Virus record (IMG/VR): IMGVR_UViG_3300025310_000004
Location: 59,759 to 123,758 of that record
Direction: 5' to 3' (one strand)
Length of the DNA stretch: 64,000 bases
Origin: a virus
Taxonomy: Duplodnaviria; Heunggongvirae; Uroviricota; Caudoviricetes
A program made the translations under genes and the position numbers. Shown piece by piece: positions 1 through 64,000 of this stretch; the first letter of the stretch is position 1; each line of letters starts with the position of its first letter. A model generated the notes under the pieces. The model ran no database searches. It was not told where the DNA came from and was given only the letters and a program-made list of their open reading frames with translations.

Positions 1-163
1 GGCTGCGTGACCTTCTCTACGAGCGTGACGCTGAGATCAGGCGGCTCAAGGAGCAGATCAAGATGGAGCACGCTTGGAAGGCGTCTGAGGTCGAACGCCT
101 CTCTGGGTCGCTCGCTCCATGCGTCTGCCCAACCTGCACGGAGCCGCTGTACGCGGACGTGAC

Positions 164-580
164 ATGAGGTTGCTGGTCTGTGGCTCGCGTGATTGGACCG
201 ACCGTCGCATCTTCGGGATCGTCCTTCGTGGCTTCTTGGATCGCGAGGGCGATGGCTTGGAGATCATCGAGGGCTGTGCTCGTGGCGCTGACGCCATGGC
301 GGAGGAGTTCGCTGAGAGGTTCGGCCTCGTCTGCCACCACTATCCGGCCAAGTGGAACGACTACCCCAAGGCCGAACGCTGGCGCGCTGGGCATGATCGC
401 AACCGTGCGATGCTTGAGCGGGGGAAGCCGGACATGGTGGTTGCCTTCAAGGACACTCTGTCGGACGATCTTCGCCGTGGTGGCACTGAGAACATGGTGC
501 GGATTGCTAAGGAGTCTGGAATCCCCACCATGGTTGTCGGATCAGGACCGTCTCTTGGTCGCCGTCCCAGCAGTCGATGA
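164..580 (+). CDS. DUF2493/SLOG-family (YspA/LOG-like Rossmann) protein
   Basis: ORF 119..580 with internal start MRLLVCGSRDW. The CGSRDW and GCARGAD motifs are typical of the DUF2493 SLOG fold. Confidence 0.5.
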   Translation: MRLLVCGSRDWTDRRIFGIVLRGFLDREGDGLEIIEGCARGADAMAEEFAERFGLVCHHYPAKWNDYPKAERWRAGHDRNRAMLERGKPDMVVAFKDTLSDDLRRGGTENMVRIAKESGIPTMVVGSGPSLGRRPSSR

Positions 581-628
581 CTGACGAACCTGTCCGACAC
601 GGCTAGCGTTAGGGGGTCGGGTTGAGAC

Positions 629-1732
629 GTGAGGATGAAGATGGCCCTGCCCCGCAAGGATGTTCCACCGCGCCAGACCGTGCGACCAGATCGCGCGACT
701 CGTGGTCCGATCCGCAGGACCTCCTCCCCATTCTCATTCGCCACCGACTCGAAGCCTGAGAAGCGCGTGCCGTTCAAGGTCCTAGCCCACGTCCACCTCT
801 ACCCACCGTCCCACAATGCTGGGGCGGAGTGGATGCTTCATGCTCTCCTGAGGTACGGCAAGGAAGTCCGTGGGTGGGACATCCAGGTCATCACCGACCA
901 CCTCCCCGAGCGTTCGGACGAGTGGCAGGGGATCAAGGTTCGCCACGATCGCAACGTTCAGCGCCTCGCGCTCGACTATCGCTTCTGCAACGTCGTCATC
1001 ACCCACCTTGATGCCACCCGCAAGGCGATCGACCTGTCGGCGAGGTCGGGGCGTCCCTTGGTGCACATGATCCATAATGACGCTCAGTTGGCCTATCACC
1101 GAGTCCAGCGACGCAATGCCGCCCTGGTCATCTACAACAGCGAGTGGATCAAGAAGGCTGTGGCCTGGCAGGGTCCTGGTGTCGTCTTGCATCCTCCGAC
1201 TCGGATTGCTGACTACGAAACTGACCCGGTTGGGTCGCACGTTTCGTTGCTCAACCTCTCTGCCGCCAAGGGCGCTTCCACCTTCTACGAAGTGGCGAGG
1301 CGAAATCCAGCGATTGAGTTCTTGGGTGTCCGTGGCTCTTACGGCCACCAAGAGCAACCACCCACCGAACTGCCCAATGTCGAGATCATCGACAACCAGG
1401 CTGATGTGGTTGGCCAGGTCTACAGTCGGACTCGCGTGCTGCTCGTCCCGAGCCACTACGAGTCATGGGGCAGGGTCGCCGTCGAGGCAGCATGTTCTGG
1501 TATCCCATCGATCTGTGCTCCAACCCCTGGGCTGCGTGAGGCTGGCGTCGCTGCCGCCTACGTCGATCCAGATGACACCGCTGAGTGGAACAAGCAACTA
1601 CGCCGACTCATGCGGAGCCAGGGCGCGTGGGAGGAGGCGAGTGGCGTCGCCAAGCAAAGGGCTGTCGAGTTGGACAAGATCGCCGAGGAGCAGTTGGCCG
1701 AAACGGCCGAAGCGATGGAGGCACTCGGATGA
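629..1732 (+). CDS. glycosyltransferase, GT4 family (GT-B fold)
   Basis: 367-aa ORF. The C-terminus VLLVPSHYESWGRVAVEAACSGIPSICAPTPGLRE matches the GT1/GT4 EX7E region. Confidence 0.7.
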   Translation: MRMKMALPRKDVPPRQTVRPDRATRGPIRRTSSPFSFATDSKPEKRVPFKVLAHVHLYPPSHNAGAEWMLHALLRYGKEVRGWDIQVITDHLPERSDEWQGIKVRHDRNVQRLALDYRFCNVVITHLDATRKAIDLSARSGRPLVHMIHNDAQLAYHRVQRRNAALVIYNSEWIKKAVAWQGPGVVLHPPTRIADYETDPVGSHVSLLNLSAAKGASTFYEVARRNPAIEFLGVRGSYGHQEQPPTELPNVEIIDNQADVVGQVYSRTRVLLVPSHYESWGRVAVEAACSGIPSICAPTPGLREAGVAAAYVDPDDTAEWNKQLRRLMRSQGAWEEASGVAKQRAVELDKIAEEQLAETAEAMEALG

Positions 1733-2427
1733 GGAAGGCAGGGCAGTACCTCATCACCGGATGCGGACACCAGGGGACCGGATGGATGGCCCGAGCGATG
1801 AACCTGCTCGGCCACGCCACGGGCCATGAGTGGGTCTACAACTTCCGCGACGAACCTCGTTGGGCGAACCTGCAGGGTGAGAGTTCTTGGCCAGCAGCAG
1901 CCAAGATCACCGAGATGCGCCGACCCATGGCAGTGATGCACCTGACCCGTCACCCCATGGATGTTGTGGCCTCGATCCACAACTCGAACTTCCTGCGATC
2001 GAACTGCACATGCGGGCATGAGCCAGATGCTCACCGAGGTGAGCCGTATGTGCAGTACGTCTTGGCCGAGTTCCCCGACCTGTGGGACATCCAGCCAGAC
2101 GAGGTGCGTGCCACGGCCTGGGTGATCATGTGGAATCGCCTTGTCGAGTCCAACGCCAAGGATCGCTTCTATCGCAAGTTCAAGATCGAGGACGTGTCAT
2201 CGCAGCCATCTGAGTTGGTACGGGCCGCCCTGTTCCTCACTGGCATCGTCCACTCCGAGGAGTTGGCCGTTGAGGTGCAGTCGTTGATCCCGAGCAACTT
2301 CAACACTCACCGACACAACCCCGAACCCATCCTCACGATGGACGATCTTCCGGCTGGGTACTGGCGCGACCAACTCCGACTCCTGATCAACGACTACGGC
2401 TATGGAGACACCGATGGAAGTCAATGA
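1729..2427 (+). CDS. hypothetical protein, weak sulfotransferase-like P-loop (ITGCGHQGTGW)
   Basis: Internal ATG at 1729 forms an ATGA overlap with the upstream stop. Codon usage is coding-like. Similarity is weak. Confidence 0.4.
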   Translation: MRKAGQYLITGCGHQGTGWMARAMNLLGHATGHEWVYNFRDEPRWANLQGESSWPAAAKITEMRRPMAVMHLTRHPMDVVASIHNSNFLRSNCTCGHEPDAHRGEPYVQYVLAEFPDLWDIQPDEVRATAWVIMWNRLVESNAKDRFYRKFKIEDVSSQPSELVRAALFLTGIVHSEELAVEVQSLIPSNFNTHRHNPEPILTMDDLPAGYWRDQLRLLINDYGYGDTDGSQ

Positions 2428-3079
2428 GGTCGCAAGGGCTTGGGAGCAGGCCGCGAAGTCCGACAAGGCGCAGGGCTACATCCACCCTGCAGGCAACCTG
2501 GGCGATGATGCCTACGAGCAGTCGGGGCAGGAGTCTGCCGTCGCTTTGATGTCTGCAGTCTCCCCTTACCTCGGGATGCTCCCAACCGACCCGAAGGTCC
2601 TCGACTTCGGCTGTGGTGACGGCAGGGTGCTCAAGTACGTCGCTCAGGAGTTCACTGACATCTGGGGGGCTGACGCTTCGGCCACCATGCTTGAGCGCCT
2701 TGCCCGTCGCGTGCCAGAGGCCAAGCGCATCCAATCGACGGCAGCAGATGGGGCGATGGATGGCATGGGGTTCAACTTGATCTACTCCTGGGCCGTGTTC
2801 ATCCACCATGACCATTCCGGCGGCCGAGACATGTTGGTGGGGCTCGCCAACGCGGCGGCACCTGGGGCGATCCTGGCCGTCCAGATTCCCTGCTACGAGG
2901 TTGCTCGCGAGCGTGATGGGTGGATCGATGTCACCGTGTGGACCGAGACGCTGATCTACGCAGCGGCCAAGAGGGCTGGGCTGGCGGTTGTCGAGTTGCA
3001 CAAGTGCCCAGGTGAGTTCTCGTATGAGAACGTCGGGGAGAACCACTTCAAGGTTCAGGTGTTTCGCAAGCAGCCTTAG
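2402..3079 (+). CDS. class I SAM-dependent methyltransferase
   Basis: Motif I VLDFGCGDGRVLKYV, followed by an acidic motif II region. Confidence 0.7.
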   Translation: METPMEVNEVARAWEQAAKSDKAQGYIHPAGNLGDDAYEQSGQESAVALMSAVSPYLGMLPTDPKVLDFGCGDGRVLKYVAQEFTDIWGADASATMLERLARRVPEAKRIQSTAADGAMDGMGFNLIYSWAVFIHHDHSGGRDMLVGLANAAAPGAILAVQIPCYEVARERDGWIDVTVWTETLIYAAAKRAGLAVVELHKCPGEFSYENVGENHFKVQVFRKQP

Positions 3080-3332
3080 GGCGTCGATTCCGACGTAGGC
3101 GAGCCTCGCGGCGTCGCTCATCTTGGTCCATGCCGCCCCAGATGCCAAAGCGCTCACCGTTGGACAGCGCTTCGTCCAGGCACTCCATCCGCACCGGGCA
3201 GCGATAGCAGATCGCCTTGGCCTCTCGGGCTAGGGCTAGATTCCGCTCAGGGAAGAAGATGCGTAGTTCTTCCCCTAGGCAAGCAGCCTCATCGCGCCAT
3301 GCGCCCATCGTCTTGGGCCTGCGGGCGGCCAT
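3048..3332 (-). CDS. whiB: WhiB-family (Wbl) transcription factor
   Basis: 94 aa with four Cys (C..x..CYRCPVRMEC) plus GIWGG and a basic C-terminal tail. Confidence 0.8.
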   Translation of the reverse strand: MAARRPKTMGAWRDEAACLGEELRIFFPERNLALAREAKAICYRCPVRMECLDEALSNGERFGIWGGMDQDERRREARLRRNRRPKAACETPEP

Positions 3333-3335
3333 GTC

Positions 3336-3650
3336 TCATTCCTGCGAGCGGCATCGCTTGCACGACCCACTGCACTTCCCGCCCATGGTCTGCACGGGCG
3401 AACGCAAAGCGAGCAACCGATGGAACTGGTTGGTCAACTCGGGCCACACCGCCTCAAGGACTGTCCTGACCACGCAGGTGTCGCACGAACATCCGTAGCC
3501 TTCATAGGCGCTGTCGTACAGCACCATGAGCGCAGCCTTGGCTGCATCTTCGGCGACTGAGAATCGCTGCCAGAAGTCGTCGTCCCACAACTCGTCGCCG
3601 AGCGCCGTGTCGAGTGAAGCGACCTCGCCGTTCTCATCTTGCATGGACAT
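3336..3650 (-). CDS. hypothetical protein (CxC..C cluster)
   Basis: 104-aa ORF with a GAAAGG SD upstream of the ATG. Confidence 0.5.
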   Translation of the reverse strand: MSMQDENGEVASLDTALGDELWDDDFWQRFSVAEDAAKAALMVLYDSAYEGYGCSCDTCVVRTVLEAVWPELTNQFHRLLALRSPVQTMGGKCSGSCKRCRSQE

Positions 3651-3671
3651 GCCTTTCAGCGTACTTGTGGG

Positions 3672-3821
3672 TCAGTCCCACATCGCGGCAGCAGATCGCC
3701 TGTAGCCAGCAGGACAGTCGCAGAGGGCGGAGCCGTTCTTCTCGTCGTACTTCAAGCCCGTCCCGCCACAGTTCTCACACCTGGGTGGCTTGGGCTGGTT
3801 GTCAGCCTTCTTCGTGGCCAT
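3672..3821 (-). CDS. small Zn-ribbon protein (49 aa, MATKKADNQPKPPRCENCGG...CDCPAGY)
   Basis: Hand-translated. GGAGG SD 6 nt upstream. CxxC...CxC pattern. Below the ORF-track size cutoff. Confidence 0.35.
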   Translation of the reverse strand: MATKKADNQPKPPRCENCGGTGLKYDEKNGSALCDCPAGYRRSAAAMWD

Positions 3822-3882
3822 CCTTGCCTCCCGGTGTCGGGCGGCAAGATACTATCGAAACCCTACCAAGGCAAGGAATGTG

Positions 3883-4245
3883 TCAAGAGAGGGCTTCGCT
3901 ATCGTCTGTCCAGCCGGACGCGTCGATTGCGGCCTCGATGATCTCGATGTGCTCGTTGGGTGGAATCGGCACCGCCTCAACGTTGAGCATGAGCCACTTG
4001 AGGGCTTCCCACATGCGGTCTGCTTCGGCGAACAACTCCTGCACATGGTGATGGTCGAGCACCGTCTCCACGACGCGTCGTGCCGCCTCTCCCTCATCCA
4101 TATCGAGGAAGTCGATGCCCGACCCGTCGGGGCGCTCAACGATGATGTCGCCCTCGATGTGGATGGGCGCTTCTCGGCTCTTGGCGAGGTCTTGCAGGGA
4201 AACAGCGATGGCGGCGATGCGGTTGAAGTCGAGCCGCCCCGTCAT
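3883..4245 (-). CDS. hypothetical protein
   Basis: Start MTGRLDFNRI. ATGA overlap with the upstream gene. The longer ORF N-terminus is out-of-frame junk. Confidence 0.5.
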   Translation of the reverse strand: MTGRLDFNRIAAIAVSLQDLAKSREAPIHIEGDIIVERPDGSGIDFLDMDEGEAARRVVETVLDHHHVQELFAEADRMWEALKWLMLNVEAVPIPPNEHIEIIEAAIDASGWTDDSEALS

Positions 4246-4427
4246 GAGCCGCTCCCGACAGGGCGCACCTTGTAGACGGGGGTCTGGGTCACGGTCGTCC
4301 CGTGGACCCTGATCTCCATGCGCTCCTCGATGATCTCGTAGTCGCCATCGGCGAACGAGCCGAGTTGCGCCATGGTGTAGAACCTGTCGAAGTCGATGAT
4401 CTCGATGGGCTTCTTCGTAGTGGCCAT
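4242..4427 (-). CDS. hypothetical small protein (MATTKKPIEIIDFDRFY...)
   Basis: AAGGAG SD before the ATG at 4427. 61 aa. Confidence 0.5.
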   Translation of the reverse strand: MATTKKPIEIIDFDRFYTMAQLGSFADGDYEIIEERMEIRVHGTTVTQTPVYKVRPVGSGS

Positions 4428-4483
4428 GGTGATCTCCTTTCGTTGGCGGAGTTGCCATGATACAACACAGGTGCGACACCGAC

Positions 4484-4505
4484 TGTCGCACCCATCGTGT
4501 AGGGT
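4484..4505 (+). promoter_or_regulatory. conserved phage promoter motif TGTCGCACCC-N6-TAGGGT (copy 1)
   Basis: Motif immediately upstream of the GTG start at 4506/4512. It forms an inverted repeat with GTGCGACA at 4471-4478. Confidence 0.5.
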
Positions 4506-5375
4506 GTGCGCGTGCAAGAAGTCGAGGCAGCAGAGCGGAAGTTGCCCAAGGGCCTGTCCCCCTCCTCGATGGAGATGTACCACCAGTGCCCAAGGCGCTT
4601 CGAGGTCCAGAAGATCGATGGTGGTTACGAGCCATCCGGGTATCCGGCCCTGCTCGGCACCTTCGTGCACCGCATCCTTGAGTTGTTGATGCAGCATCCT
4701 CCCGAGGAGCGCACCATCGAAACGGCCAAGGAGTGCGCCAAGAAGGCATGGCCTGAGACGGATGCCGACCCGGACTTCCAACTCCTGCAGTTGGATGAGG
4801 ATGCCAAGCGCAAGTTCCGTTGGTCAGGCTGGCACTCGGTGGAGAACTACTTCACCATGGAGGACCCGAAGTCAGTCGAGGTCGAAGCAACTGAGCAGTG
4901 GGTGGAGGCTCGGATCAACGGGGTGCTGATGCGCGGCATCATCGACCGTCTCGACCGCAACGACACCGGCCAACTCGTCATCTCTGACTACAAGAACGGC
5001 AAGGTCCCCGGTGAGCGCTATCGAGGCTCCAAGTGGGAGCAGTTGGCCTTCTACGCCGCGGTGGTTCAGGACAACCTCGGGATCACTCCCGTCCAAGGAC
5101 GCCTCATCTTCACCGCCCACGGCGAGGTGCTTGAAACCCCGATCAATGACGCTTCGGTCACCAAGGTCATCACCAAGGTCACCGCCACATGGTCAGACAT
5201 CGAGGCCGACTTCCATGAGCGTGGATTCAGGGCGACGCCCAACAACCTCTGCGGGTGGTGTCCGATCCTTCCGGGGTGCCCCGAAGGGATGGCGCACTGC
5301 TACATGCAGATGAAGAAGGGGCGGCTCAAGCAGACTGCTCCTGGTTACGCCGTCGTTCAGCAGTTGTCACGCTGA
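4506..5375 (+). CDS. Cas4/RecB-family PD-(D/E)xK exonuclease with Fe-S cysteines
   Basis: N-terminal YHQCPRRFE, ISDYKNGK (DxK motif), and C-terminal CGWCPILPGC three-Cys cluster. Confidence 0.75.
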   Translation: MRVQEVEAAERKLPKGLSPSSMEMYHQCPRRFEVQKIDGGYEPSGYPALLGTFVHRILELLMQHPPEERTIETAKECAKKAWPETDADPDFQLLQLDEDAKRKFRWSGWHSVENYFTMEDPKSVEVEATEQWVEARINGVLMRGIIDRLDRNDTGQLVISDYKNGKVPGERYRGSKWEQLAFYAAVVQDNLGITPVQGRLIFTAHGEVLETPINDASVTKVITKVTATWSDIEADFHERGFRATPNNLCGWCPILPGCPEGMAHCYMQMKKGRLKQTAPGYAVVQQLSR

Positions 5376-5476
5376 GCAAACCCATCCCGTCGAGAACGCC
5401 GACGGCGATGTTGGTGACGGCCTCCATCTCGGAGAGGGTCAGCGAGATTGATCCGTTGACCTGAGCCCTCTGTAGA

Positions 5477-6004
5477 TCAGCCCGCATCAGTCCCTTGAAG
5501 GTCATCTCCGTCTCGGTCATGTCGTGCCCCCAACCGTTCGTAGTCGGGGTCACCTGCCCTGATGACCAACCCGATCTCTCGGGCCTTCGCAGGGTGATCC
5601 TCGACCCAGCCATTGCAGAAGTTGCATGCCGGGACCAGATTATCCCTGTTGACCAGGCTGCCGCCGTCTGATCGCTTGCGAAGTTCGTGGATGCCTTCGA
5701 TGCGTCCTCGGCAGTGGCGAGCATCAGCCTCGCCGTAGTGCTCAAGTACCGGACCGATCTCGCAGCCAAACCCAGCCTCGACCAACTGCTTGATGAGGGG
5801 GATGCGGTCGTCCTGCATGACGCGCTGACGCTTCTCTGAGCGCTTCTTCAACTCGGTGCGCTTCAACTCGCCGCCACTCTTGAGGCCAGAACCGGACTGC
5901 AAGCCCTTCTTGGTCTTGAGTGGCGTCTTGCGCTTCGGTGGACCTGACCGCTTCACCAGACAGACTCGCCGTGCGATGCCTTGTGCAGAGCGATGGGCCA
6001 CCAC
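5477..6004 (-). CDS. HNH endonuclease
   Basis: HELRKRSDGGSLVNRDNLVPACNFCNGW HNH motif with a basic N-terminus. The alternative start at 5818 is possible. Confidence 0.65.
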   Translation of the reverse strand: MVAHRSAQGIARRVCLVKRSGPPKRKTPLKTKKGLQSGSGLKSGGELKRTELKKRSEKRQRVMQDDRIPLIKQLVEAGFGCEIGPVLEHYGEADARHCRGRIEGIHELRKRSDGGSLVNRDNLVPACNFCNGWVEDHPAKAREIGLVIRAGDPDYERLGARHDRDGDDLQGTDAG

Positions 6005-6153
6005 CCACGAGGCTTACCCTCGTCGTCGGTTCTCATCTTCCAAGTCTGACCACAGTGCTTGCACCAGCAGCGATCCGACAGGTACTTCATCCCGTAGGCG
6101 TGATCGCAGTCCTTGACTGGCGGCGTAGGCCCATAGGGGCGTCGCCCGCTCAC
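5953..6153 (-). CDS. small Cys/His-rich hypothetical protein
   Basis: 66-aa ORF with CDH..CWCKHC. It overlaps the long HNH start. Confidence 0.3.
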   Translation of the reverse strand: MSGRRPYGPTPPVKDCDHAYGMKYLSDRCWCKHCGQTWKMRTDDEGKPRGWWPIALHKASHGESVW

Positions 6154-6210
6154 GGCCTCAGCACCCTAGGGAACGAGGAAGGGGGTGAGCCGAAGCCCAC
6201 CCCCACTCGA

Positions 6211-6723
6211 TCAGAACGGTTCCTCGTTGGGGTCGTAGTCGGGCTGCGACTGACCACGACGGCTGCCGCCATCGCTGCCACGGCGGCTACCGCCGCCATC
6301 GCCGCCCCGACGACCACCACCACTGCCACGTCGTGACGACTGCTCATGGCCCTCGTCCCTCCGCTCGTTCTTGGTGATGTCGGTGGTTGCCCACCGCAGG
6401 GAGGGGCCGATGTCGTCGGCGACGACATCCACCTTGGAGCGGTTCTCGCCCGTCTCCTTGTCCTCCCAGGTGCGGAACTGCAACCGGCCCTCAACGATGA
6501 CCCGATCGCCCTTCTGGATGGATTCCGCCACGTTCTCCGCGAGGTCACGCCAAGCGGTCACGTCGAAGAAGTGGGCTTCCTCCTGCCACTCGCCATCCTG
6601 CTGCCAGCGCCGGTTGACGGCGAGGCCGAATGAAGCGAGGGCCGCTCCACCGTTGGTGAACCTCAACTCGGGGTCCCGAGTCACGTTCCCAACGAGGACG
6701 ACGCTGTTTCCTGATGCTGCCAT
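6211..6723 (-). CDS. ssb: single-stranded DNA-binding protein
   Basis: OB-fold N-terminus, Gly/Arg-rich linker and acidic tail DYDPNEEPF. Confidence 0.8.
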   Translation of the reverse strand: MAASGNSVVLVGNVTRDPELRFTNGGAALASFGLAVNRRWQQDGEWQEEAHFFDVTAWRDLAENVAESIQKGDRVIVEGRLQFRTWEDKETGENRSKVDVVADDIGPSLRWATTDITKNERRDEGHEQSSRRGSGGGRRGGDGGGSRRGSDGGSRRGQSQPDYDPNEEPF

Positions 6724-6832
6724 GCTTCACACTCCGTGATTGAGTCGCTGTTGCTTAGTCGGTGGCATCACCGTGGCGGCGACGCTAAGCCCGTGGGCAG
6801 AACGTTGTCAAGAGGTGCCACCAACACCTTGG

Positions 6833-7156
6833 TCAGAAGGGGTCGTTGGGGCCAACCTGGGGTGGCTCCACCATGGGTGGCAACGGCCCTTCGTCCAAGA
6901 CCTTCATCTCGACCTCGACATCGCGATCGAATTGCTCGCGTGTCTTGCCGAGGTGGGCGATGGTGTCGTCCACCATCTGCTGCCACCACTCCGACGCTTC
7001 GTTGTAGCCACCCACCAAGGCGGTGTTGATCACCATGATCCCGTAGGGGTGAGCGTTGGCGCGCAGGCAATCGGTGCAGTAGGCGACGCTCATGGGGACG
7101 CCGGGCACAGAAGCGACTCCGACTTCCTCATGTTCGCCGCAGACATCGCATGCCAT
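6833..7156 (-). CDS. Zn-ribbon hypothetical protein (MACDVCGEHEE...CTDC)
   Basis: Internal start at 7156 overlaps the upstream stop (TGATG). Confidence 0.45.
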   Translation of the reverse strand: MACDVCGEHEEVGVASVPGVPMSVAYCTDCLRANAHPYGIMVINTALVGGYNEASEWWQQMVDDTIAHLGKTREQFDRDVEVEMKVLDEGPLPPMVEPPQVGPNDPF

Positions 7157-7560
7157 CAGAAGGGTTCCCCCTGGTTGACCCGATCCAGGGTCAACTGCAC
7201 CCCAGGGTTGTTGGGGTGGTCGGGGTTGATCTGCACCATGGTGATGGATGCCTGCCACTGCTCTCCGCCATCGATCAGGGGGGCAAGACGCTCAGCCACG
7301 GTGCGCGGGACGTGCCCGATCATGCCCTGGTTGCCCAGGGATGGCACATGCACCTCAATGGCGTTGGCGTCGAACTCGTTGTTGGGGTTGCGGATGAGCA
7401 CTGCCGGAAGTGGCTCAGGATCGGTTCCCTGGCCGAACTTCGCTGGCGTCGTCAGGAAGCGCTCAGCCGCGATGTCATTGAGGCGGAAGATGTTACCGGG
7501 GTAGCCCGGCACGAAGGTGACGCCGACCACCTTGGTCTTGAACTGATCGGGCAGAGCCAT
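7156..7560 (-). CDS. HIRAN-domain protein
   Basis: VVGVTFV..., NPNNEFDANAIEV and GHVPRTVAERLAPLIDGG match the HIRAN consensus. Confidence 0.6.
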   Translation of the reverse strand: MALPDQFKTKVVGVTFVPGYPGNIFRLNDIAAERFLTTPAKFGQGTDPEPLPAVLIRNPNNEFDANAIEVHVPSLGNQGMIGHVPRTVAERLAPLIDGGEQWQASITMVQINPDHPNNPGVQLTLDRVNQGEPF

Positions 7561-8291
7561 CAGGACGGCCCCTCGAACCAGGAGTCGATCTCAACGAGGT
7601 CCTCAGGGGTCCACGCGTTGGGGTCGTCGGGGATGTCGTTCGCCCGCAGGAACTTGTCGAGGTCGCGACGATCACGCTCGTTGAGGCCCTCGACCTCCTC
7701 CAACAACTTGTCGAAGTCGATGGGCTTGGTGTCGCCCGACGGCTCGTCCTCCACCACCTCGGCGTCAACGATCGAGTCGTCGCCGGAGTTGATGTCCGTC
7801 TCGTAGCCCCTGGTGTCGGCAGCGGGCTGCACGTCATCGTCGGTGGCATCATGGTCAACGTCGGGACGACCATCGTCGTCGGCGTCACGGCCGCCAGCCT
7901 CGATCTCAAGCGGTGCCGGTCCCGCGGTGAGGGCCTGCCCTGACCCGATGGCCGCCACCTCAGCGTTGCGCTGACGCCACAGCACCAGGGCCTTGAGGTC
8001 CTTGAGGTCGTCGGGGTACCCAGCCTTCTTGAGTGCCCGCCCCAGGGTCTTGGTGCACGCGACGACCCACTCGTCAGGGTCCTTGCGCTTCGGTGCCTCC
8101 TTGTAGGCAACGATCGGCTCCTGACCAGGGATGTGGATGGTGCAGACGCAGAAGTTGCCATCGCCGCCGTACTCGGACGGGATGCCGATGACGGTCCCCT
8201 TCTTCAACTCGAACTCGTGGGTGGCCCGAGGATGGTCCTCAAGCAGCAGCCCCCAACGCAGTCCTGGGCTGGCAAACGTCTCGATGCTCAT
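7560..8291 (-). CDS. hypothetical protein with acidic C-terminal half
   Basis: 243-aa ORF that starts the leftward operon. Confidence 0.55.
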   Translation of the reverse strand: MSIETFASPGLRWGLLLEDHPRATHEFELKKGTVIGIPSEYGGDGNFCVCTIHIPGQEPIVAYKEAPKRKDPDEWVVACTKTLGRALKKAGYPDDLKDLKALVLWRQRNAEVAAIGSGQALTAGPAPLEIEAGGRDADDDGRPDVDHDATDDDVQPAADTRGYETDINSGDDSIVDAEVVEDEPSGDTKPIDFDKLLEEVEGLNERDRRDLDKFLRANDIPDDPNAWTPEDLVEIDSWFEGPS

Positions 8292-8417
8292 AGCGCTCCT
8301 TGTCTGGGCAGGTGAACGGGGTTACTTTAGCAGGGGGGTGTGACACCCCTCCTGAGGCCCCCTGGTCAAGTGGGGCTGGGCTACGCTGTTGTCTGAATCT
8401 GTCGAGAGAGGTGCCGC

Positions 8418-11400
8418 GTGCCACGATCTGGCCCACTGCGTCGAGTCCAACTGATGACCAACCGGCGCTTGGCGGGGTTTGCCATGGCGCGCCCACAGGC
8501 ATCGGCCTACGCCACCACTGCGGCCCTCACCAAGATCGGCGACATCAAGGCCCCCTACGGCACCGTCGAGGCGTGGCAGCGCGACGCTTACGGCTACTAC
8601 GAGGTCATCGGTGAGGTCGGGTACATCATCGGCATGACGGCCAACACGGTGGCCGCGTGCGAGATCAGGCCCATCGAGGTGGACAACGAGGTTGCCCCCG
8701 GTGGATGGCGAGAGACGGGCGATGAGCGCGTCCTGCGGGTGTGGAATGCCCTCGTTGGACCTCGCGGCGGCAAGGCCGAGTTGTATCGCAAGGCGTCCAT
8801 GAACCTGCAGATCGCGGGCGAGTGCTTCTTGCTCGGCTCGCCGATGGAGGACGAGTTCGGTCGTGAGGCTGGCATCTCCTGGGAGTTCATCTCCCCCGAG
8901 GAGTTGAAGGTCGAGAACTACGGCCGCACCATCAAGCGCAACATGGGTGGCTACGGGGGTCAGCAGATCGTTGACCTCGATCCTGACGCCCACTACATCG
9001 CCCGGCTATGGCGTTCTGACCCAAGGTTCTCAGACCGCCCCGACTGTGCACTCAAGCACGTCCTTCCCATCTGCCGTGAGGTCGTTGTTCTCACCCAGGT
9101 GGTCGATGCCATCGCCAAGTCGCGACTGCCTGCCGGAATCCTGTTCGTCCCCGACGAGATGTCGTTCGGCCCCTACGACGAGACTGAGGACGACAGCGAC
9201 AACACCGACGAGATCGATCCGTTCACCCAGGAACTCATCGACCACCTGACCGCTCCCATCGAGGATCGTACCTCGGCTGCGTCGCTGGTCCCGCTGCTCA
9301 TGCGCGGTCCGGCCGAGTTCTTCGACAAGGTGAAGTTGATCGACATTGCCAAGGAACTCGACACGCTCTACATGGAGTTGCGTCAGGAGGCAATTCATCG
9401 TCTCGCTACCGGCCTGGACGTTCCGCCCGAGATCATGGAAGGCAAGGGCGGCCTCAACCACTGGTGCTTCGATGACCAGACCGAGGTGCTCACCACTGAG
9501 GGGTGGAAGTGCCTCGATGAGTTCGAGGTCGGCGACGTGGTGCTGTCGCTCAACCATGAGACTGGCACCACTGAATGGCGTCCGTCTGTGGACATGTACG
9601 TGGCTGACGTGGTGGATGAGCCGATGTTGAGCATCGAGGGTGATCGTCATTCGTCGTTGACCACGATGGATCACCGTTGGCCCACTCTCCACAGGGTGCG
9701 GGAGAATGTGGTTGACCCCGAGACGGGTCGTAAGACCTCTCGCGTTGTCGGCCAAGAGCGCATCTGGACCACCAGCGAGAAGTTGAACTCCAACGACTCA
9801 CTGATTGTTGGTGCCCGTTCATCGGAGCAGCCCGCCGAGCAGAAGTGGTCTGACGAGTTGGTCGAGGTGGCTGCTTGGCTGTGGACCGAGGGCAATATTC
9901 GGTTCCGTCATCAACGCGTGTCTCCGCAAATCGGCATCTGGCAGTCCATCAAGGTGAATCCTGACAACGTGGCCAGGATCAGGGCGGCGTTGACCGGGGT
10001 GTTTGGACCAGCCCTTGAATCTCTTACTGATGGTGAGGTTGGTCGGCCGACCGGCGATCGCCGTGAGGCGGCCTGGGTAGAGCGGATTCAGCCAGGTCGC
10101 CCCGATATGGTTGAGTTCAGGCTCAACGCCTCGGCGGCTGACGCCCTTGTTGGGTTGTTTGACGACCCCGCCCGCAAGGTCCTCAAGTTGGATTTCATCC
10201 GCGATCTCACCGTGGCGCAGTTGGAACTGTTCATCGACACCTCCATTCGAGCGGATGGCACTGTCTTGCCAGCCGGGACCATTCACATCACGCAATCCGA
10301 CCCCGACCGGCTCGCGCCGTTGGAGTTGGCCGCCATCCTTTCGGGCCGTTCCACCCACCTGTATGAAACGAAGCAGAACGGCACCATGCTGTCGATCTCA
10401 CCAAAGACGACTTTCACCCTGAGCCGCAAGCAGTTGCGGGTTGTGGACTACACGGGTCGCATCTGGTGCCCCACGGTTCCACCTTATCACAGTGTTCTGA
10501 TTCGGCGAAATGGAAAGGTTGCATTTACTGGACAAACCGGCTACAACATCGACGCGGACTTCATCTCCAAGCACGTCTCCCCCCTCGGTGACATGCTCTC
10601 GGAGTTCCTCACCTCGGCCTACCTGCGACCCATGCTGGTGGAGTTCGAGGACATGTCCGAAGATGAGGCATCGCAGTATCGCCTCCTGTTCGACCCCAGC
10701 CGCATCACGTCGCGTACCGACACCGGCCCCAATGCTCGTGCCGCCTACGACCGCACCGAGTTGTCTCGCGTCGCCTACCTGCGTGAGTCGGGCTTTGACG
10801 AGGCCGACGCTCCTGACTACGACGAGCGCAAGGAGCGTGACCTTCGCAGCCTGATGGCCGCCGAGCCGATCATCTTCGGCCCGCAGGTGATGGGCATGCT
10901 GTACCCCGAACTTGAGGGTGAACTCACCCTGCCGGAGAGCAGCGGCGGCAACGACGGGGGCGATCCCGGCAACCCGACTGACGTTCCTGAGCGCAAGAAC
11001 GACACGGGGCCATCATCGCGTCCCGTCATCGACAACGAGACGGGTCAGGACGAGCCGATGCCACGGGGTCCATCTGGGCCTCGCATGGAAGAAACCATCA
11101 TCGATCGGCTCGCTACCGGGGCAGACGCGGCCCTTGAGCGTGCCCTTGAGCGCGCTGGCAACAGGGTGCTGTCCAAGATGAATGGTGCCCACGTCTCGAT
11201 GAAGGACCGCTTCAAGTCCACCCCCAAGACCGAGATCATCTCTGGCGTCAGCGATCGCGAGTTGAGTCAACTTGGGTTGACGCTGACCGACCTGTTCGCT
11301 GGTTCGTGGGACAACCTGGCCGTTCGCGGCAAGGGTTGGCTGCGTCAGCACTTCATCGATCAGGGCATCGACAACTTCACCGCCGACGAGAAGGCAGCGA

Positions 11401-11546
11401 TGGTCATGAACTGTCTGCTCGCACTTCTTGAGGTTGAGGCCATGTCTGCGATGCAGCGCCCCCTGAGGGTTGGGCCGAACGGCTTGCGGGTCCCCAACGA
11501 GATGATCGAGCAGGCCCTTGAGCAGCACGAGAGGATTCCGACATGA
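8418..11546 (+). CDS. portal protein interrupted by an intein (Hint + LAGLIDADG-like endonuclease)
   Basis: 1042 aa. Portal-like exteins surround an insert that begins CFDDQTEVLTTEGW and has a WCP motif near its end. Confidence 0.6.
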   Translation: MPRSGPLRRVQLMTNRRLAGFAMARPQASAYATTAALTKIGDIKAPYGTVEAWQRDAYGYYEVIGEVGYIIGMTANTVAACEIRPIEVDNEVAPGGWRETGDERVLRVWNALVGPRGGKAELYRKASMNLQIAGECFLLGSPMEDEFGREAGISWEFISPEELKVENYGRTIKRNMGGYGGQQIVDLDPDAHYIARLWRSDPRFSDRPDCALKHVLPICREVVVLTQVVDAIAKSRLPAGILFVPDEMSFGPYDETEDDSDNTDEIDPFTQELIDHLTAPIEDRTSAASLVPLLMRGPAEFFDKVKLIDIAKELDTLYMELRQEAIHRLATGLDVPPEIMEGKGGLNHWCFDDQTEVLTTEGWKCLDEFEVGDVVLSLNHETGTTEWRPSVDMYVADVVDEPMLSIEGDRHSSLTTMDHRWPTLHRVRENVVDPETGRKTSRVVGQERIWTTSEKLNSNDSLIVGARSSEQPAEQKWSDELVEVAAWLWTEGNIRFRHQRVSPQIGIWQSIKVNPDNVARIRAALTGVFGPALESLTDGEVGRPTGDRREAAWVERIQPGRPDMVEFRLNASAADALVGLFDDPARKVLKLDFIRDLTVAQLELFIDTSIRADGTVLPAGTIHITQSDPDRLAPLELAAILSGRSTHLYETKQNGTMLSISPKTTFTLSRKQLRVVDYTGRIWCPTVPPYHSVLIRRNGKVAFTGQTGYNIDADFISKHVSPLGDMLSEFLTSAYLRPMLVEFEDMSEDEASQYRLLFDPSRITSRTDTGPNARAAYDRTELSRVAYLRESGFDEADAPDYDERKERDLRSLMAAEPIIFGPQVMGMLYPELEGELTLPESSGGNDGGDPGNPTDVPERKNDTGPSSRPVIDNETGQDEPMPRGPSGPRMEETIIDRLATGADAALERALERAGNRVLSKMNGAHVSMKDRFKSTPKTEIISGVSDRELSQLGLTLTDLFAGSWDNLAVRGKGWLRQHFIDQGIDNFTADEKAAMVMNCLLALLEVEAMSAMQRPLRVGPNGLRVPNEMIEQALEQHERIPT

Positions 11547-14500
11547 GCGGCAAGCGTTGGCTGGGGGTTGAGGCTGCTGCTGCTCGGCTCAAGGCTTCCT
11601 ACGCCGCCGATCAGCCCGACCACTCCGCCGGGATCATGGCGTGCGTGCGACCGAACGATCCAGGTCGGTTTGTTGTTGAGGGCGGCACCCCCGAGGAGGA
11701 GGTGCACCTCACCTTGGCCTACTTCGGCAAGGTGACCGACGAGGAGTGGACCGATTCAGCGCGCCAGCAGATCGCCGAGGTCATCTCGGCTGAGATCGCT
11801 GCTGACCGTGAGCCGATCCATGGCGAGATCACAGCCGTCACCACCTTCGAGTTGGCTGGCGAAGATGAACCGCCTCTCGTCTTGTTGGTTGATGCCCCTG
11901 GGCTTGGGGAGATGCGTGCGGCTCTCGTCAAGTCGGTCAACTCGGCCCTGGGTTCCGACCAGGAGATCAAGTCCAATCACGACTTCATGCCCCACATCAC
12001 CTTGTGTTACGGGGCGAATGACAGCGAGGAAGCCTTTGCCGAGGGACTCATCGGCGAGAAGGTGACCTTCGATTCGGTCGAACTTGTGTGGGGTACCGAG
12101 TCCTCCGTATGGCCCTTGGGGTCAAATCGATCCGATGCCATCTCTGACTCTGAGGCCGAGAACGGGCTACGATTTGAGGACACGAATGCCCCGCAGTTCG
12201 CTGAGCCAGGTGCCCAGGAGGGTGAGATGCCTTACGAGATCGTGGAGAAGCACCCTGAGTGCAGCGCGGGCGACCCCTACGCGGTCGTCAAGTCTGACGA
12301 CGGGGAACTGATGGGCTGCCATCCCAGCCGCCAGGATGCGGAGGAGCAGATGGCTGCTCTGTACCAGGCCGAGGAGGGCAAGGAGGAGGACTCCATCGAG
12401 GCTTCGGCCGATCCGCTAGCCATCGTGATCGGCGACGAGCCGACTCGTGATGAGCGCCTAGCGGCGATCGATGAGTTCGTTGCACCGAAGAACGGTGCTG
12501 GTGGCGGGGGCGCGAGCGACGACGAGGACGAGGAGGATGACTCTGAGTCCGAGGATGAGGTGGAGATCGAGGTTGAGGTCAAGGATTCCGAGTCCGACGA
12601 CGAGGAGTCCGACGACGAGGAGGACATGGACGCCGAGGGCTCGGCTGAGTTCCAGGCCGTGGCGATCCACCACACCCCGACTTCCGATGGGCCGTGGGAC
12701 GGTCCGGCCAACGAGGCTCGTGCCAAGTCCGGCGAGAGCGAGGACTACTACCGGAACATCTTCGCGTGGCAGGACCCCGAGGGTGACCCTGAGACGAAGG
12801 CTGCCTGGCGGTTCATCCACCACGAGGTGAGCGAGGACGGCACCCCTGGTGCCGCCAACCTGCGCGCCTGCTCGACCGGCATCGGCGTGCTCAACGGTGG
12901 GCGCGGCGGGACCACGATCCCTGCCGCCGACCGCGAGGGTGTCTATCGCCACCTGGCAGCCCACCTGGCCGATGCCGAGAAGGAGGTCCCCGAGTTGACC
13001 TCCCTAGAGGGTGGCGAGGCCATGGAGGCGGAGAGCACCGCTGAGTTCAAGGCCGTCCCCTCGCACGACACCGCCACCATCGACCCGCCCACCTTCACTG
13101 AGTGGGACGGCGATGAGGCGGCCAAGCGTGCCCGGTCCGGCGAGACGCCTGACTACTACAACAAGATTTACGCGTGGGTTGACTCCAACGGTGACCCCAC
13201 CAACAAGACCTCCTACAAGTTCCCGCACCACGTCGTGTCCGAGTCCGGTGAGCCTGGTGCAGCCGTCGTCTGGGCCGTCCACTCCTCGATCGCCGTGATC
13301 GATGACTCGACCATCCCGACGAGCGACTACCAGGGGGTCTACAACCACCTCGCCAGGCACCTGCGTGATGCTGGTGTCGAGGACATCCCCGAGTTGGGCG
13401 AGGACGTTGCATCCATCGATGAGGTGCGTGCGGCGATCGCCACGATGCGCGCTCGGTTCCACGCCATGGCCGCCAAGGCCGTGCAGGAGGCTTCCGTGTC
13501 CAAGTCCGACATCACCGCATCCGACGACCTAGCCCTAGTGGGCGAGGTGGTTCGTCGTTGGTTCGAGTCCGTCGCCAAGTCCGAGGCCAAGGCCGTCGAG
13601 TCCGACGCAGCCTTCGCTGCCGATGACGAGGCAGCCATCTCCGACTGCCCCTGCCACGATGGCGTCCTAGAGGACGGGGCTACCCACACCGAGGGATGCC
13701 CCTTCGCCAAGTGCGACGACGAGATGGCCGAGGAGGCACCCGAGGGCGAGGAGATGCCCCCGGAGGACGACGAGGTTGTGGTCGGCGACTTCAAGCGCGG
13801 CGACTACGAGTGGGAGGGTGTGCTCATCGTTGAGGGCCTACCCTCCGGCGACGGCCGCATGATCGATGAGGGTGCGCTCACCTGGCGTGAGTTGCCGGTT
13901 CCCCTCATGCTGCAGACCATCAACGCTGGTGGTCACGATGGTGCTGTCATCGCTGGTTCGATCCACGAGATCGAGCGAGTCGGCCACGAGATCGTTGGCC
14001 GCGGCTACTTCGACTCTGGTGAGGCTGGCCAGGAGGCCAAGCGTCTGCTGAGCGAGGGCACCATGCGCGGCGTGAGCGCCGACATCGATTCGGTGGTGGC
14101 CGAACTGCGCGACGAGTCTGGTGCCGACGTTGCCATGGAGGATGTGTTGTTCGGCGATCCCGGCAACGTCATGGAGGTGCTGACCGAGGGTCGCATCATG
14201 GGAGCGACGATGACGCCGTTCCCCGCCTTCCAAGAGGCACACCTCAAGGTCATCGGCAAGGATGATGTCGATGAGGACATGGTGCTGGTGGCTTCCGGCT
14301 CCAAGGCCGACGGTGAGGTCTGGCGCTTCACCAGCCCCTACCCGCTGGTTGGTCGGGGTGGAGAGTCCTACAAGGTCGAGAGCCTCGTGGCATCCGGTGG
14401 CACGGTCACCGAGTTGCCGGTTATCCCGGTCCACCCGCCGCTGGCGTGGTTCGCCGCCGAGGACCCGGAACTCGATCCCAACATGCCCTTCACGGTGTTC

Positions 14501-15232
14501 CCCAACGGACGCATCTACGGCCTCGTTGCTCGGTGGGGCACTTGCCACATCGGCTTCTCGGATCGTTGTGTCCAGGTGCCGCGGCCTCACGACGGCTACG
14601 CCAACTTCCGTTGTGGTCACGTCCTGACCGCAGAGGGCACGTTGGTCAGCACCGGCCCCATCTACGCCGACACCGTGCACCCCAGCCTCAAGATGAGCGC
14701 CAGCGACGCCCAGGCGTTCTACGCTCACACGGGTTGCGCTCTGGGTGATGTCGTGCTCTACGAGGGCGAGTTCGGCATCTTGGCCGCTGGTGCGGTCAAG
14801 TCCGATGCTCCCATCGAGGCAGTCAACCGCCTGCGCGCTGCCGGGGTTTCCCCCGACTGGCGCACCATCGATCGCAACCTTGAGATCGTCGGCCTGCTGT
14901 CGGTCAACGTCTCCGGGTTCCCGGTGTCCACCGCCCTCGTTGCGGCGGCTTCGGAGATCGGTGGCATCGTTCCCACGGTCGGCGGTGAGCCGAAGTGGGA
15001 GGTCGATCGTGGTGAGTTCACGTCGCTGGTGGCCGCTGGCTCGCTGATGCCGTGCACCAACTGCGGATCGCACTCCATCGACAACGGGACGGCTCTGGCC
15101 CTCCTTGAGATGCTGAACGATCACGCCATCAAGATCGCCGAGTTGAGCGAGGTTGTGCGCCCCTACCGCATGGAGCGGCTGGTGTCTCGCTTGACCGAAC
15201 TCGGCATCGGGAGTGATCGCTCCGACAGTTAG
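11543..15232 (+). CDS. polyprotein-like fusion: 2H phosphoesterase domain, 2x ~130-aa repeats, U35 prohead protease, C-terminal domain
   Basis: HLTLAY and HITLCY H-x-T/S-x motifs at the N-terminus. Repeats FQAVAIHHTPTSDGPWDG / FKAVPSHDTATIDPPTFTEWDG. Protease block EGVLIVEGLPSGDGRMID...PLMLQ..H. Confidence 0.6.
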   Translation: MSGKRWLGVEAAAARLKASYAADQPDHSAGIMACVRPNDPGRFVVEGGTPEEEVHLTLAYFGKVTDEEWTDSARQQIAEVISAEIAADREPIHGEITAVTTFELAGEDEPPLVLLVDAPGLGEMRAALVKSVNSALGSDQEIKSNHDFMPHITLCYGANDSEEAFAEGLIGEKVTFDSVELVWGTESSVWPLGSNRSDAISDSEAENGLRFEDTNAPQFAEPGAQEGEMPYEIVEKHPECSAGDPYAVVKSDDGELMGCHPSRQDAEEQMAALYQAEEGKEEDSIEASADPLAIVIGDEPTRDERLAAIDEFVAPKNGAGGGGASDDEDEEDDSESEDEVEIEVEVKDSESDDEESDDEEDMDAEGSAEFQAVAIHHTPTSDGPWDGPANEARAKSGESEDYYRNIFAWQDPEGDPETKAAWRFIHHEVSEDGTPGAANLRACSTGIGVLNGGRGGTTIPAADREGVYRHLAAHLADAEKEVPELTSLEGGEAMEAESTAEFKAVPSHDTATIDPPTFTEWDGDEAAKRARSGETPDYYNKIYAWVDSNGDPTNKTSYKFPHHVVSESGEPGAAVVWAVHSSIAVIDDSTIPTSDYQGVYNHLARHLRDAGVEDIPELGEDVASIDEVRAAIATMRARFHAMAAKAVQEASVSKSDITASDDLALVGEVVRRWFESVAKSEAKAVESDAAFAADDEAAISDCPCHDGVLEDGATHTEGCPFAKCDDEMAEEAPEGEEMPPEDDEVVVGDFKRGDYEWEGVLIVEGLPSGDGRMIDEGALTWRELPVPLMLQTINAGGHDGAVIAGSIHEIERVGHEIVGRGYFDSGEAGQEAKRLLSEGTMRGVSADIDSVVAELRDESGADVAMEDVLFGDPGNVMEVLTEGRIMGATMTPFPAFQEAHLKVIGKDDVDEDMVLVASGSKADGEVWRFTSPYPLVGRGGESYKVESLVASGGTVTELPVIPVHPPLAWFAAEDPELDPNMPFTVFPNGRIYGLVARWGTCHIGFSDRCVQVPRPHDGYANFRCGHVLTAEGTLVSTGPIYADTVHPSLKMSASDAQAFYAHTGCALGDVVLYEGEFGILAAGAVKSDAPIEAVNRLRAAGVSPDWRTIDRNLEIVGLLSVNVSGFPVSTALVAAASEIGGIVPTVGGEPKWEVDRGEFTSLVAAGSLMPCTNCGSHSIDNGTALALLEMLNDHAIKIAELSEVVRPYRMERLVSRLTELGIGSDRSDS

Positions 15233-15291
15233 GCGCTCCATCGTCTAACATGGTCGGCGCGACCATAATGGTCTAACCAGGGGGTTCAGCC

Positions 15292-15624
15292 TTGGGGCTC
15301 GCCGACGAGATCAGTGCATCCCAGGAGAGTCTTTACCGGCGCAGCCGTTCAGCGGTTTGCTCGGTGAAGTTCATCCTCGACTATCTCTCTCCTGAGGACA
15401 GGAAGGCGCTCCAAGCCCTTCTTGACGACAAGCGCGTGTTCGGCACCTCCATTGCCGAGTTGCTCAACGGATGGGCACCCAAGGTGGAGATCGCTGCAGA
15501 AGATGAGAAGGACTCGGCGCGCTCTGCCGAACTCATTCATCTCGCTCAGTTGTGTGGCTCCATCTCCGATGGAACCGTTCAGCGCCATCGGCGCGGAAAG
15601 TGTCTCTGTGCTGAGGACGCCTGA
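15292..15624 (+). CDS. hypothetical protein
   Basis: 110-aa ORF with an AGGGGG SD. Confidence 0.45.
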   Translation: MGLADEISASQESLYRRSRSAVCSVKFILDYLSPEDRKALQALLDDKRVFGTSIAELLNGWAPKVEIAAEDEKDSARSAELIHLAQLCGSISDGTVQRHRRGKCLCAEDA

Positions 15625-16868
15625 TGGCCGACAAGCGTCTGACCGAGGACGTTCCTCAGTTGAGCATCATCAGCGACGCCAACCGGGTCGTCGCTGAGAC
15701 AGAGCGGCGAACCGTCAAGCACCCCAAGGGGTGGGAGCCTGGCGTCGCGTTCGATGGCCAAAGCGGCGTGATCTCGACCGGCCCGCGCACTGCCCCCAGC
15801 GCCCCCAGCGACAACGACTGGCTCGATCTGCTCGCCATCTGGAACCTCGACCCTGAGGTCTACGAGGTTGACCCCGACTACAACCCGGAGTTCCGAGCGT
15901 GGGACGCCAACATCGGTGGTGGAGAGGTTCAGCGGTTCTACTACTACAAGGCTCGTATCCGCCTGCGCCACCAGCGCTATGGCATCGATATGGACGAGGT
16001 GCTCGATGGCATCCGTCGGTGGAAGCGCCTCAGGGCAGTGCCCACCGGACCTCACTCGCTAGTCGTTCCTGTGTCGGACTGGCAGATCGGCAAGGGTGAT
16101 GGCGACGGCGTGCGCGGCACTGTCGATCGGATCATGACCTCCTTCGATCGGCTCGAAGATGTCATCGATGACCTCAAGCGCTCCAAGATCGGCCTTGAGT
16201 GCCTCTACTTGATCGGCATGGGCGACCTGATCGAGCAGTGCACCGGCAACTACCCGGCCCAGGCGTTCACCACCGAGTTGAATCGGCGCGAGCAGTTGCG
16301 ACTCACCTTCCGCTGCATGCGCGATGGAGCAGCACGTCTCTCGCGCAAGATGGATCGCATGGTGGTCGGTGGGGTCGCTGGCAACCACGGCGAGAACCGC
16401 ATCGACGGCAAGTTGTATACGACGCCCGGAGACAACGACGACCTGTTGGTGATCGAGATGGTCGCCAACGCTCTCTTGGAGAACGACGAAGCGTTCGGCC
16501 ACGTTTCGTTCGCCATCCCCGAGGAGAAGTTGTGGCTCGTGCTGGACATCTCCGGCGTTCCCGTCGGCTTCACTCATGGCCACCAAGCAGGACGTGGGGC
16601 TACTCCGCAGCAGAAGCAGAAGGAGTGGCTCAAGGACATGGCCTTCGGTGACCACGACATCGGCCAGGCCCGCATCGTGGTGACGGGCCACTACCACCAC
16701 TTGTCGGTGATCGATCACGGTCCCAAGGTGCACATCCAGTGCCCAGCGATGGATGGTGGGTCGCAGTGGTGGATCAACCGCACCGGATCGGACTCCTCCC
16801 CCGGCACCGCTTGTTTCGTCGTATCATCGGAGTACCGAATGGGGTTCGATCATCTCCGAGTGGTGTGA
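15624..16868 (+). CDS. calcineurin-like metallophosphoesterase (Mre11/SbcD-type motifs) with N-terminal extension
   Basis: GMGDLIE, AGNHGE, GHYHH and GH motifs. Confidence 0.6.
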   Translation: MADKRLTEDVPQLSIISDANRVVAETERRTVKHPKGWEPGVAFDGQSGVISTGPRTAPSAPSDNDWLDLLAIWNLDPEVYEVDPDYNPEFRAWDANIGGGEVQRFYYYKARIRLRHQRYGIDMDEVLDGIRRWKRLRAVPTGPHSLVVPVSDWQIGKGDGDGVRGTVDRIMTSFDRLEDVIDDLKRSKIGLECLYLIGMGDLIEQCTGNYPAQAFTTELNRREQLRLTFRCMRDGAARLSRKMDRMVVGGVAGNHGENRIDGKLYTTPGDNDDLLVIEMVANALLENDEAFGHVSFAIPEEKLWLVLDISGVPVGFTHGHQAGRGATPQQKQKEWLKDMAFGDHDIGQARIVVTGHYHHLSVIDHGPKVHIQCPAMDGGSQWWINRTGSDSSPGTACFVVSSEYRMGFDHLRVV

Positions 16869-17092
16869 TGGCTGGCGCAAACATCTTGGATCGCCTACAA
16901 AGAGACGACCATGACTGGCGAGCGCTAGTCGTCCTAGGGGCGTGCACATGGGAGATCACTGCGATCCTGTCGGGACGCCTGCCAACGATCACCGCAGTGT
17001 GGCATCGCTTTCGGACCCACCGTCTTGGGCGGCTTGGACTCTGGCTCGCTTTGGGGTGGCTGGTGGAGCACCTGTTCGGGGAGAACCGTTGA
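16868..17092 (+). CDS. small membrane protein (2 TM)
   Basis: ATGA overlap with the upstream gene. Hydrophobic segments. Confidence 0.45.
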   Translation: MAGANILDRLQRDDHDWRALVVLGACTWEITAILSGRLPTITAVWHRFRTHRLGRLGLWLALGWLVEHLFGENR

Positions 17093-17218
17093 TGGTGCCT
17101 TGCCTTGTCTGTGGGCAGGAGTATGATCCCATCCGGCATCGCTGGCTGAGCCCGTGTTGCCATGCGAAGGACACATGCTGCGAGGGGGAAGCCTGCCCCC
17201 TCCCCGAAGGGAGCACCT

Positions 17219-17815
17219 ATGCCGGAAGTCTTGATCGGAGTGGCGGGGTACGCGGGAGCAGGCAAGGACACCCTGGCTGACCTGCTGGTCGCTCACTTCG
17301 GGTTCACCAAGATGGCCTTTGCTGACCCGATGCGCGACATGGCGGCTGCCATCGATCCCATCGTGGGCTACCTCGATACCGAGGACCCCAACGAGGACGA
17401 GATCATCCGCTACACCGACGCCATCGAGTGGCATGGCTACACCGACGCCAAGGTGCTCTACCCCGAGATCAGGCGCTTCCTGCAGCGCCTCGGCACCGAG
17501 GCTGGCCGCGAGGGGCCGCTGGGTCAGGACATCTGGGTGAACGTCGGCATGGAGCGTGCCGAGGCTTACGACCGAGTGGTGTTCGCCGACACACGGTTCC
17601 GCAACGAGGCCGAGGCGATCAAGGCTCGCGGTGGGCGCACCATCCGCATCGAGCGCCCCGGCGTGGTCGCCCCCAACGACCACACCTCCGAGCATGACCT
17701 GGCGAAGTGGGACTTCGATCTGCACGTCAACAACAAGGGCACCATCGCCGACATGCTCCCGCGCCTCGAAGGCTTCTTCGCCCGCCACTTCCCCAGGGTC
17801 ATGCGAATCTCCTAG
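17219..17815 (+). CDS. P-loop kinase, dNMP kinase-like
   Basis: Walker A GVAGYAGAGKDT near the N-terminus. Resembles T4 gp1-type deoxynucleoside monophosphate kinases. Confidence 0.6.
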   Translation: MPEVLIGVAGYAGAGKDTLADLLVAHFGFTKMAFADPMRDMAAAIDPIVGYLDTEDPNEDEIIRYTDAIEWHGYTDAKVLYPEIRRFLQRLGTEAGREGPLGQDIWVNVGMERAEAYDRVVFADTRFRNEAEAIKARGGRTIRIERPGVVAPNDHTSEHDLAKWDFDLHVNNKGTIADMLPRLEGFFARHFPRVMRIS

Positions 17816-17819
17816 CCCG

Positions 17820-17841
17820 TGTCGCACCCAGGTGCCAAGGT
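17820..17841 (+). promoter_or_regulatory. conserved promoter motif TGTCGCACCC...CAAGGT (copy 2)
   Basis: Followed 7 nt later by the ATG at 17849 of a 16-codon ORF (MKRYSSSEVYSYSSSS). Confidence 0.4.
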
Positions 17842-17897
17842 GGTCCCCATGAAGCGCTACTCCTCCTCCGAGGTCTATTCCTACTCATCGAGTAGTT

Positions 17898-17925
17898 GAG
17901 CGAGCGCGTTCTCTGGCGCTCGCTC
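17898..17925 (+). terminator. perfect 10-bp hairpin GAGCGAGCGC-gttctctg-GCGCTCGCTC
   Basis: Seen directly. No U-tract follows. Confidence 0.4.
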
Positions 17926-17931
17926 TCACGA

Positions 17932-18017
17932 GAGGGTGCGCCGGAGTTGGAGAGCCGGGTTTGGCTGTAAACCAGATGGCACTGCCTGAGGGGGTTCGAT
18001 TCCCTCCACCCTCACCA
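17932..18017 (+). tRNA. tRNA-Tyr(GTA), class II, CCA encoded
   Basis: Acceptor GAGGGTG/CACCCTC. Anticodon loop CTGTAAA. T-arm GGGGG-TTCGATT-CCCTC. Confidence 0.7.
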
Positions 18018-18077
18018 CTTAGGTCCGTGGCGGAAACACTGCTCCTAGGGCAGAGAAACCGCAGCGGACCTAAGCAT

Positions 18078-18164
18078 GGAAGGTCAACCAGACAGGCGTG
18101 CTGGGACTCCCTGCTAAGGAGTTCGCCCCTTCCGGGGGGTGGGGTTCGAGTCTTCGGCCTTCCG
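18078..18164 (+). tRNA. tRNA-Ser(GCT)
   Basis: Acceptor GGAAGGT/GCCTTCC. Anticodon loop CTGCTAA. Long variable arm. No CCA. Confidence 0.6.
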
Positions 18165-18247
18165 CCGGAACGAACGTACCGATCTAGTTTTCGAGTCAGG
18201 TCAGTGAGCCTGCTCCGTACTGGAATCGGTACGGTCGTGCCGGACAT

Positions 18248-18337
18248 GGAGAGTCAACCGGGCAGGCGTACCGGCGCTCGTTGGAAGCGAGTTGGCACCT
18301 TCACGGGTGTGGGGTTCGAGTCCTCGGCTCTCCGCCA
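18248..18337 (+). tRNA. tRNA-Ser(GGA), CCA encoded
   Basis: Acceptor GGAGAGT/GCTCTCC. Anticodon loop TTGGAAG. Confidence 0.6.
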
Positions 18338-18338
18338 A

Positions 18339-18426
18339 GGAGAGTGAACCGGACAGGCGTGCCGGGACCGTCTCGAAAGCGGATCGCCCCTCCGGGGGTG
18401 GGGTTCAAGTCCTCCGCTCTCCGCCA
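18339..18426 (+). tRNA. tRNA-Ser(CGA), CCA encoded
   Basis: Anticodon loop CTCGAAA. Same acceptor as Ser(GGA). Confidence 0.55.
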
Positions 18427-18427
18427 C

Positions 18428-18515
18428 GGAAGGTCAACCCGACAGGCGTGCGGGCACCGCCTTGAAAGCGGATGGGGGCATCAGCCCTGGGGTTCGAGTC
18501 CTCGGCCTTCCGCCA
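18428..18515 (+). tRNA. tRNA-Ser(TGA), CCA encoded
   Basis: Anticodon loop CTTGAAA. Acceptor GGAAGGT/GCCTTCC. Confidence 0.55.
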
Positions 18516-19008
18516 TCTCTCGCTTGGTGAGCCGAGCGACGTAGGAGTGGTCCATGCTCAACTCCTCAGCGATCGCCCGGTAGGTCCATCCCTGGGAGCG
18601 CAACTCCACCATGCGGCGCAAGTCGTCGGGCGTCGTCCGGCGATACCCGGAGAAGTTGTCTCCCGCCGCCTTGCGGGCTCGGTACTCCCGCATGTAGGTG
18701 GCCTTCGCCGATGTCGATGGCACCCTGGGGTTGGTGGGCCTCGGCTTGCGGGTCGCGACCTTCTTGACGGGAGGGCTTGCGGCCTGCTCTGTCTTGGTGG
18801 CCTTCTTCCTCCTGGCGCACACCGAACAAGCGCAGTCGTTGCGACCTCGACACCGATGATGTGAGCCGGAGAGGCAGTTGGTGCAGGTGATCACGCCGCC
18901 ACCATAGCAATCCACTGAGACATGTCGCACCCATGATGTATGGTGTGGACCCCGACGAAAGGAGGCCCCCATGATCGACCTGCACGCTCTATTCGCACCC
19001 GACGACAT
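18481..19008 (-). CDS. Zn-finger + C-terminal HTH (sigma-70 region-4/LuxR-like) regulator
   Basis: N-terminal Cys clusters, basic linker and WTYRAIAEELSMDHSYVARL. The 3' end overlaps tRNA-Ser on the opposite strand. Confidence 0.55.
   Translation of the reverse strand: MSSGANRACRSIMGASFRRGPHHTSWVRHVSVDCYGGGVITCTNCLSGSHHRCRGRNDCACSVCARRKKATKTEQAASPPVKKVATRKPRPTNPRVPSTSAKATYMREYRARKAAGDNFSGYRRTTPDDLRRMVELRSQGWTYRAIAEELSMDHSYVARLTKREMAEGRGLEPQG
18923..18944 (+). promoter_or_regulatory. conserved promoter motif TGTCGCACCC-N6-TATGGT (copy 3)
   Basis: This copy has a ~20-nt leader with GAAAGGAGG SD before the ATG at 18971. Confidence 0.45.
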
Positions 19009-19849
19009 CCAGGCCGCTCTGGACGCTGGGCACCTGCTCTCGCAGACCCACCCCGAGTTCGACCTGACGATCTACAACTACTCGTCGCTGTGCCAGATCA
19101 GCCGCGCCTGGACCCCGGTCACCTCGTCGTGCCGGGGCATGATCGTCGGTCCCGACGGCAAGGTGCTGGCTCGGCCGTTCCCGAAGCGCTACAATCATCA
19201 GATGGCGCGATTCTCAAGCACCCCCGAAGCCGCAGCGATCGATCACGAGTTCTTTGGGACCGGGAAGCCCGAGGCTGATTGGCTAGCCGGGCTTGTGGCG
19301 GCGGATGGCTGCATCAAGAACGAGAAGTTCTGGACCATCACACAGTCGGGGGATCACGGACTTGAGTTGATTGAAGCGGTCAGGGGCATGATCAACCATG
19401 GCCTGTCTGTTGGTCACTACAAGCCCAAGCGGGGACGAGTGGCTCATTCGATCTACGTTCCGTCGGCCCAGATGGTGGCAGACCTGGCGACCAACTACAG
19501 CATCACGCCCCGTAAGAGCCTCACGTTGACTCCCCCCACATTGGACGAAAGTCGGTTCTCTAACTTCCTGAGGGGCTACATCGACGGAGACGGCACCGTG
19601 GGGAGATACTCGGTGGGGCGCTGTCCGAACTACCTGATCGTATGCTTGGTCGGAACCGAGGACTTCATCGAATCGGTACACCACCTCAACGAGTCCGGGC
19701 GCGTGAGGGAACTCAAGAGGGCCAAGAATACTTGGGAGATCAGGTTCAACGGGAATCACGCCGTTGACTTCTGTCGTCGGACATATGCGGCTGGGAGCGA
19801 CCTTCCTGTCACGACCAAGGCGAAGAAGGCTTTGGGAGCAATCGGATGA
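18971..19849 (+). CDS. LAGLIDADG homing endonuclease fused to a duplicated RNA-ligase N-terminal segment
   Basis: The first ~100 aa parallel the N-terminus of ORF 19846 (HPEFDL.IYNY...CRG.IV). Then LAGLVAADGCI and LRGYIDGDGTV dodecapeptide motifs. Confidence 0.6.
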   Translation: MIDLHALFAPDDIQAALDAGHLLSQTHPEFDLTIYNYSSLCQISRAWTPVTSSCRGMIVGPDGKVLARPFPKRYNHQMARFSSTPEAAAIDHEFFGTGKPEADWLAGLVAADGCIKNEKFWTITQSGDHGLELIEAVRGMINHGLSVGHYKPKRGRVAHSIYVPSAQMVADLATNYSITPRKSLTLTPPTLDESRFSNFLRGYIDGDGTVGRYSVGRCPNYLIVCLVGTEDFIESVHHLNESGRVRELKRAKNTWEIRFNGNHAVDFCRRTYAAGSDLPVTTKAKKALGAIG

Positions 19850-20940
19850 ATCACATTGGCGAGTTCTTGGATTTGGCCTCCCTGGATGCCCACATCGAAG
19901 CGGGCAACATCTCTCGATCCCCACATCACGAATTCGACCTCTACGTCCTGAACTACACGAACCAGGCGCAGTTCTCTCGCTCGTGGGACAACGAGACGCT
20001 TAATTGCCGGGGCCTGATTGTTGACTCGGGCGGTCTGGTCGTTGCTCGAAGTTGGGCCAAGTTCTTCAACCACACCGAGACGGCCGTCCCCAAGTACGCC
20101 CTGACCACGCCGCCCATCGTCACCGAGAAGATGGATGGCTCGCTGGGGATCATCTACCAGCGTCCCGATGGGCGCTTCGCCGTCGCCACGCGTGGCTCGT
20201 TCGCGTCTGACCAGGCCGTCTGGGCAACGCAGTGGCTCACCGTCGAGATGCCGGGGTTCATCCAGCCTGCTGGTGTGACCACCCTGGTGGAGATCATCTA
20301 CCCCGAGAACCGGATCGTTGTGGACTACGGCGACCGTGCGGAGTTGGTGCTGCTGGGTGCCATCAACATCGCCACCGGAGCCGACATCCCCCTGTGGGAG
20401 ATCGACTGGTGGCCTGGTGCTCGCGCCGAGATGCACACCGGCATCGGCCACATGGACGACGTGTACCGCTTCGCGACGGGCAACGAGAAGGAGAACGATG
20501 AGGGCATCGTGGCGGTCTGGTACCGCCCCGGCGAGCCGTCGTTCCGGCTCAAGGTGAAGCACCCCGAGTACGTCCGGCTCCACCGGATCATCACGGGCAT
20601 CAATACCAAGCGCGTCTGGGAGGTGCTGGCTTCTGGCGGCGACTTCTACGACGTACTGGATCGTGTCCCCGACGAGTTCTACGGCTGGGTCAAGGGGGTC
20701 ATCACTGACCTCCGCAACCAGTACCAGGACATCGAGGATGCGGTCTATGAGCAGTTCCAGATCATCTGCCTCAACACCGACGACGGCGACCGCAAGGGCT
20801 TCGCCGCCAAGGCCAAGGCCACGCCGTGGCCGGGGTTGATGTTCGCCCTGCTCGATGGCAAGGACATCGAGCGTGCCATCTGGGACATGATCAAGCCCAA
20901 GGCCGAGAAGCCCTTCGCTGACCAGGGTGAGGACACCTGA
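19846..20940 (+). CDS. RNA ligase (Rnl-type nucleotidyltransferase)
   Basis: KMDGSLG motif I lysine. Sits beside a Pnkp gene. Confidence 0.7.
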   Translation: MNHIGEFLDLASLDAHIEAGNISRSPHHEFDLYVLNYTNQAQFSRSWDNETLNCRGLIVDSGGLVVARSWAKFFNHTETAVPKYALTTPPIVTEKMDGSLGIIYQRPDGRFAVATRGSFASDQAVWATQWLTVEMPGFIQPAGVTTLVEIIYPENRIVVDYGDRAELVLLGAINIATGADIPLWEIDWWPGARAEMHTGIGHMDDVYRFATGNEKENDEGIVAVWYRPGEPSFRLKVKHPEYVRLHRIITGINTKRVWEVLASGGDFYDVLDRVPDEFYGWVKGVITDLRNQYQDIEDAVYEQFQIICLNTDDGDRKGFAAKAKATPWPGLMFALLDGKDIERAIWDMIKPKAEKPFADQGEDT

Positions 20941-21006
20941 TCCTCCCCTGGTCAGTGTCGCAGTGGTGTGCTACTATCACGCCACGCCAAGAGAGAGGAG
21001 ACACCC

Positions 21007-21864
21007 ATGGCACGACTCATCATCACCCGAGGTCTACCGGCATCGGGCAAGTCCACCTGGGCGATCGAGCAGATCGCCAAGAACCCCGGTCGCACCATCC
21101 GTGTCAACCGGGATGACATCCGCGCCTCGATCCATGGCGGCGGCAAGTGGTCCAAGACCAAGGAGAAGGCGACCGTTGCAGTTCGCGACGCCATGATCCG
21201 TGCTGGTCTGGCGCAGGGCCTCACGGTCATCTGCGACGACACGAACCTGCCCCAGAAGGTCGTGGACGACCTGACCTTCCTGGCGCACGAGGCCAAGGCC
21301 GATGTGCTGGTGCAGGACTTCACCCACGTCTCGCCCGAGGAGTGCATCAAGCGTGACCTCGCCCGTGAGCGCACGGTGGGGGCCGAGGTCATCATGCGGT
21401 GGTACAACGACTTTCTCAAGCCGGACATGACCGTCACCGTGGATGAGTCCAAGCCCAAGTGCGTCATCGTGGACGTGGACGGCACCCTCGCCCTCCACGT
21501 CGCTCGCGGCCCCTTCGAGTACGACAAGTGCTCGACGGACGCTCCCAATCCCCGTGTGGTCGAGTTGATCAAGATGCTCCGCTCGACCTACGAGGTGGTG
21601 GTGTGCTCTGGCCGTGAGGGCACCGATCAGTGCCGCGCTGACACCATCGAGTGGCTGCAGCGTCACGGCATCACCTTCTCGGGGTTCTTCATGCGCCCCG
21701 AGGGTGACATGCGGAAGGACGCCATCATCAAGCGCGAGATTCTGGAACGGGACATCCTCCCGCGCTGGAACCCTGTGCTGGTGGTGGACGACCGCGATCA
21801 GGTCGTCCGCATGTGGCGCGATGCCGGGCTGACCTGCTGGCAGGTCGCCGACGGCAACTTCTGA
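21007..21864 (+). CDS. pnkp: polynucleotide kinase-phosphatase (T4 Pnkp-like)
   Basis: N-terminal P-loop GLPASGKST and C-terminal HAD motif VIVDVDGTLA. Confidence 0.8.
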   Translation: MARLIITRGLPASGKSTWAIEQIAKNPGRTIRVNRDDIRASIHGGGKWSKTKEKATVAVRDAMIRAGLAQGLTVICDDTNLPQKVVDDLTFLAHEAKADVLVQDFTHVSPEECIKRDLARERTVGAEVIMRWYNDFLKPDMTVTVDESKPKCVIVDVDGTLALHVARGPFEYDKCSTDAPNPRVVELIKMLRSTYEVVVCSGREGTDQCRADTIEWLQRHGITFSGFFMRPEGDMRKDAIIKREILERDILPRWNPVLVVDDRDQVVRMWRDAGLTCWQVADGNF

Positions 21865-21870
21865 GAGCCG

Positions 21871-21912
21871 CCCCCTGTTGTAGTCCTGTCGATCAGGTGC
21901 TACAACAGGGGG
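21871..21912 (+). promoter_or_regulatory. perfect 13-bp hairpin ending 2 nt before the WhiB-like ATG
   Basis: CCCCCTGTTGTAG-(16 nt)-CTACAACAGGGGG. The 3' arm contains the AGGGGG SD. Confidence 0.4.
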
Positions 21913-21914
21913 CC

Positions 21915-22145
21915 ATGCTCGAACCTCCCGCATGGCACGCCTTCGCCAACTGCCGGGGTTGTGACCCCGACCTGTTCTTCCCCCAACGAGGTGAATCGAC
22001 CAGGGAGGCCAAGGCGGTGTGTGCTGGGTGCGTGGTGCGCGAGGACTGCCTTGCCGACAGCGTTAGTGAGAAGTTCGGCATCTGGGGTGGCCTGAGCGAG
22101 CGTGAGCGACGCCGCATCCGCAGGCGGATCGCCCTCGCTGGATAA
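21915..22145 (+). CDS. WhiB-like (Wbl) protein
   Basis: CRGC, CAGCVVREDC and FGIWGG. Confidence 0.7.
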   Translation: MLEPPAWHAFANCRGCDPDLFFPQRGESTREAKAVCAGCVVREDCLADSVSEKFGIWGGLSERERRRIRRRIALAG

Positions 22146-22157
22146 CCCCTTGCGCTG

Positions 22158-22180
22158 GTGTCGCACCCGTGTGCTAGGGT
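22158..22180 (+). promoter_or_regulatory. conserved promoter motif GTGTCGCACCCGTGTGCTAGGGT (copy 4)
   Basis: TGcTAGGGT extended -10, with the ATG at 22188 seven nt downstream (leaderless 28-codon ORF). Confidence 0.5.
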
Positions 22181-22307
22181 CGTAGACATGTTCAGGTCCA
22201 GCGACTTCCGCGAACGAGATCAGCGCCGCTCCCGGCGTTGGCGTCGCGATGCGCGACCTGAGGAGCGCAACTAACCCGTACCCCTCATATCCGGGTGCGG
22301 GAATCAT

Positions 22308-22378
22308 CCCCCCGGAGACATAGGGTGCGTCACCTGCCTCTCAAGCAGGAGAATCGGGTTCGAGTCCCGGCGGGGGGA
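22308..22378 (+). tRNA. tRNA-Glu(CTC)
   Basis: Acceptor CCCCCCG/CGGGGGG. Anticodon loop CTCTCAA. Confidence 0.6.
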
Positions 22379-22381
22379 CTA

Positions 22382-22464
22382 GGGAGTGTGGTGGTCGCGT
22401 GAGCACCATCCCGAGTCAGGAACAACACCAGTGGATCGGTGCCTGACGAGTTGGAGCACTCCCT
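22382..22464 (+). ncRNA. atypical tRNA-like element (acceptor and D-stem pair, no canonical T-loop or anticodon loop)
   Basis: GGGAGTG...CACTCCC 7-bp acceptor, with internal helices GTCAGG/CCTGAC and CACC/GGTG. Confidence 0.3.
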
Positions 22465-22473
22465 CACAACCTA

Positions 22474-22549
22474 GGTCCGTTGGTGTAGTGGTCTTGCACG
22501 TTGGCTTGTCACGCCAAAGGAATTGGGGGTTCGATTCCCCTACGGACCG
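22474..22549 (+). tRNA. tRNA-Asp(GTC)
   Basis: Acceptor GGTCCGT/ACGGACC. Anticodon loop TTGTCAC. Confidence 0.7.
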
Positions 22550-22599
22550 CGTAACTCCCTGGTGAGCCTCTCACCGAAGCGCCCAGGGAGAGAGAACAA

Positions 22600-22671
22600 G
22601 CCCCAGGAGACGTATGGCGAGTCGCCGGACTTTCAATCCGGTTGTAGCGGGTTCGATTCCCGTCTGGGGTA
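22600..22671 (+). tRNA. tRNA-Glu(TTC)
   Basis: Anticodon stem CCGGA/TCCGG. Anticodon loop CTTTCAA. Confidence 0.6.
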
Positions 22672-22684
22672 CGCAACAACACAT

Positions 22685-22754
22685 AGGCCAGCCACAGGGT
22701 GGACGGGAGTCTCCAAAACTCCTAGGCAGGGTTCGAGTCCCTGTTGGCCTGCCA
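22685..22754 (+). tRNA. tRNA-Trp(CCA) with shortened D-arm, CCA encoded
   Basis: Anticodon stem GGAGT/ACTCC. Anticodon loop CTCCAAA. Only 14 nt between acceptor and anticodon stem. Confidence 0.5.
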
Positions 22755-22755
22755 A

Positions 22756-22832
22756 GCGCCCGTGGTCTAATGGATTAGGACACTTGACTACGAATCAAGA
22801 GGCTGCAGGTTCGAGTCCTGCCGGGCGCGCCA
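22756..22832 (+). tRNA. tRNA-Arg(ACG), CCA encoded
   Basis: Acceptor GCGCCCG/CGGGCGC. Anticodon loop CTACGAA. Confidence 0.75.
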
Positions 22833-22833
22833 A

Positions 22834-22906
22834 CCCGATGTAACTCAGCGGAGAGAGTGCCGTCTTGCGAAGGCGGAAGTCGCAGGTTCGACTCCTGCCA
22901 TCGGGG
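22834..22906 (+). tRNA. tRNA-Arg(GCG)
   Basis: Acceptor CCCGATG/CATCGGG. Anticodon loop TTGCGAA. Confidence 0.6.
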
Positions 22907-22922
22907 CTTGACAACAGAACTT

Positions 22923-22997
22923 CCCCCGTTGGTGAAACGGAGATCACGGCGTCGTCCGAAGGCGCAGTTCCAGGTTCGATTCCTGGGTGGGGGGCCA
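22923..22997 (+). tRNA. tRNA-Arg(CCG), CCA encoded
   Basis: D-stem GTGA/TCAC. Anticodon loop GTCCGAA. Confidence 0.55.
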
Positions 22998-23075
22998 CCG
23001 GGTAGGGGTGACGGCTTGGAAGCACGCCGGTCTGGGGGACCGGAGGACGCGGGTTCAAATCCCGCCTACCCGACC
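22998..23075 (+). tRNA. tRNA-Pro(GGG), CCA encoded
   Basis: Acceptor CGGGTAG/CTACCCG. Anticodon loop CTGGGGG. Confidence 0.6.
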
Positions 23076-23079
23076 AGAA

Positions 23080-23445
23080 CTACTTGCGACGAAGGTACTT
23101 CCAGACTCGTGAGTCCGAATCAAACAGGTGCTTGAGGAACCATGCGAAGAAGGTCACGACTCCACCAGCGATGATCGCCGTCCAGACCGGAGACTCTCCG
23201 GCGACGTACTGGATGTGCTCGGTGAGAGTGTCGCCGCCGCTGTCGTTGATGAGCGCTGGGACCTCGATGGCGAAGAAGCCGACGACGGCGCTCACCAGCC
23301 AGATCACCCAGGCGATCGTCCAGCCCTTGCGAGGCTGATCCCCCTCGGGAGTGGGCGGCTTCTTGGCAAGGAAGGCCATGCGCCCCACGAAGGCCGCTCC
23401 ACCCAGAAGGGCTACCGTGAGCAGGGTGGTGGCGACGACATCCAT
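23080..23445 (-). CDS. small membrane protein (3-4 TM)
   Basis: Hydrophobic ORF. The long N-terminus would overlap tRNA-Arg, so the shorter MDVV start is preferred. Confidence 0.45.
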   Translation of the reverse strand: MDVVATTLLTVALLGGAAFVGRMAFLAKKPPTPEGDQPRKGWTIAWVIWLVSAVVGFFAIEVPALINDSGGDTLTEHIQYVAGESPVWTAIIAGGVVTFFAWFLKHLFDSDSRVWKYLRRK

Positions 23446-23462
23446 AGCGCAAGCGTACTCTC

Positions 23463-23534
23463 GCCCTCGTGGTGGAAGGGATACCACGGCTCTCTCCTAA
23501 AGAGCAGGTCTGGGTTCGAGTCCCAGCGAGGGCG
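23463..23534 (+). tRNA. tRNA-Arg(CCT)
   Basis: Acceptor GCCCTCG/CGAGGGC. Anticodon loop CTCCTAA. Confidence 0.7.
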
Positions 23535-23540
23535 CTACAA

Positions 23541-23612
23541 GCCTCCGTCGTCCAACGGATAGGACACCCGCCCTCTAAGCGGTGGATGCGGGTTCGACTC
23601 CTGCCGGGGGCG
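23541..23612 (+). tRNA. tRNA-Arg(TCT)-like (C33, weak anticodon stem)
   Basis: Anticodon loop CCTCTAA. The alternative register CTCTAAG would give a CTA anticodon. Confidence 0.4.
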
Positions 23613-23614
23613 CT

Positions 23615-23635
23615 GTCGCACTCAAGTAGTACGAT
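23615..23635 (+). promoter_or_regulatory. promoter motif variant TGTCGCACTC...TAGTACGAT (copy 5)
   Basis: GTG start at 23643, seven nt after TACGAT. Confidence 0.4.
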
Positions 23636-23642
23636 CTGTTGC

Positions 23643-24407
23643 GTGATCGGTGAAGTTGAGTTCGAGGTACCAGACCTTGCCGAGCCAATCAGGGCTTGGA
23701 GATGTTGGCTGCTGGATGGCGACTTCGCTACGCCCATCTTGAAGTCGCCTCAGTCTGGTGTCATCTGGCCGCCAGTGAACGGGTGGCCGAGCGCAGTGAT
23801 TCGTGATCCTGAGCGCAACTACATCACCGCGACGTGTCGGAACGTGACGGGACCTTGTGGGTCATCGCCGTCGGCATCGCGAGATGGTCACCGTGGGGTC
23901 GGTTGTGGCATCTACGCCTACAAGACCGTCGAGGACCTGGCGTGGGATTGGCCTCTTGCTGGCTTGAGCCGCTTCTCCCCCATGAACCTGCTTCCCCCAC
24001 CGTGGGCGCAAGTGGTGTGGGGCCGTGTGCTGTTGTGGGGTCGCGTGTTCGAGCACGATCGTGGCTATCGGGCTGAGTTCGCTCGCATCGACTCGTTGGT
24101 GAGCGTGCCAAACCTTGGCTTCCTGTCGGACGACAAGTTGCTTGATGTCGCCAAGTTCTACGGGGTTCCCTACGAGGTGCTCACCACCGTGTCCAAGGCC
24201 GACCTCGAAGCGGCGGCGTTGGCTCGCGAGAACGAGATGGTGGAGCGGATCAATGCCGCCTACACCAGCCTCGGGGTAGCCCTGGACAACTTGGTTGATG
24301 TGATGACGCGTGGCATGACCCAGATGGTCAAGAGCGTGGCGGATGCCATCGAGCGCTTCAATGCCACCTACGGCAAGGGCGACGACAAGGAGGATGACGA
24401 TGGGTGA
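23643..24407 (+). CDS. hypothetical protein
   Basis: The ORF-track N-terminus overlaps tRNAs, so I trimmed it to the leaderless GTG after the promoter motif. Confidence 0.5.
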   Translation: MIGEVEFEVPDLAEPIRAWRCWLLDGDFATPILKSPQSGVIWPPVNGWPSAVIRDPERNYITATCRNVTGPCGSSPSASRDGHRGVGCGIYAYKTVEDLAWDWPLAGLSRFSPMNLLPPPWAQVVWGRVLLWGRVFEHDRGYRAEFARIDSLVSVPNLGFLSDDKLLDVAKFYGVPYEVLTTVSKADLEAAALARENEMVERINAAYTSLGVALDNLVDVMTRGMTQMVKSVADAIERFNATYGKGDDKEDDDG

Positions 24408-24534
24408 GATCGGAGAGCCGGTGCGTGAGGAGCCATGGCAGGTCCCCGCACCGCCAACGCATGAGCCGGTGAAGGAGCCTTCCCCTGAGCCGGTCGAGCA
24501 GCCCGAGCCTGAGCGCCCCCTGATTCCCGCCTGA
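24394..24534 (+). CDS. small Pro/Glu-rich hypothetical protein
   Basis: Internal ATG overlaps the upstream gene end. Confidence 0.3.
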   Translation: MTMGEIGEPVREEPWQVPAPPTHEPVKEPSPEPVEQPEPERPLIPA

Positions 24535-24538
24535 TCGA

Positions 24539-24560
24539 TGTCGCACCCGGCTGCTATGTT
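24539..24560 (+). promoter_or_regulatory. conserved promoter motif TGTCGCACCC-N6-TGcTATGTT (copy 6)
   Basis: ATG at 24567, six nt after the -10. Confidence 0.5.
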
Positions 24561-24566
24561 GCAGCC

Positions 24567-25256
24567 ATGAACGTGATCCTGCAAGGGGTTGTCGGCTCAA
24601 CCGCCTACGGCCTCGCTACCCCAACTTCCGACATCGACCGCCTCGGCGTGTTCCAAGCCCGCACCTCTGAGTTGCTGGGCCTGCATCCGCCCAAGGAGTC
24701 GCGCGTCTCGACCAACCCGGACGTGACCCACCACGAGTTGGGCAAGTTCGTGAAGTTGTGCCTGGCGAACAACCCCACGGTGATGGAGTTGCTCTGGCTT
24801 GACGAGTACGAGGTGATGACCCCCCTGGGTGAGCGCCTCATCGAGCATCGTCAGTCCTTCATGTCGCAGCGCATCCGCAAGACCTACGGTGGCTATGCCC
24901 GCCAGCAGTTCGAGCGGCTGATGCGTCGTGAGGAGGCCGAGCCGGGCGCTGGCTTCGCTGCCGACCTCAAGAAGCGCACCGAGAAGCACGCCCGCCACTG
25001 CTACCGCCTCATCCTGCAGGGCACCCATGCGCTTCGCACGGGTGAGTTGCGGGTGCGGCTGACTTCTGAGGAAGTTCAGATGTGCCGTGAGGCTGGGCTG
25101 ATGGCAGCCAATGACGTGGTGGAGTTCGGCAAGTCCGTCGAGATCGCCATGGCCGAGTTCGATGCCACCCCCACGGACCTCCCTGAGCATCCCGACGATG
25201 CGGACGCGAACTCGATGCTCGTGGTGGCTCGCACGCTCGATCTCACCGCTCCCTGA
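24567..25256 (+). CDS. Pol-beta-superfamily nucleotidyltransferase
   Basis: VVGSTAYGLATPTSDIDRLGVF GS..D.D motif. Confidence 0.65.
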   Translation: MNVILQGVVGSTAYGLATPTSDIDRLGVFQARTSELLGLHPPKESRVSTNPDVTHHELGKFVKLCLANNPTVMELLWLDEYEVMTPLGERLIEHRQSFMSQRIRKTYGGYARQQFERLMRREEAEPGAGFAADLKKRTEKHARHCYRLILQGTHALRTGELRVRLTSEEVQMCREAGLMAANDVVEFGKSVEIAMAEFDATPTDLPEHPDDADANSMLVVARTLDLTAP

Positions 25257-25273
25257 GAAACTCCTTGCGCGGG

Positions 25274-25295
25274 TGTCGCACCCAGGTGCTAAGGT
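25274..25295 (+). promoter_or_regulatory. conserved promoter motif TGTCGCACCC-N6-TGcTAAGGT (copy 7)
   Basis: Upstream of a 27-codon ORF (ATG ~25340, AGGAGG SD) and the tRNA cluster. Confidence 0.45.
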
Positions 25296-25439
25296 GATCG
25301 AAGAACGCATCGAGCGTTGAGCCACAGGAGGTGACCCAAATGCGAGCGTGTACGAGCATCACAACTGAGATGACCGGCGCTGGCATGGGGATTCCCGTAG
25401 GCTCCGGTCGATTTACCGGCTGACGCTGGTAGCCCAGGT

Positions 25440-25515
25440 CGCGGCTGGGTGAAACGGTTTCCACGCCTGGCTCATAACCAGGAGACATCCGGTTCGACTC
25501 CGGTAGCCGCCACCA
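25440..25515 (+). tRNA. tRNA-Met(CAT), initiator-like (C1·C72 mismatch, A73), CCA encoded
   Basis: Acceptor CGCGGCT/AGCCGCC. Anticodon stem CCTGG/CCAGG. Anticodon loop CTCATAA. Confidence 0.55.
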
Positions 25516-25648
25516 ACCTGCCAGACCGATGATGGGACGCCCACCGAATGACCCGGAGGCGAAACCCGGAGGTCTGACTCCCGACGAGATGGTGCAGGCC
25601 ACTTGTCGGACTCGGGTGAGGGGGCTTCGGCCCCCCACCCGACACCAT

Positions 25649-25722
25649 GGGGCAGCATGTACCAAGGCGGGCGACAGTGCTTTGCAAGCACCGTGTGGTG
25701 GGTTCGATTCCCACCTGCTCCA
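25649..25722 (+). tRNA. tRNA-Ala(TGC) with G3·U70
   Basis: Acceptor GGGGCAG/CTGCTCC. Anticodon loop TTTGCAA. T-arm GTGGG-TTCGATT-CCCAC. Confidence 0.6.
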
Positions 25723-25781
25723 CTGCAGCAGGGTCACCTGCGAGCAAGCGATCATTGACAACTGAATAGGTCTACACAGAT

Positions 25782-25849
25782 GGGGCACGCGCAGGGCGCA
25801 CGCGTCGCTGGCAGCGAAGCATCGCGGGGTTCGAGTCCCCGGTGCTCCA
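25782..25849 (+). pseudogene. tRNA-Ala-like pseudo-tRNA lacking an anticodon loop
   Basis: Acceptor GGGGCAC/GTGCTCC with G3·U70 and a canonical T-arm. Only 36 nt separate them: helix TCGCT/AGCGA with a 3-nt loop. Confidence 0.4.
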
Positions 25850-26029
25850 CTGTGGGGAAGGCCGACGGACAAGGCTTAGGCCCGTGAGAGCGTCAGTACG
25901 AACGTGGGAGGACTTCGGTCCGCTTCACCACGCGGAGGCGTTCAAGCCGGGGTGGGTAGCGAGTGGTCGAGTTCTTCCCCCACCAAGGTCGTGGTACGGC
26001 TCCGGGCAACCGGGCCGCCACGGCCTCGT

Positions 26030-26104
26030 GCGGCATAGGTGTTACGGGTTGCATACCTGCCTTCCAAGCAGAGGGACGGGGTTCGAGTCCCCGATGCCGC
26101 TCCA
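26030..26104 (+). tRNA. tRNA-Gly(TCC), CCA encoded
   Basis: Acceptor GCGGCAT/ATGCCGC. Anticodon loop CTTCCAA. Confidence 0.65.
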
Positions 26105-26217
26105 ACCCCATGGATCGGAGTCGCTACCCGCTCCATGCGTCGCCCTACTGCTGACGGGGGCGTGAAGGTGATACCCCACGAGAGTGTGCACGCTCGACCG
26201 GGGCACGTCGGCTCCAA

Positions 26218-26292
26218 GCGTTCAAGGTGTTCCTGGCTGCACGCCACCTTGCCATGGTGGAGGAGGGGGTTCGAGTCCCCCTGGACGCTCCA
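26218..26292 (+). tRNA. tRNA-Gly(GCC), CCA encoded
   Basis: Anticodon stem CCACC/GGTGG. Anticodon loop TTGCCAT. Confidence 0.7.
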
Positions 26293-26293
26293 A

Positions 26294-26369
26294 GGTTCTC
26301 AGGTGTCCGGTTGGATCGGCACGACGGTCTGAAAAGCCGTAGGGCTGGGTTCGAGTCCCAGGGGAACCA
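26294..26369 (+). tRNA. tRNA-Phe(GAA)
   Basis: Anticodon stem ACGGT/GCCGT. Anticodon loop CTGAAAA. Confidence 0.7.
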
Positions 26370-26374
26370 CACAA

Positions 26375-26414
26375 GGTGTTTCCACTGTTTCCTCTGGCGG
26401 AAACAGGAAACACC
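26375..26414 (+). other. long imperfect hairpin in tRNA spacer (GGTGTTTCC..GGAAACACC)
   Basis: About 16 bp of pairing around the loop tctggc. Confidence 0.4.
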
Positions 26415-26421
26415 GAGGACA

Positions 26422-26499
26422 TGCACGGGTAGCGCCAAGCGGCAAAGGCACCTCCTTCACACGGAGGGGATCGTGGGTTCGAGTCCCACCCCGTGTACC
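26422..26499 (+). tRNA. tRNA-Val(CAC), CCA encoded
   Basis: Anticodon stem CCTCC/GGAGG. Anticodon loop TTCACAC. Confidence 0.7.
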
Positions 26500-26500
26500 A

Positions 26501-26577
26501 AGCGCCGGTGCCCGAGCGGCCTAAGGGGGCGGCCTGCAAAGCCGTACTACGGGGGTTCAAATCCCCCCCGGCGCTCC
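26501..26577 (+). tRNA. tRNA-Cys(GCA), CCA encoded
   Basis: Acceptor GCGCCGG/CCGGCGC. Anticodon loop CTGCAAA. Confidence 0.65.
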
Positions 26578-26682
26578 ATCGCAAGAACTCCCACCCGAGC
26601 ACTCGGGGGTGGATCGAGTAACAAGGACCCATCGTCCCCCGCTTCGGCCGGATCGGTGCTAGGAACCCACTGAGTGCGTCAC

Positions 26683-26762
26683 CGGGGCGTATACCCTCCG
26701 TCTGATAAGCGGTAGAAAGGTTAGTTGGTGACACGGAGGTTCAAATCCTCCCGCCCCGACCA
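26683..26762 (+). tRNA. atypical tRNA (possible Ile-GAT loop CTGATAA; D-region too short, long extra region), CCA encoded
   Basis: Acceptor CGGGGCG/CGCCCCG and a canonical T-arm. The internal region does not fold canonically. Confidence 0.3.
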
Positions 26763-26763
26763 T

Positions 26764-26925
26764 GGTGAGAGACAGGAAGGTACGAGGGTTCGATTCCCTC
26801 ACGCTCCACTCGTGGGGCGTCCGGTGGACTCCGGTGAAGTCGGTTCGATTCCGACGCCCCGTAGGGGTGATGGTCACGAATAGGGTCGCTCCCGCCGAGG
26901 TGGTTCGACTCCACCACTCTCACCA
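26764..26925 (+). ncRNA. three tandem tRNA-like T-arm/acceptor minihelices enclosed by an 8-bp terminal helix, ending CCA
   Basis: T-arms at ~26784, 26851 and 26905, spaced 54-67 nt apart. 5' GGTGAGAG pairs with 3' CTCTCACC. Confidence 0.4.
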
Positions 26926-26931
26926 GATCAT

Positions 26932-27008
26932 GCACGGGTGGCCAAGTCTGGTAAGGCCCCTCCATGACACGGAGGAAACCGCGGGTTCAAATCCCGCCTC
27001 GTGCACCA
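26932..27008 (+). tRNA. tRNA-Val(GAC), CCA encoded
   Basis: Anticodon loop ATGACAC. T-arm GCGGG-TTCAAAT-CCCGC. Confidence 0.65.
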
Positions 27009-27009
27009 C

Positions 27010-27083
27010 TGCGCCGAAGTCGATTGGCGAGACAGCGGCCTCATAAGCCGTGGTAGAGGGTTCGATTCCCTCCGGCGCGACCA
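27010..27083 (+). tRNA. tRNA-Met/Ile2(CAT), CCA encoded
   Basis: Anticodon stem GCGGC/GCCGT. Anticodon loop CTCATAA. Confidence 0.6.
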
Positions 27084-27084
27084 C

Positions 27085-27159
27085 GCACCCAAGGTCTAGA
27101 CGGCGAGACGGCGGCATGGTAAGCCGCAGAGCGGGGTTCAAGTCCCCGTGGGTGCTCCA
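27085..27159 (+). tRNA. tRNA-Thr(GGT), CCA encoded
   Basis: Acceptor GCACCCA/TGGGTGC. Anticodon loop ATGGTAA. Confidence 0.7.
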
Positions 27160-27160
27160 C

Positions 27161-27235
27161 GCACTGGAAGCATGAATGGTGATGCGGCTGTCTCGTAAAC
27201 AGCAGAACCGGGTTCGATTCCCGGCCGGTGCTCCA
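27161..27235 (+). tRNA. tRNA-Thr(CGT), CCA encoded
   Basis: D-stem GCAT/ATGC. Anticodon loop CTCGTAA. Confidence 0.75.
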
Positions 27236-27236
27236 T

Positions 27237-27308
27237 GCCGTTGGCCCTGGTGGGCGCGCCGCCGTTGTACCGCGGTTACCTCGGGTTCGATCCCTGGCGA
27301 CGGCTCCA
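27237..27308 (+). tRNA. atypical tRNA: reduced D-arm and apparent 9-nt anticodon loop (CGTTGTACC), CCA encoded
   Basis: Acceptor GCCGTTG/CGACGGC. T-loop TTCGATC. Confidence 0.35.
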
Positions 27309-27360
27309 AGCACTAGACATCGTTAGACCTGTTCAGTTGTCTGCCCTCAAGGAGACAGAT

Positions 27361-27995
27361 CATGCGAGTTGAGATTCGCCCCGGTGAAGGGGGTGAGGAC
27401 GCCCAGCGCTTCGCCAAGGAGTGCCTTTGACGCGTTCTGCAAGGCGGCCCGCCGACGTGGGCTTGAGCCAGCAGTCAGCGAGTCCGCTCGCACCATGATC
27501 TTGGAGATCGCCGACATCTCCTTCCTTGAGCCCTTCGTCGGCACCCACCGCGTGCAGCGCATCCCCAAGGGGGAGCAGCGCCGTCACACCTCGACGGCCA
27601 CGGTTGCGATCGTCGGCCAGGTAGACAATGACGACTTCATCCCCGATGAGGAAATCGAGGAGCGGTTCGATCGCGGTGGCGGCAAGGGTGGCCAGCACCA
27701 GAACACCACCGACTCGGCGGTGACCCTCACCCACACCCCCACCGGGATCACGGTCCACATCGAGGGACGCAAGCAGTGGGGCAACCGCCAGGAAGCACGT
27801 CGGGTGCTATCCGAACGGGTAGCAGCCCATCGCCGAGCAGAGGCGTTGCGGATGTGCAACGACCAGCGGCGCGCCCAGATCAACCCGGAGCGCTCCGCCA
27901 AGTCGTTCACCCACAACACTCAGCGCAACGAGGTGGTGGACCACGACTCGGGTCGGTCGTGGCGGCTCACCGAGTTCCATAAGGGCAAGTTCTGA
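27361..27995 (+). CDS. prfH-like: class-I release-factor homologue lacking domain 1 (RF-H/PrfH-like); full length requires +1 frameshift at CUU UGA C
   Basis: Frame A gives MRVEIRPGEGGEDAQRFAKECL then TGA. The +1 frame continues DAFCKAARRRG...HRVQRIP...GGQHQNTTDSAVTLTHTPTGI. AAGGAG sits 3 nt upstream of CTT. Confidence 0.65.
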
Positions 27996-28017
27996 TGTCA
28001 CAGCCATCCGCTATGGT

Positions 28018-28827
28018 GTGCCGATGGCCAGGATGCTCGTACTCGGTGACACGCACGGCGACGTGAAGTTCTTGGAGCGCGCCTGCCGGATGGCCGTGAA
28101 GTCCGACTGCGACCGCATCGTCCAGGTCGGCGATTGGGGCTTCCTGTGGCCAGGAGCGAAGAACGATCGCCTCAAGGCGATCACCAACGTGTTGGCGCAG
28201 TTCGACCTCCACATGTTCTTCCTCGACGGCAACCATGAGTGGTATGGCCGCTTGGAGGAGATGGGGGCGACCCCCGATGCTCCCCACATGGTTGCGCTGT
28301 CGGATCGGGTCGCCTACTTGCCTCGTGGCTTCACTTGGGCTTGGGGCGGCGTGACCTTCATGTCGCTTGGCGGTGCCTTCTCCATCGACCAGGACCAGCG
28401 GACCAAGTTCATCGACTATTGGCCCCAGGAGACGATCCGTTACGCGGACGCTGACCGTGCCATTGCCGCTGGGCATGTGGACGTGATGTTCACCCACGAC
28501 GTTCCCGAGGGCGTTGTCAAGTTGGAGGCGATGCTGCATCGCGCCAGTGATCACTACCGGAGGTCCTACGGGGCCAAGTGGAACTACAAGTTGGACCCCG
28601 GCAGCCGGGCCAACCGCAAGACGTTGCGCGCCGTCGTTGACGAGGTGCAGCCCTTCTTGCTGATCCACGGCCACTACCACTGGCGCTACGACGACACCTT
28701 GGTGGGCGAGGACTACACCACCGAGGTGCGCGGCCTTGACTGCAACGGCTCGGGCGAGAGGGCCTGGGGAGTCGTGGATACGGCCGATGTCTTGAGATGG
28801 AGACTTGTCGTTGACGACGACGAATGA
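28018..28827 (+). CDS. calcineurin-like metallophosphoesterase
   Basis: GDTHGD, GDWG, DGNHE and GHYH motifs. Confidence 0.75.
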   Translation: MPMARMLVLGDTHGDVKFLERACRMAVKSDCDRIVQVGDWGFLWPGAKNDRLKAITNVLAQFDLHMFFLDGNHEWYGRLEEMGATPDAPHMVALSDRVAYLPRGFTWAWGGVTFMSLGGAFSIDQDQRTKFIDYWPQETIRYADADRAIAAGHVDVMFTHDVPEGVVKLEAMLHRASDHYRRSYGAKWNYKLDPGSRANRKTLRAVVDEVQPFLLIHGHYHWRYDDTLVGEDYTTEVRGLDCNGSGERAWGVVDTADVLRWRLVVDDDE

Positions 28828-28987
28828 GGACATCCAGCAGCACCCGCTCCACCGGGTGGTGGTGGGGGCGTTGAAGGACACCATCAACATGCACGGCCCC
28901 ATCACCCCCGAGTGGATCGGGTCTGCCGCCAAGCGGATCACGGCTGCCGTGGTGGCCGAGCAGAAGAAGTCTGCGGAAACCTCTTGA
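28805..28987 (+). CDS. small hypothetical protein
   Basis: 60-aa ORF with a TTG start overlapping the upstream gene. Confidence 0.3.
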   Translation: MSLTTTNEDIQQHPLHRVVVGALKDTINMHGPITPEWIGSAAKRITAAVVAEQKKSAETS

Positions 28988-28991
28988 TCGA

Positions 28992-29013
28992 GTGTCGCAC
29001 CCGTGTGCTAGGG
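28992..29013 (+). promoter_or_regulatory. conserved promoter motif TGTCGCACCCGTGTGCTAGGGT (copy 8)
   Basis: Identical to copy 4. ATG at 29021 of a 33-codon ORF, then the Leu tRNA cluster. Confidence 0.5.
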
Positions 29014-29158
29014 TCGTAGACATGTACCGATTGCTCCCCCTCCTACGGCCACTCAAGGCCAAGCCTGGGCATCAGCGCCCGCGCCATGCTGCGCGACCGC
29101 TGAATCCCCAGCAACAGGGGTAGAGCACCTTCTCTCCCCCTGTGGCCTGAGAAGGTCT

Positions 29159-29242
29159 TGCGGGGGTGGCGTAACTGGCAGCCGCGCCGGGTTTAGGTCC
29201 CGGTGGCCGAGAGGTCGTGAGGGTTCGAGTCCCTCCTCCCGC
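29159..29242 (+). tRNA. tRNA-Leu(TAG)
   Basis: Anticodon stem CCGGG/CCCGG. Anticodon loop TTTAGGT. 15-nt variable arm. Confidence 0.65.
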
Positions 29243-29246
29243 ACCG

Positions 29247-29333
29247 AGTGCCCGTGGCGGAACTGGTAGACGCGTTGTCCTCAGAAGGCAATGTCCGCAA
29301 GGGCGTGAGGGTTCGACTCCCTCCGGGCACACC
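29247..29333 (+). tRNA. tRNA-Leu(CAG), CCA encoded
   Basis: Acceptor GTGCCCG/CGGGCAC. Anticodon loop CTCAGAA. Confidence 0.7.
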
Positions 29334-29334
29334 A

Positions 29335-29420
29335 AGTCAGCATGGTGGAATGGTAGACACGCCGTCTTGAGGGGGCGGTGGCCGCAAGGTCGTGAGGGTT
29401 CGACTCCCTCTGCTGACACC
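29335..29420 (+). tRNA. tRNA-Leu(GAG), CCA encoded
   Basis: Acceptor GTCAGCA/TGCTGAC. Anticodon loop TTGAGGG. Confidence 0.7.
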
Positions 29421-29445
29421 AAACGCAAGAAACGCAACAAGATCA

Positions 29446-29527
29446 AGCCCGAGTGGCGGAACTGGCAGACGCGCTCGTCTCAAGAACGAGTGACCTAGGT
29501 CGTGTGGGTTCGACTCCCACCTCGGGC
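29446..29527 (+). tRNA. tRNA-Leu(CAA)
   Basis: Anticodon stem CTCGT/ACGAG. Anticodon loop CTCAAGA. Confidence 0.7.
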
Positions 29528-29560
29528 ACGCAAGGCTCTTTGACAACAGAAGATCACCGA

Positions 29561-29585
29561 TACAACGGGACGGGGTGACGGCTTG
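29561..29585 (+). repeat. duplicated 5' fragment of tRNA-Pro(CGG) (CAACGGGACGGGGTGACGGCTTGG)
   Basis: 24/25 identity with 30021-30045 at the start of the intact tRNA-Pro downstream of the HNH gene. Confidence 0.6.
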
Positions 29586-29600
29586 GATTAGACGGCAACG

Positions 29601-29606
29601 CTATAA
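29601..29606 (+). promoter_or_regulatory. perfect TATAAT -10 box 8 nt upstream of HNH ATG
   Basis: Seen directly. The surrounding sequence has lower GC. Confidence 0.4.
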
Positions 29607-29614
29607 TCTAATCC

Positions 29615-30037
29615 ATGACGATCACCCAGAAGTGCAAGCGCTGCGGAAAGCGGCGTGAACACGGACTCCGACGCAATGGCAGTGCTCAGGCGTACTGCCG
29701 TCAGTGTCAGAGGGAATACAGCAAGAGTCACTACGAAACCAACAAGGGTTCGTACAACGGCAGGAGGTTGAAGCACCAACGGCAGCGACGCCAAGACGGA
29801 TACAAGATCACGAACTCGGCCAAGGATCGCCCTTGCGTCGATTGCGGGGTCAAGTACCCGACCTACGTCATGCAGTTCGATCATCGGGACCCGACGACCA
29901 AGAACTTCACGATTGCCACCCATGTTCGCAATGGTGGCTCCTTGAAGGCGCTGATCGCCGAGATCGAGAAGTGTGACGTGGTTTGTGCGAATTGTCATGC
30001 CGAAAGGACGCATCAACAACGCAACGGGACGGGGTGA
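29615..30037 (+). CDS. HNH homing endonuclease
   Basis: MQFDHRDP and CANCHAERTH HNH motif. The gene has lower GC than its flanks. Confidence 0.8.
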   Translation: MTITQKCKRCGKRREHGLRRNGSAQAYCRQCQREYSKSHYETNKGSYNGRRLKHQRQRRQDGYKITNSAKDRPCVDCGVKYPTYVMQFDHRDPTTKNFTIATHVRNGGSLKALIAEIEKCDVVCANCHAERTHQQRNGTG

Positions 30038-30102
30038 CGGTTTGGTTGCACGCCGCGTTCGGGACGCGGAGGTCGCGGGTTCAAATCCCGCCGTCCCGAC
30101 CA
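30025..30102 (+). tRNA. tRNA-Pro(CGG), CCA encoded
   Basis: Acceptor CGGGACG/CGTCCCG. Anticodon loop TTCGGGA. The 5' end overlaps the HNH stop. Confidence 0.65.
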
Positions 30103-30103
30103 T

Positions 30104-30176
30104 CGGAAGGTGGTGACAAGCGCACAGCGGCCGTTGGGGCCGCAGGACCGGGGGTAGCGTCCCGGCTTTCCGACCA
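30104..30176 (+). pseudogene. cloverleaf tRNA-like with non-canonical loops (T-loop GGTAGCGT, anticodon loop CGTTGGG), CCA encoded
   Basis: Acceptor CGGAAGG/CTTTCCG. All four helices are present. Confidence 0.35.
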
Positions 30177-30177
30177 A

Positions 30178-30249
30178 CGGGTAGGTGCCGGATGGCAAGG
30201 CACTCGGTTTGGGGCCGAGACTAAGGAGGTTCGATTCCTCTCTACCCGA
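30178..30249 (+). tRNA. tRNA-Pro(TGG)
   Basis: Anticodon stem CTCGG/CCGAG. Anticodon loop TTTGGGG. Confidence 0.65.
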
Positions 30250-30254
30250 CTTGA

Positions 30255-30323
30255 TCGATGGTGGCCGCAATTGGTAGCGGTAGCCCGACGGGGTTTGTGC
30301 GGGTTCGAGTCCCGTCCATCGAT
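30255..30323 (+). pseudogene. tRNA-like with canonical acceptor/T-arm but collapsed anticodon arm
   Basis: Acceptor TCGATGG/CCATCGA and T-arm GCGGG-TTCGAGT-CCCGT. Internal CCCGACGGG. Confidence 0.3.
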
Positions 30324-30330
30324 CAACCAT

Positions 30331-30406
30331 TCCGGGGAAGGTTGATGGCATCCTGCCCGCACTCTGAATGCGGACCACGTTGGTTCGATTCCAACCCCCG
30401 GAGCCA
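30331..30406 (+). tRNA. tRNA-Gln(CTG), CCA encoded
   Basis: Anticodon stem CCGCA/TGCGG. Anticodon loop CTCTGAA. Confidence 0.7.
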
Positions 30407-30407
30407 T

Positions 30408-30483
30408 GGTGACCGGAGCCGGATGGAGAGGCGCTTGGTTGTGACCCAAGCAGCAGGGGGTTCGATTCCCCTCGGTCACCCCA
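30408..30483 (+). tRNA. tRNA-His(GTG) with encoded G-1 and C73, CCA encoded
   Basis: G-1 + GTGACCG/CGGTCAC. Anticodon loop TTGTGAC. Confidence 0.7.
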
Positions 30484-30487
30484 TCGA

Positions 30488-30562
30488 TCGGGAGTGGTGT
30501 AACGGCAGCACGCGAGGCTTTGAACCTCGTAGGTGAGGGTTCGAGTCCTTCCTCCCGAGCCA
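30488..30562 (+). tRNA. tRNA-Gln(TTG), CCA encoded
   Basis: Acceptor TCGGGAG/CTCCCGA. Anticodon loop CTTTGAA. Confidence 0.7.
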
Positions 30563-30591
30563 ACGTCACAGCGACATGATACTATAGGAGA

Positions 30592-30744
30592 ATGCTAGGT
30601 AACCGAAAGAACCGAGGTCGCCACGGCGATAGGTACTGCCCCTACGGGTGCTGCCGCAGCCTGGTGACCGGCAAGAAGTCCAAGACCCGCCGCATCTTGC
30701 GGACCCGCGACAAGCGGGCCTGGGTCAAGGACCAGCGCAACTGA
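30592..30744 (+). CDS. small basic Cys-containing protein (50 aa)
   Basis: AGGAG SD. MLGNRKNRGRHGDRYCPYGCCRS... Below the ORF-track cutoff. Confidence 0.3.
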   Translation: MLGNRKNRGRHGDRYCPYGCCRSLVTGKKSKTRRILRTRDKRAWVKDQRN

Positions 30745-30748
30745 TCGT

Positions 30749-30824
30749 TCCGGGGTGGCCGATAGGCAAGGCGGCTCCCTGTTAAGGAGTTTCAATGTGG
30801 GTTCGAGTCCCACCCCCGGAGCCA
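30749..30824 (+). tRNA. tRNA-Asn(GTT), CCA encoded
   Basis: Anticodon loop CTGTTAA. T-arm GTGGG-TTCGAGT-CCCAC. Confidence 0.7.
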
Positions 30825-30825
30825 A

Positions 30826-30900
30826 CCCGAGATGGCGTAGCAGGCAACGCGGCTGGCCGTTAACCAGCAGTGGGGGGTTCAAGTCCTTCTCTCGGGGCCA
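30826..30900 (+). tRNA. tRNA with GTT anticodon and C33 (second Asn-like), CCA encoded
   Basis: Anticodon stem GCTGG/CCAGC. Anticodon loop CCGTTAA. Confidence 0.45.
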
Positions 30901-30901
30901 T

Positions 30902-30979
30902 CCAGGTGTAGCAAACGTTGGCATTGCACCCGCCTCTTAAGCGGACTAAACGTGGGTTCGATTCCCGCCGCCTGGACCA
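30902..30979 (+). tRNA. tRNA-Lys(CTT), CCA encoded
   Basis: Anticodon loop CTCTTAA. T-arm GTGGG-TTCGATT-CCCGC. Confidence 0.6.
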
Positions 30980-30980
30980 A

Positions 30981-31055
30981 CCGCCTCAAGCATTGATGGT
31001 GATGCACCCGACTCTTAATCGGGAGAGCAGGTTTCGAGTACCTGGGGGCGGACCA
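30981..31055 (+). tRNA. tRNA-Lys(CTT) second copy, CCA encoded
   Basis: D-stem GCAT/ATGC. Anticodon stem CCCGA/TCGGG. Anticodon loop CTCTTAA. Confidence 0.6.
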
Positions 31056-31086
31056 TGAGAACGAAACCAACGCCAACTCCAATCTC

Positions 31087-31158
31087 GGGGGTATGGCGTA
31101 GCGGTAGCGCACCGGACTTTTAATCCGAGAGGCCAGGGTTCGATCCCCTGTGCCCCCA
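31087..31158 (+). tRNA. tRNA-Lys(TTT)
   Basis: Acceptor GGGGGTA/TGCCCCC. Anticodon loop CTTTTAA. Confidence 0.6.
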
Positions 31159-31179
31159 CTGCACCCAGGAGGTGACCCA

Positions 31180-31323
31180 TGGCGAAGTATCTTCGCAAGG
31201 CGCAGGAGCGCCTGGCCAAGCGCATCAAGGCATACGAGGAGGACACCAAGGGTGCCTCTGGCAAGTCCTCCGGCCGCAAGCGGCCCGGCAGCCTCAAGAC
31301 GCGCCGCTAGATAAGGGTGTCAT
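31180..31323 (+). CDS. small basic protein (47 aa, MAKYLRKAQERLAKRIKAYEED...)
   Basis: AGGAGG SD. Below the ORF-track cutoff. Confidence 0.35.
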
Positions 31324-31339
31324 CAAGACGCGACACCAG

Positions 31340-31361
31340 TGTCGCACCCAGGCGCTAGGAT
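31340..31361 (+). promoter_or_regulatory. conserved promoter motif TGTCGCACCC-N6-TAGGAT (copy 9)
   Basis: ATG at 31369 seven nt downstream. Preceded by a GGTGTC/GACACC hairpin. Confidence 0.5.
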
Positions 31362-31368
31362 CGTCGCC

Positions 31369-31626
31369 ATGTACGGGTTCATGCTGTTCCTGGCCACGGT
31401 CGCCCTCGTAGCCTTCATTGTGGTCGCTTGCCTCGGCATCCGTTCGCAGTGGCGGGCGATGAGGGCATCCAGCGTCACGATCAAGCATGGCGAGGTTGAT
31501 CACAACCATCGAGAGATGGCTCGCCTGCTTGACGCCATGCTGGTCCAAGACGAGATGGTCCCGTACCTCAACGCTCACCACCGTGACCGCGCGAAGCAGT
31601 TGGTGGATGAGTTCCACTCCCCCTGA
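31369..31626 (+). CDS. small membrane protein (1 TM)
   Basis: MYGFMLFLATVALVAFIVVACLGI. Confidence 0.5.
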   Translation: MYGFMLFLATVALVAFIVVACLGIRSQWRAMRASSVTIKHGEVDHNHREMARLLDAMLVQDEMVPYLNAHHRDRAKQLVDEFHSP

Positions 31627-31636
31627 AAGGACCATC

Positions 31637-32542
31637 ATGAAGTACCGCTTGGCTGCGGTGTTCGCAGCACTTGTCGTCGTGCTCGCAGGTTGCACCTACG
31701 ACTCGACACAGAGCGACGAGGTGTCGTGCGCCTACGGTGGCGGCCCCTTCGAGTCGCCGCAGTTGAAGGAGGAACTCGACCCTGGATCGGGCCGCTCCTT
31801 CATCGGGGTGTTCGATGACACCTACCACTACCCGACTTCCCAGCGCACCTACGACATCAGCCCCGTCGAGGGCGAGGGTGACGAGCCGTCTCGCTCCGAC
31901 CTGATCATGGCACCGTCGTCTGACGACATCCGCATGGAGGTCGGCATGATCGTGCGGTTCAAGTTGAACACCAACATCGTGTGCGAGTTCCACGAGCAGG
32001 TCGGCCGCAAGTACGACGCCTGGACCGACGAGGGTTGGCGCAACATGCTGCGCGAGACGTTCCGTCGTCCCCTTGAGCGCTCGATTCAGGAGACGGTGCG
32101 TCGCAACGAGGGCCGCGCTCTCTACTCCAACGCTGATCTTCTGATCGAGGTCGAGCGTCAGGTCGGCACCGGACTCAAGGACAACATCAACCGCACCCTT
32201 GGTGCCGACTACTTCTGTGGCCCCGGCTTCCAGCATGGCGAGGAAGCCTGCCCCGAGTTCGAGGTGACGCTCACCCATCTGCAGCCCTCGGACCCATCGG
32301 CCCTGGTGGCCTTCGAGGCCGTCGAGATCGAGAAGGCCAACACCGCCGCGGCAGAGCAGAAGGTGCTCACCGCCGAGCAGGAGGCCCTCGCGATTCAGGA
32401 GTTGCAGGACGTGATGGCAAACGGCGGCAGCGCTGTGGCCCTGCTCGAAGCCGTGCGGTCCGGCAAGGTCACCTTCTGGGTGATCGATGGTGAGGGCCTG
32501 TCCGTGCAGGCACCTCCTCCCACGACGACCCCTGGTGGCTGA
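31637..32542 (+). CDS. lipoprotein with SPFH/band-7-like C-terminal region
   Basis: Lipobox LAGC after the signal peptide. AEQKVLTAEQEALAIQELQ region. Confidence 0.5.
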   Translation: MKYRLAAVFAALVVVLAGCTYDSTQSDEVSCAYGGGPFESPQLKEELDPGSGRSFIGVFDDTYHYPTSQRTYDISPVEGEGDEPSRSDLIMAPSSDDIRMEVGMIVRFKLNTNIVCEFHEQVGRKYDAWTDEGWRNMLRETFRRPLERSIQETVRRNEGRALYSNADLLIEVERQVGTGLKDNINRTLGADYFCGPGFQHGEEACPEFEVTLTHLQPSDPSALVAFEAVEIEKANTAAAEQKVLTAEQEALAIQELQDVMANGGSAVALLEAVRSGKVTFWVIDGEGLSVQAPPPTTTPGG

Positions 32543-33036
32543 TGAGCGACCTGGCGTCTGAGCGCACCTGCTGGGACTGCTTCTTCATGGAGCAGGTCGA
32601 TCTTGCGGCCAAGCAGTCCACCTGCAGGACGCGCCACGTTGGTGGCGTGCTGGTGCGAGGCAACCGCATCGTTGCTCAGGGCTTCAACGGCAACCTCCCT
32701 GGTCACCCTCACTGTGACCAGGGAGGTTGCGACCGTTGTGCCGACCGAGCGCGAGGCATCGGCGAGTCCGGTGAGGCCCTGGGTGCATGTCTGTGCGTCC
32801 ATGCCGAGCAGAACATCGTCTCCTACTGCGCCCGCAACGGCATCTCGATGGCCGACACCACGATCTACCTGCCGTGCAACCCGTGCTTGGACTGCATGAA
32901 GTTGATCGTCTCGGCCGGGGTGAGCGAGATCGTGTTCCGCGACCGCTACCCATCGACGTTTATCTTGGTGCGTCGCGTCGCCGAGGTGTCCGGGGTGACC
33001 ATGCGGTTCGCCTCGTGCAACTGCACCACCGAGTAG
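32542..33036 (+). CDS. dCMP/cytidine deaminase-family zinc enzyme
   Basis: HAEQN and PCNPCLDC zinc motifs. Confidence 0.8.
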   Translation: MSDLASERTCWDCFFMEQVDLAAKQSTCRTRHVGGVLVRGNRIVAQGFNGNLPGHPHCDQGGCDRCADRARGIGESGEALGACLCVHAEQNIVSYCARNGISMADTTIYLPCNPCLDCMKLIVSAGVSEIVFRDRYPSTFILVRRVAEVSGVTMRFASCNCTTE

Positions 33037-33099
33037 GTCGTTCGGATCATCTTCCGAGAAACCCCTTGCAGGTGTCTCACTCGTTTGCTAGAGTTTGCT

Positions 33100-33790
33100 C
33101 TAGTTCGCAAGACCCCAGACCGCAAGGACGGGGCACTACAACTGAATAGATCGCAGCAGCAGCGTTGCGTAGGAACGGGTTACTTCTCCTGTTAAGAGAG
33201 TGGAGAGGGTTCGACTCCCTCCGGGGCCGCCAACATGGTCCCGTGGTGTAACGGCCAGCACACTAACCGTCACCTGATCCGCCGAGTTCTCGCTGCTGCT
33301 CAATCGCACGACGACGTTGCGAAGCGTTGGGATACTTCCGGTACCACTTTCACCGGGCCTACCTCGTGGTCGAGGACCTGCACTCCGTTGCAGGAAGTGG
33401 GGTTCGATTCCCCGGCTCTCCTCCTGATGCGCCAAGTTCTCGTCGTCGCACCACCTCGGTGGCGATGCGTAGCGTTGGGATACTTCGGTAACACAGGTTC
33501 GACTCCTGTCGGCCAGAGCAATCTGGTTTGGCCCCACTTCGGAGGGGCATCGAGTCCTCGGACTCAACAGCACTCCTGATGCGCCAAGTTCACGCCACCA
33601 AGATGTGGGACGTTGCGAAGGTCCGGGTTACTTCTGGCTTCCAATCAGACCCAACACCTGTACCGACGAGTTCTCGTCCCCTCAACCGCTGGTGGCGGTG
33701 GCGATGCGAAGCCATGGGTTACTTCATCTTGGAACGAACACCTGCGGCGACCAAGTTCACGCCACTGCACCCAGCCCAACCGAAAGGAGC
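33100..33790 (+). ncRNA. tandem array of Y-RNA-like repeats with tRNA-like T-arm modules upstream of Ro60 gene
   Basis: Four to five ~150-bp units share GTTGCG(A/T)AG..GGGTTACTTC and CCTGATGCGCCAAGTTC. T-arms at ~33204, 33397 and 33494. Confidence 0.5.
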
Positions 33791-33796
33791 ACCACC

Positions 33797-35404
33797 ATGG
33801 CCAAGTTCTCGAACACCAAGCCCGCGCCGCGCAAGCGTGCGACGGCCCCGACGAAGGTGACCGGCACCCGCCTCGCTACGCACGAGGGCGGCACCGGCTA
33901 CGCCAAGGACGACAAGACGGCCCTCTACACGCTGGCCGTCACCAACATGGTCGGCGAGCCGACCTTCTACGAGTCCGGCAAGGACCGTGACGACCGCTTC
34001 CGCACCCTGGTGCGGCGCGTGACCACGCAGGACCCCACCTGGGTCGCCGGGTTCATCGGCTTCCTCCGCAACGAGGCCAACATGCGGTCGGCATCGATCG
34101 TCGTGGCTGCCGAGGCGGCCAAGACCCTGCTCGACCTGCGCGCCAAGGGCGTCGAGGTGGACGGCAACGTGCGCTCAATCATCGCTTCGGCGTGCGAACG
34201 TGCCGATGAGCCTGCAGAGATGCTGGGCTACTGGCTCGCCAACTACGGCCGCGCCCTGCCCATGGGCGTCAAGCGCGGCATCGGCGACGCGGCTGTGCGT
34301 CTCTACACCGAGCGCAACGCTCTCAAGTACGACGGCGGAAGCCGTGGCGTGCGGATGGGCGACGTGCTCAACCTGACCCACCCCACCCCTGGTGCGGCCT
34401 GGCAGTCGGACCTGTTCCGCTACCTGCTGGACCGCCGTCACGGGCACGCCGAGGGCGTGGTCCCCGAGACGCTGGCGACCATCCTCGCCGCAACCGACCT
34501 CGACGCGACCCCCGAGGGTCAGCGTCGTGCGCTCCTGCGTGAGCGTGGCCCCGAGGCTCTGGCCGACGCGGGCTACACCTGGGAGCGCCTGAGCGGCTGG
34601 CTGCCCGGCGGCATGGACGCCGAGGCGTGGGAGGCCATCATCCCCTCGATGGGGTATATGGCCCTGCTGCGGAACCTCCGCAACTTCGAGCAGGCCAAGG
34701 TGGAGAAGGCCGTCCTCAAGGGCGTGGCCGACCACCTGGCTGACCCCGAGGCTGTGGCCAAGAGCCGTCAGTTCCCGTACCGCTTCTTCTCGGCGTGGAA
34801 GGCGTCGGGCAGCACCTTCTTCGGTGCTGCGCTTGAAGCGGCGCTGGACGAGTCGGTCAAGAACCTCCCGATCTTCTCGGGGCGCACCCTGGTCGCCATC
34901 GACACCAGCGGCTCGATGCAGTCGCCCGTGTCGGGCCGCAGCCAGGCGCAGTGCTACGAGGTGGGCGCGCTGTTCGGCTCTGCCGTGGCCGCTCGCTCCG
35001 ACTGCGACGTGATCCTCTACGCGGATCGCTGGGACTGGTTCACCCCCGAGGTGTCCGTCCTGCGTTCGGTGGAGAAGGTCCGTCGTCTGATCGGCGAGGT
35101 CGGGTACGGCACCAACACCTGGCCGTCCGTCGCCCAGGCGTTCGCCAACAAGGGCGGCTATGACCGCATCGTGGTCATGACCGACTGCCAGGACCACCCG
35201 GCTCGTGGTGGCCTCTACGGCCACCGCGACACCAGCACGCTGCCGGATGTCCCGATCTACGTCTGGGACCTCCGCGGCTACGAGGCCACCAACATCGACA
35301 ACACGCCGGGGCGCTACCTGTTCGGAGGCTTCTCCGACGCGGCGTTCAAGATGATCGCTCTCATCGAGCGCGGTCAGAACGCCGAGTGGCCCTGGCTCGA
35401 CTGA
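33797..35404 (+). CDS. rsr: Ro60/Rsr orthologue (TROVE domain + vWA domain)
   Basis: N-terminal TROVE-like region and C-terminal vWA MIDAS DTSGSM. GAAAGGAG SD. Confidence 0.75.
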   Translation: MAKFSNTKPAPRKRATAPTKVTGTRLATHEGGTGYAKDDKTALYTLAVTNMVGEPTFYESGKDRDDRFRTLVRRVTTQDPTWVAGFIGFLRNEANMRSASIVVAAEAAKTLLDLRAKGVEVDGNVRSIIASACERADEPAEMLGYWLANYGRALPMGVKRGIGDAAVRLYTERNALKYDGGSRGVRMGDVLNLTHPTPGAAWQSDLFRYLLDRRHGHAEGVVPETLATILAATDLDATPEGQRRALLRERGPEALADAGYTWERLSGWLPGGMDAEAWEAIIPSMGYMALLRNLRNFEQAKVEKAVLKGVADHLADPEAVAKSRQFPYRFFSAWKASGSTFFGAALEAALDESVKNLPIFSGRTLVAIDTSGSMQSPVSGRSQAQCYEVGALFGSAVAARSDCDVILYADRWDWFTPEVSVLRSVEKVRRLIGEVGYGTNTWPSVAQAFANKGGYDRIVVMTDCQDHPARGGLYGHRDTSTLPDVPIYVWDLRGYEATNIDNTPGRYLFGGFSDAAFKMIALIERGQNAEWPWLD

Positions 35405-35476
35405 GCACAACGCTCACCATGAAGTGCATGAAGCCCCTCCCCACCGGGAGGGGCTTCTGCCGTTACAGGAGACAAT

Positions 35477-35677
35477 ATGCAACTCAACGGACACAAGATC
35501 AGGCGGCTACGCGAAGATGCCGGGATGACTGCACGGGACCTTTGCCGAGCCGCCTCGATCTCACCACCCTTCTTGAGCCAGATCGAAGGTGGCACTCGCA
35601 ACTGCTCGCCCCCGGTGGCAGCACGACTCGCAGCAGCACTTGAAGTAGCCATCGTGGACTTGAGGGAGGACGACTGA
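35477..35677 (+). CDS. XRE-family HTH transcriptional regulator
   Basis: LREDAGMTARDLCRAASISPPFLSQIEGG. Confidence 0.7.
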   Translation: MQLNGHKIRRLREDAGMTARDLCRAASISPPFLSQIEGGTRNCSPPVAARLAAALEVAIVDLREDD

Positions 35678-36138
35678 TGAAGCGACCGTGGCGCTTGATC
35701 CTTGAGGTGGGGAACCCTGATAGCCCGAGGGCTATCACTAGCAATCAGCCAGCAGAGGTGATCGAGCCAGCGAAGCCATCTCTCGACGCGGTGTGGCCGA
35801 TGTTGGTCGATGCCCGTCACAAGTTGATCGACGCCATGGCCAACGGTGCCGACTCCAAGGTGGCTGACACCAACTCGTGGATCGGTGGTGCTCTGGCCGC
35901 TGCAGCCGTCCTCACCGGCAACTCGGCAGAGGCACTGAGGGACAGGCTCTTGGCCGAGGTACCTACGCCGTCGTCCACGAACCCCTACGAGCGCCTTGGT
36001 GAGTTCCGCTCCACCGAGCGTCGTCGTCCTTCCCCTCCACCCGGAGCGCCCAAGCCGATTGACCCGGCCACGCTCACCCCTGAGGAGCGGGAAGAACTCG
36101 GGATCGTGATGCCGGAGGACGACGCGGCTGAACCATAG
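35677..36138 (+). CDS. hypothetical protein
   Basis: 153-aa ORF with ATGA overlap. Confidence 0.5.
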   Translation: MKRPWRLILEVGNPDSPRAITSNQPAEVIEPAKPSLDAVWPMLVDARHKLIDAMANGADSKVADTNSWIGGALAAAAVLTGNSAEALRDRLLAEVPTPSSTNPYERLGEFRSTERRRPSPPPGAPKPIDPATLTPEEREELGIVMPEDDAAEP

Positions 36139-36190
36139 ACATTAGCAATGGCACCCGGTATGCTTATTACATCATTTGTGCTAGGAGGTC

Positions 36191-36433
36191 GTGATGCCCA
36201 ACATCATGAGCGACACCAAGGACAACAGCACCGCTGCCATCATCGCTCGCGAGGCCATCGCTCTTGCCGAGGAACTCGATCAGATTCGGTCGATCTACGG
36301 TGACGAGTGCTGGACCACGGTGAAGCGCGCCCTGCACATGGACCCCACGTTGGAGTGGCACGACACCATCGAACGCGCCCTCACGGATTGGGAGTCTGCT
36401 CACCCACGGTTCGACCCCAGCACGATCTTCTGA
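36191..36433 (+). CDS. hypothetical protein
   Basis: 80-aa ORF with an AGGAGG SD. Confidence 0.5.
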   Translation: MMPNIMSDTKDNSTAAIIAREAIALAEELDQIRSIYGDECWTTVKRALHMDPTLEWHDTIERALTDWESAHPRFDPSTIF

Positions 36434-36632
36434 CAGTCGCAGTTGCGGGAACTTCGGATTTCTGCTCACCCATCCACACACCCACTCGGTTGGCTCGCAT
36501 ATATTAGGAACCAATCCGCTCGTGGACTAAGAACCACGGTGGTGGTAGGTCGCAACCTAGTTGCGGCAAGAGGGAACGGCGTAGCCGGGCCTTCGAGCCA
36601 GAAAGCAACCGACGCAAACCGGAGGCAACCAA

Positions 36633-38594
36633 GTGGAGCCGATTCAGATTCCTGAGGACCTCGCGGGTCTATCGGATGAGGAACTGACTTCCCTAGGCGT
36701 TGAGATCAGGGAGCGTGTCGAGGGTCTGGCCGAGGAGGCCCGCACTTCCGACGAGGCTCTGTCTCAGGTCGAGGGACTCATTTCCGACTTCGATCGGATC
36801 AACGAGGAACTCAACAACCGTGAGGAGGCCGCAGCGAACCGCTCGGCTCGCCTCGATGCCGCTCTTGAGCGGTTTGGTCCTGCCGAGGGCGAGGACACCG
36901 ACGAGGCCACCGAGGAGGCCGTCGCCGAGGAGGCCGAGCAGGACTCGGCTGACGAGGAGGCTGCAGCCGAGGAGGACACCGAGGTGAGCGAGGACGCTGA
37001 GGCCGATGCTGATGCTGTCGCCGCTTCCACCGAGGACGAGGCCACCGCCGAGTTCACCGCTGAGGACAGCACCGACACCCCGGATGAGGCACCCGCCGAG
37101 TCCACCACCGAGTTCACCGCCGAGGTGGAGGCCCCTGAGGCCGCTGCTGAGGAGTTCAACGCCGAGGACAACCAGTCCGAGGACTTCACCACCGAGGACG
37201 AGCAGTCCGACGAGTTCACCAACGAGGAGGTCACCGAAGTGGCTGCTTCTGACGACCGGACCCCCAAGGTGTCTCGCCTGCGCGAGCGTCGCCCGGAGGC
37301 TGTCGCCCCCCGCTCCCAGGTGGAGCGGGCCGGTGCCACCCTTGCGGCCCGCTTCGCTGGCGGCAACACCGTCGAGGGTCAGCCCATCGACATCCCCACG
37401 CTGGCCCAGGCCATCGTGGACAAGCGCCTAGCCATGGGCAACGTGCCCAGCGGCATCTTCGACAAGATCACCGTGGCCTCCGCCACGATGGAGTTCGGCG
37501 ATGACGTGGTTGGCGGCGGTGCCCAGGAGAACTTCTCCACCCTGCGCCGGGTCGCCGAGCGCAACACCCAGGTCCGCGAGGAGATCACCGCTCTGGTGGC
37601 CTCCGGCGGCGTCTGCGCCCCGTTGGAGCCGTCCTACGACTTCTTCCGGCTGGCAGAGGCCATGGACCCGGTTGAGCGGTGCCTCGGCACCGTCGGCGCT
37701 CCCCGTGGAGGCATCCGCTACATCCAGCCGCCGGACTGGCGTGACGCCTGCGCTGGCGTCCGGGTCACCACCGAGGCTGAGGACGCCGCTGGCTACGTCA
37801 GCCAGGGTGGCCCCACCCCTGACAAGCCCTGCGTGGCCGTCGAGTGTCCTCCGATCTTGGAGTGCCGCGTCGATGCCGTCTCGCAGTGCGTGACCTTCGG
37901 CAACCTGAACTACCGGGTGTTCCCCGAGCAGGTTGAGGCGTTCCTGGCCGATCTGTCGGTGTGCTTCTCCGAGACGAAGGAGATTTTCTACCTCGACGCG
38001 ATCGACGCCGCCTCGACCCCGGTGACCGCTGGTCCCTCCCCCTACGGCGCTTCCCGCGCTGCGGCCTACGACCTGTCGGTGGCCGCCGCCAACTACCGCC
38101 GTCGTCACCACATGTCGCCGGATGCGACCTTGACGGTGCTCCTGCCCTCCTGGGCGATCGAGTTCCTCAAGATCGACATGCTCAACGACCACTCGTTGGG
38201 CCTGGCGAACTGGTGCCTGTCCGACGCCGACGTTGCTTGCTGGTTCGCCCAGAACAACCTCGACGTGTGCTTCTACTACGACTCGGCCACTGGTGCTGGC
38301 CAGGCGTTCAACGACATCCAGGCTCCTGGTGCCATCAACCAGTGGCCTGACACCATGGTGTCGTACATGTTCGCCCCCGGCACCTTCGTCCGGCTCGACG
38401 CAGGCACGCTCGATGTCGGCCTCATCCGCGACAGCGCCCTCAACGGCACCAACGACCTGCAACTGTTCGCTGAGCAGTGGATTCAGGTCTGCAAGGTCGG
38501 CATCGAGTCGCTCCGCATCGAGCACACCCTGTGCCCGACGGGTGCGGCAACCGAGCCGGTCCCGCCGCTGGTCTGCGCTGCAGGCGTCTCCTGA
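36633..38594 (+). CDS. major capsid protein (HK97-like C-terminal region) with long N-terminal coiled-coil/acidic scaffold-like domain
   Basis: N-terminal ~250 aa are coiled-coil plus Glu/Asp-rich repeats. The C-terminal ~400 aa look capsid-like. Confidence 0.5.
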   Translation: MEPIQIPEDLAGLSDEELTSLGVEIRERVEGLAEEARTSDEALSQVEGLISDFDRINEELNNREEAAANRSARLDAALERFGPAEGEDTDEATEEAVAEEAEQDSADEEAAAEEDTEVSEDAEADADAVAASTEDEATAEFTAEDSTDTPDEAPAESTTEFTAEVEAPEAAAEEFNAEDNQSEDFTTEDEQSDEFTNEEVTEVAASDDRTPKVSRLRERRPEAVAPRSQVERAGATLAARFAGGNTVEGQPIDIPTLAQAIVDKRLAMGNVPSGIFDKITVASATMEFGDDVVGGGAQENFSTLRRVAERNTQVREEITALVASGGVCAPLEPSYDFFRLAEAMDPVERCLGTVGAPRGGIRYIQPPDWRDACAGVRVTTEAEDAAGYVSQGGPTPDKPCVAVECPPILECRVDAVSQCVTFGNLNYRVFPEQVEAFLADLSVCFSETKEIFYLDAIDAASTPVTAGPSPYGASRAAAYDLSVAAANYRRRHHMSPDATLTVLLPSWAIEFLKIDMLNDHSLGLANWCLSDADVACWFAQNNLDVCFYYDSATGAGQAFNDIQAPGAINQWPDTMVSYMFAPGTFVRLDAGTLDVGLIRDSALNGTNDLQLFAEQWIQVCKVGIESLRIEHTLCPTGAATEPVPPLVCAAGVS

Positions 38595-38640
38595 TCGCCT
38601 GGTCGCACTCGATCGTCTAGTACGATCACCTGCATGAGAT

Positions 38641-38668
38641 GGGCCGGGTGGCTTCGGCCACCCGGCCC
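38641..38668 (+). terminator. strong hairpin GGGCCGGGTGG-CTTCGG-CCACCCGGCCC after capsid gene
   Basis: Seen directly. Confidence 0.5.
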
Positions 38669-38709
38669 TCATGCGTTAGGACCGAAGCACTCAACGAGGG
38701 GATAACCGC

Positions 38710-39945
38710 ATGGGTATCGCACCTGAAACTGTCGTGGCCCCTCCGGCTACCACGCCGCCGCTGCACTCGTTGATTGCGTCGGCGGTCGTTGTCGATGAGC
38801 CGGAGGGTTCTCGGTGGGAGGCTGGCTTCTCCTTCCAGCCCGAGAACTGCATTGAGGCTGAGGCATGGAACCCATGTGGTGAGTGCAACCCAGCCATTCT
38901 CTATCTCTACATCTGCGCCGGGTCGGGCACCTTCACCGTCACTTGGTACGGCGAGTCCACCCCCGCGCTGCCCTACAACGTCTCGGCCGAGGACTTCGAG
39001 ACGGCTCTCAACGACCTGATCCTCGTGGCCCTAGGTTCTCCCGAGGTGGTCGTGGAGGTTACGGGCGGCCCTGGTGCACCCAGCGAGCCCGAGCCCTACA
39101 TCATCACCCTGTCTGGCCCCATCCTCGACACCTACTGCGAGACGGGAGTTCCTCCGGCCTTCGAGCCATTCACCACCGACGGCGATCTTGCTGATGGCGA
39201 GTGCAAGAACACCGTCTACGGTGGCACGTTCCAAGAGCCTGGTCCCTACAAGGTCAACAAGAAGTCCTACGACGGCAACCAGGATGAGGTGGACTACGAG
39301 CCCTTCATCATCGAGGTGCCCTACACCTGCTCGACGTTCGGCTTCCAGGCGGCCGACTACGAGAAGCGCGCTCGTCGGCAGTTGATGGCGACGATGCACA
39401 AGGCGTTGGAGAACGAGTTCTGGACGGGCTCGATCAACCCCACCAACCTTTCGCTGGTTGGCTCGACGCCCAACGACGACGCCCACATCCTCAACCCTGG
39501 TGGGGCGGCTGCTCCGGTTGCGGTTAGCCCCGGCGTCGCCCTCATGCTGCTGTCCCAGGCGCTCGCGAACTGCGGCTCCGGTGGACGCGGCATGATCCAT
39601 GCCACTCCGGCCACCGTTGAGCGCTGGATCAACCTCACCAACGTCCGCTGTGACGACAAGTTGATCCAGACCTGCTCGCGTGGCGACATCATCGTCAACG
39701 GATCGGGCTACCCCGGCACCGGCCCCGAGGGCCAGCCAGCGCCCGGCCCCAACGAGGTGTGGGCCTACGCCACCGGCATGGTCAACATCCGACTCGGTGA
39801 TCCTGAGGTGTACCCCAAGGAGTTCGCCGAGGCGATCGACCGCAAGACCAACACCGTGACCTACCGAGGAGAGATCGTCGCATCTGCTGTTCATGATCTG
39901 TGCTGCTCGTTCGCAGTCCTGATCGACCTGTGCGGCACGGTCTGA
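38710..39945 (+). CDS. hypothetical structural protein (Cys-rich)
   Basis: 411-aa ORF in the structural block. Confidence 0.45.
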   Translation: MGIAPETVVAPPATTPPLHSLIASAVVVDEPEGSRWEAGFSFQPENCIEAEAWNPCGECNPAILYLYICAGSGTFTVTWYGESTPALPYNVSAEDFETALNDLILVALGSPEVVVEVTGGPGAPSEPEPYIITLSGPILDTYCETGVPPAFEPFTTDGDLADGECKNTVYGGTFQEPGPYKVNKKSYDGNQDEVDYEPFIIEVPYTCSTFGFQAADYEKRARRQLMATMHKALENEFWTGSINPTNLSLVGSTPNDDAHILNPGGAAAPVAVSPGVALMLLSQALANCGSGGRGMIHATPATVERWINLTNVRCDDKLIQTCSRGDIIVNGSGYPGTGPEGQPAPGPNEVWAYATGMVNIRLGDPEVYPKEFAEAIDRKTNTVTYRGEIVASAVHDLCCSFAVLIDLCGTV

Positions 39946-39955
39946 GGGGGTCCAG

Positions 39956-40498
39956 ATGAGCCTCGGCGCTCCCATCCCAGAGTGCGTCGTCAGCCCCGGC
40001 GACAACTGCCTGCCAGTGCAGGTCATGGTGCTGTGCGATCAGCACCCACCGCCCGACGCTGGTGATGGCGCTCTCGTTCCCTTCATCCGTGAGTTCCAGT
40101 TCAACTGCGACACGGGTGCTCTGATCGGGTTCAACGACTACGACTTCGATGGTGCTCCCTACTCGGTCATCGGCACCGTGCAGGACTGCGCCGCGTCTGC
40201 TGTGGTCGATGCCGACAACCCGGTCAACATTCGACGCGAGAACTTGGTCGGCCCTTCTGCCTGGTCGCCGTCGCCTTGCACCATCGCCGTGACGGTGAAG
40301 GTGCGTGCCGTTGGTGTGGCTGGATCGGTCACCTTCACCGACGAACAGGGAATCGTCTCGGACATGTTCGTTGGTGACGAGGAGTCATGGCGTTCGCCGA
40401 GCGACGTTCCCTTCTACGGCTCCGCTACCGTCACCCTCACCGACCCCGGCGACCTCGTGACCGTCATCTGGTCCGAGGTGCCTGGATGCGCGGGCTGA
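39956..40498 (+). CDS. repeat-motif protein, paralogue of the two downstream fibre-like genes
   Basis: Shares the VLCD...NDYDFDGAPYSVIGTV motif. Confidence 0.45.
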   Translation: MSLGAPIPECVVSPGDNCLPVQVMVLCDQHPPPDAGDGALVPFIREFQFNCDTGALIGFNDYDFDGAPYSVIGTVQDCAASAVVDADNPVNIRRENLVGPSAWSPSPCTIAVTVKVRAVGVAGSVTFTDEQGIVSDMFVGDEESWRSPSDVPFYGSATVTLTDPGDLVTVIWSEVPGCAG

Positions 40499-40516
40499 TG
40501 TGGGAGGATAGGTGAC

Positions 40517-42175
40517 ATGGCAGGTGCCCCCATCCCCAACTCTGAGTGCGCTGATGGCGGCTGCCCCGAGTTGACCACTTCGATCGCCACGACGGGTCTT
40601 TGTCTCGATGACAACACGCCCATCGCGATCGTTGTCACGCGGGACTGCGATGGCGTAGTCACCGAAGATGGCTGGCTTGACCTGACCACCGGCACCTTCA
40701 CCGCTGGTCCTCCGCCGCCCGGAACCTCTGCCTGCACCACCGACAACTACGACTTCGCCCTCTCGGGCTGGCTCTGCGACATCTTGCCTGACGGCTCGGT
40801 GGCTGGCATCGCCCTAGTTCAGATCGAGCGTGACGGCTCGGGTGCTGTCATCGGCATCACCCTGATTGGTGTCGATGGACTGCCGTATGTCCCGGTCGGC
40901 ACGATGACGCGCTGCCCCGAGGATCGGCTTGCTGCTGAGGTGCTTTGCGACGCCGGAGCGGCCAACACGCCCTTCGTGCGCTTCTACACCTACAGCCCCG
41001 TCGGATCGATCCCGGCTCGTGACACCGATCTCGATGGCAACCCCTACGTCGTGGTTGGTCCGGTCGTTCGGTGCCTCACTGAGATCGATGACTCGACCCC
41101 GGTCGATGTCAACGTCACCAACACTCCGCTGCCCATCTCCGATGGTGGTGGATCGATCACTGTCGATGGGACGGTTGACGTTGGGAACTTCCCCGACGAT
41201 GCCGAGTTCTTGATCCTCTGCGACTTCCCGCCGCTGTTCCCGAACGCGACGGTGGTCCCGTTCCTACGTCGGTATGACGTGGACGATGCCGGTGTGGTCA
41301 CCACGACCGATACCGACCTCGATGGAGTGACGCCGTATGTCCCCACCGTTGGCGGGGCCGTCTCGATCTGTGATGTCGCCTACCAGGACTTCGAGCCAGA
41401 GGTGCTCTGCGACTTCGGGAACGCCAACACGCAGTTCCTTCGTCGCTACCGCGATACGGCCCTTGGTGTTCTGACCACCGACACCGACCTCGATGGCACC
41501 ACCCCTTACGTCGTGGTTGGCCCGGTTGGCACCTGCGCCGATGTGACCGGAACGGTTGATGTCGGCAACTGGCGCGATGACGCCGAGTACGCGGTTCTGT
41601 GCGACCTTGGTGCCGCCAACACGCCCTTCGTCCGTCGCTACGACGTGAGCGATACCGGAGTGGTCACCACCACGGACACGGCCCTAGACGGAACGACCCC
41701 CTACGTTGTGGTCGGCCCCGCTGGCATCTGCCCGGTGTCGGGCTCCGTTTCTGTGTCGTCGCTCCCCGAGCCCGTCAGCGTGGATGACAACGGCGGCTCG
41801 CTCACGGTGGACACCGACGGCGGGCCACTCGACGTTGCGATCGACACCGCTGCTGGCGACACGATCCGCATGGGCCGCGTGCGCCTGAACGGTGCTGGCG
41901 CTTCGTGGACCTTCGCCTCTACCGGAGGTGGACGCGTCAAGTCCGTCACCGTGATCTGCCTCGATGATGGAGTCGCTGGCGGTCCCGGCGCTGGCTCTGA
42001 CGTGACCGTGATCGACAGTTTCACCAACTCATTCGACATGAACACCGGACAGACGTTCTCTTGGTCAACCGACGCCATTGACGACGAGTTGACCGACGGA
42101 GCAGCCTTCACGGTGGTGCTCGGTCCAGGTGGGGCGAACGCCTATGTCGATGTTCTCTGGACGGAGGTGCTCTGA
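40517..42175 (+). CDS. tail fibre-like protein with ~6 tandem ~45-aa repeats
   Basis: Repeats of (V/L)LCD.G(A/N)ANT.F(V/L)RRY...TDTDLDG(T)TPYVVVGPV. Confidence 0.5.
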   Translation: MAGAPIPNSECADGGCPELTTSIATTGLCLDDNTPIAIVVTRDCDGVVTEDGWLDLTTGTFTAGPPPPGTSACTTDNYDFALSGWLCDILPDGSVAGIALVQIERDGSGAVIGITLIGVDGLPYVPVGTMTRCPEDRLAAEVLCDAGAANTPFVRFYTYSPVGSIPARDTDLDGNPYVVVGPVVRCLTEIDDSTPVDVNVTNTPLPISDGGGSITVDGTVDVGNFPDDAEFLILCDFPPLFPNATVVPFLRRYDVDDAGVVTTTDTDLDGVTPYVPTVGGAVSICDVAYQDFEPEVLCDFGNANTQFLRRYRDTALGVLTTDTDLDGTTPYVVVGPVGTCADVTGTVDVGNWRDDAEYAVLCDLGAANTPFVRRYDVSDTGVVTTTDTALDGTTPYVVVGPAGICPVSGSVSVSSLPEPVSVDDNGGSLTVDTDGGPLDVAIDTAAGDTIRMGRVRLNGAGASWTFASTGGGRVKSVTVICLDDGVAGGPGAGSDVTVIDSFTNSFDMNTGQTFSWSTDAIDDELTDGAAFTVVLGPGGANAYVDVLWTEVL

Positions 42176-43707
42176 TGCCTACGAGTGGCAGTGCAGGCGT
42201 TCCCGAGCCGCTTTCCGTTGACGTTGACGACTCGACTCCGGTCCAGGTCAGCGTGCAGGAGCCGGTGTCGGTCGATGACAACGGCGGCAGCCTGACCGTC
42301 GATGGTGCGGTCACCGTCTCGGGTGGCCCGGTGTCGGTCACCGACGGCGGTGGTTCGCTCACCGTGGACGGCACTGTGGACGTGGGGAACTTCCCATCCG
42401 ATCGCGAGTTGGAAGTTCTCTGCGACGCTGGCGCTGCCAACACAGTGTTCTTGCGGCGCTACAACGTCACCCCTGCCGGGGTGGTCACTTCCACCGACAC
42501 CCTGCTCGACGGCACGACCGCCTACGTTCCAGTCGGCCCTGTCGTCGTGTGTGCGTCGGGTGGTTCGACTGGTGACGACTTCGAGATCGTGGAGATGTGC
42601 GACTCGATCCCGCAGCAGGAGTTGTGGGCAATCCAGCAGGACGGGGCCAACTACGACCTGATCGAGACGAATCCGCTCGACGGCACTACCACGGTCCTGC
42701 TCAACAACTTCACCACTCAGAACGTCAATGCTCTTGCGTGGGTGCCTGAGCGGCGGCGGCTCTACGGACGCACGCAGTCCGGGGCCGGGGCGAACAACGT
42801 GTGGGAGATCGACCCGTATGCCCCGAGCGCCGCGGTGATCGGAACTGTCACCGGCCTTCCCGCTGGGACATGGATCTTCGGGGCTTACGATCCGCACACG
42901 CAGCGGTGGATCGTCGGCGGCAACAGCCTGCCCCTCTACGGAATCGACCTGAACACCCTCGTTGCTGAGCGAGCATCGACCTTCACCCTCCCGGCGGGCG
43001 GCTCGGGCGACATCGCCTTCGATCAGTGCGGTCGCTGCTACGTCTCGTCCGATGGGGTCATCACCCGCTACAACTCCCTGTTCGATGGTTCGCCGACGAC
43101 GATCGCCACCGTCCCCAACAACGGCTCGGGCTTCGCTGGCGCGGGCTACTGGAAGGACGGCTTCTACGTCGGCACTTTCAGCAACGGGGAAGTGTTCTCG
43201 GTCAACACGTCCACCGGCCAGATCACCACGGGCCTCGGCCCGATCGGTGGTGGCACGCTGATCGACTTCGCTGCCGATCCACGCAGTGTGTTCACCGTCC
43301 CGTTCCATCGGGTCTGGAACCTGACCGACGGCACCTTCACCGACACCGACGCGAACGGCGACCCATACACCATCGAGGGCGAGGTCGCGATCGGTCGCTG
43401 CCCCTGGTGCTGCGACTGCGGAGAGCCTGGCGACCGTCCCTACGGCAACCCGGTCGCGACGCTCGTCACGACCATCACCTCGGGTGGGTCGATCGTTACT
43501 TCCGTATCCGCTCGCCGAGTCTTGGTGTTCTTCGAGGCACAGCCGGGTGCCGGACGCGACACCATCAACGGGTCGATCCTGCCGGACACCACTACCGACA
43601 CGGTGCTGACCTTCGGAAGTCTGGATGCTCCGGGGCACGTTCCGCCGCTGACGATCGCCACTCCCGGTGGGTCCGGCCGTGAGATCATGGTGATTCAGGA
43701 GTTCTGA
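42175..43707 (+). CDS. tail fibre-like protein (N-terminal repeat units as in 40517, distinct C-terminal domain)
   Basis: The same repeat motif, then a Gly-rich beta-rich C-terminus. Confidence 0.5.
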   Translation: MPTSGSAGVPEPLSVDVDDSTPVQVSVQEPVSVDDNGGSLTVDGAVTVSGGPVSVTDGGGSLTVDGTVDVGNFPSDRELEVLCDAGAANTVFLRRYNVTPAGVVTSTDTLLDGTTAYVPVGPVVVCASGGSTGDDFEIVEMCDSIPQQELWAIQQDGANYDLIETNPLDGTTTVLLNNFTTQNVNALAWVPERRRLYGRTQSGAGANNVWEIDPYAPSAAVIGTVTGLPAGTWIFGAYDPHTQRWIVGGNSLPLYGIDLNTLVAERASTFTLPAGGSGDIAFDQCGRCYVSSDGVITRYNSLFDGSPTTIATVPNNGSGFAGAGYWKDGFYVGTFSNGEVFSVNTSTGQITTGLGPIGGGTLIDFAADPRSVFTVPFHRVWNLTDGTFTDTDANGDPYTIEGEVAIGRCPWCCDCGEPGDRPYGNPVATLVTTITSGGSIVTSVSARRVLVFFEAQPGAGRDTINGSILPDTTTDTVLTFGSLDAPGHVPPLTIATPGGSGREIMVIQEF

Positions 43708-44099
43708 TGACGCGCTACTGGAAGATCGGCAACAACACTCTCGGAACGTCGAACGACGACGTTGACTTGGCGGTGCTCGAACCGGCTGCCGAGGAGTTGA
43801 CCTTCGCCGAGTATGAGCAAGCGCAGGCCGACCTCACCGCGCTTCTCGGCAGCGCATCGCCCCCGGTTACGACTTCCCTTGCTGGTAACGGACAGTCGTA
43901 TGCAACCAACCCTTCCGCACGGAAGGTGACCGTTCAGGTCATCGCCCCCACTGGTGGCCCATCTCGGGCGCGCCCTACCGTTGATGGAACCCCGGTTGCT
44001 GGTGGCGCTGGATCGTTCGTCTACGACCAGCCTGGTCATGCGCTCGTCATCAAGACGAACGCCGGGAACAACGACGTGGTGATCGTGGAGGAGTTCTGA
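43707..44099 (+). CDS. hypothetical protein
   Basis: ATGA overlap. 130 aa. Confidence 0.45.
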   Translation: MTRYWKIGNNTLGTSNDDVDLAVLEPAAEELTFAEYEQAQADLTALLGSASPPVTTSLAGNGQSYATNPSARKVTVQVIAPTGGPSRARPTVDGTPVAGGAGSFVYDQPGHALVIKTNAGNNDVVIVEEF

Positions 44100-44566
44100 T
44101 GGCATCCGCAGACGAGATTCTCAGCCTCGACCGCTCCTACTTCCGCGTCATCGCTCGCGCCAACGGGACCCTGCAGGTCACCGCCATCGCAGCCACCATC
44201 GACCATGGTGACGAGTCGGACATCACCGACTTCGTTGAGACGCAGATGAACAACCCCGCCGTCGCCCCGATCTTGCAGGGTGGCGAGATGCGCTGGGAGT
44301 CGAGCGGCATCATCGCCTTGCTACTCACTGACCCGACCGACCAGAAGCAGGTCCTCATGCGGGACTTCCTGTTCATGGCCATGATCTCGGGTCGGTTCCG
44401 CCCCAGCGAGGGGACCCAGAAGTTGATCTGGGCCGACGCTGCTACCGGGGTGCAGCCCACCTATCCGCCCGTTCCTGACGAGTGGTGGGTTGAGTTGGAT
44501 GCGGGGACCGCTCCGCCGATGGATCAGTACGGCGCTTGGTACATGGCCTGGGTCGCTGCTCAGTAG
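44099..44566 (+). CDS. hypothetical protein
   Basis: 155 aa. Confidence 0.45.
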   Translation: MASADEILSLDRSYFRVIARANGTLQVTAIAATIDHGDESDITDFVETQMNNPAVAPILQGGEMRWESSGIIALLLTDPTDQKQVLMRDFLFMAMISGRFRPSEGTQKLIWADAATGVQPTYPPVPDEWWVELDAGTAPPMDQYGAWYMAWVAAQ

Positions 44567-44607
44567 GCCATGGTGCCGATGGCACCCGGAAGTGGGATAC
44601 TTGAGTC

Positions 44608-45567
44608 GTGGCTATCTGCTGTCCGAAGTCGATCAAGGCGTGCGCCATCAGGATCACGCGCCTGAACGCTTCTGACGTTCCCCTAGACCCACTCACCCCC
44701 AACAGCCGCATCCAGACCGCTGGGTTCATGGAGTTGAACCTGTCGCCAGACATCATCGTTGGTGAGGTCACCGACATTGCCACGACGTGCGGAGACATCT
44801 GCATCTCGCACAACGATTGCGATGTGGTCAAGGGCTTCGAGTTGGAACTCAAGTTGTGCGGCGTCCCGTTGCCCGTCCTAGAGATGCTCACCGGGATCAC
44901 GTTGCTTGATGACGGGATGGGCAACTTCGTCGGTGGCGCTCTACGGGAAGGCAAGAGCAACACCTGCAACAACGACCCCAAGATGTTGGAGTTGTGGACG
45001 AAGAACGCCGACAAGGGAACCTGCGACATCGACGGCGTGCCGACCAACCTTTGGGTGCATTGGGTTCTGCCAAGGACCATCAAGTGGGAGATCACCGGGG
45101 GACTGAACTTCACCAGGGGGCCGCTTGAGTTCACCTTGTCGGGCTACGCAGAGAACAACCCCAACTGGTATCCGTCGCTGCCTGGTTCGACCTTCCCGTC
45201 CTATGTGCCAGGAGGTGGCGATCCATCAGGATTCCCAACCGGGCCGCCTTCCCCGGTGTTGCCCGACGGCATCGCCGCCGACCCATGGACGCTCAGTGAC
45301 CAGATGGTCATTCAGCAGGCTGGCCCGTTGGCATGGAAGTGCGTCAACGCTCTCCCGTCGCCGATCAACGATTGCGACTACCTCCCCTACGAGCCACCCG
45401 GCGGCTGCACCCCAGATGCTTTCTCGGAGGACTTCTGTGGCGCTGGGGCGGTTGGCTCACCATGGGCCGATTGGGAGCGCTTCGGCGATCCCCTCGACCC
45501 GACGCTCGGCCCACTTGTTCGTTCCGGCGCTTGCAGCGTCGAGCCTGACGAGGAGGGTTGTTCGTAG
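44608..45567 (+). CDS. Cys-rich structural protein, paralogue A (MAICCPKSIKACA...)
   Basis: About 60% identical over ~260 aa to ORF 48472..49269. Confidence 0.5.
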   Translation: MAICCPKSIKACAIRITRLNASDVPLDPLTPNSRIQTAGFMELNLSPDIIVGEVTDIATTCGDICISHNDCDVVKGFELELKLCGVPLPVLEMLTGITLLDDGMGNFVGGALREGKSNTCNNDPKMLELWTKNADKGTCDIDGVPTNLWVHWVLPRTIKWEITGGLNFTRGPLEFTLSGYAENNPNWYPSLPGSTFPSYVPGGGDPSGFPTGPPSPVLPDGIAADPWTLSDQMVIQQAGPLAWKCVNALPSPINDCDYLPYEPPGGCTPDAFSEDFCGAGAVGSPWADWERFGDPLDPTLGPLVRSGACSVEPDEEGCS

Positions 45568-46778
45568 TCATGACGATCCAACGATCGATGGTCCCCATCC
45601 TCTCGGAGTGCTGTGGAGAGGTCTGTCAAACAGCGCGCCTCGGCGGCATCTGGCGTTGGGAAACCTTCACCAACTTCGAGAGTGCTCGCACACAGCGCCT
45701 CGGAATCATCTTCACCAACGGTGAGTCCTACATCTTCGACTACGAATACTTCATCGAATACATCACGATCGATGGCGGGACCTTCTACAGCGACAGCCTC
45801 GGAGGGGACTTCGAGGGCAATGTTCCGGGTGGTGGCAATTGGGATGTTGGCATCTATCGCTACTCGGGTGACGTTTACTCGCCAGACCCACCTGAGCCAC
45901 CTCTAGAGGGATCGAACTATGAGTTGTCGGTGAGTTGGTGTCCGGCTTGCGAGAACGGCATCACCTGCACCATCGAGTTCGACGGCGTTCCGTATCAGTC
46001 GTTCACGATCGAAGATGCCTGCGAGCCTCGGTACGACTTCGAGTGTGATGTCGAGTTGGCCTGCTCGCCTCAGACCGTCATCGGCAATGACATGAGCACG
46101 ACGACCGACCTGTTCGTCACGGTCACCGATTTCGGTGGCGGCCTCTACCAACTCATCATCGATGACCTCAACGCGAGTGGGCTCTGGACGGACCCGCTTG
46201 CCTACTACAGCCCTACCTATACGACGCCGACTACTCCGATTCCGAACCTCTACAGTGGCGCTGGGTTCATGTGCTACGACTGCACAACCGACCTTGGCTA
46301 CCTGTTCTCGCCATACCGGCTTTGGCACCTTGTTGACCCCAACGATGGTGATGCTCCGTACACGCTGCCCATCGAAGTCTCCGGCGCTGGATTCGGAGCC
46401 ATCTTCGGAATTAGCACGGGAGCGATCGGTCTGCAGGCTCAGATCGACTACGACTTCTCGAACCCAGATGGCGAATGCGACGACCTCAACGTGTTGAAGG
46501 CCCAGGCTCAGGCCCTCCTCGATGCCTGGGTGACGCAGTTTGGTTCCGGCAACGTCGTGCAGGTCAGGAACGCTACGGCAACATCTGTTGATTGCTATGG
46601 ATACCGCGAACAGCAACTTCCTGGCACGATCATGGATGTCGCCAATCTTGGAGTTGCCGTCAACCCGTATTTCTGCGCGGAACCTGTTCCATCGAATGTC
46701 ACCTCATTCGAGGTCGAGTGTGGTGACTTGCCGGTGAGTCCGAACATCGTTGAGTGGGTCTACAATCCACCCACCTAG
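45558..46778 (+). CDS. hypothetical structural protein
   Basis: 406-aa ORF. Confidence 0.5.
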   Translation: MFVVMTIQRSMVPILSECCGEVCQTARLGGIWRWETFTNFESARTQRLGIIFTNGESYIFDYEYFIEYITIDGGTFYSDSLGGDFEGNVPGGGNWDVGIYRYSGDVYSPDPPEPPLEGSNYELSVSWCPACENGITCTIEFDGVPYQSFTIEDACEPRYDFECDVELACSPQTVIGNDMSTTTDLFVTVTDFGGGLYQLIIDDLNASGLWTDPLAYYSPTYTTPTTPIPNLYSGAGFMCYDCTTDLGYLFSPYRLWHLVDPNDGDAPYTLPIEVSGAGFGAIFGISTGAIGLQAQIDYDFSNPDGECDDLNVLKAQAQALLDAWVTQFGSGNVVQVRNATATSVDCYGYREQQLPGTIMDVANLGVAVNPYFCAEPVPSNVTSFEVECGDLPVSPNIVEWVYNPPT

Positions 46779-46781
46779 GAG

Positions 46782-47291
46782 ATGAGCATGGCAGAGCAAG
46801 TTTCGCGACTAGGGGTCCCACCGCCCTGGCTCGATCGCGCCAAGGCTGCGGCTGAGCAGAGGAACGCCAACGCTGATCTGTTCGTTGTTGGCGCACCATC
46901 GAGCGGAACGCGCCTGTTCACCCGCCTCATGGGAGAGTCAGGGTTGACCGTTGTTCACGACCACTCGCATGGTCATGTCGATCGTCCGCTCCTCAAGGTT
47001 GTCTGCATCGAGCGCGACCGCGATGCGGTGGTCGCGTCATGCCTGGCACGAACCGACTCTCCGGTGTTCACCGCCATCACCACCCAGGCCGAAGCCGAAG
47101 CCTTCGTTGACGAGCGCCAAGCCCGAGTCCGCAACAAGTACCCCACTCGGCCCTTCGCCTCGTTCGAGGCCCTTGTTGCTGATCGCGACGCTGAACTCGA
47201 TCGCATCGCTGACGCCCTCGGGATGCCTCACTGGCAGGCGACCGAGGTGGTCACCGACGAGAACGCCAAGCATCTGCTCAAGAGGAAGTGA
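46782..47291 (+). CDS. sulfotransferase-like P-loop protein
   Basis: FVVGAPSSGTRLFTRLM PAPS-binding-like loop. Confidence 0.4.
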   Translation: MSMAEQVSRLGVPPPWLDRAKAAAEQRNANADLFVVGAPSSGTRLFTRLMGESGLTVVHDHSHGHVDRPLLKVVCIERDRDAVVASCLARTDSPVFTAITTQAEAEAFVDERQARVRNKYPTRPFASFEALVADRDAELDRIADALGMPHWQATEVVTDENAKHLLKRK

Positions 47292-47545
47292 TGGCACTTC
47301 TCGAAGCGCACATCGGTGACGATTGGACCATCACCTTGGTCAACCGCACCGGCCACCCCGAGAACTTCTTCGTCTCGGGGGCGTTGAGCGATGTCTACAT
47401 CAACCTGGACGGCAACACGAGGTACTCGACAAACCTTAGGCCGCGTCCAGAATCGACTATTGTGGAAGTGCGCCACGAAGGGCCTGATGGCCGAGTCCTA
47501 GCCCATCGGCGACTAGATCAAGAGGACGATGCAGATGTCTCGTGA
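47288..47545 (+). CDS. hypothetical protein
   Basis: 85 aa, overlapping start. Confidence 0.4.
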   Translation: MMALLEAHIGDDWTITLVNRTGHPENFFVSGALSDVYINLDGNTRYSTNLRPRPESTIVEVRHEGPDGRVLAHRRLDQEDDADVS

Positions 47546-48056
47546 AGCAACCAGGCAGGAAGTCGAGGATTTCCTTGCCACCCCACATGACGAGTTGCAG
47601 ACGGGATGGGCCAACAAGGTCCTAGAAGCCGCTGATGAGGCTCGCTTCTGGGTGACCGAGGATGGCGGCAACATCATCGGCCTTGGCATCCTGGCCAAGT
47701 TCTCCACCGAGCACGCCGATCCGGCTGGCTGGTGGATTCCGCTGGTCTGGACTGACCCCGCCTACCGGCCTGACCACTACGCGTGGGAGATGGCCGACGC
47801 TGGCATCGCGAGCCTCGCCGCCGAAGGCCACACCTTCCGCTGGAAGGACTGCATGGGTCCCGATCTCTGCGGTGGTCGATGCACGCCCTATGTGGCCAGC
47901 ATCGATCGCAGCCCCGACGACGTGCCCTACGGGCCTGGCACCGGGGGCTACCTACCTACTTCTCGTCCGTTCCGTCTCCTCAATCACAACCACACCCAGG
48001 GGTTCATCCTATATGTGGTGACCGACGAGGTTGACACTGATTGGGAGCCAGCCTGA
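47529..48056 (+). CDS. hypothetical protein
   Basis: 175 aa. Confidence 0.45.
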   Translation: MQMSREATRQEVEDFLATPHDELQTGWANKVLEAADEARFWVTEDGGNIIGLGILAKFSTEHADPAGWWIPLVWTDPAYRPDHYAWEMADAGIASLAAEGHTFRWKDCMGPDLCGGRCTPYVASIDRSPDDVPYGPGTGGYLPTSRPFRLLNHNHTQGFILYVVTDEVDTDWEPA

Positions 48057-48406
48057 TGGGTCGATACAGCCGTTACCCCGCCGTCAATCGTGAGGTTCCT
48101 TCGGAGGACCCGGAGGAACTCATCGATAGCGAGGAGGAACCGGAGGAACCGACCTACACCGAGCCGGTCGAGGTCGCTCCCGAGGTTGATGACGTTGTTG
48201 TCTCCGAGCCCGACACCGAGGTGTCGAATGAGGGCGACAACCAGGATGGGGTCGATTGGCCCTCTCCGACCGCCCTGGGTGAGATGTCAACCAGGGAGGT
48301 GCTCAAGTGGGTTGGTGACGACCCTGATCGGGCAGCCTATGCGGCAGGCGTCGAGGAGGCTGGCCGAGAGCGCAAGACGCTCCTCCGCAAGTTGCGTGGA
48401 GCATAG
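48041..48406 (+). CDS. acidic hypothetical protein
   Basis: 121 aa, Glu/Asp-rich. Confidence 0.4.
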   Translation: MGASLMGRYSRYPAVNREVPSEDPEELIDSEEEPEEPTYTEPVEVAPEVDDVVVSEPDTEVSNEGDNQDGVDWPSPTALGEMSTREVLKWVGDDPDRAAYAAGVEEAGRERKTLLRKLRGA

Positions 48407-48471
48407 ACACACCTGCAAGGGACACCAGCCTACAATGGCGGTGATCGGTCAAGCCTAGGAGGCAAAGACAC

Positions 48472-49269
48472 ATGGCAATCTGCTGCCCCAAGTCCATCAA
48501 GGCGTGTGCCATGCGGATCACGCGCCAGGACGAGTGCGACATCGCCCTCGATCCCCTAGTCCCCAACAGCCGCATCCAGACGGCAGGCTTCATGGAGTTG
48601 AACCTGTCGCCGGATGTTGAGTCTGGTGAGGACATCACCACCAAGAACGCCTGCGGCGACATCTGCATCCGTGACAAGGACTGCGACCGCCTCAAGGGCT
48701 TCGAGGTCGAACTCAAGTTGTGCGGCGTCCCCCTACCCGTGATCGAGATGCTCACGGGCGCCACGCTCCTATCTGACGGTGCCGGTGGGTTCAACGGCGC
48801 CGTCATGCGGGAGTCCAAGGACGCCGCGTGCGAGAACTCCAAGGCGTTGGAGTTCTGGTCCAAGAACGCTGACAAGGGCGTGTGCGCCGTGGATGGTTCG
48901 ATCTCGAACCTCTACATCCATTGGGTGCTCCCACGCACGATCAATTGGGAGATCAGTGGTGGCCTGAACTTCACCACCGGCCCCCTTGAGATCACCTTGA
49001 TGGGCTACGCCGAGAACAACCCGCTGTGGTTCCCGTCGTACCCCGGTGTGGACTTCCCGTCCTACGTCCCCGGTGGTGGCGATCCCACCAGCCACCCGGT
49101 CGGCCCGCCCCCGCCCGTCCTGCCTCCGCAGGTCACGGCGGACCCGTGGACCTTGGCCGACCAGGCAGCCATCCAGGCGGGCGGCCCGCTGGCCTGGAAG
49201 TGCGTCCCGGCTCTCCCGACGCCGATCGATGACTGCGGCTACGTCCCGGTCACGGCGGCTTCTTCCTGA
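48472..49269 (+). CDS. Cys-rich structural protein, paralogue B
   Basis: Same N-terminus MAICCPKSIKACA.RITR as ORF 44608. Confidence 0.5.
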   Translation: MAICCPKSIKACAMRITRQDECDIALDPLVPNSRIQTAGFMELNLSPDVESGEDITTKNACGDICIRDKDCDRLKGFEVELKLCGVPLPVIEMLTGATLLSDGAGGFNGAVMRESKDAACENSKALEFWSKNADKGVCAVDGSISNLYIHWVLPRTINWEISGGLNFTTGPLEITLMGYAENNPLWFPSYPGVDFPSYVPGGGDPTSHPVGPPPPVLPPQVTADPWTLADQAAIQAGGPLAWKCVPALPTPIDDCGYVPVTAASS

Positions 49270-49367
49270 GCCAAGCACTCCCAGCGACCGATCCAGCAGC
49301 CCCCCGCTTCGGCGGGGGGCTGTTCGCGTTACCCCGTTCCTTAGCGTCGCAGGCGCGGTATACGATC

Positions 49368-49871
49368 ATGGCTATGTACGAGCGAGTCCTTCTTCTCAAC
49401 GCAACTTACGAGCCGATCTGCGTCGTGTCGCTCAAGCGCGCCGTCGTGCTGGTCCTCGCCGAGAAGGCCGAGGTCGTCTCTGCACGCGACCGCGAGGTGC
49501 GCTCGGCCTCGTTCGTCCTAGATGCACCCTCGGTCATCCGCCTGGTGCGCTACGTCAACGTGCCGCGCTTCCGCAAGGCGTATCTGAGTCGTCGCACCAT
49601 CCTGCAGCGCGACAACCACGAGTGCTGCTACTGCGGCAAGCGCGCTACCACGATGGACCACATCATGCCCCGTAGCCGCGGCGGCCAGCACTCGTGGACC
49701 AACGTGGTTGCCTGCTGCTTCGACTGCAACCAGGCCAAGGACAACAAGACCCCCGAGGAGATGGGCTGGAAGATGCGGTACCAGCCCTTCGAGCCCGAGG
49801 GCAACCGTCGCATCGTGCTGATCGTTGGTCACCTCGACCCCGCGTGGGAGGAGTGGGTCGCGGTAGCCTGA
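49368..49871 (+). CDS. HNH endonuclease
   Basis: CCYCGK...DHIMPRSRGG...CCFDCNQAK. Confidence 0.75.
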   Translation: MAMYERVLLLNATYEPICVVSLKRAVVLVLAEKAEVVSARDREVRSASFVLDAPSVIRLVRYVNVPRFRKAYLSRRTILQRDNHECCYCGKRATTMDHIMPRSRGGQHSWTNVVACCFDCNQAKDNKTPEEMGWKMRYQPFEPEGNRRIVLIVGHLDPAWEEWVAVA

Positions 49872-49979
49872 GTTGGCCTCGTGACACCAGAAGAAGGCGC
49901 TCCATGCCGGGGGCGCCTTCTTCTGGTGTCACACCCTCATGGTGGAATAGGGTTCCCATCCGACAGAAGGGAGCCAACC

Positions 49980-50534
49980 ATGGCACGAGAGAGGGACACT
50001 CAGAGAAGCCGCCTGTACGCATCCGAGAACTTCCTGCAGGCCCGAGGGCCGCGCCACGAGACGGTCGAGGAGATGCAGGCGTATGTGGACCGGCTGCTGC
50101 GAAGCGCCTGGTTCAAGCGCCGCTGGCCCCGCACGGCAAGCGGTGGCATTGGGGTGTGCGATGGCCGAGGCAGGAGCCACGCCTGCGCCACCACCGATTG
50201 GGCGCAGCGCATCATCAAGATGCCCCGGTGGAGCCGCTCGCGGGCTGTGGTGTTGCACGAGATCGCTCACCACTGCACCGACGAGGCCCACGGGGTTCGG
50301 GACGTGGCTGCCCACGGGTGGCAGTTCGCCGCCACCCTGCTCGAACTCGTCACCCACGAGATGGGGGCCGAGGCAGGTCAGGACCTCAAGGCGTCCTACA
50401 AGGCGAAGAAGGTCCGCTACAAGGCACCCCGCCAGCGCAAGCCGCTCACCGAGGAGCAGAAGGCTGTCCTGCGGGAGAGGATGGCCGTCGCTAGAGCGGC
50501 AAAGGCCGCCAAGGTACACTCGGTGGAGGTCTGA
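49980..50534 (+). CDS. HExxH zinc-metallopeptidase-like protein (SprT-like)
   Basis: VVLHEIAHHCTDEAHG. The internal MARERD start is preferred. Confidence 0.5.
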   Translation: MARERDTQRSRLYASENFLQARGPRHETVEEMQAYVDRLLRSAWFKRRWPRTASGGIGVCDGRGRSHACATTDWAQRIIKMPRWSRSRAVVLHEIAHHCTDEAHGVRDVAAHGWQFAATLLELVTHEMGAEAGQDLKASYKAKKVRYKAPRQRKPLTEEQKAVLRERMAVARAAKAAKVHSVEV

Positions 50535-50553
50535 ACAACCACCGAGGTGTCGA

Positions 50554-51027
50554 ATGGCCGCTTCACCAGCCCAAGTCCCATGTGAGCCGTGCGTCCCCAC
50601 CGACCTTGCGCGCCTGTGGGCCAAGATCGAGAAGGCCCCCTCCGGGTGCTGGGAATGGACCGGCGGTCTGAGTGCTGGACGTTATGGGCATCTCAAGTGG
50701 GGAGGGAGGCTTCGGAAGGCCCACGTTGTGATGTACGAGTTGTACGTCGCTCGGGTTCCTGACGGTTTGGAGTTGGATCATCTCTGTGAGAACACAATCT
50801 GCGTGAATCCCAATCATCTTGAGCCGGTCACTCATGCTGAGAACATGAGGCACGCTGCCCCTCGGGTGTCTGCGGCGCTCCGGGCCATCACTGAGTGCCC
50901 TAGCGGCCATCCCTACGACGAGGCCAACACCTACATTCGGCCCAACGACGGGCATCGCCAGTGTCGGGCGTGCCAGCGACTTCGAGATCGTCGTCGTTAC
51001 CACGCCAGGAAGAAGGAGGTCGCCTGA
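50554..51027 (+). CDS. HNH endonuclease (HNH_3 type)
   Basis: GYGHLKW...ELDHLCENTICVNPNHLEPVTHAEN. Its N-terminus resembles that of the downstream gene. Confidence 0.7.
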   Translation: MAASPAQVPCEPCVPTDLARLWAKIEKAPSGCWEWTGGLSAGRYGHLKWGGRLRKAHVVMYELYVARVPDGLELDHLCENTICVNPNHLEPVTHAENMRHAAPRVSAALRAITECPSGHPYDEANTYIRPNDGHRQCRACQRLRDRRRYHARKKEVA

Positions 51028-51857
51028 TGGCCGCTCCACCCGAGCAGGTGCCGTGTAGTCCATGGACCACCCCTGAGGAGGTCCGTGAGTGCTGTGGCGG
51101 GCTAGACCCGGCCTTCGACCTGACCGACGCTATCACGTTCGCCTCGGCGATCCTGTTCCGCCTATCGGGACGGCAGTTCCCTGGCGAGTGTGAGCGCACG
51201 GTCTGGCCGTGCTCGGGGGATAATTGCGGCTGTGGCTGTGCTCAGGGTGGGGCGGTGTCCTACCTGGGCAACGACTGGTGGTGGACCTGGCACTCCTATC
51301 CGGCATGGCCCGTTCCCAACGGCTCTGGTGATGGCTTCGTCAACTGCGGTCGATGCTGCGGGGAGTGCTGCATCCCCAAGTTGGCGCTTCCCTCGACGGT
51401 CAACGAGATCGTGGAGGTGGTCATCGACGGCGTGGTGCTCGACCCGAGCGCGTACGCGATCGAGGCGTACCGCTGGTTGGTTCGTGTTGATGGCGAGGGA
51501 TGGCCCTGCACCAACGACTTGACCGGCGATGTTGGCGACCCTGGCACCTGGACGGTCACCTACCGCTACGGCAAGCCCGTGCCCGCTGACGGCCGTATCG
51601 CTGCAGCCATCTTCGCCTGCCAGATCGCTCTCAACCGTTGCGGTGGCGACTCCTGCCTCCCCCAGCGCCTCAAGGAGATCACCCGCCAGGGTGTCGATAT
51701 GGCCTTTGCCGACCCCCTAGAGTTCTTGGACAAGGGTCAGACCGGCATCTACGAGGTGGACCTCTGGCTGCAGTCGGTCAACCCCTCCAAGTTGAAGCGG
51801 CGCTCGCGCTTGCACCGCCCCGACAAGCCCAAGAACATCACGACCTACACTGGCTGA
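51027..51857 (+). CDS. Cys-rich hypothetical structural protein
   Basis: TGATGG overlap. Start MAAPPEQVPCSPW. Confidence 0.5.
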   Translation: MAAPPEQVPCSPWTTPEEVRECCGGLDPAFDLTDAITFASAILFRLSGRQFPGECERTVWPCSGDNCGCGCAQGGAVSYLGNDWWWTWHSYPAWPVPNGSGDGFVNCGRCCGECCIPKLALPSTVNEIVEVVIDGVVLDPSAYAIEAYRWLVRVDGEGWPCTNDLTGDVGDPGTWTVTYRYGKPVPADGRIAAAIFACQIALNRCGGDSCLPQRLKEITRQGVDMAFADPLEFLDKGQTGIYEVDLWLQSVNPSKLKRRSRLHRPDKPKNITTYTG

Positions 51858-52426
51858 TGGCACTCCTCAACCCCACCCACATCAACGACATGATGCAGGC
51901 CATGCTCGACGTGGCTTGCAACTGCCTTGAGAACACGCCTCTCGGCGCGCCCGCCGACTGCTACATCAGCCACAACCAACCGCCGGATGACTGCTGTGAC
52001 TTCCTGGCGATCTGGTTGGAGCGCATCCGCCCTCGCGTCGGCTTCGAGAACGCTCAATACATCACGGGCGAGAAGGTCTGGGCCAAGTGCGGTGACATCG
52101 GCGGCGTGGCCGACATTGCTCTGCGCCTCATGCGTCCGTGCTTCCCAACGCTCAAGGACAACGCCACCAATCCCTTCCCGTCGGCCACCGAGATGCAGGC
52201 GGCCACGGAGAACCTGCTGATCGATGTCCAGGTGCTCCGGTGCTGCATCTCGGCGTCGTACTGTGCCGGGCTGCTGTTCCCTGACACCCCCGACGCTGAC
52301 TGCCTCGAACTTGCCATTGGCGACATCGTTCCTGCTGGCCCTCGTGGTGGGTGCGCTGGCTGGACTCTCTACTTCGCGATCGAACTCGACTCGTGCTGGT
52401 ACGGGGACCTGCCTACATCATCTTGA
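51857..52426 (+). CDS. hypothetical protein
   Basis: TGATGG overlap. 189 aa. Confidence 0.5.
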   Translation: MALLNPTHINDMMQAMLDVACNCLENTPLGAPADCYISHNQPPDDCCDFLAIWLERIRPRVGFENAQYITGEKVWAKCGDIGGVADIALRLMRPCFPTLKDNATNPFPSATEMQAATENLLIDVQVLRCCISASYCAGLLFPDTPDADCLELAIGDIVPAGPRGGCAGWTLYFAIELDSCWYGDLPTSS

Positions 52427-52437
52427 GGGGGTAGGCG

Positions 52438-52863
52438 ATGGCAGCCAACATCAGCGTCCGCCTCGACATCGATCTCAAGATTGATCAGGCGGCCCTGAAC
52501 TTGATGCTCCAAAGCCCGCGCGGATTGGTGGGCGAATACATCTACCGCATGGGCCTACTCGCTACGGCCGAGGCGCGTCAACGCGCCCCGGTCAAGACGG
52601 GGGCGCTTAAGTCCAGCATCGGGATGATTCGTGGGGTGGGTGGCGTCCCTGCCGCCGTCGAGATCACGGCCAACATCTCCTACGCCCTGGCCGTACATAA
52701 TGGGGTCGGGGCCAGGACGATCAATGCCAAGCCAGGGGGCCTGCTCAGGTTCCCCAACAAGGCCGGGATCATCGTCTACGCTCCTCAGGTCCACCAAGGG
52801 CCTCGGGCCGCCAATCCCTTCCTCTGGGATGCCCTCGTGGATGCTGTGGCGGCCATGGCTTGA
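52438..52863 (+). CDS. HK97 gp10-family head-tail/tail-completion protein
   Basis: APVKTGALKSSI motif. Confidence 0.55.
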   Translation: MAANISVRLDIDLKIDQAALNLMLQSPRGLVGEYIYRMGLLATAEARQRAPVKTGALKSSIGMIRGVGGVPAAVEITANISYALAVHNGVGARTINAKPGGLLRFPNKAGIIVYAPQVHQGPRAANPFLWDALVDAVAAMA

Positions 52864-53336
52864 TGTCTGATAGGGTTGACATCAACAGTCCACCGAAAGG
52901 AACCAACATGAGCGACGTGCAGACCTCGGGCACCGAGGGTACCCCCGTGGATACCTCCGATTCGGCTTCCGCCGAGGTGACCGCGCAGCCCATCAAGGGC
53001 GGCGAGTTGAACCCTGAGGGCTACGAAGCCATGAAGGCCGAGGCCAAGGAGGACGACGGTACCACCGAGGTCGAGATTCGTGACCAGACCTTCAAGGTCG
53101 TCGCCAACCTCCCCGGAATCGTGCTGCTCGACCTCGGCGTTGCGTCTGACCCCTCGGCAACCCAGGGTGAGCAGTTGCGTGCCCTGCGCGAGTTCCTCAA
53201 GTCGGCTATCGCCCCCGAGGACCTCGGTCGCTTCGAGCACTTCCTCCGCACGGCTCAGCCCACTATCTACATCGATGAACTGAACAAGATCGTGGAGAAG
53301 TTGCTGGCGGTGATCGGCGGACGCCCTACCGAGTAG
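52860..53336 (+). CDS. tail assembly chaperone-like acidic protein
   Basis: Position immediately upstream of the tape measure gene. Confidence 0.45.
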   Translation: MMSDRVDINSPPKGTNMSDVQTSGTEGTPVDTSDSASAEVTAQPIKGGELNPEGYEAMKAEAKEDDGTTEVEIRDQTFKVVANLPGIVLLDLGVASDPSATQGEQLRALREFLKSAIAPEDLGRFEHFLRTAQPTIYIDELNKIVEKLLAVIGGRPTE

Positions 53337-53356
53337 TCAACTCCCTTTCGGTCTGG

Positions 53357-53644
53357 GTGTTGGCTAACATCTACGAGGTCGATGGACGCCTCGTTGAGAC
53401 GGGCCGGAGGCTGGTCGATCTATCGGCGTTGGAACTGCTCAACTTCGCCTACTCGATCTTGATGAAGGACGCTACGCAGGAGGGTCGGCAACGCATCAAT
53501 GCCGTTCTTGAGGGTCGTGTCGGGCCTAATGGGGGTATCCTGGTGGATGACGACACGCTGCCTGAGGCCCTGCAGGGGATGGAAGCGCCGTCCTGGTGGT
53601 CAGATGATCACGACCCATTCGCTGAGCAGCATAGAATCGGGTAG
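53357..53644 (+). CDS. possible second tail assembly chaperone ORF (T-like)
   Basis: Short ORF between the chaperone and the tape measure gene. Confidence 0.35.
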   Translation: MLANIYEVDGRLVETGRRLVDLSALELLNFAYSILMKDATQEGRQRINAVLEGRVGPNGGILVDDDTLPEALQGMEAPSWWSDDHDPFAEQHRIG

Positions 53645-53666
53645 TACCCTGCTCCCGAGGTAGGCC

Positions 53667-56600
53667 ATGGCGAACGTCGTCGGCTCAGCCACAATCCGCA
53701 TCATCCCTGACACTTCGGGATTCAGCGCGGCTCTGCGCGGCCAACTCAACACCCTGACGAGCCAGGTCGGCGCCATGGGTGGCCGGAACATCACCGGCAA
53801 CCTATCAACCCAACTCAACACGCTGGGCACGAGCCTAGACCGGACTGGCACCAGGGCAGCCCTCGTCGGACAGGCGTTCACCTACGGCCTGACTCGGCCA
53901 CTCATCCGTGCTGGCGAGGCCATCATCGGAGTGGCTGCCGACTTCGATGAAGCGGCCCGGACCGTGGCCGCCGTCACCATCCCCGACCCCATCGAGGGTG
54001 TCTTTGAGTCGATGGACATGTTCGAGGGACGCGTCCAGCAATACAAGGACTCGGCTCGCGAGATGGCGCGCGAAACGGTGTTCTCCTCGACCGAGGTCGA
54101 GAAGGCATACGTTGACTTGGCTCGTGCCGGTCTGACGAGCGCCGATCAACTCGAATCAGTCATCGGGACCGTCGCCAACGTGGCTCTGGTCGAGGGTGGC
54201 TCGATGGCCGATTTCAGCGACAAACTCGTCCAAATCTTCACCGGCTTCGGCGGCAACTTCGAGGAGGTCGGCGAGCAGTACGAAACCATCTTCGGTGATG
54301 TCCGAGCCACCACGGCCGATCTGACTGCTGAGTTCGAGCACATGGGCGACATCCTGGCCCTGACCTCGCAGCGCACCGTCACCGACATCACCGACCTGGC
54401 CGTGGCCTTCCGTTACGCCGGTCCCACCGCCAAGGCCGCTGGCTTGTCCTTCGAGGAGACGGCCGCCGGTCTTGGCCTGCTTGCTCAGGCGGGTTTCAGC
54501 GCCAGCATGGGCGGCACGGCCCTTCGTGGCATCATCACCCGTCTAGCCATCCCAACGAAGTTGAGTGAGGAAATCTTCGAGAAGTTCGGGATGACCATGG
54601 AGCAGGCGTTCCAACCTGAGAACGCAGCCAGGTTGCAGGACACCCTGCACTCCATGGGCGTGGCGCAAGAGGAAATCGATGAGATCATGGCTGGTGGCGC
54701 CCAGGGCTTCAGGGAGGCCCAGGACGCGATCGCCGAATATGGATTCGAGGTGTTCGACGCCGCTGGCAACATGAGGCCACTCGTTGACATCGTTGAGGAG
54801 TTCGTTGACAAGGGCGCCCGCGTTGGTGACATCAGCAAGGTGTTCGGTCAACGCGCTGGTCCCGCCTTCCAGGGCCTCATGGACAACTTGCCAGCCCTGC
54901 AGCGCTTGACCGTCGAACTCGACGGCGCCGAGGGCGCTCTCGACCGTATGGCCGAGCGGATGAAAACGTCTGCGTCGGTTCAGTTCAAGTTGCTCAAGAA
55001 CTCCTTGATCGAGTTGGCCATCGCCTTCGGTGAGTCTGGCGTGCTCAAGTTCTTCTCCGACTTGGCAGCCGATCTTCGCGACTTCGCTCTGGGGCTGGCT
55101 GACACCAATCCCCAGATTCTCAAGATCGTTGGGGCTGTGGCTGCCCTTGTCGCGGCCATCGGACCTGTCGGCCTCGTCTTTGGGCTGTGGACTCAGGGCC
55201 TTGGCAAGTTCATCCAGTTTCTTGGCTTCGTCGTGAGTGGGCCAATCGGGGCCTTCGTGGCGGCCATGACCGTCATTGGGGCCACCATCGGGTTCCTGAT
55301 CTCAAGGTCGGAGGCCCTCGGGACAGCCTTCGGCGCTCTTTTCGACTCCATTATGACGGTGGTCGGACCTATCGCCGAACAATTCGGTCGCTTCATCGCA
55401 GGGGTCGTTGGGGGTATTGGCAAACTTGCCGAGATGCTTGGCAACTACCTAGCACCAGCAGTTGCGGATACAGCGGACAAGATCAACGATTGGGTGGAGG
55501 GCGGCGGCCTATTCAAGTTCCTATCCGACTCGATCAATTGGGTGGGCGACCTAGCGAACAAGGTGTTTGACCTTTGGCAGCAGTTCAAGTTGGCTGGCGG
55601 TCTTGAGACAGTTGAGAACGGTCTCAGCGCGGTCAGGGAGGCCGCTGATCGCCTTGTCGCTATTTTCATTGATCTCTGGGATGCGTCACAACCCATCTTC
55701 ACCAATCTTCTCCCCGCTCTCAGAGATGTAGGGAGTGCCCTAGCGACTACTGTCGGCGCCGCCTTTGTTGTTGCCTGGAATGCGGCTTCTGGATTTCTCA
55801 GCGCCATTGAACTGCTTGTTGACGTGCTCAAGCCCGTGCTGGGATTCTTGGGCGACAACCTGACCAACGTCCTTCAAATCTTGGTCATGTGGTTCCTACG
55901 GACACGTTCAAGCATCGACCAAGCGGTCATTGGGTTTGGACGCCTAGGGCAAGCGGCTGATAGGTCCCTAGGCATGTTCGGGAACTTCTTTGGGGGGGCC
56001 GCTCAACGAGTCGATGGGTTCACCCTGAGGGTTTCGGACGCAGTAGCGCGTGTGTCTGTAGCCCTGACGACGATGAGCGCGAGCGCCTCGGTGGCCGCCG
56101 GTAGGTTTAGTGCGGCCATTTTCAGGATGGGGGATCGCGCCGGGTCCATCCTTAGAGGGTTGTCGAGAGGGTTCCAGACCTTCGCCAATGTGACCAAGAA
56201 TGTGATGGCAAACTCCTCAGCCATTCTTTCTGGGTTCTTCGCTGGCCAGATGGCAGCACAGGCAACCACCTTCAAGGATAAGATCGTCTCGCTGGGAACA
56301 GTATTCGTTTCGATGGCTACATCTATCGCCATGCTTCCCGGCCCCGCCGGATTGGCGTTGGCCGTCCTCACAGGCATCGCTGCCATCATGGGGAACCTGC
56401 TGGGAAAGGCCGAGGAATGGGACGCCCTCACCTTCGACATGGGCGGGAGCATCCGAACCCTTTCCGCTGAGTTCGAGAAGATGGGCACTACGGACATGCC
56501 CATTGGCCAGACTCTCGATGCCTTCAATGACCAACTTGAAGGCATGGACCCGCGCAATGTTGCCATCATGAAGAACAACATCGAGGAGTTGGGGTTCTCG

Positions 56601-59600
56601 ATGACGGACCTCGGTGAAGCCTTCATGGGCGGCGAAGAAGAAGTCGCCAAGTTCGTTGACACGTTGGGCCAGACCTTCGCTGATCAGGTCATGGCCGGGA
56701 CCATTGAGTCGGAGAGGTTTGGAATCACCGTTCGACGTTCATTCGGGATGGGCGACAGGGGGCCAGAAGAATACGCCACGGCCTGGGGGGACATTGCCAC
56801 GGAGATTGGCAAGGCCGGTGACGAACTGTTCTACGTCACCGTTAACGGCGAGAAGGTGGGGGAAGGGTTCACTGACGCGGCCGGTGCCGCTACGCGACTC
56901 AAGGAAATCTTCGACAAGGACTTCTTGGGTCAAGCCGTCAGAGACTTCGGGACCGCTATCGACGCCGCTCGTGACAAGTTCGATGCCACTCGGACCATCC
57001 AGCGATTGGTGATGGCCGAACAGACCGACCTCAACGAACGGGCCAAGGGGTGGAGCACCCGCATTGAGGAAGCCAATTCTGGCCTAGACCGAGCACGCAG
57101 CAAGATCGCCAATCTGTTCAAGGGTCCAGACGATCCGGCTGAGGCCACGGCGAGACTTTTCGAGTCAATCGATCAGAGCATCGCAAGCCTCATGATCGAC
57201 GGCAACCTCATGCTCACGCCCCCGGACCCCACGTCCCCTCAGGCCGGGGCTTGGTACGACTCCATGGAGCAAATCACGGGTAATGCCCAGCAAGTCCTTG
57301 CGGGCATTGCACTTGAAATCCCCCCCGTTGCCCCACCCGAGATCAAGCGTGCCGAGTTCGAGCGGCGCTTCGGCGAGATGCGGGCCATCTACATGAGCGC
57401 TCTGCAGCGGCCCGTTGCCGAGGGCGGTCGAGGCATGACTCAGACTCAGGCCAACGAGTTCCTCAACACGATCATGCCGATGCCGTCCGAGGAGCAGATC
57501 ACCGCGTGGCTGGGCGATCAGGACATCGTGGCTGCACAAATCCCAGATTTGGCTCGCATTTTCAACCTTCCAGCCAGCGGGGAACGCATCGATGCGTTCG
57601 TCAACATCCAGAGCATGATTACCGGGCCTCTTGACCCCAACGCCCAGGGCGACCTGGCGTCGGTGTTGCGTACCGGCAACATCGACGTACTCGCTCGCAT
57701 CAACTTGGCCTTGGAGGAGGGCGTAGGACTCCCAGCGGGGATGACCTCTGCCACCCTTGCCAACCTGTTGGCCACCGGTCAGTTGGGTATCAGCCAGTAC
57801 GATGCCTTTATCAATGTTTGGCCAAGTGTGAATGGCCTTGAATCGCTCTCCGAGCAGCAGCGATCCATCATCACGGCTGCCTTTGCTCGTGGAAATGTCA
57901 CGGACACGCAGCAGATCAATTCCTATTTGAGCGTGTTCCAGAACCCACTTCCACCAGGGTTGACCTACGACATGCTCACAGCGCTCCTTGGGTTTGATGT
58001 GATTGAACCCAAGCAGTTGACTGCCTATGTCAACCTCCTTGGTGGCGCTCTCCCCACGGGATGGAATGCAGAGAAAATCAACCAACTGCTCACCACCGGC
58101 AACATGAGCCTTGGCCAAGTTGAAGTCTTTCTGAGAGTGATCCCAGAAATCCCGGTAATCGCAGGACTTGACCCAGCCCAGGTGCAGGACTTGGTGCAGA
58201 AGATGGCAGGTAGCGGGGCTACTCAGCAGCAGATCAACGCGACCCTGAACATCATCTCAGGCGACCCGGCCAAGTTCGCTGAAATCCAGTCGATCTTGAA
58301 CGCCGGGCTTAACCCCGTAAAGATTCCGGTCTACTTCGATGTGCAGAATGCCAACCCGAACATGACTCCCCAGCAGATCGTCGAGTTGATCAACTTTGCC
58401 GCTGGGTTCAACTTCGCTGAGGGCGGCATCGTCACTTCGGAAACCTTCGCTCGCATCGGCGAGGATGGCCCCGAGGTGGTCATCCCGCTGACGAAGCCCG
58501 ATCGTGCTGCCTCACTCATGGCCGACTCTGGCCTGTATCAGTTCGCGTTCAAGACGGCCATGGCTGGTGGGGTTCCACCCGGCATCATCAACATCGCCAA
58601 TGCAACCCCCTACTCGGGGTTCGTGATCGACCCCAACGCCCTCCCGGCCCCTGCTGCCGTTGGCGGCGGTGGCCCCGTCAGCATGACGCTGCCCGGAGCC
58701 ACCGTCAGCGGAGCAGTGCCCCCCGTGACGGACGTGTTGGTGAACGTCGTCTTGGTGCTGGTTGGGGCGGAATTGGTACTGGCAACCTTCTCGGCGATCG
58801 TCAACTCTGCTCTGGCTATGGCCGGGACGATTGGGTCGGCCTTCGCCATCATGAACATCCAGACGATCGAATCGCTGCAGGGCGTCATGGGAACCCTGTT
58901 GCAGATCATCTCCATCACCCCCGCCCTCTTGGAAATGGTTGCCACCATCGGGGCGGGCTTCACTTCTATGGCATTTGTAGTGGTGACTGCGATTACGGCC
59001 ATCGTCCAGGCTTTGTCCCTCATCCCTATTGTCATGGCATCGGTTGGAGAGTCCATCGCCCGTGGCTTCTCTCGCCCCTTCAATCTCATCGCTTCGTCGG
59101 TGTGGAACCCCTTCGCCTCCTTCATCAACTCCGCAGCCACGGCTCTCGGCCTTGGTCCACTTCTCCCCACGGGTCTTTCCATCCCCGTGTTCCACAAGGG
59201 TGGCATCGTTGGCGACGCCACCGGGGATTCCTACGACGGATCGCGCAGCACCACCCAGGACGAGGTGTTCGCCCTTCTGCAGAAGGGCGAGGGCGTCATG
59301 TCCAAGCAGATGATGGCGAACATGACGGCTGCACAGATCAGCGCCTTCAAGAAGGGCGAGAAGCGTTGGTGGGCAGTTGGCGGTCCCTACGAGTCCGGCA
59401 AGGGCCAGGCCGGGACGCGGATCGATTCTGGGTACGCCTACAACTCGCCGGACATCCCGAACTTCGAGCAGACCAAGGCGTTCTACGAGGGCACCATCAA
59501 GCCGCTCATCGGATCGGTGACGACCGCCTACCCAGGCAACCTGGCCGCCAACATTGGCGGGACCTCGATGAGCCGTCTGGGCGACGCTGCCGTGGAATAC

Positions 59601-60377
59601 ACCCGCGGTTACACCGATCGGATGACCGAGGAGCAGCAGAAGTACCTCGTGCAGATCGGGCTTCCGCCGGACTTCGACATCGACGGCGCCCTCCCGGCTG
59701 GATTCGACCTTGCTGAGTGGCGCTCGTTCCTGGGGGCCAACAAGAAGCCTGGGAGTTGGCCGTTCATCGCCGCCTACCTGAATGCTGCCGGGATTCCCTT
59801 CCTGACCAACTCGACGCTACGTCCCGGTGATGTCGGCTCTTACCACGCCTCGGGTCGCGCCATCGACCTCGGTGCCCCTGGTGACGCCAACTACGACTCG
59901 CCCGGACTTCTTCGCATCAACCATGCCCTGGCCCCCCTGCTGGGCGTGCTGGCCGAGTTGATCTACTCCGGCCCCGGCGGCATCAGTGACAAGGCATACG
60001 ACGCCGGGACGATGGCGCAACACCACAACCACGTCCACGCCGCCCTGCGCGATGGCGGGATCGTTCAGGACCTCGTGTACGCCATGCTTGGCGAGGACGG
60101 CCCCGAGGTGGTCATCCCGCTGAACGACCCCAACCGCGCTCTGAGCCTGGCTCGTCGCTCGGGACTGCTGCGCACGCTGCAGGGCGCCCAGAACCGTTCC
60201 ACCTCCTACTCGCCCCCCTCGGCCGTATCGGACGCCCGGAGTGCCACCACAGGTGGCGACGACGACGGAATCCTGGGCGGCGCCGGCAACACCTACCACA
60301 TCCACGGCATCTCCTGGGACCAGGCCCGCAAGAAGATCGAGAACAGGGATCGGGCGGCCCTTCGCCGCCGCCGCTAG
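53667..60377 (+). CDS. tape measure protein
   Basis: 2236 aa with helical/Ala-rich repeats and TM segments. Duplicated motif GGIV..FARIGEDGPEVVIPL. C-terminal zinc-peptidase-like H..D...HNHVH. Confidence 0.9.
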   Translation: MANVVGSATIRIIPDTSGFSAALRGQLNTLTSQVGAMGGRNITGNLSTQLNTLGTSLDRTGTRAALVGQAFTYGLTRPLIRAGEAIIGVAADFDEAARTVAAVTIPDPIEGVFESMDMFEGRVQQYKDSAREMARETVFSSTEVEKAYVDLARAGLTSADQLESVIGTVANVALVEGGSMADFSDKLVQIFTGFGGNFEEVGEQYETIFGDVRATTADLTAEFEHMGDILALTSQRTVTDITDLAVAFRYAGPTAKAAGLSFEETAAGLGLLAQAGFSASMGGTALRGIITRLAIPTKLSEEIFEKFGMTMEQAFQPENAARLQDTLHSMGVAQEEIDEIMAGGAQGFREAQDAIAEYGFEVFDAAGNMRPLVDIVEEFVDKGARVGDISKVFGQRAGPAFQGLMDNLPALQRLTVELDGAEGALDRMAERMKTSASVQFKLLKNSLIELAIAFGESGVLKFFSDLAADLRDFALGLADTNPQILKIVGAVAALVAAIGPVGLVFGLWTQGLGKFIQFLGFVVSGPIGAFVAAMTVIGATIGFLISRSEALGTAFGALFDSIMTVVGPIAEQFGRFIAGVVGGIGKLAEMLGNYLAPAVADTADKINDWVEGGGLFKFLSDSINWVGDLANKVFDLWQQFKLAGGLETVENGLSAVREAADRLVAIFIDLWDASQPIFTNLLPALRDVGSALATTVGAAFVVAWNAASGFLSAIELLVDVLKPVLGFLGDNLTNVLQILVMWFLRTRSSIDQAVIGFGRLGQAADRSLGMFGNFFGGAAQRVDGFTLRVSDAVARVSVALTTMSASASVAAGRFSAAIFRMGDRAGSILRGLSRGFQTFANVTKNVMANSSAILSGFFAGQMAAQATTFKDKIVSLGTVFVSMATSIAMLPGPAGLALAVLTGIAAIMGNLLGKAEEWDALTFDMGGSIRTLSAEFEKMGTTDMPIGQTLDAFNDQLEGMDPRNVAIMKNNIEELGFSMTDLGEAFMGGEEEVAKFVDTLGQTFADQVMAGTIESERFGITVRRSFGMGDRGPEEYATAWGDIATEIGKAGDELFYVTVNGEKVGEGFTDAAGAATRLKEIFDKDFLGQAVRDFGTAIDAARDKFDATRTIQRLVMAEQTDLNERAKGWSTRIEEANSGLDRARSKIANLFKGPDDPAEATARLFESIDQSIASLMIDGNLMLTPPDPTSPQAGAWYDSMEQITGNAQQVLAGIALEIPPVAPPEIKRAEFERRFGEMRAIYMSALQRPVAEGGRGMTQTQANEFLNTIMPMPSEEQITAWLGDQDIVAAQIPDLARIFNLPASGERIDAFVNIQSMITGPLDPNAQGDLASVLRTGNIDVLARINLALEEGVGLPAGMTSATLANLLATGQLGISQYDAFINVWPSVNGLESLSEQQRSIITAAFARGNVTDTQQINSYLSVFQNPLPPGLTYDMLTALLGFDVIEPKQLTAYVNLLGGALPTGWNAEKINQLLTTGNMSLGQVEVFLRVIPEIPVIAGLDPAQVQDLVQKMAGSGATQQQINATLNIISGDPAKFAEIQSILNAGLNPVKIPVYFDVQNANPNMTPQQIVELINFAAGFNFAEGGIVTSETFARIGEDGPEVVIPLTKPDRAASLMADSGLYQFAFKTAMAGGVPPGIINIANATPYSGFVIDPNALPAPAAVGGGGPVSMTLPGATVSGAVPPVTDVLVNVVLVLVGAELVLATFSAIVNSALAMAGTIGSAFAIMNIQTIESLQGVMGTLLQIISITPALLEMVATIGAGFTSMAFVVVTAITAIVQALSLIPIVMASVGESIARGFSRPFNLIASSVWNPFASFINSAATALGLGPLLPTGLSIPVFHKGGIVGDATGDSYDGSRSTTQDEVFALLQKGEGVMSKQMMANMTAAQISAFKKGEKRWWAVGGPYESGKGQAGTRIDSGYAYNSPDIPNFEQTKAFYEGTIKPLIGSVTTAYPGNLAANIGGTSMSRLGDAAVEYTRGYTDRMTEEQQKYLVQIGLPPDFDIDGALPAGFDLAEWRSFLGANKKPGSWPFIAAYLNAAGIPFLTNSTLRPGDVGSYHASGRAIDLGAPGDANYDSPGLLRINHALAPLLGVLAELIYSGPGGISDKAYDAGTMAQHHNHVHAALRDGGIVQDLVYAMLGEDGPEVVIPLNDPNRALSLARRSGLLRTLQGAQNRSTSYSPPSAVSDARSATTGGDDDGILGGAGNTYHIHGISWDQARKKIENRDRAALRRRR

Positions 60378-60458
60378 GGAGAACGCCCCTGATGGCGATT
60401 TGCGCGATCATGTAGGGGATAGCGTCTCAGTTGGATCGACGCATCGAAGGCGACCACC

Positions 60459-63400
60459 GTGTATTCAGGGTACCTCTACTTCAACTCCACCGAGATCGCC
60501 AACAACCAACGCGTCGTCGCGTACCTGAACGGCAACCCGTCCCTGGGAATCCCTGGCCTCAAGAGCCCGAACCTCTCGGTGTCTCCGTCCTGTGGGTGTG
60601 ACGCACTGTGCCTCTATTGTGACCAGGGCTCCGGGGAGGGCGGTGCCTTCGTTTCTCCGAAGTTGGATGACGCCCCCTGGTACGACCCAGACGTGCCAGA
60701 TTCGGAGTCCTTCGCTGGATTCTTCATCGAGGACATCACCGGGTTCGACTCGGTAGTGAGGCGCGATTTCTCTGATGGGGCGATCTCGGGCGGATCGCTT
60801 GGGCCACTTCGCCTGTCGGGTCGCTGCATGACCGTCACCGGATGGCTGATGGCCTCCACTTGCTGTGGCGCTGAGTACGGGTTGCGCTGGCTGCAGGAAG
60901 CGCTCATGGGCAACGTGTGCGATGAGTGCGCCTACGGCGATCTCTACATGATCAAGTGCTGCCCCCCCGAGGGGGACACCTGCCACACGGTAGAAGTCGG
61001 CGCGACGGACACGGTGCCAGACACCACCGTCCCCTTCTCGGTCACCAACAACGCCGACGGCACCTACACCTTCTTCATCGATGATGCCCTGCAGGCAAAC
61101 CTGATCTCCGATCCAGACGGGCTCATCAACAACACCGATGGACCGATCCCCGCCTGCTATGGGGCCGGGAACACCTTCCGCTTCGTCCTGGCGGATGACC
61201 TGGGGGCCATCTTCACCTTCCTCATCCCGTTCGAGGCCATCACGTCTGCCGTCACTTCACCGTCGGGTAACGGGGCCGACATGACCTTCGTTGTTGACAC
61301 CAACGTCGTGGGTTCTTGTGATGACGTGGTTCGCAGCATCGAGAAGTTCACCACCCAGGTGACCGAGTACCTCTCCACCTACTCCTCAGCCGAGTTGGTC
61401 GATCTCACGTCGCCGACGCAGGTGCGGTGCTTCGAGACGCGTGAGGGCTACAACCCAGACGACTACGTTCGTCTCCTCCATCGCGTTGGCCTCACCGAAG
61501 GTCCGACGGTCTTGGAGCGCCTCGGCACTTGCTGTGAGTCCAACTGCGGATGCGTCTACCTCAAGGTGGAGTTCACGCTGTGCTCGGAGTCTCCCTACAT
61601 CTTCTCCGACATCGATTGGTGCATCGAGGGCGAAACCTTCGACTTCGATGAGTGCTACTGCCTCGACACCCGCAGGCTGTGCAACATCTGCTCCACTCAG
61701 GACGCGACCAAGTTCGTTGAGCGTGAGACGCGGCGTCCCAACTGCCCGATCACGTTGAGGTACGACCAGACGTGGTGTCCTGAGCAGTGGCCGGATGGGG
61801 TTGAGGACTGCCCTCCGGTTGACTGCCTTCTGACCATCGGAAGCCTTGAGGAGTTCGAGCCGGAGGACAACTCCGAGACGACCACTGGAACGGCAACGGG
61901 TGAGAACACCCTGTTGGTCAACCTCAATGCCGACTTCACTTGGTCGCCTATTGGCTTCAACCCCGAGGATGGGTTCCCGCCCGACTTTGCCGATCTCTAC
62001 CTGTTCAACGGCGGCAACTGCTGGCAGCCCTTCGAGAATCCCTACAGCGTCGATGGCGGCACTAGCGATTGCGACTACTTCGTAACGCTTGGGCCTCCTG
62101 GCTCCTACACATGGTCGCCGTTCTTGTGGAACCCGGTTGCCACCGGATTCCCACCCGAGCCATGCGCCATCTCGATCGTGCCAAGCCTGTGCGAGTGCCC
62201 CACCACTTCGCCTCGCCCCGAGCCGCCCGACACTGATCCCCCAACGCCTGACCCGGTGATCGATTGCGGTGGGGGCATCTGGTACAACCCCGAGGACTGC
62301 ACGCGTGGGTGCGACCCGTGCGGAGCCTGCAACACCTGCAAGCCAGACTGTGGCACCGATGGTGAGCCCATCAGGGCTCCGATCAGGTTGATCTGGAACA
62401 AGGCCAACAACACCTATCGGTTCGAGATTCTCACCTTCGTCACTGGTGCTGGCGGTGTCACCGGCTACGGCAACATCGACTGCTTCGAGATCACCGAGTA
62501 CGTCGTTGAGGGAGTGAAGCCCTGTTTGGTTCGCCTGATCTACGACGAGGGAACCAAGTCTCAAACGTGGGAACCCATTCGTTGGTCTGGATCGCTGCCA
62601 GCCCCATCGGACTGCGATTGCATCCAGATCGCTGAGATCGTTGTCAACAAGACGGAAACGCTTGATTGCGTTGATGCCACGGACTGCCCGATCAACGTGC
62701 AGTGCGATGTCGAGTGGCGTCCCGAGGACTGCACCACCCGTCAGGCCATGTGCGCGTTCTTCTACCGCCTCAACGGATCACCACCGTTCGTCCCTCCGAC
62801 TACTCCGACCTTCTCCGACGTTCCCACCAGCAACGCCTTCTACACCGAGATCGAGTGGGCCTATGCCCAGGGGCTCACTGATGGCTTCGGGGATGGAACG
62901 TTCCGTCCCGAGAACTCGGTGTCTCGTCAGGCGGCGGCTGCCTTCTTCTATCGCGACGCTGGTGAACCGGCCTTCACCCTCCCCTACAACCAGACCTTCT
63001 CCGACGTTGACCCGACCCACCCCTTCTACACCGAGATCGAGTGGGTGGCGGATCAGTGCATCTTCTTCGGGTATGGCGACGGGACCTACCGCCCTGAGGA
63101 CTGCCTGACGCGTCGCTCGGCCGCCATCACCATCTACCGATACGGTGGCGGAAAGCCTTCGTACTCTGACGTTGACCAGACCCACCCGTTCTTCAATGAG
63201 ATCGAGTGGGCTCGCGACCAGCGCATCTTCTGTGGGTACGGGGATGGCACTTTCCAGCCTGGGAACGATCTGTCGCGCCGGATCGCTGCGGTCAACTTCT
63301 ACCGCGATGCAGGGGAGCCTGCGTTCGTTCCTCCTGGCGTCCCGACCTTCTTGGATGTCCCCACCACCGATCCTCAGTACCTTGAGATCGAGTGGGCCTA

Positions 63401-64000
63401 TGCCCAGAACATCTTCGATGGTTTCCCTGGTCCGAACTTCCAGCCTGACGCCGACCTGTCGCGCCAGGCCGCAGCCGCAGCGTTCTATCGCTACAACGGG
63501 TCACCAGCCTTCGTTCCCCCTGGCGTTCCCACCTACACGGATGTCCCCCTGATCCACCCCTTCTATCTTGAGATCGAGTGGTGCACCTTCGCATCCATCA
63601 TGTTCGGCTTCGGCGATGGCACGTTCCGACCCACCGATCCGACCACGCGTCAGTCGATGGCTACCTTCTTCTACCGCAATGCTGGCAGCCCTCCCTACGC
63701 TCCTGTTGTCTACACCCCGACGCTGCCTCCCCACTTCTTCGATGTGCCTGAAACCGATCCTCAGTTCCAGCAGATCGAGTGGATGTACGACCAGGGGATC
63801 GGGTTCGGCTTCGTGGCATCGAAGTCCTGGCAGCCCATTGGTTGGGCTCTCGATCCCGATGCGGCCTTCCCTCCCGAGAACTGCAACCTCTACATCGCCA
63901 CGATCAACGGCGAGGAACCGGACACCAGCCCTATCAAGGAGTTGGTGGAGGTTCCATGGGATGAGTTCGTTCCCGACTGTGGGCCGTTCCCATCCGCCCC
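60459..64000 (+). CDS. minor tail protein with six C-terminal SLH-like repeats (3' partial)
   Basis: No stop from the GTG at 60459 to the window end. Repeats F.DV....PFY.EIEW...Q.I..GYGDGTFRP....SR..AA..FYR begin at ~62790. Confidence 0.6.
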   Translation, partial: MYSGYLYFNSTEIANNQRVVAYLNGNPSLGIPGLKSPNLSVSPSCGCDALCLYCDQGSGEGGAFVSPKLDDAPWYDPDVPDSESFAGFFIEDITGFDSVVRRDFSDGAISGGSLGPLRLSGRCMTVTGWLMASTCCGAEYGLRWLQEALMGNVCDECAYGDLYMIKCCPPEGDTCHTVEVGATDTVPDTTVPFSVTNNADGTYTFFIDDALQANLISDPDGLINNTDGPIPACYGAGNTFRFVLADDLGAIFTFLIPFEAITSAVTSPSGNGADMTFVVDTNVVGSCDDVVRSIEKFTTQVTEYLSTYSSAELVDLTSPTQVRCFETREGYNPDDYVRLLHRVGLTEGPTVLERLGTCCESNCGCVYLKVEFTLCSESPYIFSDIDWCIEGETFDFDECYCLDTRRLCNICSTQDATKFVERETRRPNCPITLRYDQTWCPEQWPDGVEDCPPVDCLLTIGSLEEFEPEDNSETTTGTATGENTLLVNLNADFTWSPIGFNPEDGFPPDFADLYLFNGGNCWQPFENPYSVDGGTSDCDYFVTLGPPGSYTWSPFLWNPVATGFPPEPCAISIVPSLCECPTTSPRPEPPDTDPPTPDPVIDCGGGIWYNPEDCTRGCDPCGACNTCKPDCGTDGEPIRAPIRLIWNKANNTYRFEILTFVTGAGGVTGYGNIDCFEITEYVVEGVKPCLVRLIYDEGTKSQTWEPIRWSGSLPAPSDCDCIQIAEIVVNKTETLDCVDATDCPINVQCDVEWRPEDCTTRQAMCAFFYRLNGSPPFVPPTTPTFSDVPTSNAFYTEIEWAYAQGLTDGFGDGTFRPENSVSRQAAAAFFYRDAGEPAFTLPYNQTFSDVDPTHPFYTEIEWVADQCIFFGYGDGTYRPEDCLTRRSAAITIYRYGGGKPSYSDVDQTHPFFNEIEWARDQRIFCGYGDGTFQPGNDLSRRIAAVNFYRDAGEPAFVPPGVPTFLDVPTTDPQYLEIEWAYAQNIFDGFPGPNFQPDADLSRQAAAAAFYRYNGSPAFVPPGVPTYTDVPLIHPFYLEIEWCTFASIMFGFGDGTFRPTDPTTRQSMATFFYRNAGSPPYAPVVYTPTLPPHFFDVPETDPQFQQIEWMYDQGIGFGFVASKSWQPIGWALDPDAAFPPENCNLYIATINGEEPDTSPIKELVEVPWDEFVPDCGPFPSA

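Follow-up and report, generated by a model that had tools for sequence, protein, structure and literature searches.

In the 64,000-nucleotide window that we analyzed (positions 59,759 to 123,758 of the Caudoviricetes record IMGVR_UViG_3300025310_000004), the gene that follows the tape measure gene encodes a tail protein carrying an internal cassette of six S-layer homology (SLH; Pfam PF00395, PROSITE PS51272) motifs within what appears to be an "evolved" Dit. We consider it probable that this protein is an adsorption device, predicted to bind a wall polymer of the host. Judged from the sequences, two known modules, Dit and SLH, seem to be paired here in a way that we did not find described, and a literature search returned no report of an SLH array in any phage tail protein.

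The order of tape measure followed by a Dit-like gene, seen here (Table 1), is also found in the phages TurkishDelight and Terij and in a related contig (L005). The window cuts the SLH-bearing gene, but on the source contig the full ORF encodes 1348 aa and ends at window-equivalent position 64505; the complete gene was also called independently on a Logan contig (L002:16793-20839), with a product identical to P0001. A first-pass annotation, made from the window sequence alone, had called the product a minor tail protein. Its assignment to the tail is borne out by the position 3' of the tape measure gene, by the match of its N-terminus to annotated actinophage minor tail proteins and by the Dit fold modeled for its core. 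BLASTP aligned the protein in three collinear blocks with gp29 of Streptomyces phage TurkishDelight, the N-terminal domains being 41% identical (E=7e-32). The fold was established on an insertion-free homolog, P0121, which is ~51% identical over the shared core, rather than on the window protein itself. The AF2 model of P0121 (pLDDT 81.6, pTM 0.74) matches Dit and displays its two domains, an N-terminal beta-sandwich with a helix and a C-terminal beta-sandwich. According to this model the conserved core of the window protein (aa 1-172, 332-412 and 1164-1348) has the Dit fold. The insertion sites map to P0121 residues 175/178 and 256/257, between the N- and C-terminal domains, the second of them falling in a loop modeled with low confidence. 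At the sequence level the core did not match any PDB sequence, and a Pfam search of the window protein and its homologs at E<=10 returned SLH only, with no Sipho_tail or other curated Dit family. An exhaustive HMMER search recovered 1535 representatives, which makes the Dit family a large one; two of three word-indexed homolog searches had a poor yield (22 proteins with a profile of SLH-less members and six with an N-terminal profile).

Table 1 Features of the tape measure and SLH-bearing genes (window coordinates)
Feature	Position	Strand	Evidence and remarks
Tape measure protein, 2236 aa	53667..60377	+	PF10145 PhageMin_Tail, E=3.4e-33; ORF list; directly 5' of the SLH-bearing gene
SLH-bearing gene, putative Dit	60459..64000	+	GTG start at 60459; truncated by the window end
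Dit N-terminal domain (modeled), aa 1-172	60459..60974	+	phrog_838 positions 2-178; TurkishDelight gp29; P0121 residues 1-175
Insertion A, aa 173-331	60975..61451	+	Alignment and residue mapping; missing in minimal homologs of 441-474 aa; no family match
Dit middle core segment (modeled), aa 332-412	61452..61694	+	Aligned with P0121 178-256 and TurkishDelight gp29 175-245
Insertion B, proximal part, aa 413-749	61695..62705	+	23 Cys; bears the hairpin hosting the SLH cassette; kept in SLH-less homologs of 770-1033 aa, missing in minimal homologs
Leading half SLH motif	62706..62810	+	Begins DVEWRPEDCTTRQAMCAFFYR...; second helix with TTRQ, FFYR and Pro-rich linker; repeat HMM positions 28-62, 43.5 bits
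SLH motif R1	62811..62996	+	Repeat HMM 99.7 bits; best Pfam stretch (aa 784-827); Gly29 and Arg43
SLH motif R2, 55 aa	62997..63161	+	Repeat HMM 87.0 bits; short linker
SLH motif R3	63162..63347	+	Repeat HMM 102.9 bits
SLH motif R4	63348..63533	+	Repeat HMM 105.5 bits
SLH motif R5	63534..63734	+	Repeat HMM 98.9 bits; long Pro-rich linker
Trailing half SLH motif	63735..63812	+	FFDVPETDPQFQQIEWMYDQGIGFGF; first helix, EW, GIGFG with Gly29; repeat HMM positions 1-27, 24.5 bits
Insertion B, return segment (SKSWQPIGW...)	63813..63947	+	Non-SLH; conserved in SLH-less homologs
Dit C-terminal domain (modeled), start, aa 1164-1348	63948..64000	+	Extends past the window; P0121 257-441; TurkishDelight gp29 311-454, E=1e-11

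The first-pass annotation had described six SLH-like repeats of 55-60 aa at the C-terminus of the protein, at 62790-64000, and had set a Pfam SLH search beforehand as the refuting test. That refutation fails decisively, since the window protein matched Pfam SLH (PF00395) at E=2.2e-49 with a score of 165.6 bits (gathering cut-off 20.8), in five significant stretches, and the full-length protein agrees. The repeats are encoded on the + strand, in frame with the start at 60459. Their number has to be restated as five complete motifs and a sixth that is split, the unit as 55-67 aa, and the span of the array, delimited with a repeat HMM built here, as 62706-63812. With this HMM each of the five full units obtained 87-105 bits; the units of the window protein share 44-56% mutual identity and recur at the DNA level with periods of 186/165/186/186/201 nt. 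A profile of the cassette reached SLH proteins of solved structure, namely D. radiodurans SlpA (7ZGX, E=4e-6), OmpM (8BZ2) and B. anthracis Sap (3PYW/6BT4), the SLH trimer of the latter being aligned over R3-R5. Only the profile found them, as phmmer with the cassette against PDB sequences gave no match at E<=1e-3. ORFs on the opposite strand across the SLH region were treated as ordinary high-GC artefacts. We found no second SLH-bearing ORF, such as an endolysin, either within the window or over the following 6 kb.

Far from closing the chain, the array is an internal cassette (369 aa, aa 750-1118 of 1348) nested in a Dit insertion, and 230 residues follow it; the gene continues past the end of the window. 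In its order the cassette is a circular permutation, opening with a second half-motif and closing with a first half, whereas SLH arrays are as a rule contiguous and terminal. The stretch taken earlier for the end of a sixth repeat (SKSWQPIGWALDPDAAFPPENC..., from 63813) belongs to the scaffold, because it is conserved in homologs without any SLH. The scaffold is unusually rich in cysteine (67 Cys). An AF2 model of the cassette with its flanks, built with seven ortholog sequences, reached a pLDDT of 44 and recovered just two helices per motif, and for this reason the two-trimer fold and the closure of the split motif are features that we infer.

We then compared the motifs with the residues known to contact the ligand, using the SLH numbering of Blackler et al. 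2018 (PMC6081394). In SpaA, Trp13 stacks on the sugar while Gly29 and Arg43 contact the pyruvate carboxylate (PMC6081394). Gly29, near-universal in SLH domains and part of the GIIxG motif, is present in 6/6 first halves of the window protein; in the seven orthologs it is missing from just P0002 R3 and P0008 R5 if the mis-anchored P0003 R3 row is not counted. Arg43, in the TRAE-type motif, is present in 6/6 second halves, as (S/T)R(Q/R)x in R1-R5 and as TTRQ in the leading half motif. Trp13 is missing in every motif, its place being taken by Pro or Ala; aromatics are found instead at positions 14/15, and position 20 holds an invariant Trp. Since Trp13 is replaced and aromatics stand at 14/15, the ligand or the binding geometry may differ. 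The cassette could belong to an actinobacterial subtype with a different pocket, binding the host wall through another glycopolymer or peptidoglycan and not through a 4,6-pyruvylated ManNAc polymer. The new invariant Trp20 and the same Pro/Ala-type pattern at position 13, aromatics at 14/15 and Trp20 in the SLH motifs of Rothia aeria speak for such a ligand, as do the OmpM-type SLH domains among the matched solved relatives and the pyruvylated epitopes reported in Actinobacteria, which are not ManNAc-based (PMC6801904). However, the two SpaA pyruvate-contact residues are kept in all six motifs, and we regard this possibility as unlikely.

The same hairpin is occupied differently among related proteins. 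Its loop measures 14-27 aa in seven SLH-less proteins, 201-202 aa where there are three motifs and 385 aa where there are six. All 11 SLH-bearing members of the family (11/11) have either three or six motifs, in agreement with the rule that three SLH motifs make one binding unit (PMC6081394), and the boundary half-motifs are homologous between the two cassette sizes. An SLH-less homolog occupies the syntenic locus in a related 158-kb phage contig. As in evolved Dits, the Dit chain thus carries a module, here of 0, 3 or 6 motifs, that varies among related phages. One relative, P0010, has in addition a CBM_5_12 domain in the same protein, placed in insertion B by alignment. In ten long members of the Dit family, the one further inserted domain recognised by Pfam was a weak fn3, and we therefore rejected the idea of a scaffold hosting many different known CBMs.

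This variation also bears on whether the cassette is mainly architectural, its SLH pseudo-trimers serving as protein-protein joints that brace a collar or cage at the tail tip and bind no host ligand. Insertions in mycobacteriophage Dits often dock accessory baseplate proteins (PMC13252515), and a scaffold with that many cysteines suggests a rigid structural assembly. Against this, the hairpin of related phages lacks the cassette, their tail module being otherwise syntenic, a pattern more in keeping with an accessory host-range module than with a structural requirement. Gly29 and Arg43, which contact the ligand in SpaA, are also conserved. SLH domains are not known to serve as protein-protein joints, and we judge this explanation improbable.

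The cassette evolves under purifying selection, with a dN/dS of 0.157 at a dS of 0.73, and its flanks are similar. Motifs at the same position are 59-69% identical across orthologs versus 44-53% between positions. The GC and GC3 of the cassette match those of the flanks, as does dS, indicating that the cassette has long been resident in this lineage, and its recent horizontal acquisition was rejected. From the conservation of Gly29 and Arg43, the 3-fold copy number, the presence or absence of the cassette and purifying selection, a role in adsorption to a pyruvylated wall polymer can reasonably be inferred.

To place the motifs among cellular SLH domains, we ran the phage repeat HMM on SLH repeats from other sources. 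It scored 83, 91 and 56 bits on the motifs of Rothia aeria, 16-48 bits on SLH-bearing metagenome proteins (P0028-P0120, taxon not given) and 9-38 bits on genome repeats of Chloroflexia, Acidobacteriota, Verrucomicrobia and Syntrophothermus. The genome scan was seeded with two narrow peptide patterns only and returned nine loci, so the Rothia match shows the subtype, not the host. In R. aeria (AP017895, L006:1750-3546) the motifs form the C-terminal SLH triplet of a subtilisin-like protein and share with the phage the signature F.DVP...(F/Y)Y.EI.W....GI..GY.DGTFRP....R.A.AAFFYR..GSP.F.PP, the best segment being 57% identical to the cassette; the bacterial version is a contiguous triplet on an enzyme, whereas the phage version is a permuted sextet in a tail protein. 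No hit to the gene was obtained by megablast in a set of 50,697 phage records. With tblastn, the only matches were N-terminal ones to actinophage minor tail proteins and, for the SLH part, four unannotated fecal contigs. The best of these, MT835650, encodes an amidase with SLH beside a pyruvyl transferase and an acyl-CoA oxidase and for this reason looks cellular. The nearest relatives of the phage are Streptomyces, Saccharomonospora and Microbacterium phages, and the host is probably an actinobacterium.

The resemblance to the Rothia anchor raises the idea that the cassette competes with SLH-anchored surface proteins of the host for the same polymer, locally displacing the S-layer or other SLH proteins and opening a path for the tail. 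The Rothia motifs are nearly as similar to the phage motifs (83-91 bits) as these are to each other (87-105 bits), and the valency predicted for one tip, 36 motifs, would be locally high. This idea is purely speculative, however; simple adhesion accounts for the same data, and we hold displacement to be very improbable. An extended version, in which the phage copied the anchor of its host lineage, ~36 copies adhere and also outcompete host SLH proteins, stripping the surface layer so that the wall is exposed, and the split motif is a clasp for the gain or loss of entire SLH trimers (0, 3 or 6 motifs) that switches host range, appears quite unlikely to us.

We favor instead simple adhesion by an evolved Dit. 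The gene after the tape measure encodes a core of Dit fold with a large cysteine-rich insertion between its N- and C-terminal domains, and a hairpin of this insertion holds the cassette. The cassette ends would meet at the base of the hairpin and make up the sixth motif. In all, the motifs would form two three-pronged SLH pseudo-trimers. For siphophages, both hexamers of Dit and insertions that bind carbohydrate are established (PMC13252515; PMC7533335). Because Dit forms a hexameric ring between tail tube and hub, ~36 SLH motifs (12 pseudo-trimers) per virion would be displayed around the tail tip. They may bind a secondary cell-wall polymer linked to peptidoglycan, most likely pyruvylated, as cellular SLH anchors do, and this multivalent, reversible adsorption would keep the tail tip on the wall until hub proteins act. 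The host, probably an actinobacterium, would anchor its own surface proteins via the same SLH subtype.

This arrangement can be compared with several known systems. Like the evolved Dits of lactococcal, Streptococcus thermophilus and Lactobacillus siphophages and the Dit of mycobacteriophage Corndog, the predicted protein lies 3' of the tape measure, has a Dit-fold core and carries a module, likely to bind the wall, that is present or absent among related phages. It differs in that the module is an SLH array, circularly permuted and nested in another insertion, and in that the chain is cysteine-rich and long (1348 aa versus ~240-670 aa for the Dit or tail-tip chains among the fold matches). 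Evolved Dits of the lactococcal type carry their insertion in a loop of the galectin-like C-terminal domain. The location found here resembles rather that of Corndog gp58, in which a domain is inserted between domains I and III (PMC13252515); here too the chain is interrupted after the N-terminal and before the C-terminal domain. With the SLH trimers of B. anthracis Sap (3PYW/6BT4) and Paenibacillus alvei SpaA (6CWI) the phage array shares Gly29, Arg43, their spacing and copies in threes. These trimers are usually terminal and contiguous with three motifs and belong to cell-surface proteins, whereas the phage array is internal, split, permuted, of six motifs, without Trp13 and carried by a virion protein. 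Phage-encoded SLH domains that find the host wall are known from endolysins of phages and prophages (LysBT1 of a Brevibacillus thermoruber prophage; phrog_670, a weak match of the window protein) (PMC12285257). Those endolysins have a C-terminal SLH and act from within at lysis, whereas the SLH motifs described here would act on the tail tip at adsorption.

If our reading is correct, an entire group of large, uncultured, actinophage-like viruses would use as receptor the wall polymer by which their hosts anchor surface proteins, a concrete and testable hypothesis for phages without a cultured host, and SLH would join the set of modules of evolved Dits. A clean natural series, with 0, 3 or 6 motifs at the same hairpin, illustrates how a domain of three motifs, terminal as a rule, can be permuted for insertion into a loop. 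Finally, the cassette may be of use for probing actinobacterial walls for SLH ligands, and a shared SLH subtype may be a marker for host prediction.

The SLH-bearing reading frame lies on the + strand and begins with a GTG at 60459, 82 bases past the stop of the tape measure ORF, and it continues as a single long frame that is open at the window end. Exact-protein look-up found the same tape measure protein on a 79.8-kb Logan contig (SRR5581334) with 10 kb of further downstream sequence, where an independent gene call from the same GTG gives the full gene, 1348 aa long and ending at window-equivalent 64505. The same protein (P0001) is also present on a 171-kb JGI contig. The first-pass annotation had described six SLH-like repeats at the C-terminus of a minor tail protein. 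The C-terminal position does not hold, because the window truncates the gene: 168 residues lie beyond its end and 230 follow the last SLH element. The SLH identity, which had been staked on an HMM match, was borne out by Pfam PF00395 (E=2.2e-49, 165.6 bits vs a cut-off of 20.8, five stretches). DNA direct repeats recur with periods of 186, 165, 186, 186 and 201 nt. The count of six stands only in that five full motifs are accompanied by split halves at the ends; the supposed end of the sixth repeat, SKSWQPIGWALDPDAAFPPENC..., is found in SLH-less homologs and thus belongs to the scaffold. The cassette is offset relative to the Pfam motif, second half first and first half last.

Coordinates of features (window positions, residues of the SLH-bearing protein marked aa, or contig positions; L002, Logan contig with the window's tail genes; L005, related SLH-less phage contig)
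Feature	Position	Strand	Detail
Tape measure protein, directly upstream of the Dit gene	53667-60377		2236 aa; PF10145, E=3e-33
Leading second-half SLH motif, DVEWRPEDCTTRQAMCAFFYR...	62706-62810	+	
Five full SLH motifs	62811-63734	+	
Trailing first-half SLH motif, FFDVPETDPQFQQIEWMYDQGIGFGF	63735-63812	+	
Predicted Dit core	aa 1-172, 332-412, 1164-1348		residue mapping
Insertion A	aa 173-331		residue mapping
Insertion B	aa 413-1163		residue mapping
BLASTP block 1, TurkishDelight 474-aa protein	aa 4-171		41% identity, E=7e-32
BLASTP block 2, same protein	aa 343-393		
BLASTP block 3, same protein	aa 1178-1325		E=1e-11
Gene after Dit	L002:20841-21956 (window-equivalent 64507-65622)		372 aa
PAS-domain protein	L002:25054-25824 (window-equivalent 68720-69490, outside the window)		257 aa
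PAS-domain protein, equivalent place	L005:14543-15361		
ORF upstream of the RNA ligase-domain ORF	8418-11546		1042 aa
RNA ligase-domain ORF	11543-15232		1229 aa; PF13563, E=8e-8
tRNA gene cluster	17932-31159	+	37 genes, ARAGORN
Ro60-like ORF	33605-35404		599 aa; TROVE domain, E=9e-15
HNH endonuclease ORF	49368-49871		167 aa

Over its N-terminal 175 aa the carrier matches phrog_838 and proteins annotated as minor tail proteins in phages of Streptomyces, Saccharomonospora, Microbacterium, Gordonia and Arthrobacter. In Streptomyces phage TurkishDelight the tape measure is followed by a 474-aa protein that aligns with the carrier in three collinear BLASTP blocks, and the metagenomic homologs P0121, P0122, P0123 and P0125 (438-444 aa) consist of these blocks alone. 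An AlphaFold2 model of P0121, built from a 36-sequence family alignment, was confident (pLDDT 81.6, pTM 0.74); Foldseek returned SPP1 Dit as its best match (E=1.5e-8), and the top 13 matches were SPP1 Dit chains or chains of phage or monocin tail-tip and baseplate assemblies. Since the core matched no Pfam Dit family and no PDB sequence, the assignment rests on gene position after the tape measure and on the fold modelled on this homolog, which together identify the carrier as a predicted Dit, in agreement with its earlier reading as a tail protein. Exhaustive HMMER searching recovered 1535 family representatives at E<=1e-3, mostly of 400-470 aa. The window protein would functionally be an evolved Dit, a kind known in phages of Gram-positive hosts, and its closest insertion topology is that of mycobacteriophage Corndog gp58 (PMC13252515). 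Cysteines are unusually frequent in the protein (67 of 1348 aa, 5%), and numerous CC and CxxC pairs are invariant throughout the family, among them pairs in the N-terminal domain (TCCGAEYGL, KCCPP), a pattern that suggests disulfides or metal sites in the virion protein.

The stretch bounded by the conserved DCPINVxC and W.PIGW was measured in an alignment of 16 relatives. It spans 14-27 aa in the seven proteins with no SLH, 201-202 aa in P0010 and P0011 (three motifs) and 384-385 aa in P0001-P0006 and P0008 (six motifs), so that the insert, sited at an apparent hairpin turn, measures about 187 or 371 aa and corresponds to three or six units of about 62 aa. P0007 and P0009 have three motifs as well, and all SLH-bearing family members (11/11) carry either three or six. 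The boundary half-motifs are homologous between the two versions, which therefore differ in that exactly three internal units have been gained or lost. The two end halves would pair into a complete sixth motif at the hairpin base, so that the inserted domain would begin and end close together, which is what domain insertion requires. With only seven orthologs, AlphaFold2 resolved no more of the cassette than a pair of helices in each motif (pLDDT 44). The Dit of P0010 also has a CBM_5_12 (chitin-binding type) domain, which by alignment appears to sit in insertion B, in a different loop from the SLH; one tail protein thus appears to combine two kinds of module for binding wall or glycan, consistent with a wall-binding platform.

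With PROSITE-based numbering (Blackler et al. 2018, PMC6081394), Gly29 is present in 6/6 first halves of the window protein and Arg43 in 6/6 second halves, as (S/T)R(Q/R), and the GIIxG-to-TRAE spacing is exactly conserved. Position 13 is Pro or Ala, so Trp13 is missing; Phe or Tyr occupies 14/15 and Trp is invariant at 20. Among solved proteins the cassette profile matches D. radiodurans SlpA (7ZGX, E=4e-6), OmpM (8BZ2, 8BYM) and B. anthracis Sap (3PYW/6BT4), the Sap trimer aligning with R3-R5 of the five full motifs. The cassette is under purifying selection (dN/dS 0.157 at dS 0.73 in the closest ortholog pair; other segments 0.08-0.25), and each motif position is individually conserved, identity being 59-69% at the same position across orthologs vs 44-53% between positions. 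Its GC and GC3 match the flanks. These observations indicate that the six-motif array is old and maintained, rather than recently acquired or decaying.

When one genome per species was scanned with only two narrow cassette patterns as seeds, too few to identify the host, the best match was a Rothia aeria 598-aa ORF with three C-terminal SLH motifs, directly after a subtilisin-like peptidase ORF (57% identity in the best segment, E=1e-47). Both share the signature FY.EI.W....GI..GY.DGTFRP....R.A.AAFFYR..GSP.F.PP. With a repeat HMM built from phage motifs, the phage's own full motifs score 87-105 bits each and those of Rothia aeria 83, 91 and 56; other SLH-bearing metagenome proteins (P0028-P0120, taxon not given) reach 16-48, and Chloroflexia, Acidobacteriota, Verrucomicrobia, Syntrophothermus and uncultured Actinomycetes 9-38. 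The Rothia-like scores and the phage's nearest relatives point to an actinobacterial host using the same SLH subtype. SLH domains are reported to be prevalent in Actinobacteria, where pyruvylated wall polymers are known, e.g. in Promicromonospora and Nocardiopsis (PMC6801904). Of the phages with a named host in a 50,697-record collection, none matched the SLH region. MT835650.1, a human faecal record submitted as 'Bacteriophage sp.', encodes at 34-3195 an Amidase_2 protein with SLH motifs, adjoining polysaccharide pyruvyl transferase and acyl-CoA oxidase genes. An SLH protein with a CsaB-like gene is a classic pairing, and this record looks like a cellular fragment.

By the rule of thumb of about 0.15 nm of tail per tape measure residue, the predicted tail is ~330 nm long; the tape measure of L005 has 2245 aa. 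The match of the gene after Dit to phrog_837 'minor tail protein' is confined to the C-terminal part of that family (368-670 of 681), and its product is shorter than expected of a tail hub or Tal protein. A sensor-type PAS domain among tail genes is unexpected, and it is kept in the related SLH-less phage. The tRNA cluster covers most amino acids, often with several isoacceptors, and 30 of its genes were confirmed by Rfam at gathering score; so large a set for a phage is consistent with a genome of 171 kb or more. Just downstream lies the phage-encoded Ro60-like protein, which also has a Ro60 vWA domain, with no nearby Y RNA at the Rfam gathering threshold. The 2'-5' RNA ligase superfamily domain is near the N-terminus of its ORF, and the ORF upstream matched no family. 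The HNH endonuclease ORF lies among structural genes, between the head and tail modules.

Phage endolysins are known to carry SLH, whereas here it is on a tail protein. A few SLH-like phage families are present in PHROGs, and a literature search for SLH in a tail protein found no describing paper; the new feature is the permuted, nested, triplet-quantised cassette. The array, with Gly29 and Arg43 intact, sits within an insertion that separates the N- and C-terminal Dit domains, and motif number is 0, 3 or 6 among related phages whose tail modules are otherwise syntenic. Dit is hexameric at the tail tip, with tube:Dit:hub of 6:6:3 (PMC13252515), and the hexamer would display about 36 SLH motifs, or 12 pseudo-trimers, per virion. 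SLH trimers bind non-covalently to peptidoglycan-linked polymers, SpaA having an affinity of 26 nM for pyruvylated ManNAc monosaccharide (PMC6081394). The ligand is the main uncertainty because Trp13 is missing. Less probably, the cassette may have an architectural role or act in competitive displacement. With some 36 motifs per tip and the polymer binding of SLH, the array would provide multivalent, reversible adsorption to the wall polymer.
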